From Dudresnaya verticillata (taxonomy: Eukaryota): a stretch of 36,170 nt of DNA. The position numbers and the translations under genes are program-made. Below the pieces are notes generated by a model, which was not told where the DNA came from, searched no databases, and saw only the letters and a list, made by a program, of their open reading frames with translations. Positions 1 through 36,170 of this stretch are shown piece after piece (position 1 is the stretch's first letter; every line of letters starts with the position of its first letter). The stretch lies in contig OZ374562.1 in assembly GCA_977862235.1 (NCBI GenBank), positions 2,852,001-2,888,170 of the forward strand, read 5' to 3'.

Positions 1-875
1 ATGGGAATACAGAATGCGAAAGTCATCTGCGGTGGCCCGCAAAACAGCCTACGTATGAGGGACAAATTGCTCGATAGTAAGAATACGACTGTATACATGA
101 GGCAGAGTTTGCATTAGTAGCTCCCGCTAGCGGCTTCCAGCCGCGAACGAGAACAACGCATCGCTACAAAACATGTGAACAAACTGGAGAGAAGCTGAAT
201 GCATCTCTGTTGCGAAATGGATTCTCGGTGTTTTGAAAGAGTGCTCCAGTACTTGCTCGAAATATTCCCCGAAGCTCGGTAAAGGAATATGGAGCTATCC
301 ACACGGATTATTCTTACAATAAGGGTTGTCTGCAGTGTATGACTTGGGCACTATGCCCAGGCATGCCTGCGAGACACGCTGTATGACGAAAAAAGTTGCC
401 GAAAATCCTCATCCCATCATTTCCGGATATTGAAGGTTCCTCAAGTTGCCCCGCCCTATGTCGGGTGCGCGCCGAGATCGAAAGCGGGAGCCGAGATGCA
501 ACAGCCGCCCAGAGCCCAAAGGCCATGTGCTTCCAGTTTGTCGAATGCACGAGCCTCTTTTGCATCCATCTTGCGTGCGCTCATTGTCGCTCATTTCACC
601 CAGAACCGCCCTGATTAACAAAGCCCGATGGAAAAGGTCCGGTGCAAATGGGGAGGCGGGCTTCACCTGCAGCACAGATCTAACACTCCGCTGTCACGTC
701 GCACAATGCAATAGGGGATATATCGTAATGCGCACTGCTCCTCTTCTATATTGCAGCCCTCGCAGAAAAGTTGCCTACATATTCCTGACCGACTCGCTCC
801 TTATCGCACTCGCGAATGCTACCCACTACCCTCTTCTCCCGCTAATACTTCTCTTGGAAAAACAATCCGCAAAAC

Positions 876-2300
876 ATGAGTGCCGGAGTTCGTTCCGCGC
901 AGAGCGCCTTTTCGTCTGAGATCTCGTCCTACCTCATTCACATGAGCTCCGCTCAAATATCCTTCTTTGAAACCCCAGGCAAGAAGACCTACCATGAATT
1001 CCTTTCCGACATTGCTTCTTCCGAGATAATGCACTATGACCCAAACAACGTGGGTTCAAAGTGGTGGGGCGACCACGACAACCAATATGCTGCCAACTAC
1101 ACTGTCAAGGAACTCGTCGATAAATCCTGTAATCACGTGGATTCTTCCCTCTTAGAGTCCAATTTCGCCAAAATGGAAGAGAGCACTTCTATCCAGATGG
1201 TGAATACGTTGGGAGGAGAACGGGAAACCTATAACAAATTATGGAGATGTGGCTTGCTCTTCGGCGACACTGCTGCAGAGACGGAGAACCTCGCTATCTG
1301 GTTTGATACCCATGGCGGTAGGCCCCATAGATCAGCATGGTCAAGGACCGTCTACTTAATGCGGACAATATACTCCTTGTTGGGCAAAGACGTCCAGAAC
1401 CCGCCTGAATCCGCCAAGGGTTCCTTTGCCAATGCCTTGCAATGGGCAAAGACCTTGTTCGACGACCCAAGCAAAGACGGCGCAGTTCTGGCCCAATGGC
1501 GCGGAGCAAAGCAAATGTTCTTGCAAGACTACATTGCCGCAGTGAGACAGAATTTGGACCCCGGGCAGTATGCGGTGAGTATCGCGAAAAAGCGGATCTA
1601 CCATCAGCTGTTGGGAGCCGGAGGCTTCATTGTAGAGGCTCAAGGAAGGAAGTTTGAACTCTCCTCCTGCGGTTATGGGTCCTCAGGTCTTTACTACAGG
1701 GAATTCGTGCTCGCAGAAACGTTTACGGAGGGGGGAGAAAATTCTTTTGAGGCAACAATCAGCGCAGGGTTTGAAATCAGCGCCACATCACTCTTCAGTG
1801 CGTCAGCATCATTCTCCGCTGGCTGGTCAAAGAATTGGTCTGTGGAGACGAGTGAAAACCCGACAGAGTGGAAGATAGTTATGGAGAAGTCGTTCCTTGA
1901 CCGGATCAGTCCGAGCGCGACGTGTACGTTTGCCAGACTTATTCTGTTCATGAACTGGTACATTGGAGGTCTGAGTGAGTGGATTAGACCGTTGGACGAC
2001 GAGGCTTACGGGAACATGATGTTGCAGGATCCGATCCCAGTAGAAGTGGCTAGGTTTGTTCACCATATTAAGATTGATTCGCCGTTCTCGTTCCTGGACG
2101 TGCTCGGGGCTATCGACGCTGGATTTTCGTCGAGGGCGAATGTATCTGCAGTCCACACGTACAAAGGACTTGAGGGCAACGTGTGGAAATATGAGAGAAA
2201 TGCAGGGAAGCATAAGCTTAGGAAGCCCAACTTTTCATACGAGAATGCGAGAAGCGTTATTGGGGTACCGCCAATTCTTTTTGAGGTCATGGTGGAGTAA
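876..2300 (+). CDS. Hypothetical 474-aa protein; possible aerolysin/ETX-MTX2-type beta-pore-forming domain
   Basis: Long uninterrupted ATG-TAA ORF with protein-like composition. Nucleotides 1716-1856 encode ETFTEGGENSFEATISAGFEISATSLFSASASFSAGWSKNWSVETSE, a Ser/Thr-rich alternating polar/hydrophobic stretch. The ORF is fairly secure; the function is a guess. Confidence 0.65.
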   Translation: MSAGVRSAQSAFSSEISSYLIHMSSAQISFFETPGKKTYHEFLSDIASSEIMHYDPNNVGSKWWGDHDNQYAANYTVKELVDKSCNHVDSSLLESNFAKMEESTSIQMVNTLGGERETYNKLWRCGLLFGDTAAETENLAIWFDTHGGRPHRSAWSRTVYLMRTIYSLLGKDVQNPPESAKGSFANALQWAKTLFDDPSKDGAVLAQWRGAKQMFLQDYIAAVRQNLDPGQYAVSIAKKRIYHQLLGAGGFIVEAQGRKFELSSCGYGSSGLYYREFVLAETFTEGGENSFEATISAGFEISATSLFSASASFSAGWSKNWSVETSENPTEWKIVMEKSFLDRISPSATCTFARLILFMNWYIGGLSEWIRPLDDEAYGNMMLQDPIPVEVARFVHHIKIDSPFSFLDVLGAIDAGFSSRANVSAVHTYKGLEGNVWKYERNAGKHKLRKPNFSYENARSVIGVPPILFEVMVE

Positions 2301-4194
2301 GATAAATGGTGAGTGAGGAGTCGGAGAGAAGCGAACAGAAACGCTGCTCTAAGGTTGAGGATTAGTTGAGCACTCTTTCAGAGTAAGTTGGGTTACCACA
2401 CTTGTTCCAGTACTTGCCCTGGTAAATGCATAGAGGTTGCTTTTGAAATTTTGCTATACTGTGATGTTGAACAACGCTTTGGTCTAATGGTAGAATGAGG
2501 CCCTACGACGGAAAGCGATCTCCATGGCAATCTGTGTAGTGTTGTGCACAACATTTACACGGGAATACTGTATATTATGATAGGCAGTTCCATCTGCTAC
2601 GACTAGAAAAGTAGCGGAACAGCGTGCAATCTGTGATGCAATGATGACAATGGTGAAAGCTGGAGCACCTCAGAAATAGTGGGGCGAGAGAGGGCATTTG
2701 GTTCATATTTTGAGTTTCTCTAAAGAGGTTAGCACAGGTTCCAAGACTCTTCGGCTGATGAAGCTTACCATAAATAAAGCAACGAAGGCTTCTGCCACAG
2801 GGAAACTGGGAATTGAAGGATCTGGAAAATGGGATCTTACTTGACCGTGGTCTGCAACTTTTTATATTGTATATCATCTGGACGACTAGCAGATAGCGTG
2901 CTAAACTGTGGCTAAACCAAGTCGAGCATTGGAGATGTTTCTCGGTTTGTTTGTACTTGTAGGGTATTATAGCGAACCGGAATACACAATGCAAAGCAGT
3001 TTCGCGTGCGACAGTCCACCGGAGAAAGATAAGGCATAGCTGTTCAGGGTGTCAACACTGGCTTGCGAAAGCCGAGATCAGAGATAGGCCACCGTACGGC
3101 TGAGGAAAATTCTTTATGGCGCCGGTACATAATAATATAATACAGTGGAACTTTCCCCTCTTCGCCTTTGGAAGCAGCCTTCCACAACGGACGTACCAGA
3201 TACCACTCACTCTATCCAGCAGAAGGTGTAGTCCTGCTGGCATTGCGCCGAATAATCTGCCGAAGGGAATCTCTCTTGATTCAAGGCGTCGCGTGTGTGG
3301 GAATGGGCGGCATATTTTTATGGCAAAGACATATTGGAGCGCAAGGGTGGCGCAACTTGTGTGGCGCGCTCATGGCAGACAGTCTCGAAGGCACAGCCCG
3401 CTGCCATTGACGCTCTGTATGTAGTTTTTGTGCAGTTTTCATGAGCCCAAAAGAGGTGATTCGAGAAAGGGGCACACAGTGGCGTGGCACCCTTGCCGCC
3501 ACGAAAGTGTCCTCGGCTGCTGCGGAATACGATCCTCTCCCCGCAAACGCCGCCCCTCCCAACTTCACCGCGCTCAAATTGCAGCCTGGACCCGCATACA
3601 GTACTTACTGGGACACGCCCGGCCCCTGTCTACACTTCAACACGCTTTGCGCCGGCCCTGCAATTGCAATGCAATGCCCCGCACATCGAATTCTCGCCAT
3701 ACATATATATATGGCACTTTTGCGTATATATATGGCACTTTGGAACGTTCCCTGTCCCTCCCCCCAACCTAGCAGCCGCCACCGCGTCCGCCGCATACAA
3801 CAGATAGTGAACCTGCTGGCTCACCCAAACCCAACTCCCACCTCCCTCGCACGCGTGAGCCAAGCAATTGAACAAATCCGTCGCACTGGCCTCCAACATA
3901 ATACATCCTCCGACGATCCCACTACAGATCGATAGGACCAGCTTTAGATAAGTAGTGTGTTTTGCTAACAGGCCGTTGACGCCGAGGCAAATGCACTCTA
4001 AACTTTGTTGAGTAAACTTTATCATCACCCCGCCGCCAAACCAGAAAAATACCTCCGCCTGCACAATGCGCCAGAAACATTCTCATAATACTCCTAAGCC
4101 ACTTCTGCTCGCTCAGCTCCACCACCCTTGCGCGCCCATAACCCCGCACTCGATGCAGTGCAACTATTCCACGTCACTGCCTACCCCGATGTTT

Positions 4195-5532
4195 TGTAGT
4201 GAAAACCCACGAACTTCGTAACGAATAGCTGGCCTGACTTTCCTTCAAGGGGCGAGAGCAACACTACCTCAACGGGGTGGTAGATCAGTTCGCACTGAAA
4301 CCGGAGAACAGCGACCGGCTAACCGAAACGGGTATTGGGAATTAACAGACAAGTGGGTGGTACAAGTGCCGGGACGGACTCCGTAAAAGCACGGAAGGTA
4401 GACGCTTAGGCCATGGCCAGCGGTAGCAAAGGGGTACGCGCGAGCAAAACGGGTAAATTTGGACCAAGGCCGGCTTGCCGGGAGTTTACCTCAACGTCTG
4501 GGACGCATCAACTAAGTATAGAACTACCTAGCGGCGGGGACGCGTGCGTAAGCGCCTCGCAGGAACTCGGAACACGTGTTGCCCCGACGCGCGTCTGGCA
4601 GAACCGTACGTCATGCAGCCGCGCTCCTGACATATCACGCGTAGCTTCCCCGCTCGAGTCCTTACACATACACGTGGATATACTTCCTTACAGCCGCACG
4701 CGCCTCATGGTGCGTGTGATGTCGATCCGCACTAATCCCGATCCAATACGGATTCTGGCCAGCTATGCGGATGCGCCAGGCTTACAGGCGTGTGGCCACA
4801 AGGCGCATGCCTTACACCTCTTAATCCCGATGTCTGATCCCGATGTGGGATTCCGATTGGATCCGGATCCAGGTCACGCTTACAGAAAACGTTCCCGCCA
4901 CTGCGCCATGCGCGCACGCGTGACGCTGTATAGTGTTCCGGGTTCAGGCGTGCGGTCTGCACGCCAAGCTATCCGTTTTGGACCGGGTGGTGAGCGGCAT
5001 GCATCGGTGACGTGTTTGTGCCGCGGGCGGGTTGTACGCGCCGTTGGCGGTCGCCCGTCGGTAGACGCGGAATATCAACCCGCTTGAAAGCAAAAAACCG
5101 GGACCGCCCTGGCACTACAGCGTTTACCGAAGACTCCGAGGTCCCGGCGCTAGTTTTGGTGCAAGGGAGTGAGCCCCGTTTTCTGCTCGGAGCGTGCCAT
5201 AAAACGTCTACCGACGGGCAATGGTAACCGCCGCTGGCACATGCGAACACGTCACGGACGGTCGGCTCAACGGCGTACGGATGCCACTACCGCCGCGGGG
5301 CATGGCGGCTCACGCACTGTACGCCCGCGCGGCACTCACCCGGATCGCCTGTAGTGCACTGGCACTCGCCCCCTTCGCCTGATCCAATTCCGGATCCTTT
5401 GCATTACAGGCGCGCTTTACAGGCGCATCGTTGCCGACTGACTGACATCACAGTCTACAACAGTAAGCACGAGCAGGCCCATTCAGCTGTCCAATTTAGA
5501 TCTAGATCGAGCTCTAGCGCTTTTTGCCTACA
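4195..5532 (-). mobile_element. Solo LTR A (~1.34 kb), gypsy-like
   Basis: Ends TGTAGTGAAAA ... TTTTTGCCTACA (TG..CA, inverted TGTAG). Shares the promoter-like motif at 4473-4498 with the other two LTR families. Diverged inverted similarity to 19150-19760. No PBS, PPT or TSD found. Confidence 0.6.
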
Positions 5533-5772
5533 GTAGTGTAAGTGCGCCTGCCGGCGCCGGCAGGCCGGCGGCTCTAGGACTTAGCCACCTACGGCTGCGC
5601 ATCTGGTAAACGGAGGGGCATCGACCATGGGGCCTAACACTTCGGTGCCAAGCTTGGAGTCGCGCGGAACCCGAGTAGCCTCACGCCTAGGACATTGGTA
5701 CCGACCGAGGCCACGTGAGCCTACCTGCTCGTGGACCTCCGTGAAGGCAGATCGATACCCGTTTACCAGTTC

Positions 5773-6545
5773 TGTAGTATAGACGTCGGGTCGATCCGAC
5801 GTCTGATACTTGCTGGTCCGAAGTCGCCACACAGACCCGTCGATGGGTAGCTGTTGGGGTTGGTAGAGCGGTGTCGGCCGCGTGCGCCCCGCAGGTGCGG
5901 ATCGACGGCGTCGATGCCGGAGCGCGCACGGGGCGTACCGTACGCGGGTAGGCAGCGACCGGATCCCAGCGTCCCTGTCGAAGGGCGGCACGAAGCCGAC
6001 GGAAAGGCAAAGGAAAGGGAAAAGCCTAGCGAGGCAAGGGAAAAAGGGAAACCGCCCGCTGGCGTAAGGCAAAGGAATCGAACCCGAAAAGGCTGGGCGC
6101 AAGCTTCAGCGCGAGCTGTTGCTTGCCCGGTTTACTGAGCCGTCGATGGCCGACGGTCTTAAATACCCTACACTATGTGCACTACGACTACTTCTACAGT
6201 AGGTGCGCCCCACAACACCAACGCGGGAGGTGTGCGAGCGCGCGCCCATACACGTGTCGATACGTCCGGGTAACGGTTACCCGTGGGCGCGCTCGGGGCG
6301 TAACGGGCAGCGGCCCTCTCAACGGCTCGATGCCGGAGAGCGTCACAGGGGCGCGCCGTGTGCGGCGCGGCGCGCGGCCGCTGCCGGCAGCAATGCGGTC
6401 GACCGCTACTAATTCAACGAAAAAACTAAGGGCACGCTGCCCAACCACGACTCACCAGCGGGCGTCATCGTGTGCTCCATTACAGTGCGGCGCTGCCAGC
6501 ATACCTTACAGCCGCTGCTGATAGTGTGCTGACAGCTATACTACA
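5773..6545 (-). repeat. 3' LTR (773 bp)
   Basis: Direct repeat of 18140-18912 with 14 substitutions counted by eye and no indels; 10-bp perfect terminal inverted repeat. Confidence 0.97.
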
Positions 6546-6560
6546 CGGCCCCCCCCTCAA
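6546..6560 (-). other. Polypurine tract (PPT)
   Basis: Minus strand TTGAGGGGGGGGCCG directly abuts the TG of the 3' LTR. Confidence 0.9.
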
Positions 6561-6866
6561 GCGTGAGCGCCCCGCTCACGGCCGTTGAGGTTTCCCGGGG
6601 CCACAATGGCAATCCCGAGTGGCCGTTGACAGTGATCGGCACGCGCGCCCGTCGACGGTGTATGCGCGTGCCCGCCCGTCTGCGCCGCTGCGCATATAAG
6701 GATCAACGCGGAGTCGGCGCTGGGGAGGTTGCGGGTATCGCTCTCCACGACCCCCCCTTTCGCCCACACGCTTCAGCACACCAGTGACCGCTATCGTGTG
6801 TGTGTATTGTGCTACGCCTTCTCCTCCCCCCTTCGCTCGACGCGAGCACCCACGTCGACGTGCGGT

Positions 6867-9769
6867 ATGGCCACGACGCGCTCGTCTGCCACCCGGGGCG
6901 CCCCTGACGAAGGGGCGCCCGCAACCACGCCGCCGCTGCCCGCTGGTGCGCCATCGACGGCTGCACCGGCGGAAGCGGTGGTAGATGCCCAGCAACCCCA
7001 GGCGCAAGATGCGCTGGGGGAAAGCGCCGCTGCGCTGCCACGCCCTCCGCCCGCTGCGGTGGCGGCTTCGGTGCCCAGTGGCCTCGCTGCTGCTCCGGCG
7101 GCTGGGGCCGGCGCCGCTGCGCATATCGGTCCAGCAGCTGCTGACCAAATTGGAGCGGGCGCCGCTGCGCCCGCTAAGACATCGGAGATGCGTCCCGCCG
7201 CTGCGGTTGACACGTCTCCCGCCCAAGTGCCTCCGGAGCCAGCAGCCGCTGCGCTGGCCCGAGTTAGGCTACCCGACCTCTGCCGAGCTACGAGGAGGTC
7301 GAGGTGGCCACCCAAGACACGCCGCTGCGAGGTTTGGGTGGCTTGGACCGGAGTGGGGCGGCCGCTGCCGCCCCATGCCCAGAGGAGGCGGCTCCAGTCG
7401 CTGTGCCCTTTGCTGCTCCGCGCGTCGATGCGCCACCCGTCGCTCGTGCCCTTGATCTGACGGGGTCGTCGACGGCCTCCGCGTCAAGGGGGAGCAGGAT
7501 GCCGCCCGCTGCGGCTCCATTCGTGCCCCGCCGGGGCCTCAGCGCATCGGCGCAAGGCGACCCCGGAGCAGGGGCGTCGACCGCCCCTGGCACAAGCGTG
7601 GCCGCTGCCATTGAGTCTTCATCGGCCGCTGCCGTGGCTCCCCCTCTGCCGGTGATCACCATGCGAGGGGTGTCTCTGACCATTGGGCCCCAGCGACTCG
7701 GTGTCGCGGTGCCCAATGCAGCCGCATTGCCTCCCACTGTCTTCGCGTGGGAGGCACCGCGCCACCAGATCCCGCTGGACCAGTGGCGTCGGTTGCCCGT
7801 GCAAAGGATTGACGTCCAACGTCTCCTGCGCGTGGCAGATGCGAGCGACGATGGTGGGGCCGCTGCCTATAACGCCTTCATGCCCGCATCGCCGGTATGG
7901 CTCGTACCGAACGGCCTACCGTGTGACCTTTCGTTCGTCACCACGATCAAGCAGCTGCTGATCGTGGATAAGGGCGCCGAAGCCCTCTTTGTGAAACCCG
8001 TCGATGGGTCCCACAAGCCCCTCGCGGCCTCGTTGGCCTGGTTGAGGGACGTCCCCATCGAGGAGACGCCGGAGGAGGCGCGCGGTCTGGCCGATGCCGA
8101 TTGCGCGCGCCGCCTCCTCGGGCTGTGCATGGGGGAGCGGGACTGGGCCACCTGCCGCGCCCCCGGTGATGGGCTCATCACCACGGGTGCTCGCTTGCAC
8201 CCGGCGCTCGACGCGTCGTGGTTTCCCTCCGCGGAGTGGTACTCGCACCGGGACGTGCCCGCTGGCATGATCGTCCCGTGGCCCAGCATCGAGCGGTATT
8301 TCCACTACGCCGCGGCGGGGAATGAGGCAGTTCGTCGAGAGCTCCTCACTAGGCGCTCCGACGAGTATGCCTATGAGGTGGAGCGTCGCTACGCCTCCGA
8401 CATCCTATCGAAGGAAATTTGCTGGGTCCTCGACGACCGCATTTTGGTGTACCTCGATGTACTGTGACGCAGCGGGCGCCCGGGCTTCCCACGCCTCCGA
8501 GGCGCGGCAGGCCCGGACACCACATCGGTGACGTTCGAGTTCAAGCAGCTGCTGAACACGACGCGCTTCGTGGCCGCTGCCAGAGAGAAGCACACCCGTC
8601 GCCGCCACTTTGCAACCCGCGTCGATGCGTTCATTTGCGGGGTCAACCCAGTGGCGGGGACCTTTCACAAGATCCAACGCGCACGCGCGCCGCGGAAGGA
8701 TCGTGGCTACGCCTCGATGGCGGACATGGCCCGCGTCGAGCGGGCTGCTAAGCCGCGCGCCCGTCGGGGCATAGGCGGGGCATCCAAGTCGGCCGCTGCC
8801 GTTATGGCCTCGGAGGCCGAGTCCTACTTGCCACCGGTGCCACGTGCCGCGGCACCAGCACCTCGAGCTGTGGCACCACCTCCCCCGGCCGCTGCCATGG
8901 GTGGAGGTCAGGAGAAGCAGGCAGCAGTCGATCCGCTGCCCGCTGCCTATACGCCTTCGAGGCAGGCGGTGAGGTACGGCCCACCGCCATCGATGGCGGT
9001 GGCTGCCTATGTGCCGCCGCCCACAACCGATGCGCTCGATGCGCCGATGGCGGCGAGCCTCTGGAGCGACCAAAATGTACGCCGCGCCGCTGCGCTGGTA
9101 CAGTTGGGTGAGGACGCGCCGCTGCGCACTCTCGTTGCCGCCTTTGCGGCCCATCTAGCGGGAACGCATGACGATCTCGCCGCTGCGAACGCCATCGCCC
9201 TTCGCTACCACACCGAGCGGGATAGGTTTGCGCACGATGCGCAACGACTGCAGGGAGAGCTGAGGCGCGCTGCCCATTCATCCCCAGTCGTCGGGTCCCT
9301 CGACAAGCGGCCACGAGAGGAGTACCAGCCGCCCCCGATGCTGGCGCCGACGCAGCAGCCGATGCCGTCATATGCGCCAGCGCAGGCTGCGCAGCAACCG
9401 ATGCTGCCTTATGCCGTCGGGCCCGCTGGCCAGATGCTCCCATGGGGCCCTTCCGGCTACACCCCGTCGATGGTGGTGCAGGGCAGTGGAGTCCCACAGC
9501 ATCCGGGCGCCGCTGCGCCCGTCCCCCCGGGCTACATGCCGCAGGGGTATGGTCCCCCAGTGGGGCAAGTGAGCCCTGCTGGATTAACGGCCGCTGCCGC
9601 TGGCGCCGCTGCGGTGTACCACGAGTCGGGTACCGCGGCGGGCGCTGCCGCGCCAACTCAGCCGCGCGCTGCGGCCGAGGCGACCGGTTATGACCCCTCC
9701 GCCCCTGGCTTTGCGTCGTCGATGACTGCTCAGCCGGAAGCGGGGGCCGGGGGCAACGCTGCCCAATAG
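6867..9769 (+). pseudogene. Extra antisense gene of the retrotransposon (~970 codons; one frameshift near 7275, one in-frame TGA at 8465-8467)
   Basis: ORF 6729-7460 (ATG at 6867) joins 7304-8467 by a single frameshift. ORFs 7304-8467 and 8528-9769 are in the same frame, separated only by one TGA. Ala/Pro-rich ends flank a Trp/aromatic-rich, globular-looking core at about 7650-8750. Confidence 0.7.
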
Positions 9770-11053
9770 TGCGATCGACGCATAGTATCCGCGGGTGTCG
9801 CGGCACCCAGCGATTAGAGCGCCGCTGCGCCTTTTAGTCCAGTTACGCCGCTGCGTCGTTAGACATGTTAAAAGGGAAAGGGGTGGGATATGGCTTCGGC
9901 CCGCGTCGATGCGAACTTATTTGTGGCGAGAGCGTTCGCCGGCGCAGCAGCTCACCACGTCGGGCCGCTGCCCAAGGTGAGTGCTGCGCGCGCGCGCGCA
10001 TCGAGCCCGCGTGTGTTGCCACTTCGTCACGATAGCGGTCGTCTCGGCGCGGGGCTTGCGTGAGCCGCTGCTCAGGGGCAATAGGCAAGCGTGCCGATCC
10101 CATGTGGCGCCCCGGCGCCGCTGCGCGGCATGCCGCCTTGGCATGGGGGAGACCACAGTGGTTGCCCTTGCGCGCCCGTCCTGGGCGCCTGGTGCCACTG
10201 CGGCTAGCTTCGGCGAGACCGCTGCCTCGCACCCACTTGCCGGCGGCGCGCCGCTTCTGGCTACTCAGCCGCTGCTGTTGCTCCCGCTGGGAGGCGGTTT
10301 GCGCCCAAATTATAGCCAATCGTTGGCTGGGGAATTTTCGCAGCCCCTTGCATTGGCTGTTGCCTTCCGGCCCGCTGGCCTGGTTGGGTGTTTCCCGACC
10401 CCCGGCTACAGTACGTACTGTAGCCGGAACACTTTTCGCGCTCGATGCGCTGCGTGCGCCCCACGCCGAGGCGTACGCCAAAGTGACGTTCGCTTTTGGA
10501 GTGCCGTTGCGCATCGAGTGCAACGGCACTTAGGTGCACCCGAATGAGGTGGCGATCGGGCCGCTGCCCTTTGTCCCACACCACTTCGCTTCGACAGCGA
10601 CGGCCTTGGGCGCGTCGACGCGCCCGCTCCGCACTTACGCTGGTGTGACCCCTCCTCGCTCAGCGGCCGCTGCGGCTGGCGCGTAGGGTTGCACTGGCAT
10701 GAGCGACGGTAGCGCCGCGTGCGCGGCGCTGGTGAGCGGCTTCGGTAGCCGCTGGCCAGCGCCCCTTACCTTGCGTGCGTGAGTCGTCGACGCCTGTCAC
10801 GCGCGAAGGCGAGGTATCGGCTGCGTCGCCTCGCCGCTTGCGAGTGCGTGCAAGCAGCCCGGGGCCGCTGCCCCAGGCTTGGCTAGCTGGCAGCTGCCCT
10901 GCGCGCATCGATGCGCCGGAATCAGCGTTCTGCTGTCCCCTTCTTGCGCTGCTGCCGCTGCTGCTGGCGCAAGGGTGACCTGTCTGGGCTTGGCGCCCAG
11001 TGCAGGGTAGGGTGAGGCATCGATTGCCTTTGCAAAAAGGCAACGAATGCCTG

Positions 11054-11075
11054 CGGCCCCCTCCTCAAGCGCGAG
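11054..11075 (-). other. Second (internal) PPT copy just after the pol stop
   Basis: CGGCCCCCTCCTCAAGCGCGAG matches 6546-6567 CGGCCCCCCCCTCAAGCGTGAG at 20/22 positions. Confidence 0.75.
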
Positions 11076-11091
11076 GCCCCCCGCCGAGGGG

Positions 11092-14000
11092 TTATGAGGA
11101 GGAGCGAACGGCTCCGAGCCGGTTGGTGTTTCGCCGCCGCTGCGATGCGAAATAGTGGCTCACCATCTCCTCGGGGAGATGGGAACGTGGCTCCCACGTC
11201 GGCTTGCGATAGTCGGTCCACTTCACCTTGAACACGAGCGTGCCATCGTCGGCTGTACCGTGGTCAAGGACCTTATCCACCACGAACCGCGGGCCGTCGA
11301 CGGCTTTGGACGCGAGTTCCTCAGTGGTGAGTAAGTAGGCGCTGCGCTGCGCAATATCCTCCCGCAGCGGCGGGGGACAGTAGACGGCGCGGTCCGCTGC
11401 GATGCGTTCGACCAAGCCGCCTCTGTCGATAAACAGCGTGCGCTTGTCGTTAATCAGCACGCGGTAGGGCCCTATCGCTGGGCTCTGGAGCTTCTTGGGT
11501 TTCTTAACCCCGTCGCTCGCGTCGATGAGGACTTAGTCTCCAGCTTGAATGCGGGAGTTGACTTTTCGGACACGCTTGTCGAAGTCTTTCTTTTAACGCC
11601 GCTGCGTTTTGTCGAGAGCGCTCGATGCGCTTGCGAAGGCGGCGTCGAGCCGCTTGAGGAAGTCCGCACGCACGTCCTCACTAGGTTTCGGTCGGGCCGC
11701 TGCCTTATGAAACTTAGTGAACTCCGGCGGCGGCCGGGACAGCACGAGGCTGAAGGGTGTCGTCCGCGTCGTGCGATGGACATGGCAGTTGTAGGAATAC
11801 GTCAACGCCGCTGCGTATCGATCCCAGTCGTCCTGGTGATCGTTGATGTAATTCCTCAACATGGCCATGACGGTCCGGTTGTAGCGCTCAACCTGACCGT
11901 TCACCTGCGGGTGGTAGGCGGACGTGAACACGTTGTTCAGTCCGAGGTAGCGGCACACTTCCTGAAAGAACTTTGAGGTGAATTGCTTCCCGTTGTCGGA
12001 CAACAGAGACCTCGGTGGTCCATAGTGGAAGATCCACCTCTCACAGAACGCCACTGCGACGTGGTACGCTGTGATGGTGCGCAGCGGCGCTACTTGAGTC
12101 AGCTTCTTGAATCGATCCGTCATGACGAGCAGGAATCGGTTTCCTGACTTCGTCTTGGGCAGCGGCCCTAGGATATCGATCGCGAGCGACTCGAGCGGCC
12201 TCGTGGCCGGGAACAACTTCAACCGATGAAGGGACCTCCGCAAGCGTATGCGGTTCCTGGCACAGTGCCGACAGTTCCGACCTGTCATGTCTATGTCCGC
12301 TGACATGTGTGGCCAGTAGTAGCTCTCGCGGAGCGTGTAGAACATCCTGTTCTGGCCAGGGTGGCCAGCCAGGAGGGAGTGGTGCGCGAGCGTGAGAAGC
12401 CGCGGCTGTAGCACTTCGGGCACCACTATTTGCTCCAACGAGGAGATGACGGGGTGACGCCGGCACAAGAGCCCTTCCTCGTCCTCGAAGAAGTGGCTAT
12501 CCCGTCGACGGGACTGCCGTGCCAACACTGTTTGGCAAAAAGATTCGCGCCGCTGCGCATCCACCAATTCCTCGACGGTTATTGGGGAAGGGAGCTTCAC
12601 CGGTTCGACCCGGGTGAGGTCCGTCGGCTCTTGGCTCGCGTCGATGCGGCCAAGGTCGAAAAGGTCGACGTCGTCGCAGTCGTCCCAGGCTTCGTCGTCG
12701 GCAAGCCCCGGTGGCTCGTCGCTGTCCGAGGGCTCCTTGGCTTCGCTGCCAGTGCCGCCCACTGCAGCCGGTCGATCCGGCGCCTTCCGCGTCGACGCGT
12801 TGGCTTGGGACCGCGTGGTCAGCAAGACCGACGGTGCCTTGGGTTCGGTACTCGAGGCACCCTCCTTCTGGCGGTCGACCGCCGGGGGGTCATAGGTAGG
12901 GACGTCGTCGTCAACCTCCTCTTGCTGCCGTCGAGGCCTCACCAGGCGGGACAGCGCGTCCGGCACCTGGTGGACCCTACCCGGGCGGTACTCGATCTGG
13001 AAGTCGAATTCCGCGAGTCGCAACCGCCAGCGGGTGAGGCGACCGGACGAATCGGTCAAAGACATGAGCCAGCGCAAGGCGTCATGGTCGGTTCGTACCG
13101 TGAACCGGGTCCCTTCGATATAGGGACGCAGGGTTGTGATCGACCACACCACTGCAAAGCACTCGCGCTCCGTGGCCGAGTAGTTTCGCTCCGCTGAGCT
13201 TAGTGAGTAAGACCAGTACCCAACGGGGTGTAACTGGCCGTCCTCTTGCTCCTGGAGCAGGGCGCATCCGAGCTGGTACGCCGATGCGTCCGTGTCGAGG
13301 ACGTACGGCTTGCCCTCGCGAGGGAGCCGTAGGATAGGAGGCGATAAGAGTGTCGCTCGCAGCGTCTCGAATGCCTCTAGCGCCGCTACGCTTGGATTAT
13401 CGAAATCCACATCCGCATCCTTGCGGGTCATATCCGTCAGCGGACGAGCGATCTTCGCGAAGTTCCTGACGAAGCGGCGGTAAACGTTACACGCCCCGAG
13501 GAACGACCTCACCTTCGTTAGGGAGGTCGGGAACTGCGCATGGCGGAACGCGTCGATGCTTGTCTTCGCCATGCGTAGTTTCCCTGGCTCGATCACGTGA
13601 CCGAGGTAGTCCACGCGGGACTGGAAGAAGTGGCACTTCTTCAGCTTCAGGGACACGCCGCCCTTGCGAAGCAGAGTCAGCACGCGGTCTAGGTGACCGA
13701 CGTGCTCCGCGATCGACCGCGAGAATATGATCACATCATCGAGATCGATCAAACAACACTGCCATCTAACTCCGCTGAGTATGATGTCCAGTGCACGCTG
13801 GAAAGTCGCGGGGGCGTTCTTCAGTCCAAAGGGCATCCGCAGGTAGCGGAACGTCCCTAGGAACGTCGTGAACGTGGTCTTATCCCTGACAGCCGCTGCG
13901 ACAGGGATTTGCCAGTACCCCGCGTTACAATCCAGCGTGGAGAAAATGGCAGCGTCGCCAAGACTGTCGATACAGTCATCCATGCGTGGGAGTGGGTACG

Positions 14001-15654
14001 CATCGCTCAGGGTTTTGGTGTTAAGACGTCGATAGTCCACACAAAACCTGAGCGCGCCATCCTTCTTGGGCTCCAGAACGACTGGCGATGCCCACTCCGA
14101 CGTGGCGGGTTCGATTACCCCTGCACGCAGCATGGTCTCGACCTCGTTCTGTACGAACTTCCGCATAGCGGGGCCCTTTCGATAGGGCATTGAGCTAATC
14201 GGTCGCGTGCCGGGTTCCACGTCGATGTGGTGTTGCGTAGCGGCAATCGGGCCGAGCCTCCCGTCCCACATGGACTGATGCTTCCGAAGCATGGTGAGGA
14301 CTTCTTCGCGGGTGACCTTGTCTTCGATAGACGAAAGGTCCACCTGCGACTCCCAGTCCTCGACGGACTCTCTTTTCTCCGCCGCTGGGGTCGCTGCTCC
14401 TCGGAGCTTTGTGGGCTCGGGGCCCCTTGCCATCGACGGCGTGACTGGGGGGTCGTTGCTCCCCCTACCCCTGGGCCGCTGCCCGTTGTGGGGAAGGGTG
14501 GTGATATTCATCACCCTCCCGAATTCTTCCGCGACGTCGCGGTCCGGGGTTATTAGGGCGACTGGGTTGCGGACCGCATAGCCAACCACGGTACTCTTCG
14601 GTAGGGTCCGGGCTTTGTCCCTCCAGTTGCCCAAGATAACCCCGAAGGGTCGCCCCGACTCGATGTCGTGCACCCCGTTGGTCAGTCTCACGCCGTGGCG
14701 GAACTGCAACGAGGGCTTGGGCTCCGTGTGGACTAACCCACTAGCCCCCGACGTCACCGAGACGAGCCTCTGCGAGTAGGCTGGGACAACCACCTGCCTA
14801 GCGAGGCGTATGGTGTGGGTATCATGATCCCAGTCGAGGAGCTCCCGCTGGTGCTTCTTCGACAAACCCTTCGATGGGTTCTTCGGCTGCGTTGCCGGAC
14901 CGGTTCCCTCGCTAGGGTTCCTGCGGCTGAGGATGGGCACCGAGCCTCCTTTCCTCAGCGTCAGCCTTCTCAACTCGACGTCGATTCAGCGCACGTGCGC
15001 GTTGATAAACTGCGTGCCTATCAGTACGTCGACCGCGAGCGTGTCGGCGACGATGAAAGGCACGCGGAACGTCGTGTTCCCTAACCTCATCGAGAGGTGG
15101 ACGACGCCGGACAGCCTCAGCGGAGTCTTATCGGCGCCTGCCAGGCGTGGCGCGGAGTCGATCTCTGACGCGTTTTCCTCCCAGCCTGCGGGCAGGGCAC
15201 CTCGAGCGATGAGGTTGTACCCGGAGCCGGTGTCCACCGCGATGGTGTGGGGTATTATAACCCGCGGGTCCGCACCGAGGGACCCGGACACTCGGTAAAT
15301 CTCGGAGGACAGGAGGGACACGTACCCATCGGGGGTAGTGGCCGGCTCTGCGTCGATGCATGGAGCCCCGGTACCCTCGCGTCGAGCGTCCGGTACCGCC
15401 TGTCCCGCCGTTGGGGAGCTGCGCCCTTTCCGCCTGGCCTGTCGCTTGCGTCGACGCCGCGGCGGCCAGGGTGGTTTGGTACGCGTTTGGTTTGGTTTGG
15501 TACGCGTCGTCCACGACGTCCCGTCGACCGGGACGTCGCTCGTGTCCTTTGAAGCGCCGCTGCGCTCGACGTGGGGGCTCGCTGCCCCCAACGCCGTCGA
15601 AGGTGGAAGGGATGGTGGGTCTGGTGTTGGACAAGACGGTGCGCGCGACCGCAC
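11092..15654 (-). pseudogene. pol: pol polyprotein (aspartic protease, RT, RNase H, integrase, GPY motif, chromodomain) with in-frame stops
   Basis: IAVDTGSG protease; WASPVV..KKDGALRFCVDYRRLN; RT YLDD box altered to DLDD; RNase H TDAS/ATERE/TDH; integrase HHCC and AIDILG/SDNGKQF/GQVER; GPY; chromodomain FVVDKVLDH..FKVKWTDY..TWEP. In-frame stops at 14986, 11593 and 11533. The 5' boundary is approximate. Confidence 0.95.
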
Positions 15655-15668
15655 GAGCGGCGTCGCCT

Positions 15669-18072
15669 TTATTCTTTTTCCGGATCGACCTGGTCAGAAT
15701 TATCCTCGGAATCCGAACTTTCGTGCTCGATTCCGATTGGGTGTTTCGTAACCCCTGAGGCGCCTCGCGTCGATCGCGGAGGCGTGTCAAAAAGGAGAGG
15801 GGAATCGTTTCCCTGCCCGCTGGCTGTCTCTCCCTTGTGCCACGCGTCGAGCGCTTGCGGAAGCCACTCGTCGGCGGTGAGGCGTGTGTGCTCCTGCACC
15901 GTCATAACTGCTCGAAGCAGTTCGCGGCGCGGGTCAGCCCTCGGAGGCGTCGATGCCTGAGGGTGACGGCCAGCGGGCTCGTCAAAGCCGACCCGCTTAT
16001 CGCGCAGCAGGAACCGTGGTGCGTCGCCTTGGCGGTACTCGCGGTGTGGGTCTCGACGATCCCCGCGGTACCTTGGTGCGCCCATGCGCTGCGGGGGACC
16101 TCTCGCGTCGAAGCGTCGGTCCCCACCCCGCGGCGCGTCGTAGCACCGTGCGGGGTTCCTTGTCCTTGCGCCCGCTGGCGCGCGCTCGTCGATGAGCTGT
16201 TGAAGCATATTGCGCGAATGCGGCTGCGTTTCCATTCGATGGTTGCAGTTCGCATACGCGCAGTACGTCTGCTGTTCCTTCGTGAGGTACGAGCACGAAT
16301 ACATGATGTGCCCGACCTCGCGGCAGAACCAGCAGATGTACCATCCCTGTCGATCAGGGATGACTGTGCGTGCCATCGCCTCCTGCGTTGGAGTGAGCGG
16401 TGGTATGCGCTTGGGTAGGACCGCGTCGATGCGTCCTGTAATGTCGAGGGTCTCGACGGCCTCGGTCGACCCGGCTGTCGATAGCGCGGGCGCGACCATC
16501 ACGGGTTCGAACCCGTCGGCGTCGGGGTCCACCAGCATTGTGCTGTCGATAGCAACGTCCCCGCTGGGATAGCTTGGTGGGCCCTCGATGAGCAGTGTAC
16601 GGCCGCTTGCCGAGCTGCCACCTGACCTGCCGTGCCCCGAGGTGTTCGTAGGCTGCGCTGCCTTTGCCGAACGGGCGCGGTAGGTTGTGCCCTCGCTATG
16701 GGCAATCCGACGAACGGTACTAAAATTGATCTGTTCGACCATAGGCAGCTTCCTGGCCTTCTCCGCCACTGCGGGTCTTGTCGTGGGCAGCAGGCCCCGA
16801 AGGAACTGATGCGTCAAGTTCTCATCGGAGTACACGCCAGCGCAGGCGTCCGCATACCCTTCGAGGCGAGTAGCGACTCAAGCTCGGACTCGGCGTCCCT
16901 CTGCTTGGCGGTGGTCAGCCGGTCATGGGCGTCTGCGATGACGTCGTCCGTGACGAACCTCTCGACGAGGGTATTGACCACCGAGGCCCAGCAGGGTGGG
17001 GTGCCGCGCTGCGTGGTGCGCACCCCAGAGAACAGGTGACTCGAGTACACCTGCGACGCGGTTCCATCGAGGAACCAGGACACCACACGCGCCGCTGCGC
17101 CTTCGGATAGTCCAACGCCATTGAATGCTTGGCGTAGCTGTCGAAGCACGCCAAGCAGGCAAATCGGCTCCTTGCCGTCGAACCGGTCGAGCCGGGGCAT
17201 CAGGGCCTTCATGCGGCTGACAATCTTCGCAGTATTGCCGCTGCATACCTGCTGTTGATTGTCCCGCTGATCTACGTCATCGAGACGGTACGAGCGGTAG
17301 TCGATCGCCTTAGCGAACTCTGGCACCAACGTGGTTAAAGGCTCGATGCCTGCCATAAGTGGGCCCCAATGCCAATAGGCAGAGACGGGGCCCTCGTGCT
17401 GTTGGGGGGTCGGTCCCCCCTTTGTGTTTTGCCCGTCGAGGGCTTGTTGGAGCAACCTGGGGTCGACCCCGTAGAACGGATTGGGGTCCCCACTCGGATG
17501 GTGCGACCCCGCCGCACTCCTCGGTGGAGATGGCGGTGGTGAAGGAAAGCGATGCCGAGCTCGTTGCTCGGCAAGTATGGCAGCGGCCAATTCTTGAACT
17601 GCACCCGCTGGTGACTGCGGTCGCGGAGGAGAGCGCTGCGCCGACGACGGGCCTGTAGCCCGCTGGCGTTGCCGCGTCGGCGCGAGCTCTATCAACTCAA
17701 TGCGGCGGCGTAGCTCATCGAGGAGCCCCTGTGACCGGGTTATTCCGTCCTCGATGGACGCCAAAGGACCGCGTCGAAGCGTGTCCAGGTCTGCTGGCCG
17801 TCGGCCTTCGCCTCAGCTATCGAAGCCGTAAGGTGGTCGTACACCTCGGCTAGCAAGTCCATGGTCTCCTCATACAGCAGCTGGAGGTCGGCCACCGAGA
17901 CCAGACTCCCGGCGAGGGCCTTTTGCAGCGCGGCCCTCCGCTCGAGCCTCACATCGTGTAGAGGAGTACCTGAGACGCCGATGGTACTCAGTATTGAGGT
18001 GCGACGCGTCGCGTCCTCAACTTTTCCGGCAGCGGCCGATGCGGCAGCGGCCGGGTCAGGAGGACTCGACAT
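15669..18072 (-). pseudogene. gag: gag, split by two frameshifts (about 17760 and 16830)
   Basis: Three overlapping ORFs (17740-18072, 16814-17764, 15669-16835) start just after the PBS. Capsid-like FDGKEPI..W.SVVNTLVERF..QRDAE..QFLRGL; CCHC knuckle CWFCREVGHIMYSC at about 16293-16334. Confidence 0.88.
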
Positions 18073-18120
18073 CCTTTACTTCGATCGCGTCGATGCGAGA
18101 AGTACTTGGGTCTCGACGAC

Positions 18121-18138
18121 TTCTAGGTCGGGAGACCA
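18121..18138 (-). other. Primer binding site, possibly tRNA-Tyr
   Basis: TGGTCTCCCGACCTAGAA lies 1 nt inside the 5' LTR and is complementary to a tRNA ending ...GGUCGGGAGACCA. This resembles the yeast tRNA-Tyr 3' end as recalled; tRNA identity is unverified. Confidence 0.8.
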
Positions 18139-18139
18139 G

Positions 18140-18912
18140 TGTAGTATAGACGTCGGGTCGATCCAACGTCTGATACTTGCTGGTCCGAAGCCGTCACACA
18201 GACCCGTCGATGAGTAGCTGTTGGGGTTGGTAGAGCGGTGTCGGCCGCGTGCGCCCCGCAGGTGCGGATCGACGGCGTCGATGCCGGAGCGCGCACGGGG
18301 CGTACCGTACGCGGGTAGGCAGCGGCCGGATCCCAGCGTTCCTGTCGAAGGACGGCACGAAGCCGACGGAAAGGAAAAGGAAAGGGGAAAGCCTAGCGAG
18401 GCAAGGGAAAAAGGGAAACCACCCGCTGGCGTAAGGCAAAGGGATCGAACCCGAAAAGGCTGGGCGCAAGCTTCAGCGCGAGTTGTTGCTTGCCCGGTTT
18501 ACTGAGCCGTCGATGGCCGACGGTCTTAAATACCCTACACTATGTGCACTACGACTACTTCTACAGTAGGTGCGCCCCACAACACCAACGCGGGAGGTGT
18601 GCGAGCGCGCGCCCATACACGTGTCGATACGTCCGGGTAACGGTTACCCGTGGGCGCGCGCGGGGCGTAACGGGCAGCGGCCCTCTCAACGGCTCGATGC
18701 CGGAGAGCGTCACAGGGGCGCGCCGTGTGCGGCGCGGCGCGCGGCCGCTGCCGGCAGCAATGCGGTCGACCGCTACTAATTCAACGAAAAAACTAAGGGC
18801 ACGCTGCCCAACCACGACTCACCAGCGGGCGTCATCGTGTGCACCATTACAGTGCGGCGCTGCCAGCATACCTTACAGCCGCTGCTGATAGTGTGCTGAC
18901 AGCTATACTACA
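18140..18912 (-). repeat. 5' LTR (773 bp)
   Basis: Direct repeat of 5773-6545; adjacent PBS. Confidence 0.97.
18488..18532 (-). promoter_or_regulatory. LTR core promoter: TATA-like TATTTAAG, initiator-like TCAGT (start about 18503), conserved downstream CCGGGCAAGC
   Basis: 29 nt from the TATA start to the A of TCAGT. Same site in the 3' LTR (6121-6165); diverged equivalents in solo LTRs A and B. Confidence 0.6.
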
Positions 18913-20307
18913 AGTTCTACCGCGAGCTAGGTACGCTACCGCTAACCTATCTCTACTGTCTACCTTTTCCCTTTTCCTCTACCTTTTCCCTTTTCCTTTG
19001 GGTCCCTGCACCCTATCCTTTCCAGGGTGGTCTCCCGCACCGCACCCGGACTGCGCGGGTGGCCTTGCGATCAGGCCTTGCTTGTCCCTCCATCGGAACC
19101 TGTTTTGGTGGATTGTGAGTGCTCCAATCACCCATTGGGATCCGGGAGGCGTAAGGCGTGTACCTGTAATGATGCCCCAGATCCGGATGCGATCTGGATC
19201 GGACATCGGGATCAGGTCGGGATCCACTATAATGTAAGGTGTGCGCTTGAAAGGCACACGAGCGCGCGCCAGCAATGCTGGCAGGGATCGGGATCCGAGC
19301 CCGAATCACCTCTACCGACGTGCGGACGCGCTTCTAAGCTATTCATTACGCGCGCGCACGTCTGTAAGCTACTCCTTACCCGCCGGTGCGCGACTGCATG
19401 GCGACGGTGACTTCTCAGACGCTCGGGGGCGCGACACGCGTCCCGAGTTCCCGCGCGCCACGCCGCGCCGTCGCAGTACGCGTCGTAGCGATAGCATATT
19501 AGGTAACCCGTCTAGGACGTTGAGTAAATCCCGGCAAGCCGGCCTCGGACCTGAAGCCCTTTCGCTCGTGCGTACTTCCCGTTACCAACGATGGCAACTG
19601 CGCAGCTCCGCCCGCGCTTCCGCGTCCACCTACGTCCTTGACGCGTCTCTCTCCCTTTCTCCCCCCTTTCTCCCTCTCTTTCTGTGGCCTTTTTCCAATT
19701 CTACCGCCCAGGGCGTTTACAGTCCGCCCTCGGCGAGTTACCTATGCTCTACCACACCCTCGCTACTAGGGCGCTATCCCGCGTTCGAACTACCCGGAGG
19801 TGCTACTCGTCGCTAGACGGTTTGCACCACACTAGTCGCTTACAGGAAACCCTATATGTAATCCGGGGTTAAGCATGGAGACGAAACGCTCAGACTAATG
19901 ACAAATCAACATTCCGTTAAGGACCGAGTCGCGCAATACGAACTACTGTGAGGGGGTATCGCTATAGGCCAGCATTGGCCGATTCGTTTCGACTCCATGC
20001 CTAATAACGGCCTTCCTGACCCCGTGAGGGCCGACTTCATGCTTAACGGCGAATACACACTGTGAGGCACGGAGCGCACACGGTGCCGTGCTGCTTTCGG
20101 CCAACCAACACAGCAGGCGCAGTGCGCGTGTCGAGCACGCAGTGCTGATATCGATTTGCGTGCGCACGCATGCTGCATCCATGCGGTCCAAAATACGAAA
20201 TACAATATCGAGAGCGGGAAAAGCGCGCTCGCTCGCAAATAAACCTGTAAGCCTACCGGAAAAAAAACTCTGTGGGGAGTGTGTCATTGGGTTGGGCGCA
20301 CACAATG

Positions 20308-20765
20308 CAACGGGGCCCGTGGCACCGTCCCGCATGTACCGTTAGACCGACAACCGTACGAAGCATTCAGCACATTCAGTTCCGTACTTGTAGACATGTA
20401 ATGCGCAACAAGTCCAGGGAAGGAAACAAATGTGGTGAATGCTAACTCTACCACCCGTAGGTGTGCAGTCAGCCAGGTGGCTATACAACGAGTCAGTAAG
20501 GCACCCATTGTCTGGGTATCGAAACACCAGCGACAACGGGGCGCGTGGCACCGGCCCGCATGCACTGTTGGACCGACAACCATACGAAGCATTCAGCACA
20601 TTCAGTTCCTTACTTGTAGACATGCAACATGCAACAGCTCTAGGGAAGGAAACAAGTGTGGTGAATGCTAACTATACCACCCGCAGGTTTGCAGGCAACC
20701 AGGTGTGGGCATACAACGAGTCAGTAAGGCATCCATTGTCTGGGTATCGAAACACCAGCGACAAC
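20308..20765 (+). repeat. 226-bp tandem duplication (2 copies)
   Basis: Units start at CAACGGGG 20308 and 20534, with CAAC microhomology at the junction. Only one unit is present in the terminal copy (about 33875-34103). Confidence 0.92.
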
Positions 20766-21208
20766 ACTGATGAAGGAAGTCCTTTAATAGCAAAGATCGC
20801 GTAGTGAGTGGGAGAATACGTGGACTAATGTCTCGTGCGGTGGAATGCTCCGTATAGCCCGTTTCAACCCTCCCGGCCTCACTTGAAAGTTTTCAATGCA
20901 GGCCGGATAGAAAGAATGCTCCACACAGCGCACTCGAACACACTCCAGCCCTCTCGGCCTAGATTGAAAGTTTGCAATGCAGGCCGGATGGAAAGCATGC
21001 TCCACACAGCCCAATGGGCTTTGCGGCCTAGGTTGCAAGCTTGCAATCGTGGCCGGAGGGTGTGAAGGGGCTGGCACAGGCCCCTTGCGAACTCTATTGA
21101 GCGGGAAATGTAAGTCGTGACGAAGAGATCGTGAAGTGAGGGGGATAATACGTACATTATGCCTCGGATTTTCCCATCCGGCCTCGATTGCAAGTTTGCA
21201 ACCTAGGC

Positions 21209-21271
21209 CGGATATGATCTGCTTCTTTAATTGGATCCGAATGGGATTCAAACAGAAGTAGATCATATCCG
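21209..21271. other. 63-nt inverted repeat/hairpin (second copy at 34553-34615)
   Basis: Outer arms CGGATATGATCTGCTTCT / AGAAGTAGATCATATCCG pair at 17/18. Inner arms TTGGATCC / GGATCCAA are perfect in the terminal copy. Confidence 0.85.
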
Positions 21272-22358
21272 AATTGGATCGCTGTGGATTAGGTTAGTGC
21301 GCACGGCTGCGCCCGACGGCGACGGGAATCGGATGGGGCAGTGAAGCAGGCCAGCTCCGGTGTGACTCTGTCGCGGAAGCTGCGGGGAGTTGTTGAACTG
21401 TGGGCTAGGCTCGGTGTCTCTGGAGAGAGGGGGAGGGGGAGGGGACGACCATCGACTGGAGTGTGGGGTTTAAGTCTGATGGCGTGAGTCTGGCGGCAGT
21501 TTCCAAACGTACCGAAACGCATTGATACGATAGGTGTGAAGAATCACCAGGCATTGGTCGCAAACTGCTATTCGGCACCGTAATTGAAACACTTGTCAGG
21601 AGAGCGAGGTTGCGCAAGATTCCCGCCAGACAGGGATCTCACATACAGGAGGGCAAGCTGGCCCTGTTTCTGTTTCCCGCCAAAATATCGACGGCAGTTG
21701 CGCACAAGTGTGACAGACAGTTGTGAGGCCCATGGCCTCCCCACGATCCAGACAATCACCCCTGACCCTAAGCCGCTCAACTATCGCTTCTTTTTCGACC
21801 CTCGACGTGCCTAACATTTCGATTTGCGACCGCTAACCTCTTTCCTTGACGTTCTGCCCTGCAACGAGCCTTCTTCTATTCCTTTCCGCGCGTCCGACGT
21901 GACCCGAGCAACGCAGAACTATTCCGGCAAGCGCACCGTTGGATCCACTGCATCGTCCAATTGCCCGAGTCGACTTGTAATTGTAATTTTCTGCGTAGGT
22001 ACTGGCAATTGTCGACCTTGTCTCCACGAGAGTTTGAAAACCGGGCACAATTGCAAGCTTACAACAGAGCCCTGGCCATTCCTTGGGGACGAACACAGTT
22101 GTTAGCTTGCAAAAGAGCCCGTTTTGAACTCTAAGGAGAAGCGGATATTCTTTGTGAACTTGTGAGGCAACCGGCTTCGATTGAAAATTTGTAACCGAGG
22201 CCGACGGCCCCAAGAAAGGAGGCTGTTGGACTTGAGCGGCAGAGTAGAACCGAATCCGAGGACCCGGCTTCGATTGCAAGCTTGCAATAGAGGCCGACCG
22301 GCAGAAGTACACGGAAACCGAGTACGAACATTGCATCCGCAATTCTTTGCCTTTCCAG

Positions 22359-25300
22359 ATGACTCCATCGGAAGCTGAGTCCGTTTCTGAACTTAAAAAG
22401 GCGGAAGAAGGACTGTCGGAAAGTGGGGTTGTAATCATACCTGAGATCTCACATCCATTTTGCCGCAGGTCCAGGTCTGGGATACACCTTGGGAAAGAGC
22501 AATTAGAAAACTTTCGCAATCATATTCGGAGATGCGAAAAGCCTGCCGAGGGGAAGAAAAATCGAGGTCTCTTCACTTCCCTGCAGAAAGTGAAGGCCTC
22601 CGTTGTACCGAGCTGCACCGAGACGGAACGTGAGCATTACTTTTCCACCGTGAAAAATGATGAATGCAGAGGAAGAGTACGGTCACTGTCATTTCTCCCT
22701 GTGGTTGAGGTGTACCCGTGTCGCGTATGCCACCATAGCAGCCCTACGATACGGGGTCTCTACCAGCATTGCCGCTAGAAGCACGTGCAAGCGATGGAGA
22801 ACGTTACCTTGTCCGATCTTCGAAAAGAAGTACGACCGGAAAAGGCTCAGAAACTATTCAAAAAAGGTGGACAGTACTTCTTGGTACGAGAAGACGGTGA
22901 TGAAGGGAGTAGATCTACATCCGACGTGGCCAACAGTGTTGCCCAAGGAATCATCCACTGTCTTAAAGATGTTGAGGAGGAGAGAAAAGTTTCCGTTCTT
23001 TCGCAGGAGCCGCGTTTGAGTGCCATGGGAAACTTTGCATGTGACACACGGGCGGATTTGAAACTGAAAGAGCTTGGTATCAGCATTCAGAAGGCTGCGG
23101 AAATGAGTGCCAAGGCACACAAAAGCCGCTCAGTCTTCCGCATACCCGAGACGAAAGTTCTCAAGTGGTTCAATGACACCCTGATGAAGATTTGCAGAAC
23201 TGCTCGTGCTGCGGGCACAAGGCCAAACATGGGATCGACCAGGATACTTCTCGCCGTGCGGGCCCCCCTGGCATGGACTGCGATAGGAAGAAGGAGTTCC
23301 GATGGGTCCTTGATGAAAGTGAACAAAGGTACAGGAGGGAGATGTCCGAGGTACTGGTAATGACTCTCCGTTTGTGTCAGGAGACGGCACTAATCACCTC
23401 CCAAGAGATTGTAGACGCCGCAAAGGAAGTTGTCCGGAAGGTGGAAGCATCGCGCACCGAACGACCGCGCACGGCCTCGATTGAAAGTTTGCAATCGAGG
23501 CCGGGCACCAAATGGGATCACATGCGGGCTGTACATCGGTTGCTCGAAGCCATTCTGTACGAGAAGAGTAGCGTACAATCCGGGAGTATAACAGCAGCAA
23601 GTGTTATTTGTGGTTGCTTGGGAGTGCGACTGACAGAGAGAGGAGTCGCTCTGTCGCGAGGTGTAGAAGTTTCCCCCACACTTTCTGCAGTGGCATACAT
23701 TGCGGGCTGCTGCGCGATTCTCTCCATCGTGCACTGGCCATCTTCTGGGGATTCCGACGAGGAGGTTGAGAGATTTCGGAAAGATCACAGGTCTGGAGGC
23801 AACCTCGGTATCCATGTGTTGCAAGAACTGGCGGCAAAAACTCGCAAGCATAGAAGCTCAGAGAGTTCGCGGTGTACATGGACGGTGTGTGATGATCCGA
23901 GGCACAAGGAGGAACACTGTGGGTTTGTGCTTGGGATCCATATCAGCGCGAAGCGCATTGGAAGGTGTGTGAGACGTATGCAACGGAGGATATTGGGGCT
24001 CATAACAACGAACGAGGGCTTCATGAACGGGGTTGATCTTCCAGAAGACTTTCAGGAGAGACTCTCCGTCGTCATCGAGAATCCGAAGGAGACCAAGTCA
24101 CCGTACATTTTTTTCGAAGACGAGGGAAATCGAGATGTTGTGATAGACTGCCGTGCGTGTGTGAGACGAGCGATAGGTCAACTCGGAATTCTTCCAGCTC
24201 GAGAGGCGCACAAGAGAGCTGTGAGTATGCTATCCCTTATACAGGAGTCTGTGGAGCTAGTTTGTGCATGCATCCATCTGTCTGGGGGAAATGTTGCTCG
24301 CGGATCGGAGGTGGGATTCATGGCAACCAGGAACAATGGGAGTGGCCCGAGGGGGTTCCAACTTCACGGTGGGGCCAGATTGACTTGCATACCGAGTCAC
24401 AGCAAGACCAGGTCGCAGAAGGAAGGTATGATGAAGTTCACGAGCAAGAATCCCGATGTGGTGTCCAGTAACTTGTACAAGGCCATGGTTCTTCTTGGGG
24501 TAGAGTTGCGAGTAGCACTCATGAAATACCTCGGCAGGAGCGTCAAAAAGGACAGTTACGATTACCTTCTTCCAACTGTCCCGATGAGGAATGACGCTCT
24601 AAAGGTCATGGCAAGCCAGTGGAATCGGTATGGGCTTCCACAAGGATACAACGGGGAGAAGCACCGGCAATGGTTTGGCGGTTACAGTATTGACAAGTCA
24701 CAGACAAATCGGGAAGTACTATTTGCACTGAAGAGAGGTGTAGAATGTTATGAGGAGGAAGAGTCCAACGTAGGTCACACGTTGGAGCTGCAAGGTGGGC
24801 ACAGCAGGAAAATTGCTGAGCAGCACTATGGAAAGTGCGTCTCGACCATTGGTAGCGAGGGCGTGGTCGACGACCGCAGTATGAAGTTGTTCCTGGCGGC
24901 CACGAATGACTGGCATAGTGACTGCGGGTTGGTCGGCCACGACGATTGGGACACTTTTGAGTCTGTAGCTGAAGATGAAGCTCCAGTGTTCGAGAAGAAG
25001 AACAAACAGAGGAAGCGCCGAGTTGGGAATAATTGTACAGAAAAGGTGCCAAGAAAGGCGAAGAAGATGAGGAGAAGCCGTGCCGCGAAAGTCCCTGCCC
25101 CGGTTGAGAACGAGCAACCGAAGGCAACGAAGAGACGAGAATCAGCCGACTTATCTCTTTTTCGGCCAGTGCCCGAACACATTCGAACAACCACGGCGAT
25201 GGCGGTCGCTAAGGTTGCAGGTGTGGGGCCGAGGCCGGATGTATGCATGGAGATAGAGAATACAAGGCATACATCGACTCTAGCGGAGGAACCGATGGTG

Positions 25301-28023
25301 CCGGCTGAGATTGCAAGGTTGCAATCGAGGCCGAACGGTGGAAAAGAGGTGGAAAAAAAGGCTTGTTTGACCTCGGTGGAGAATCCGAGTCTAGAGGAGG
25401 AAGTGATGGTGGCGGCCGAGGTTGCAAGCTGCGAAAAAGAGGTGGAAAAGCAGACTTGTTTGACCTCGGTGGAGAATCCGAGCCTAGCGGAGGAAGCGAT
25501 AGTGCCGGCCCAGATTGCAAGCTTGCAATCGAAGCCGAAGGGGGGAAAAGAGGTAGGTGAACAGGCTTGTTTGACCTTTCAGCGGTTGCTGTACGGAAGG
25601 AGGTCAATTCGGGAAATGGACATTTTCGAAAGGTTGCATTTGTGGGCAATGGATCGAATGGAGACGGAGGACTGTGCTCCGAGTGGCGAAGCAGATGAAA
25701 ATGGTAGTGGAACAGCCGCCGACATGGTTGAAAATGTACATCCGAGGTCGGACAAACAGGCAGCTATGGCGCCCACGGAGGAGCCAGGTACTTCAATGGA
25801 TCCAGTGGTTCCGAACAGTGTTGCAAGTGTGGAAGAGGGACCGGCCGTGGGAGTGGAGGCGAAAGAACAGAAGGGCATGGCGCCTTTGACCTCGCCAAGT
25901 AGTCCACGGGAACCCAGCCGTGGCGAATCCCTTGGTACGAACAATGCGGACCCATCGTCCGGAAGTGGCGTGAGTGGGGAACGAATGTATGAAGTCACAG
26001 GTAGTGCCGAAGATCAAGACGAGTTGATGAGCATTGGAAGTCCAGGGAGCACAGCAAATGAGGAAGATTTCGATGCAGAGGACGAGATCGGATTCCCGTT
26101 CCAGCGAGATGTTGACGTAGAAGAACACCTCCGAAGGGTGCTGAGGACAACAGAAGCGCAGTTTCGAAGTCCGGAACAGCGAAGAGCGATGGAGGTTGTT
26201 GCTGAGGGTGTTGTGGACGCCTTGATCGTGTTGAGGACGGGAGGTGGCAAGACAGCCGTTATATTTGGACCCTGCACCAACGAGGCAGGCGTGACAGTGT
26301 TCATTTAGCCATTGAAATCCCTCTCTAAAGAGATTGAGAAGAGGTGCCGGGAAGCTGAGCTCGTCTTTCACACGCTGAATGATCTCCGAGACCGAGAGAC
26401 GGGATCATCTTTGGAACGCGGCATTTTGCTTGTGCAGCCTGAAGCTGTAAATTCCAAGAAATACGTGGAAGTTGTCGGGAAATTGTACGCAAGAAGGTTG
26501 CTCTGCCGATTTGTGGTGGATGAAGCGCATATGATTATACAGTCTGCGCACTACCGGTCTTGTATGACGGCAATGAGGCTTGTGCGCCCAGATGGCATAC
26601 GCGCACAGACTGTCCTGATGACGGCGACGGCACCGCTGTGTCTCGAGGATTCCATTATTGCAGCGAATGGATGCGACCCTTGCAAGACAGTTGTTGTGCG
26701 AGGTTTTCTGAGAAGAGACAACGTGTCAATCGTAGTGAATAATCTCGAGAATATGGAAGAGTTTGAAATTCGAAACGTATTGAAAGAATCCGTTGCCGCG
26801 GCGATTCGTGAGATCAGGGCCAAGGGTGGTGGAAAGTGCCTAGTATCTGTTCTCACGCGAAGCGATGCAGACGAGTGCAGCAGTCTGATCCGCAGGGCGC
26901 ATATAAAGGAAGCAGACGTGACGGTGAGGTGTTATCACAGTGGTATGAGGGATATACAGAGGGAGGGAAATGCCGACACGTGGTGTCAGACGGGTGCCTC
27001 TAATGGGAAGATATTTGTGATGGTTGCAACGGATGGGTTCGGTACCGGAATAGATGCACCCGATGTGCGCCGTGTGATTATCTTTGGCTGCACGAGGACC
27101 ATGCTGGACATGGCACAGATAGCGGGACGTGTGGGCCGAGATGGGTCGCGTGGCGTCGTCACGGTGCTATTCCATCCTTCCTTTCGTGATCGTGCAAATG
27201 TATCGGAGAGCAGTGCAATCCCACTTCTAGATGACGTGATTCGATGGATCACAGACACTAGGTCGTGCCGGAAACTGGCACTGGAAAGATATCTTGGGTG
27301 TCCTGCTGGAACGGAGGAGTGCTGGGAGCGCAGAGGAGACGACTCACAAAGCACATCCATGTGCGATGTATGCGAGAATATGTTGCTGGGAGGAGCCGAA
27401 GCGGAATCTGATTCGAACTGCCGTACGACCAACCCAGTACAGAATATTCGCTGTCACGCCCCTCCGCCACCTCGAAACGTTGTAACTGTAATCAAAACGG
27501 AAGAGGTTAAACGGAGCGTGGAATGTCTCCGCGCACTTGTTTCCCGAATGGAGAGCATATGCCCACCATGCGTTGGCAACAGCAGGGGGGCACGTACAGT
27601 CACAATATTCATTGTTACAGCGGGAGGTGTCTCCGATGTCTTGGCTCTGGGCACGACGCATATCAGTGCCCAGTCAGACCGATAGCCAGGAGGGGTACCA
27701 AGGTGACAGGATGCACCGAATGTTCGATAAGAACGTTTGGAGGCGAGCGGGTGCACCACGGAAACGGCACACGGCGTGGCGGGACGAATGAATACAGCAA
27801 TCGGGCGTTGTGTCCCTTCTGGAAGCCCGTAGTAGCCTCGTTTGCCTGTTGGAGAAATCCTGTCCTGAAACGGCGGATGTTATCAGAGTTGATGGATAAG
27901 GGCTTAAGTGGGAACTTTTCCGATAATGAATTCTCCAAATGGCTTTTGAACGATCGCGTTCTAAAACCGCCAGGCATTCTCTTACAAGTTGCGCACACGC
28001 GATTAAGGTTTACAGGTGTTTAG
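22359..28023 (+). pseudogene. Telomere-linked RecQ helicase with N-terminal C2H2 finger and tyrosine-recombinase-like domain (~1,890 codons; 2 in-frame TAG, 2 frameshifts)
   Basis: C2H2 CRVC-x12-H-CR*K-H (TAG at 22776); -1 shift inferred in the C6 run 23263-23268; YR-like ARGSE, SKT, HRQ, GGHSRKIAEQHY; helicase Q motif FRSPEQ, I TGGGKT, Ia VFI*PLKSL (TAG at 26306), II DEAH, III TATAP, V ATDGFGTGID, VI QIAGRVGRDG; RQC-type CRK..C..CDVC; -1 shift inferred in the G6 run 27585-27590; C-terminal CLRCLGSGHDAYQC knuckle. Start is uncertain (TTTCCAG before the ATG may be a splice acceptor). Confidence 0.9.
25205..25575 (+). repeat. Coding tandem repeat (93-111 bp units) in the linker between recombinase-like and helicase domains
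   Basis: Repeated LAEE.MVPAEIARLQSRP..GKEVEK.ACLTSVENPS peptides; each unit carries one copy or half of the 34-bp palindrome. Confidence 0.85.
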
Positions 28024-28032
28024 GGGTTTAGG
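28019..28032 (+). repeat. Short interstitial telomere repeat overlapping the helicase stop codon
   Basis: TTTAGGGGTTTAGG; the TAG at 28021-28023 ends the ORF. Similar seeds at 28144-28167 and 29387-29399. Confidence 0.6.
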
Positions 28033-29570
28033 ATATGAGGGTTGCACGCGTGCGCGAGGCGAATCGGCTTGCGCTTCTACTGGTAATAAAAACGTGAGGC
28101 TGAGGGAGTGTGGTGGGATGGAGGCTGACAGTGCTAGGAGGTGGGTTAGGGTTAGGTGTAGGGTTAGTTTGGATGGCTTGGTACGCGAGGGGTATGACAT
28201 TAGTGGTGTAAATGGTGTAGAGTTAGTGCATGGAATGCATCATGGTGGTAGAAGGAATGGATCCATGTGGTGGATGAATTGGATTGAGGGAGTTGGATAC
28301 ATAGTATAGGAATAGATTTAGCAACGGGATGATGGGATGGAGGAGCAGGGAAAGCCTTGAGGGGACTAAGTCTGGTGCTGTGTGCTGTGTAAGGGTGGCC
28401 TGGCGAGTTGCGGGCATAACAGTGGCTGTCTGCGGTTGGTTTAGTTGTCTAGTACGAGGGGTCGTACTGTTAGGGTTTAGTGTAGTGTTCGTGCATGCAA
28501 TGCACCTTGCTGGCGGATGGAATGGATCAATGCGAGCTAGGGTTGGATCAACGGGCTCTATAGATTGGATTCAGTGCTGGTTTGATTGAATCAAGGAGTC
28601 AGAACGTCCGTGCGCTGGTTGACTGTGTATATATTAAGTACCATGCTTATATTAAATTCTATAAGGTTCTGGGTCATTAATTTAATCGTCCCACGTGTAT
28701 AGCATGCCCTCATGAGGTACTGGGGAAATTTACAGTGGCAGGGGTGCAGCAGCGCCTTTACAGCGCCTGGTAGTTGTGAACAATCGCCCTGGTTGGTGTA
28801 CACACGAAGGCTTCAAAAAATACGTGATTTCTAGGTGAAGGAGGCCTCTAAAATTGATTTGGAGCCTAATTCGACATCACTGGACCAAATGGCGGCTTCC
28901 TATTGGATCCCATGTATAGCTAGTACGCAGGCGGACGCATGCAAACCTGCGTAAACACATGCGCCAGGGCATGTCAGGCGGGCGAACGTACCATTGGCCA
29001 GAAAATAATCTTGGAAAAATTAAGCGCGCACTGCGTTTGGCGCTGTGTAAGTTACGGAAAAGGATGCAAGTAAATTTTTCCGGATGAAAGGACGATCAGG
29101 GCAAGCAATATTATTGGACGGACGCATGCATCACATGTAAGTTTTGCTGCCGCATGTCTGCGCGTGTCATGCGCGTGCCAGACGCGTGCCCAGGCTGTAT
29201 TACCGGTGCGTTTTCCGCACCTTTCGTCACTGTAGGCTAGTACGGTGGTGGATATTGTGAAGTCTACGCATGTGGGGGGTCCTATTTTCGCCTGTTCGTT
29301 GCTTAGGCGTTTTTGGGTTATCATATGTAATGGTTTGTGCGGGGTTTTGATGCGGTGATGGGCGTTTGTTGTGGTGGGGGTTTGTGTTTAGGGGTTAGGA
29401 GGGTTATCGTGGGGGTGTTTAGGAGTATTATTGAGGTTTATGGGCAGGTTTTGTTGTTTGGGTGTTTTCTGATGTGTGCTTAGGGAGTCATTGTAGGCGC
29501 TTCTAGGGGTTTTGGTAAAGATTTGTGGGTTGTTGACTTGGGTGGCGGTTAGGTGGCATGCGATAGGGAA

Positions 29571-30395
29571 TGAAATGCGTACGGCGTACGCATTCGGTGT
29601 GGCGAGAGATATGATCAGGACTGGAATGCGTACGGCGTACGCATTCCGTATGCAAAGGAATAAAGCTGGGGCTGAAAGGCGTACGCCGTACGGATCTGGG
29701 CGACTGTACGGTTTGCGCGCGGTGTGTGGTGTAATAAAGCCTGGAAGCAGTTTAAACGGCATATAATATTTGCGGGAGGCTTTTGTATTTTGTATCACGG
29801 TTTTGGCGCGCGCGGACTGAAATGCGTACGGCGTACGCATTCGGTATGGCGAGGAGTATGACAAGGAATGAAATGCGTACGGCGTAGGCATTCGGTGTAG
29901 CGAGGGATGTGATCAAGAATGAAGTGCGTACGGCGTACGCATTCGGTGTGGCGAGAGATATGATCAGGACTGAAATGCGTACGGCGTACGCATTCGGTGT
30001 GGCGAGAGATATGATCAGGAATGAAATGCGTACGGCGTAGGCATTCGGTGTGGCGAGAGATATGATCAGGACTGGAATGCGTACGGCGTACGCATTCCGT
30101 ACGGAAAGGAATAAAGCTGCGGTTGAAAGGCGTACGGCGTACGGAACTGGGCGACTGTACGGTTTGCGCGCGTTGTGTGGTGTAATAACGCCTGGTAGCA
30201 GTTTATAGGCCGTATAATATTTGCGGGAGGCTTTTGTATTTTGTATCACGGTTTTGGCGAGCGCGGACTGAAATGCGTACGGCGTACGCATTCGGTATGG
30301 AGAGGAGTATGATAAGATCTGAAATGTGTACGGCCTACGGATTCCATGTTGACAGTAATGTGATGAGGGCTAGAATGACTGCTGCGTACGGATTT
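29571..30395. repeat. 51-bp tandem array with palindromic core AATGCGTACG-G-CGTACGCATT and 451-bp higher-order period
   Basis: Units start at 29571, 29622, 29673, 29818, 29869, 29920, 29971, 30022, 30073, 30124, 30269 and 30320, with a degenerate unit near 30371. The block starting at 29571 recurs at 30022. Confidence 0.95.
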
Positions 30396-30726
30396 GGGAC
30401 TAGTGGAGTAGTGTATGCAGCGTTGTTGTAAGGCAGAGATGAATTTGATTCCTGCTGTGGGGAAGGGTGTAAGTGATGTACGGGTTTTGGTGGCTGTTGT
30501 GTAGTTTTGGCGGGAAAAGAATTGCGCGGGAGAGCTTTAGCAGTCTGCGTGTCTGAGATATATGTGTTGTTCGACTATTGCGGTGGATTGTGTATTGGTG
30601 TGTTTGAATCGCAGTGCTTTTGAAGATGAGTCCAGTGTCTTTGCATGGTTGTCGCAGCTTTAGGAGTGGAATCGATATATAGATGAAAGTACGGAACGCG
30701 GAAACGGTGTAGGTTTTATTTCATTG

Positions 30727-31880
30727 CTAGGTAGCGGGCGTTTGGTTTTTAAGAGGAGGTGTTCCCATGATCGTGGTGTAGAGCCACGGGAGGATGTAGC
30801 AGATACCGGGTTCTTTGAAGTCGTAGAGGCCCCGGCGCCAATATGTGAAGGAAAGAGTGTTGTTGAGCGAAGCGAGATCCGGGAAGGAGGAGAGCATTGA
30901 TTTTTTGAGATGATCCAACTCCCATGCATTTATAGCCATGGACATGACTGCTTTCCAGTAACAATGTCGCTTGCCGAATGTTCCGGCGTCATGGAGGCGT
31001 TGCCCTTGGAAGTTGCCCAGCGAGCAGGAGTAGCATCTGCTTCCAGCTTGTGCTTTGAAGGATGTGCATTTGGAAGCGATATGGTCATTGGACGCGCATC
31101 GGAGACATTTTCCATTGTAACACTCTCTTGTTGCAGTGGCCTTGGAATCTTCATGCTTGACGGGGGTTTGGCGATGAATGGAGCAAACCGGGCAGAAGGA
31201 GGAGAGTTTCTGAGCGATTTCGATGATGTCAGAGAGTGGTGGGTGTGAAGAGGGGTTGGCAGGTAGGGGTGGTTCCTGCTGGACAACGGATTGGGTGACA
31301 GGGGGTGGAGTGTTGTTGGCAGGAAGGATGTTGCTGGGAGCGTTGAAGTGTGCCGGTGCGGGTGTGCAAGCTTGTGTTCGGATGCACGTGGCGCAAGGAA
31401 CCATATTTCGTTGATGGCAGGACTGGGACTGTTGCAATCCATCAGCGAAGGAGTCGAGAGCGAAGGCATATGGTGTTGTTTTGGAGGAATTCATGGAGTT
31501 GCCGCATGTGTTCTTCTTGAAGATCGTAGTGGTCTCCTGGCTCGCGCTGAGTACGCCACAAGTGGTCTGTGGTGTGGAAGACGACGGACTCGGCTGGCTT
31601 GAAGTCGCGGCCGGCCCTTCCACTCTGTTGAATGAAGGCGAGGAGGTTTGTGGGCATTCCGGCGTGTAGAACTGCTCGGACGGTTGGGATGTCAATACCG
31701 CATCCAAAGCCGCAGGTGGCGATCATGATGGCTGTTGTGCGCGGGCGGGACCATTGCTTCTGTGCGGTCTTGCGGTCTTCATCGGTGCGATCGGAATGAT
31801 AGAGGAAGGCGTTGAGGTCGGGGTAGAGAATCTTGATAAAGTTGTGGAAGTCCTCGGATAATTGCTTTGTGCTGAAGGTG
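30727..31880 (-). pseudogene. Decayed second RecQ paralog (helicase-C, RQC-type Zn and Cys/His-rich tail), convergent with the first
   Basis: YHS, IATCGFGCGIDIPTVR, QQSGRAGRD, then a frameshift near 31460 into LDSFADG..C..CATC and CPVC..CYNGKCLRCASNDHIASKC..CYSC..H..C.W, co-linear with the + gene tail. No motif I or DEAH recognisable upstream. Confidence 0.88.
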
Positions 31881-31976
31881 TTTGCCAGGGTCGGGTGGTA
31901 CGGAGGGGAAGGGGAGCAGGCAAGATGTGTGGCAGGGGTGGAAGAGGGTGGGGATAGGGAAGGGATGAGTGATCTC

Positions 31977-32003
31977 TGTGTGTGTGTTTGTGTGTGTGTG
32001 TGT
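31977..32003 (+). repeat. (TG)n microsatellite
   Basis: Near-perfect TG run with one interruption. Confidence 0.8.
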
Positions 32004-33419
32004 GGTTGCGGGGTTGCGGGACGGGGAGGGGGTGAGTGATCTGAGGGACGAAAGGGGCGTGTGCGGTATAGGGGATCGGAAGGAAACGAGATGTCAGGGG
32101 GGGTTGTGTGGATGGGGGGTATAGTATTGTGATGAGGGTGTGTGCGCGTATAGGGGGGTATGGGTATGGGTGTTGTGTATTGTGATCGGTATAGTTTGGC
32201 GCGAAAAAGCGGAAGAATGGAATTGCGCGGGAATACTGCGGAAAATATGCATATGACCAAAAATGTTTAATTAACTGTAAGGAAGAGTTGGGTGGAAAGA
32301 GGCTTTCGGCGCGTGGGAGGGAAGGTGCGTGGGTCTTCGACAAGGCCGAGTGAAGTAGTACCTTAAATGCAGAGGCGGTTGTGGGGAAGGAGGGTTACGG
32401 GAAGCCGGCGGGGGAAGGGGAACGGGAAGGAAGGGGGAAAGGGGTTTAAAATTTTGTAAGATGTAGAAATTGGTTAGGGGTGCGCCGGTGGATGGGTGCT
32501 CGAGATTCATTCTCCTGAGAAATTATGAGAAATTATAATAATAAAATAGGGATGGCATACGAAAGGTGGGAGGAGGAGAGCGGGCGTGCAATTTTGTTGC
32601 GCTGGAAGTCAAAACGCGGCGTGCTTGCGTGCAACGGATTTCTGTCGCTGTGCAGGCTTTAGGAGCTACTGTTGCGGTATTGTGACGCGAGCAAGAGCAT
32701 TGTGACGCTGCCTGTGAAGCTGTGCTGTGAGATGAGCGGAGGAGAACCGGCAGCCGAAGGCTGCAGGGTTGGGCACAAGAATCGGTGTGTTGGTAGGATG
32801 CCGGGCGGGGAGGCATCGGTATCGTTGGGCAAAATGGTGTCTGTTTGGCGTTTCCATGGAGGGAAGGGAAAGTTTGGAAATGTGGACGGGCGAGGGAGTG
32901 TGCGGATGGAGAGCGAGGAGCGGAAGGGGAGTGAGTCTTGTATGGTGTGGGATGACATGGAAAGGGTGAACTTGGTGTGGGATGCGATGTGTGGGGAGAG
33001 GAGGGGATGGTGGCGGGGGCAGGGAAGAGGCGTGGTTCAGGAGAGGGTGCAGCTAATTGGAGAGGAGATGGATCGTGTGGAGAGGTGTGGGTGGGAGTTA
33101 CCTGCGTGGCTTTGCAAGAGCCCTGGATATGTGACGCTGTTTCTGCGCTGCGTGCTGTACGATGTGTACGTGCGTTGGAGCAATGTTGGGGAGAGTGTTG
33201 GGGACGGGTATTCGTTGTCAGTTGGGTCACAGCTGGAGGTGCGGCGGGAGAGTAATGTGAAAATTAGAAGGAGTGTGGACGAGGTGTGTCGGAGGATGAA
33301 GAGTGTTTTTCTGGAGGGTCGAAAAGCGATGAGGGAAGGGGTTGAGGAAGAGTTGGAGGGAGGCGTTGGAGAGGAGAACTGCGGTGAGAAAGAGGGTGGA
33401 GAAGATGAACTATTGGGCT

Positions 33420-34756
33420 CTATATGTAATCCGGGGTTAAGCATGGAGACGAAACGCCCAGATTAATGACAAATCAACATTCCGTTAAGGACCGAGTCGC
33501 GCAATACGAACTACTGTGAGGGGGTATCGCTATAGGCCAGCATTGGCCGATTCGTTTCGACTCCATGCTTAATAACGGCCTTCCTGACCCCGTGAGAGCC
33601 GACTTCATGCTTAACGGCGAATACACACTGTGAACCACGGAGCGCACACGGTGCCGTGCTGCTTTCGGCCAACCAACACAGCAGGCGCAGTGCACGTGTC
33701 GAGCACGCAGTGCTGGTATCGATTTGCGTGCGCGCGCATGCTGCATCCATGCGGTTCAAAATACGAAATACAAAATCGAGAGCGGAAAAAGCGCGCGCGC
33801 TCGCAAATAAACCTGTAAGCCTACCGGAAACAAACTCTGTGGGGAGTGTGTCATTGGGTTGGGCGCACACAATGCAACGGGGCGCATGGCACCGGCCCGC
33901 ATGCACTGTTAGACCGACAACCATACGAAGCATTCAGCACATTCAGTTCCTTACTTGTAGACATGCAATGTGCAACAGCTCCAGGGAAGGAAACAAGTGT
34001 GGTGAATGCTAACTCTACCACCCGCAGGTTTGCAGGCAACCAGGTGTGGCTATACGAGTCAGTAAGGCACCCATTGTCTTGGTATCGAAATACCAGCGAC
34101 AACACTGATGAAGGAAGTCCTTTACTAGCAAAGATCGTGTAGTGAGCGGGAGAATACGTGGACTAATGTCTACGTATTATCCCAATTACTGAACGTGACC
34201 GGATGGAAAGAATGCTCCATACAGCCTGTTTCAACCCTCCCGGCCTCAATTGAAAGTTGGCAATGCAGGCCGGATAGAAACAATGCTCCACAAAGCGCAC
34301 TCGAACGCACTCCAACCCTCTTGGCCTCGATTGAAAGTTTGCAATGCAGGCCGGATGGAAAGCATGCTCCACACAGCCCAATGGGCCTTGCAGCCTAGGG
34401 TGCAAGCTTGCAATCGTGGCCAGGCCCCTTGCGAACTCTATTGAGTGGGAAATGTAAGTCATGACGAAGAGATCGCGAAGTGAGGGGGATAATACGTACA
34501 TCATGCCTCGGATTTTCCCATCCGGCCTCGATTGCAAGTTTGCAACCTAGGCCGGATATGATCTGCTTCTTTAATTGGATCCGAATGGGATCCAAACAGA
34601 AGTAGATCATATCCGAATCGGATCGCTGTGGATTAGGTTAGTGCGCACGGCTGCGCCCGACGGCGACGTTGGCAATCGGATGGGGCAGGAAAGCAGGCCA
34701 GCTCCGGTGTGACTCTGGCGGGGAAGCTGCGGGGAGGTGTTGAACTTTGGGCTAGG
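33420..34756 (+). repeat. Telomere-associated direct repeat, terminal truncated copy
   Basis: Matches 19852-21409. Contains 34-bp palindromes at 34240, 34321, 34390 and 34522, and runs directly into the telomere. Confidence 0.95.
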
Positions 34757-36170
34757 GGTTTTAGGGGTTTAGGGGTTTAGGGGTTTAGGGGTTTAGGGGT
34801 TTTAGGGGTTTTAGGGGTTAGGGGTTTAGGGGTTTAGGGGTTTTAGGGGTTTAGGGGTTTTAGGGGTTTTAGGGGTTTAGGGGTTTAGGGGTTTAGGGGT
34901 TTTAGGGGTTTAGGGCTTTAGGGGTTTAGGGGTTTAGGGGTTTAGGGGTTTTAGGGGTTTAGGGGTTTAGGGGTTTAGGGGTTTTAGGGGTTTAGGGGTT
35001 TAGGGGTTTAGGGGTTTTTAGGGGTTTAGGGGTTTAGGGGTTTAGGGGTTTAGGGGTTTAGGGGTTTAGGGGTTTAGGGGTTTAGGGGTTTAGGGTTTAG
35101 GGGTTTTAGGGGTTTAGGGGTTTAGGGGTTTAGGGGTTTAGGGGTTTAGGGGTTTTAGGGGTTTTAGGGGTTTAGGGGTTTAGGGGTTTAGGGGTTTTAG
35201 GGGTTTAGGGGTTTAGGGGTTTAGGGGTTTAGGGGTTTAGGGGTTTTAGGGGTTTTAGGGGTTTAGGGGTTTAGGGGTTTAGGGGTTTAGGGGTTTAGGG
35301 GTTTTAGGGGTTTAGGGGTTTTAGGGGTTTAGGGTTTTAGGGGTTTTAGGGGTTTAGGGGTTTTAGGGGTTTAGGAGTTTAGGGGTTTAGGGGTTTAGGG
35401 GTTTAGGGGTTTAGGGGTTTAGGGGTTTAGGGGTTTAGGGGTTTTAGGGGTTTTAGGGGTTTAGGGGTTTAGGGGTTTAGGGGTTTAGGGGTTTAGGGGT
35501 TTAGGGGTTTAGGGGTTTAGGGGTTTAGGGGTTTAGGGGTTTAGGGGTTTAGGGGTTTTAGGGGTTTAGGGGTTTAGGGGTTTAGGGGTTTAGGGGTTTA
35601 GGGGTTTAGGGGTTTAGGGGTTTAGGGGTTTAGGGGTTTAGGGGTTTAGGGGTTTAGGGGTTTAGGGGTTTAGGGGTTTAGGGGTTTAGGGGTTTAGGGG
35701 TTTAGGGGTTTAGGGGTTTAGGGGTTTAGGGGTTTAGGGGTTTAGGGGTTTAGGGGTTTAGGGGTTTAGGGGTTTAGGGGTTTAGGGGTTTAGGGGTTTA
35801 GGGGTTTAGGGGTTTAGGGGTTTAGGGGTTTAGGGGTTTAGGGGTTTAGGGGTTTAGGGGTTTAGGGGTTTAGGGGTTTAGGGGTTTAGGGGTTTAGGGG
35901 TTTAGGGGTTTAGGGGTTTAGGGGTTTAGGGGTTTTAGGGGTTTAGGGGTTTAGGGGTTTAGGGGTTTAGGGGTTTAGGGGTTTAGGGGTTTAGGGGTTT
36001 AGGGGTTTAGGGGTTTAGGGGTTTAGGGGTTTAGGGGTTTAGGGGTTTAGGGGTTTAGGGGTTTAGGGGTTTAGGGGTTTAGGGGTTTAGGGGTTTTAGG
36101 GGTTTAGGGGTTTAGGGGTTTAGGGGTTTAGGGGTTTAGGGGTTTTAGGGGTTTAGGGGTTTAGGGGTTT
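34753..36170 (+). repeat. Telomere, (TTTAGGGG)n with TTTTAGGGG and rarer variants
   Basis: About 1.4 kb of G-rich 8-mer array running to the end of the window, G strand 5'->3' outward. Confidence 0.99.

Follow-up and report, generated by a model that had tools for sequence, protein, structure and literature searches.

What is repeated at a helicase-encoding chromosome end of Dudresnaya verticillata, and how did the repeat arise? In the window (the whole 36,170-nucleotide stretch of contig OZ374562.1 that was analysed), an earlier note had described a Y'-like subtelomeric unit of ~13.6 kb, either tandemly repeated or bounded by direct repeats of ~1.5 kb. The features needed to answer the question, in window positions, are the following.

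19165-19844, no strand: LTR-like segment ("LTR B"), TGTAA...TTACA
19852-21409, plus: left repeat copy, non-coding and probably the 5' leader of telomere-linked helicase (TLH) element 1 (from alignment and palindrome scan)
21410-22358, plus: remainder of the leader up to gene 1, with three P1 palindromes (22041, 22171, 22264)
22359-28023, plus: TLH gene 1, complete in length but disrupted (profile positions 5-1507 of 1523 over 22401-27990)
23492-24964, plus: modelled recombinase-like region; R 24299, K 24404, R 24665, H 24800 and Y 24827 all kept
28018-28032, plus: interstitial telomere tract, 15 nt, perfect, supplying the stop codon of gene 1
29574-30343, no strand: array of a second palindrome family, P2; 12 copies of 21-23 bp, with a tandem unit of 51 bp, located 3' of gene 2
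30727-31870, minus: remnant of TLH gene 2, reduced to the C-terminal half of the helicase plus the zinc knuckle (profile positions 1132-1514 of 1523)
31900-33419, no strand: G/A-rich DNA, GC skew 0.3-0.8, ending in an abrupt composition change
33398-33419, plus: site X0, matching the right copy's end at 18 of 22 bases and 13 of the last 14, TTGGGCT exactly
33420-34756, plus: right leader copy, one 226-bp unit, ending at TAGG
34753-36170, plus: telomere array of about 174 units, (TTTAGGGG)n including TTTTAGGGG variants

A repeat, probably a leader, at the chromosome end

Re-alignment reproduced the claimed coordinates and start offset exactly: 19852-21409 (1,558 bp) aligns with 33420-34756 (1,337 bp), the offset between them falling from 13,568 where they begin to 13,347 where they finish. 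BLAST returned the pair as two blocks (94.5% identity over 688 columns and 89.0% over 908; E = 0), while global alignment gave 95.7% identity, with 56 mismatches in 1,305 aligned columns and nine gaps. Compared with the left copy, which carries two 226-bp tandem units at 20308-20765, the gaps in the right copy include the loss of one such unit, a 23-bp deletion and ~30 inserted bp; the two copies are further apart than the LTRs of the neighbouring Gypsy element (98.2%, no gaps). Both start at the same base (CTATATG) within unrelated flanks. The left copy follows the LTR-like segment (70% inverted similarity to 4416-4627 by BLAST) after the 7-bp spacer GGAAACC. This spacing is as described earlier; a search around the segment for a 4-7-bp target-site duplication found none, so it is a putative solo LTR. 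No TLH coding signal was found in the left copy, and no Rfam family matched anywhere in 19000-34800.

The right copy does run into the telomere, as had been proposed: its last bases, GGGCTAGG, pass without a break into the ~1.4-kb array, in which TTTAGGGG accounts for 141 of the 173 counted units. The TAGG at the end of the copy is shared with the telomere register, a coincidence with a chance of ~8/256 by simple arithmetic. The equivalent site X in the left copy is internal, and after GGGCTAGG the leader there goes on with the same palindromes. At its start, the right copy is preceded by a sharp break in composition (GC-skew change point at 33418, interval 33401-33458), and X0 together with the copy's end forms an imperfect 13/14-bp direct repeat bracketing it—the best X0-like match among 34,650 positions once the left copy's own site is set aside. 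The right copy has TTGGGCT without a mismatch on each side, and the left copy has GTGGGCT, so that the lone mismatch shifts toward X0. An open reading frame at 32732-33466 spans this junction; it was rejected as a gene, with no match in Pfam or PHROGs and nothing convincing in the Atlas, and was treated as a product of the G/A-rich DNA.

TLH genes and the patchwork between the copies

Gene 1 encodes, in order, a putative C2H2 zinc finger, a predicted tyrosine-recombinase domain, a linker, a RecQ helicase and a C-terminal zinc knuckle, and it ends 6.7 kb before the telomere array with its 3' end toward the telomere. Its Helicase_C match has an E-value of 2.7e-16, the helicase motifs are present and of RecQ type, and the best PDB matches of the family profile are RECQ5, BLM, RECQ1 and RecQ. 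The second C2H2 motif (Cx2Cx12Hx4H) is present but interrupted by a stop, and the first is degenerate; the published set has two. The reading frame is broken by in-frame TAG codons at 22776 (the stop in the C2H2 motif) and 26306 and by frame changes near 23230 and 27580, the two stops comparing with 4.8 expected under neutrality since the copies split. We counted 79 relatives with the conserved domain upstream of the helicase, with fungal clusters at 0.96 in the Atlas; the relatives match OrsD/C2H2 weakly. The domain shares motifs with P0009, to which BLAST gives only E 0.047. Viral contigs yielded no locus with a relative, and prokaryote genomes none among 73 candidates.

The 13.6 kb between the two leader starts is a patchwork rather than one element. 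After gene 1 come the telomere tract at 28018 (a 14-nt tract was reached in 0 of 1,000 local shuffles of 19852-33419), the P2 palindromes and, in inverted orientation, what is left of a TLH gene from another lineage, so that the 13.6-kb unit of the earlier note finds no support as a coherent whole. This remnant, gene 2, lacks its 5' part, points away from the telomere, is broken near 31455 and, at the amino-acid level, is 36% and 32% identical to gene 1; two starred branches part it from gene 1 in a tree of 189 columns, in which its own branch is long. No TLH coding remnants were found in 28030-30720, 31880-33419, either leader or 2300-5700, and tblastx sum E-values apart from the helicase pair proved to be artefacts. 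The G/A-rich DNA was also tried, and rejected, as an old leader copy (score 25-29 versus a null mean of 26 and maximum of 35). What survives of the earlier description is that the repeat is subtelomeric and bears a helicase, and that the telomere truncates its terminal copy.

A predicted tyrosine recombinase and two palindrome families

On fold and catalytic residues, the middle domain of gene 1 is predicted to be a tyrosine recombinase, in line with the recombinase that the earlier note had invoked. An AlphaFold model built from 57 sequences reached a pLDDT of 87.6 (33 for the single-sequence model), and the top 13 of 48,161 chains compared by VIA-align were tyrosine recombinases or topoisomerases IB. 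XerA led (Z 8.9, rmsd 3.6, 170 aligned), followed by XerA (8.6), Brujita integrase (8.1), XerH (8.1), IntI (7.7) and Cre (7.4). The R, K, R, H and Y residues are conserved in 54/55, 55/55, 48/53, 50/50 and 49/50 alignment rows, respectively; the H of HxxR is not conserved. In a viral library, the best named match was an integrase (E 0.016). Weighing against this support, the best Z is only 8.9, Foldseek against the PDB gave no match at E<=0.001, and Pfam and PHROGs searches found no integrase family. Our search, which covered literature outside subscription, found no paper linking TLH genes with a recombinase in the parts available, and none on red-algal TLH genes.

The P1 palindrome has 14 copies, all within 20873-25538 and 34240-34555: besides those in the leader remainder, there are four in the left copy (20873, 20954, 21023, 21178), four in the right copy (34240, 34321, 34390, 34522) and three in the reading frame of gene 1 (23471, 25301, 25505). 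They differ by at most 8 mismatches, compared with at least 12 for the best match in 30 shuffles, and the exact pattern occurred in no stretch of the metagenome and viral contigs searched. Because P1 carries on past 21409 into the gene, the repeat is tied to gene 1, and 21409 is no boundary on the left. Reading P1 as a lox-like 13+8+13 site was rejected, the central 8 bp being no more variable than the arms. P2 is not present in gene 1 or its leader.

Among 29 related loci, 7 have recurring palindromes of their own by a strict test and 11 by a relaxed one (shuffles gave at most 2 copies). Their layout is that of this locus, with motifs that differ from P1: sites are found upstream, within the recombinase part and in the linker, and the arrays are leaders. 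The other 18, among them all of L001-L008, L018 and L026 (mostly short gene fragments), have no palindrome family; locus L016 has arrays on both sides of its gene, 3' as well, with the two blocks inverted. In M. oryzae, a repeat array that stops 181 bp short of the TLH start contains a 23-bp palindrome (PMC1635262). In Plavaka (PAG3 repeats in red algae) and in VANDAL self-binding, arrays of element-specific inverted repeats are proposed to be bound by the protein of the element itself (bioRxiv 2025.02.11.637652); for P1 and P2 this is an analogy only, and the transposon class (DDE) and the protein there differ. Most tentatively of all our readings, the palindromes of each family may be putative binding sites for its own protein, through zinc fingers or a recombinase dimer.

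Known systems and the possible origin of the two repeat copies

The locus is like S. cerevisiae Y' elements in being subtelomeric, helicase-encoding, directly repeated and adjoining the telomere. Y' elements form tandem arrays and circles, their units are near-identical, coherent 5-7-kb blocks with telomere tracts between them, and we know of no recombinase encoded by them. Here, in contrast, only 1.3 of 13.6 kb is repeated, at 95.7% identity with nine gaps, and the junction has no tract. A closer model is the fungal TLH-containing region, known from F. oxysporum (TLHcr), M. oryzae (helicase-associated repeats), S. pombe (tlh1/2) and a choanoflagellate: TLH genes combine a C2H2 finger and a conserved middle domain, whose counterparts here are putative, with a RecQ helicase in ~1,900 codons pointing to the telomere. 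Their regions share with this locus tandem repeats that lie upstream and include a palindrome, as well as broken paralogues, a truncated terminal copy and an interstitial telomere tract. Unlike these, the locus has two divergent TLH lineages tail to tail and leader starts without a telomere tract, and its telomere repeat, TTTAGGGG, departs from that typical of filamentous fungi, the source being probably a red alga. TLHcr units are near-identical blocks present at most chromosome ends and carry telomere repeats on both sides, whereas here a tract follows gene 1 and none occurs at 19851 or 33419. The domain left without a given function in the available parts of the published TLH accounts is here a predicted tyrosine recombinase, and the palindromes here also enter the coding region. 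Cryptons and Starships share with the locus a tyrosine-recombinase domain with R-K-R-H-Y (predicted here) and a possible short direct repeat at insertion; unlike theirs, the recombinase here is mid-protein and fused to a RecQ helicase. Tyrosine-recombinase transposons have definite ends, flanked by a short direct repeat, and leave as a circle. The locus has the shared left end and the exact 7-bp bracket around the right copy, with none around the left; for a full element, neither a right end nor a matching repeat on the two flanks was found.

Our preferred reading, to which we assign a probability of about 0.5, is that the repeat copies are the 5' leaders of two diverged element copies, the second having joined at an older chromosome end and then been truncated by telomere addition. 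CTATATG would be the natural left end of the element, as the shared start within unrelated flanks suggests. Elements of the family may pile up at chromosome ends, whether through the recombinase that they would encode or by ectopic recombination; telomerase would heal breaks at short TAGG seeds, and the 13.6 kb between the starts would be the debris of successive arrivals. F. oxysporum has terminal arrays of TLH regions, which can be complete or truncated and reach 13.1 kb (bioRxiv 2024.02.27.582403). Some observations sit poorly with such stacking: Fusarium units have tracts on both sides (bioRxiv 2024.02.27.582403), whereas these leader starts have none; 18 of 29 related loci are without a palindrome family, and the L016 array is also 3' of its gene; and stacking leaves unaccounted for the match of the 14 bases in front of the right copy to that copy's own end, at 1 of 34,650 positions.

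That match would be accounted for, together with the copy's start and end, by a single event if the 1.33-kb leader had moved alone as a circle and inserted between old subtelomere and telomere, by the element's recombinase or by microhomology, with crossover inside TTGGGCT, a core of 7 bp; tyrosine recombinases usually work with an overlap of 6-8 bp. The bracket of TGAACTATTGGGCT and TGAACT-TTGGGCT, and the mismatch that goes toward X0, speak for this possibility. We hold it doubtful, however: GGAAACC, not X, precedes the left copy, where X is internal, the core has no inverted binding arms, and the match was noticed after the fact in G-rich DNA. Such hint of a circle as the sequence gives would point to the 1.33-kb leader, not to 13.6 kb. 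The whole 13.4-13.6 kb could nevertheless be a Y'-like unit that is duplicated en bloc, either through unequal exchange or when a circle integrates into a leader already in place. The copies are direct and the terminal one is cut by the telomere, a recombinase is predicted to be encoded, composite subtelomeric blocks can be co-amplified, the stop count of gene 1 is compatible with an old duplication, and the F. oxysporum regions, of up to 13.1 kb, form arrays (bioRxiv 2024.02.27.582403). An interior of two oppositely oriented families with a telomere tract mid-way, copies differing by 4.3% and nine gaps, and a tract-free unit junction make this rather unlikely; moreover, gene 1 cannot drive unit copying now because it is broken.

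Two further readings seem far less probable. A single element with natural direct terminal repeats of ~1.5 kb and the interior as cargo, the other form that the earlier note had allowed, would fit the common start base in unrelated flanks and the L016 arrays on both sides of the gene. It is very improbable given that the palindromes pass 21409 into the gene, the arrays of related loci are leaders, the right end coincides with the telomere and the L016 blocks are inverted; long direct repeats around the gene were found in 0 of 8 longer related loci, a weak test with flanks of 0.6-8 kb. An assembly artefact joining two chromosome ends or haplotypes at 33419/33420 would agree with the sharp junction there, but we give it little credence: the two copies fall short of near-identity, the long telomere array contains natural variants, and a misjoin should show no bias towards a 13/14-bp bracket.

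The tandem-with-truncation layout that our preferred, stacked reading describes is ordinary for TLH regions. A bolder proposal, which we regard as unlikely, is that TLH "genes" encode the transposases of a hitherto unrecognised class of tyrosine-recombinase DNA elements that would target chromosome ends, tag themselves with family palindromes bound by their own protein and move via circles. The locus would then be an integration scar, left when a non-autonomous 1.33-kb circle of leader DNA entered the junction between subtelomere and telomere by crossing over at TTGGGCT, the 7-bp core. In the available parts of the published accounts, TLH genes have so far been read as host telomere-repair helicases, with a conserved middle domain to which no function is assigned. 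The predicted recombinase fold and its catalytic residues, the discrete left ends, the stacked divergent families and the lineage-specific palindromes argue instead for TLH genes as selfish chromosome-end elements. The locus offers substrates on which this can be tested: the left end CTATATG, the candidate crossover site X, and the candidate binding sites P1 and P2.

A broken telomere-linked helicase gene and its middle domain

The window, which ends in a telomere array, holds the following features:

22359-28023, plus strand: gene 1, a broken telomere-linked helicase (TLH) gene, interrupted by stop codons at 22776 and 26306 and by frame changes near 23230 and 27580
31870-30727, inverted: gene 2, the last quarter only of a second TLH gene, sharing 36% and 32% identity with gene 1
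5773-18912, minus strand: Gypsy LTR retrotransposon of 13.1 kb, with 773-bp LTRs (98.2% identical, no gaps) and target-site duplication AGTTC
11593-14511: reverse transcriptase, RNase H and integrase of the Gypsy element

Among 1.84 billion proteins, 79 relatives of the first half of gene 1 were found at E ≤ 0.001; DEAD and Helicase_C domains were present in 14 of the 15 relatives scanned, and an OrsD match—mostly weak—in eight. A profile of 35 long relatives was covered on the window from position 5 to 1507 of 1523, and its best PDB matches were RecQ helicases. By its domain order, gene 1 appears to have the layout published for telomere-linked helicases, namely C2H2 fingers, TLH domain and RecQ (accessible text of bioRxiv 2024.02.27.582403).

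The middle domain is predicted to be a tyrosine recombinase. Its structural model, derived from a 57-row alignment (pLDDT 87.6, pTM 0.84), gave no Foldseek match in the PDB at E ≤ 0.001; upon alignment to 48,161 chains, the top 13 rows were tyrosine recombinases and topoisomerases IB, with matches including XerA (Z 8.9, rmsd 3.6 over 170 residues), Brujita integrase (8.1), XerH (8.1) and Cre (7.4). Since Z values under 8 are common, what carries weight is that a single superfamily fills these top rows. The residues R, K, R, H and Y are kept in recombinase order in 54/55, 55/55, 48/53, 50/50 and 49/50 alignment rows, and gene 1 has all five; its protein had no integrase match in Pfam or PHROGs. 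Our literature search, which covered openly accessible papers and bioRxiv main texts, found no report of the TLH domain as a recombinase or of TLH genes in red algae, and the accessible portions of PMC9940879, PMC12477816, PMC7074392 and PMC10799480 do not make the TLH-recombinase link.

The repeat copies and the P1 palindrome

Alignment places the repeat where the earlier note had put it, with the left copy (19852-21409) recurring as the right copy (33420-34756) at 56 mismatches in 1,305 aligned columns (95.7% identity) and nine gaps—values which, against those of the Gypsy LTRs, make the copies the older pair. A 226-bp tandem unit occurs twice in the left copy and once in the right, and neither coding signal nor Rfam match was detected in the repeat. 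The right copy does end in telomere, its final bases GGGCTAGG being followed by an array of ~174 units, most of them TTTAGGGG; past this point the left copy reads CTCGG. Bostrychia telomeres are given as TTTTTAGGGG in the accessible text of bioRxiv 2025.02.11.637652; taken with the gag motif of the Gypsy element, this points to a red alga as the likely source. GC skew falls from ~0.6 to 0 at 33418 (interval 33401-33458), which argues that the right copy begins at a true junction. The left copy shares this starting base; its reported 7-bp spacing from a solo LTR stands, the segment itself being LTR-like and lacking a target-site duplication. From this shared start, CTATATG would be the element's natural left end.

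P1, a 34-bp palindrome, has 14 copies in the window: each repeat copy holds four, three more follow the left copy ahead of the start codon, and gene 1 has one in its N-terminal region and two in its linker, with none in 1-20800 or 25540-34200; nothing came within 11 mismatches in 30 shuffles. Because P1 spans the repeat copies, the upstream stretch and gene 1, we read the repeat as the 5' leader of gene 1's family. P1 also continues past the left copy into gene 1, so 21409 is no boundary on that side—and the ~1.5-kb direct terminal repeats offered earlier become highly improbable. The P1 copies at 23471, 25301 and 25505 lie in frame and encode similar peptides (ASIESLQSRP-like), so coding sequence can accommodate the DNA motif.

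P1 follows a general pattern: among 29 related metagenome loci, seven carry a recurring palindrome of their own in a strict test and 11 in a relaxed one, located upstream, within the recombinase part and in the linker; L014 is contained within L016, and ~7 motif families cover the 11 loci. No palindrome family was found in the other 18, among them every locus from L001 to L008 as well as L018 and L026, mostly short fragments of genes. L016 has the array downstream of its gene as well, in inverted orientation; its blocks (387-562 and 8090-9115) flank the gene in a manner resembling subterminal inverted repeats. In M. oryzae, the accessible text of PMC1635262 describes a 23-bp palindrome within an array whose end lies 181 bp upstream of the TLH start. 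A protein of the element may bind such palindromes.

The interval between the copies and the neighbouring DNA

The DNA between the copies is a mosaic. At 28018, a perfect telomere tract of 15 nt provides the stop of gene 1 (14 nt was reached in 0 of 1000 local shuffles). A second palindrome, P2, has 12 copies at 29574-30343 and is absent from gene 1 and leader; gene 2 is separated from gene 1 by two starred branches (tree of 32 rows, 189 columns), and 31900-33419 is G/A-rich. Degenerate telomere-like motifs (TTAGGG, TTAGGGG) lie on the G-rich strand at 28144-28168, 29387-29399 and 32474. At locus L025 (10946-11047) a TLH gene is directed at a TTAGGG telomere ~4 kb downstream, with a G/A-rich tail resembling 31900-33419; L001 carries a second, decayed recombinase-domain fragment (6775-7327) downstream of its TLH gene, echoing the stacked remnants here.

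On the proximal side, the LTR-like segments 4195-4884 and 19165-19844 are related and inverted (70% over 223 bp) and have no target-site duplication; the pair suggests that LTRs recombined with each other at the subtelomere's proximal edge. The Gypsy element, whose gag motif resembles those of red-algal elements, holds ~5 kb of extra GC-rich DNA with opposite-strand ORFs (7499-8467, 8717-9769) that match nothing in Pfam or PHROGs. The same holds for a 474-aa ORF at 876-2300, probably the last host gene of this arm.

Proposed assembly of the chromosome end

The 14 bases preceding the right copy equal its last bases with one edit (those of the left copy with two), a match unequalled elsewhere among 34,650 positions (21380-21415 excluded; match noticed after the fact). 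TTGGGCT is exact on either side of the right copy. Such a bracket would be left if a circular 1.33-kb leader had crossed into the junction between an old subtelomere and its telomere, and could alternatively reflect target preference or a break hotspot. No such site precedes the left copy, and we regard leader-circle insertion as unlikely. Y' elements form arrays and circles, and a whole ~13.6-kb Y'-like unit in tandem, as the earlier note proposed, seems to us similarly doubtful; misassembly would be a very remote explanation of the locus.

With the anatomy and junctions as observed, we assign a probability of roughly 0.5 to a pile-up of TLH elements at chromosome ends, comprising a decayed element 1, debris of another lineage and a truncated second family-1 copy. 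Under this pile-up, element 1 would have arrived and decayed, a telomere would once have been added at the stop of gene 1, debris of another TLH lineage would have been appended, and a second family-1 copy would have joined at 33420, cut at TAGG ~950 bp short of its expected gene start. A tandem-with-truncation layout is already known from fungal TLH regions: in the accessible texts, F. oxysporum arrays consist of full or truncated units of 6.1-13.1 kb each (bioRxiv 2024.02.27.582403), and terminal truncation is frequent in M. oryzae TLH (PMC1635262). The order of arrivals proposed for this chromosome end would involve healing by telomerase, and TLH elements may accumulate at chromosome ends through recombinase-driven movement.

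Follow-up and report, generated by a model that had tools for sequence, protein, structure and literature searches.

A 34-bp palindrome dispersed through a telomere-adjacent recombinase-helicase gene as a likely array of candidate element-specific binding sites

A palindrome has been described next to a telomere-linked helicase (TLH) gene in a fungus. In HAR-D of Magnaporthe oryzae (Rehmeyer et al. 2006, PMC1635262), a 23-bp imperfect palindrome within a 50-bp core is kept in all copies, and the repeat array to which it belongs ends 181 bp upstream of the start codon. A palindrome beside a TLH gene is already in print there, with no function given to it and no recombinase mentioned in the available part of that paper. 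A 2024 preprint on TLH genes (10.1101/2024.02.27.582403) describes what the TLH protein does as undetermined, and neither 'recombinase' nor 'palindrom' occurs in the portion of its text that is accessible. Our searches of the open-access literature turned up nothing that connects TLH with a tyrosine recombinase and no description of element-specific intragenic palindrome arrays; the comparison of motifs across elements and the covariation test reported here are new.

The window (the whole stretch of 36,170 nucleotides analysed) is a chromosome end of a eukaryote, with TTTAGGGG-type telomere repeats from position 34753, a retrotransposon of Gypsy type at 5773–18912 and a broken TLH-like gene, the end of which lies 6.7 kb from the telomere (Table 1). 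Like the fungal TLH regions, as far as the available text on HAR-D describes them (PMC1635262), it combines a telomere-adjacent zinc finger, a conserved middle domain, a RecQ helicase and an upstream compound repeat array. Unlike HAR-D in that same text, its motif also lies inside the gene and differs between elements, and its middle domain has a recombinase fold. A 1.5-kb block occurs twice at 89–94% identity, with a stretch of 13.6 kb between the two copies, and the joining of the second copy to the telomere suggests truncation followed by telomere healing.

Table 1. Positions of the palindrome copies, gene regions and repeats in the window
Feature	Coordinates	Strand	Basis
5' subtelomeric repeat block: 226-bp tandem pair, four palindromes, 63-bp inverted repeat	19852..21409	+	Duplicated at 33420-34756
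Palindrome cluster 1, four non-coding copies (20873, 20954, 21023, 21178)	20873..21211		Motif and PWM scan
Palindrome cluster 2: full copies 22041, 22171, 22264, degenerate copy 22089	22041..22297		Motif and PWM scan
TLH-like gene (broken) with a C2H2 region, a tyrosine-recombinase domain, a repeat linker, a RecQ helicase and a zinc knuckle	22359..28012	+	Domain and profile matches
Tyrosine-recombinase domain (P0081; R314, K349, R436, H481, Y490)	23360..24949	+	Conservation and structure model
Palindrome, one in-frame copy, lying in a loop of low confidence (residues 38-48) directly before the recombinase core	23471..23504		Motif scan, structure model
Array in the linker with eight units, in frame and 93-111 bp long; copies 25301 and 25505 are full, 25412 is a half copy, others degenerate	25094..25844		Repeat and PWM scan
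RecQ-type helicase region, without palindrome copies	26309..27685	+	Pfam, PDB profile matches
5' block, second copy, abutting the telomere at a common GGCTAGG	33420..34756	+	Self-comparison of the window
Palindrome cluster 3, duplicate of cluster 1 (34240, 34321, 34390, 34522)	34240..34555		Motif scan, block comparison
Telomere, 8-bp repeat (TTTAGGGG), 174 copies	34753..36170	+	Repeat analysis

Several better known systems resemble the locus in part. The core sites loxP, FRT and dif likewise have inverted arms around a short centre and a similar footprint, and are served by the same protein fold, but the palindrome differs from them in having no asymmetric spacer, in its at least 10 copies per element (including intragenic ones), in not lying at the ends, and in a length that is not conserved. 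Telomere resolvases are a second point of comparison, and one of them, ResT, also unwinds DNA. With TelN, TelA and ResT (PMC5388405, in the part available) the locus shares a recombinase-related fold and a target symmetric through its axis, while it departs from them in its many imperfect copies, arms that are not homogenised, and a telomerase-type end. Cryptons are also eukaryotic elements with a tyrosine recombinase, but in the accessible text on them (PMC9977147) they use a short terminal motif and no helicase is mentioned; KolobokH is a eukaryotic element with a RecQ helicase, but uses a DDE transposase (PMC9587614, available part). A dispersed palindrome array is described for neither in those portions of the two papers. 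By analogy of logic only, the array may be likened to subterminal transposase-binding repeats, plasmid iterons and parS arrays, in which many element-specific sites diverge with the cognate protein.

The gene in the window shows the traits of TLH genes, being telomere-adjacent with N-terminal C2H2 zinc fingers and a C-terminal RecQ helicase. The zf-C2H2 match at the N terminus is weak (E 0.005), with the family profile aligning to 22248–23357; the Helicase_C match has E 3.6e-16, and RecQ5 and BLM are the best PDB matches of the family profile. This copy is dead, with stops at about 22776 and 26306 and frame changes near 23350 and 27600, and the protein would need another copy or an earlier time. 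Its 530-residue middle domain has no Pfam match. A HMMER search with this domain returned 80 relatives, and word-index protein searches among longer proteins found none. DEAD and Helicase_C were present in 17 of 20 homologues scanned, and Pfam OrsD (E ≤ 0.01) in 11.

By its modelled fold (pLDDT 84) and its residues the middle domain is a tyrosine recombinase, with activity as a prediction. A fold search (VIA, 48,161 chains) returned tyrosine recombinases as all of its best five matches (Z 8.1–9.2), the best Z being only moderately above background: Xer (Z 9.2, rmsd 3.5, 170 aligned), XerA (8.5), Brujita integrase (8.4), XerH (8.2) and IntI (8.1), the last with an alignment that spans residues 56–489 and thus covers the binding domain. 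With Foldseek alone no match reached E ≤ 0.001, and only weak Cre rows appeared. R314 and K349 are conserved at 90% or more in 41 sequences, R436 is present in 30 of the 34 homologue rows with letters there, and H481 and Y490 in 31/31; Glu replaces the first His of the HxxR motif. The label of recombinase-helicase, which the earlier note on this DNA had given to the protein, is thus upheld at the level of the predicted fold and the R-K-R-H-Y residues. The published 'TLH domain' would, by its position, correspond to this recombinase domain.

The earlier note had reported 14 full copies and a half copy of a 34-bp palindrome in and around the gene and none in the retrotransposon, and motif and PWM scans bore out both statements. 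No PWM score rises above −2 bits in 1–19850, which includes the retrotransposon, and the PWM scan placed no copy in 25850–34200, which includes the helicase region and the 3' flank. Against a symmetric PWM the full copies score 30–51 bits, compared to a best of 14.0 and a mean of 1.6 in 200 block shuffles, and a 30-bp core allowing up to 3 mismatches matched 6 times versus 0 in 100 shuffles. Degenerate copies at 22089, 25094, 25205, 25718 and 25811 score 3–14 bits and do not singly exceed the shuffle maximum; those in the linker are in register with the in-frame repeat of 93–111 bp. Cluster 2 has its 3' edge approximately 60 bp upstream of the first ATG in the zinc-finger frame (22359, the putative start codon), and cluster 3 lies 198–513 bp from the start of the telomere. 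The inferred coding region excludes 11 of the 14 full copies; the coding copies all share one frame, and coding and non-coding copies have an identical motif consensus.

Clusters 1 and 3 (eight copies) derive from one duplicated four-copy block, leaving 10 distinct copies. Flanks are unrelated in 43 of the 45 pairs of these (7–25 of 60 bases alike), the exceptions being two local tandem duplicates, 20873/20954 and 25301/25505. This, with a symmetric consensus, supports the earlier description of a motif that keeps its symmetry while its flanks differ, although none of the 14 copies is a perfect palindrome: each has 3–8 mismatches to the consensus, and 10–14 of its 17 arm pairs match. Central hexamers are of five types among the 14 copies. 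Rfam had no match to the palindrome, the motif pattern had none in the viral and prokaryotic contigs scanned, and helical phasing near 10.5 bp was not found among 34 spacings.

The two arms vary independently of one another. Paired cells amount to 77.9%, compared to 78.3% after shuffling of arms among copies (345 of 500 shuffles were as high), compensated cells number 2 against 2.7 expected, and in the 10 de-duplicated copies 129 of 170 arm pairs match against 128.4 expected. The compensatory arm substitutions that the earlier note had proposed to look for are therefore absent. Their absence, which it had named beforehand among three results that would speak against its proposal, counts against a hairpin but not against a protein site: in a hairpin, cruciform or hairpin telomere the arms would co-vary, whereas half-sites that vary independently behave as binding sites do. 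Each half-site consists of two conserved blocks flanking freely variable columns 7–10, which suggests the usual pattern of protein contact. The central AA is among the best conserved columns, and of the central six in the window none varies more than the innermost base pair.

A metagenome collection was scanned with a protein pattern selecting GAPGRGTE-type members, which are part of the family; this gave 15 loci. In viral sequence the protein pattern produced no confirmed locus. The family profile matched 11 of the 15, representing nine distinct elements (L011, L012, L014 and L015 were dropped as non-matching, L006 is a duplicate of L003 at 98.9%, and L009 was counted as a duplicate of L007 by its matching ORF layout). 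A blind palindrome finder, which also recovered the window motif, found dispersed palindromes of their own in four of the nine relatives (L003, L004, L005 and L010), with 9–13 copies compared to 1 in each of five shuffles; PWM counts for these elements are 13, 9, 17 and 11 respectively. With the same finder, no comparable array was detected in L001, L002, L007, L008 or L013 (best 1–4 copies). L001, the closest to the window protein (25% identity), has little upstream DNA covered, and L002 and L013 are fragments, but L008 is without an array although it lies inside the clade of the four positives. These four form a single clade, 45–54% identical mutually and 16–20% identical to the window protein, and are not independent of one another.

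The motif of each relative is symmetric through its axis, yet different from the others. Their 24-bp consensuses have 2–6 bases in common with that of the window and 4–18 mutually, and each PWM matches its own element, with cross-matches only between L004 and L010 (2–3) and for L003 on L010 (1). The informative core in the relatives is about 24 bp, shorter than the 34 of the window, so the analogy with loxP and FRT that the earlier note drew from a shared length of 34 bp falls away, and the match is the coincidence it had allowed for. The layout is as in the window, with an upstream cluster interspersed with tandem repeats of short period, further copies towards the 5' end, one copy within or close to the recombinase region, and a linker group; the helicase of L003, the sole positive relative with helicase sequence covered, contains no palindromes. 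Many copies in the relatives lie within short GT–AG introns, which point to a probably fungal origin of these elements.

Orthologous positions can be compared within the clade. At one intron L003, L004 and L005 each bear their own motif (19–20 of 24) while L010 bears the L003 type, and at one coding position L004 and L005 both bear their own (2/2; 21–22 of 24), these orthologous copies having themselves entered the consensuses used for the comparison. Motif likeness departs from the protein tree, in that L010 groups with L003 and its main motif resembles that of L004; L010 has two motif types, with the L003 type retained at the orthologous intron. Arm symmetry was above shuffles in one of five families (L010, P 0.026 uncorrected). 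Half copies are broken near the axis at 25412 in the window, 2245 in L003 and 4103 in L004.

On balance we consider it likely that the palindromes form an element-specific array of candidate sites to which the element's own recombinase would bind as a dimer. Of the uses envisaged in the earlier note, a site for a dimeric protein, linked to the recombinase-helicase family, accords with the predicted fold, the private palindromes and the independent half-sites, while hairpin formation and routine excision are not supported. Cleavage at every copy is unlikely. Were each copy a loxP- or dif-like crossover site, with pairs recombining to excise or circularise the unit, then the conserved catalytic residues, a size fitting the core sites of recombinases, with arms around a centre of about 6 bases, and the direct orientation of clusters 1 and 3, which flank the gene 13.4 kb apart, would all be explained; some half copies also break near the axis, a weak sign since half sites are detectable only when so broken. 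We nevertheless regard this as improbable, because copies lie inside the gene and introns, where recombination would delete the gene, the five types of central hexamer and a consensus with no asymmetric spacer fit it poorly, and the unit ends approximately 1 kb before the first copy and 200 bp after the last, so that the sites do not bound it. The position of copies inside the gene and their differing centres speak against most of them being crossover points. That the motif is a protelomerase-type target, at which DNA is cut and then sealed as a hairpin end, is very improbable: hairpin replication would equalise arms and flanks, yet there are no perfect copies, the flanks are not inverted repeats, arm covariation is absent, and the chromosome ends in ordinary G-rich repeats of the telomerase type. 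That the consensus is symmetric through its axis, that in the window variability within the central six peaks at the innermost pair, and that TelA appears in the fold list (Z 4.7) are the observations in its favour.

We give equally little credence to a hairpin with a structural role in RNA or DNA, or to a repeat of the protein whose coding sequence is palindromic by chance. The single frame of the coding copies would suit a protein repeat, but 11 of the 14 copies lie outside the inferred coding region; the frequent placement of the relatives' copies in short introns, where they can overlap branch-point-like sequence, would suit a structural role, but compensated cells do not exceed expectation, pooled symmetry is above arm shuffles only in L010, at an uncorrected P, and Rfam has no match. 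Rather unlikely, in our estimation, is that the sites serve another binder, be it the zinc fingers at the N terminus or a subtelomere factor of the host, or that the motif is a passenger spread within each element by local duplication or gene conversion. Several copies do lie within tandem units (81 bp and 93–111 bp in the window, intron-exon repeats in L003), five of nine relatives have no array, and L010 has two motif types. A passenger origin has to contend with the unrelated flanks in 43 of 45 pairs, and neutral spread leaves unexplained both the symmetric consensus in five different motifs and the conserved blocks with free columns between them; a host factor would probably not switch its site so fully between elements 45–54% identical.

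If the palindromes are sites for the element's own recombinase, each monomer of a head-to-head dimer would read a two-part half-site comprising an outer GGCC, three free bases and an inner TTG[C/A]AA. The tyrosine-recombinase fold binds inverted repeats of this size; the central AA would not be read by a Cre-type enzyme, which counts against the recombinase as binder, and binding could instead be due to the zinc fingers at the N terminus or to a factor of the host. The array may load the protein in cis across the promoter, the recombinase region and the linker, each family thereby recognising its own DNA, and protein on the array would probably damp transcription of the element it belongs to. 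Most copies would act as accessory sites at which no cutting occurs. The weakest step of this scheme is that occasional nicking in the complex might give the RecQ domain an end, from which it would copy the unit onto another chromosome end.

More tentatively, and as something we hold to be possible rather than probable, TLHs in general may be a class of eukaryotic recombinase-helicase elements that propagate themselves and repeatedly inscribe a private palindromic address in their own promoter, in introns and in coding loops. Protein and address would diverge together, and each family would bind, nick and copy only its own DNA onto chromosome ends. The candidate cognate site makes TLH function open to direct experiment, and the matched protein and DNA pairs from five elements permit a comparison of cross-specificity. 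If confirmed, such a site would explain the palindrome noted upstream of the Magnaporthe TLH in 2006, indicate a way for these units to move between chromosome ends, and provide a natural set of orthogonal eukaryotic recombinase-site pairs.

Two smaller counts concern the copies in the window. The codon-position count was 8 synonymous to 18 non-synonymous, versus 26% expected, with three of its six copies probably non-coding. A check by eye for the target-site duplications of a MITE or another inserted palindromic element showed a 2-bp flank match in 2 of the 10 distinct copies, both self-complementary.

Besides the broken TLH-like gene, the window carries a second RecQ-type helicase, which is truncated and ends in a zinc-binding tail (coordinates of this and other features are tabulated below). 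It shares 32% identity over 107 residues with the helicase of the TLH-like gene and is nearer to three proteins (P0044, P0051 and P0039) than to that helicase. Just 3' of this remnant lies a 51-bp tandem array containing 12 copies of a 25-bp palindrome with a 1-base centre. This second palindrome is unrelated to the 34-bp motif, and is possibly the minus-strand helicase element's own site.

Features of the window and their coordinates
Feature	Position	Strand
ORF, 484 codons	846-2300	+
Gypsy-type retrotransposon	5773-18912	
63-bp inverted repeat	21209-21271, 34553-34615	
Short telomere-like remnants	28019, 28146, 28469, 29387	
51-bp tandem array	29567-30345	
Second RecQ-type helicase, truncated	30730-32266	-

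The four short telomere-like remnants suggest former chromosome ends within the window; the one at 28019 begins 7 bp past the last stop of the TLH-like gene. The 63-bp inverted repeat overlaps the end of the last 34-bp palindrome in each subtelomeric block, and lies approximately 140 bp ahead of the telomere junction. Among the metagenome loci with relatives of the TLH-like gene, L013 has a contig end (1-116) that carries a 16-bp unit repeated seven times and may be a telomere; a fragment of the recombinase domain lies 2 kb away.

The retrotransposon has 773-bp LTRs, 98% identical to each other, and a 5-bp target duplication, and is nested inside sequence similar in inverted orientation (4416-4885 versus 19164-19595). 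The 484-codon ORF had no match in a Pfam search; its Atlas features indicated aerolysin/ETX-like pore-forming families at 0.89-0.92 with a low recognition score, which provides a weak lead.

Of the other related loci, L005 has a second imperfect-palindrome family upstream (345-1310), and its gene ends shortly past the final linker palindrome (about 7350), with no helicase found downstream. In L010, degenerate L003-type sites (2259, 2989, 3942, 4352) accompany the locus's own motif, and may represent either ongoing motif turnover or two binding specificities. L003 contains tandem intron-exon units (2900-3490), with the palindrome inside nearly all of the short introns.
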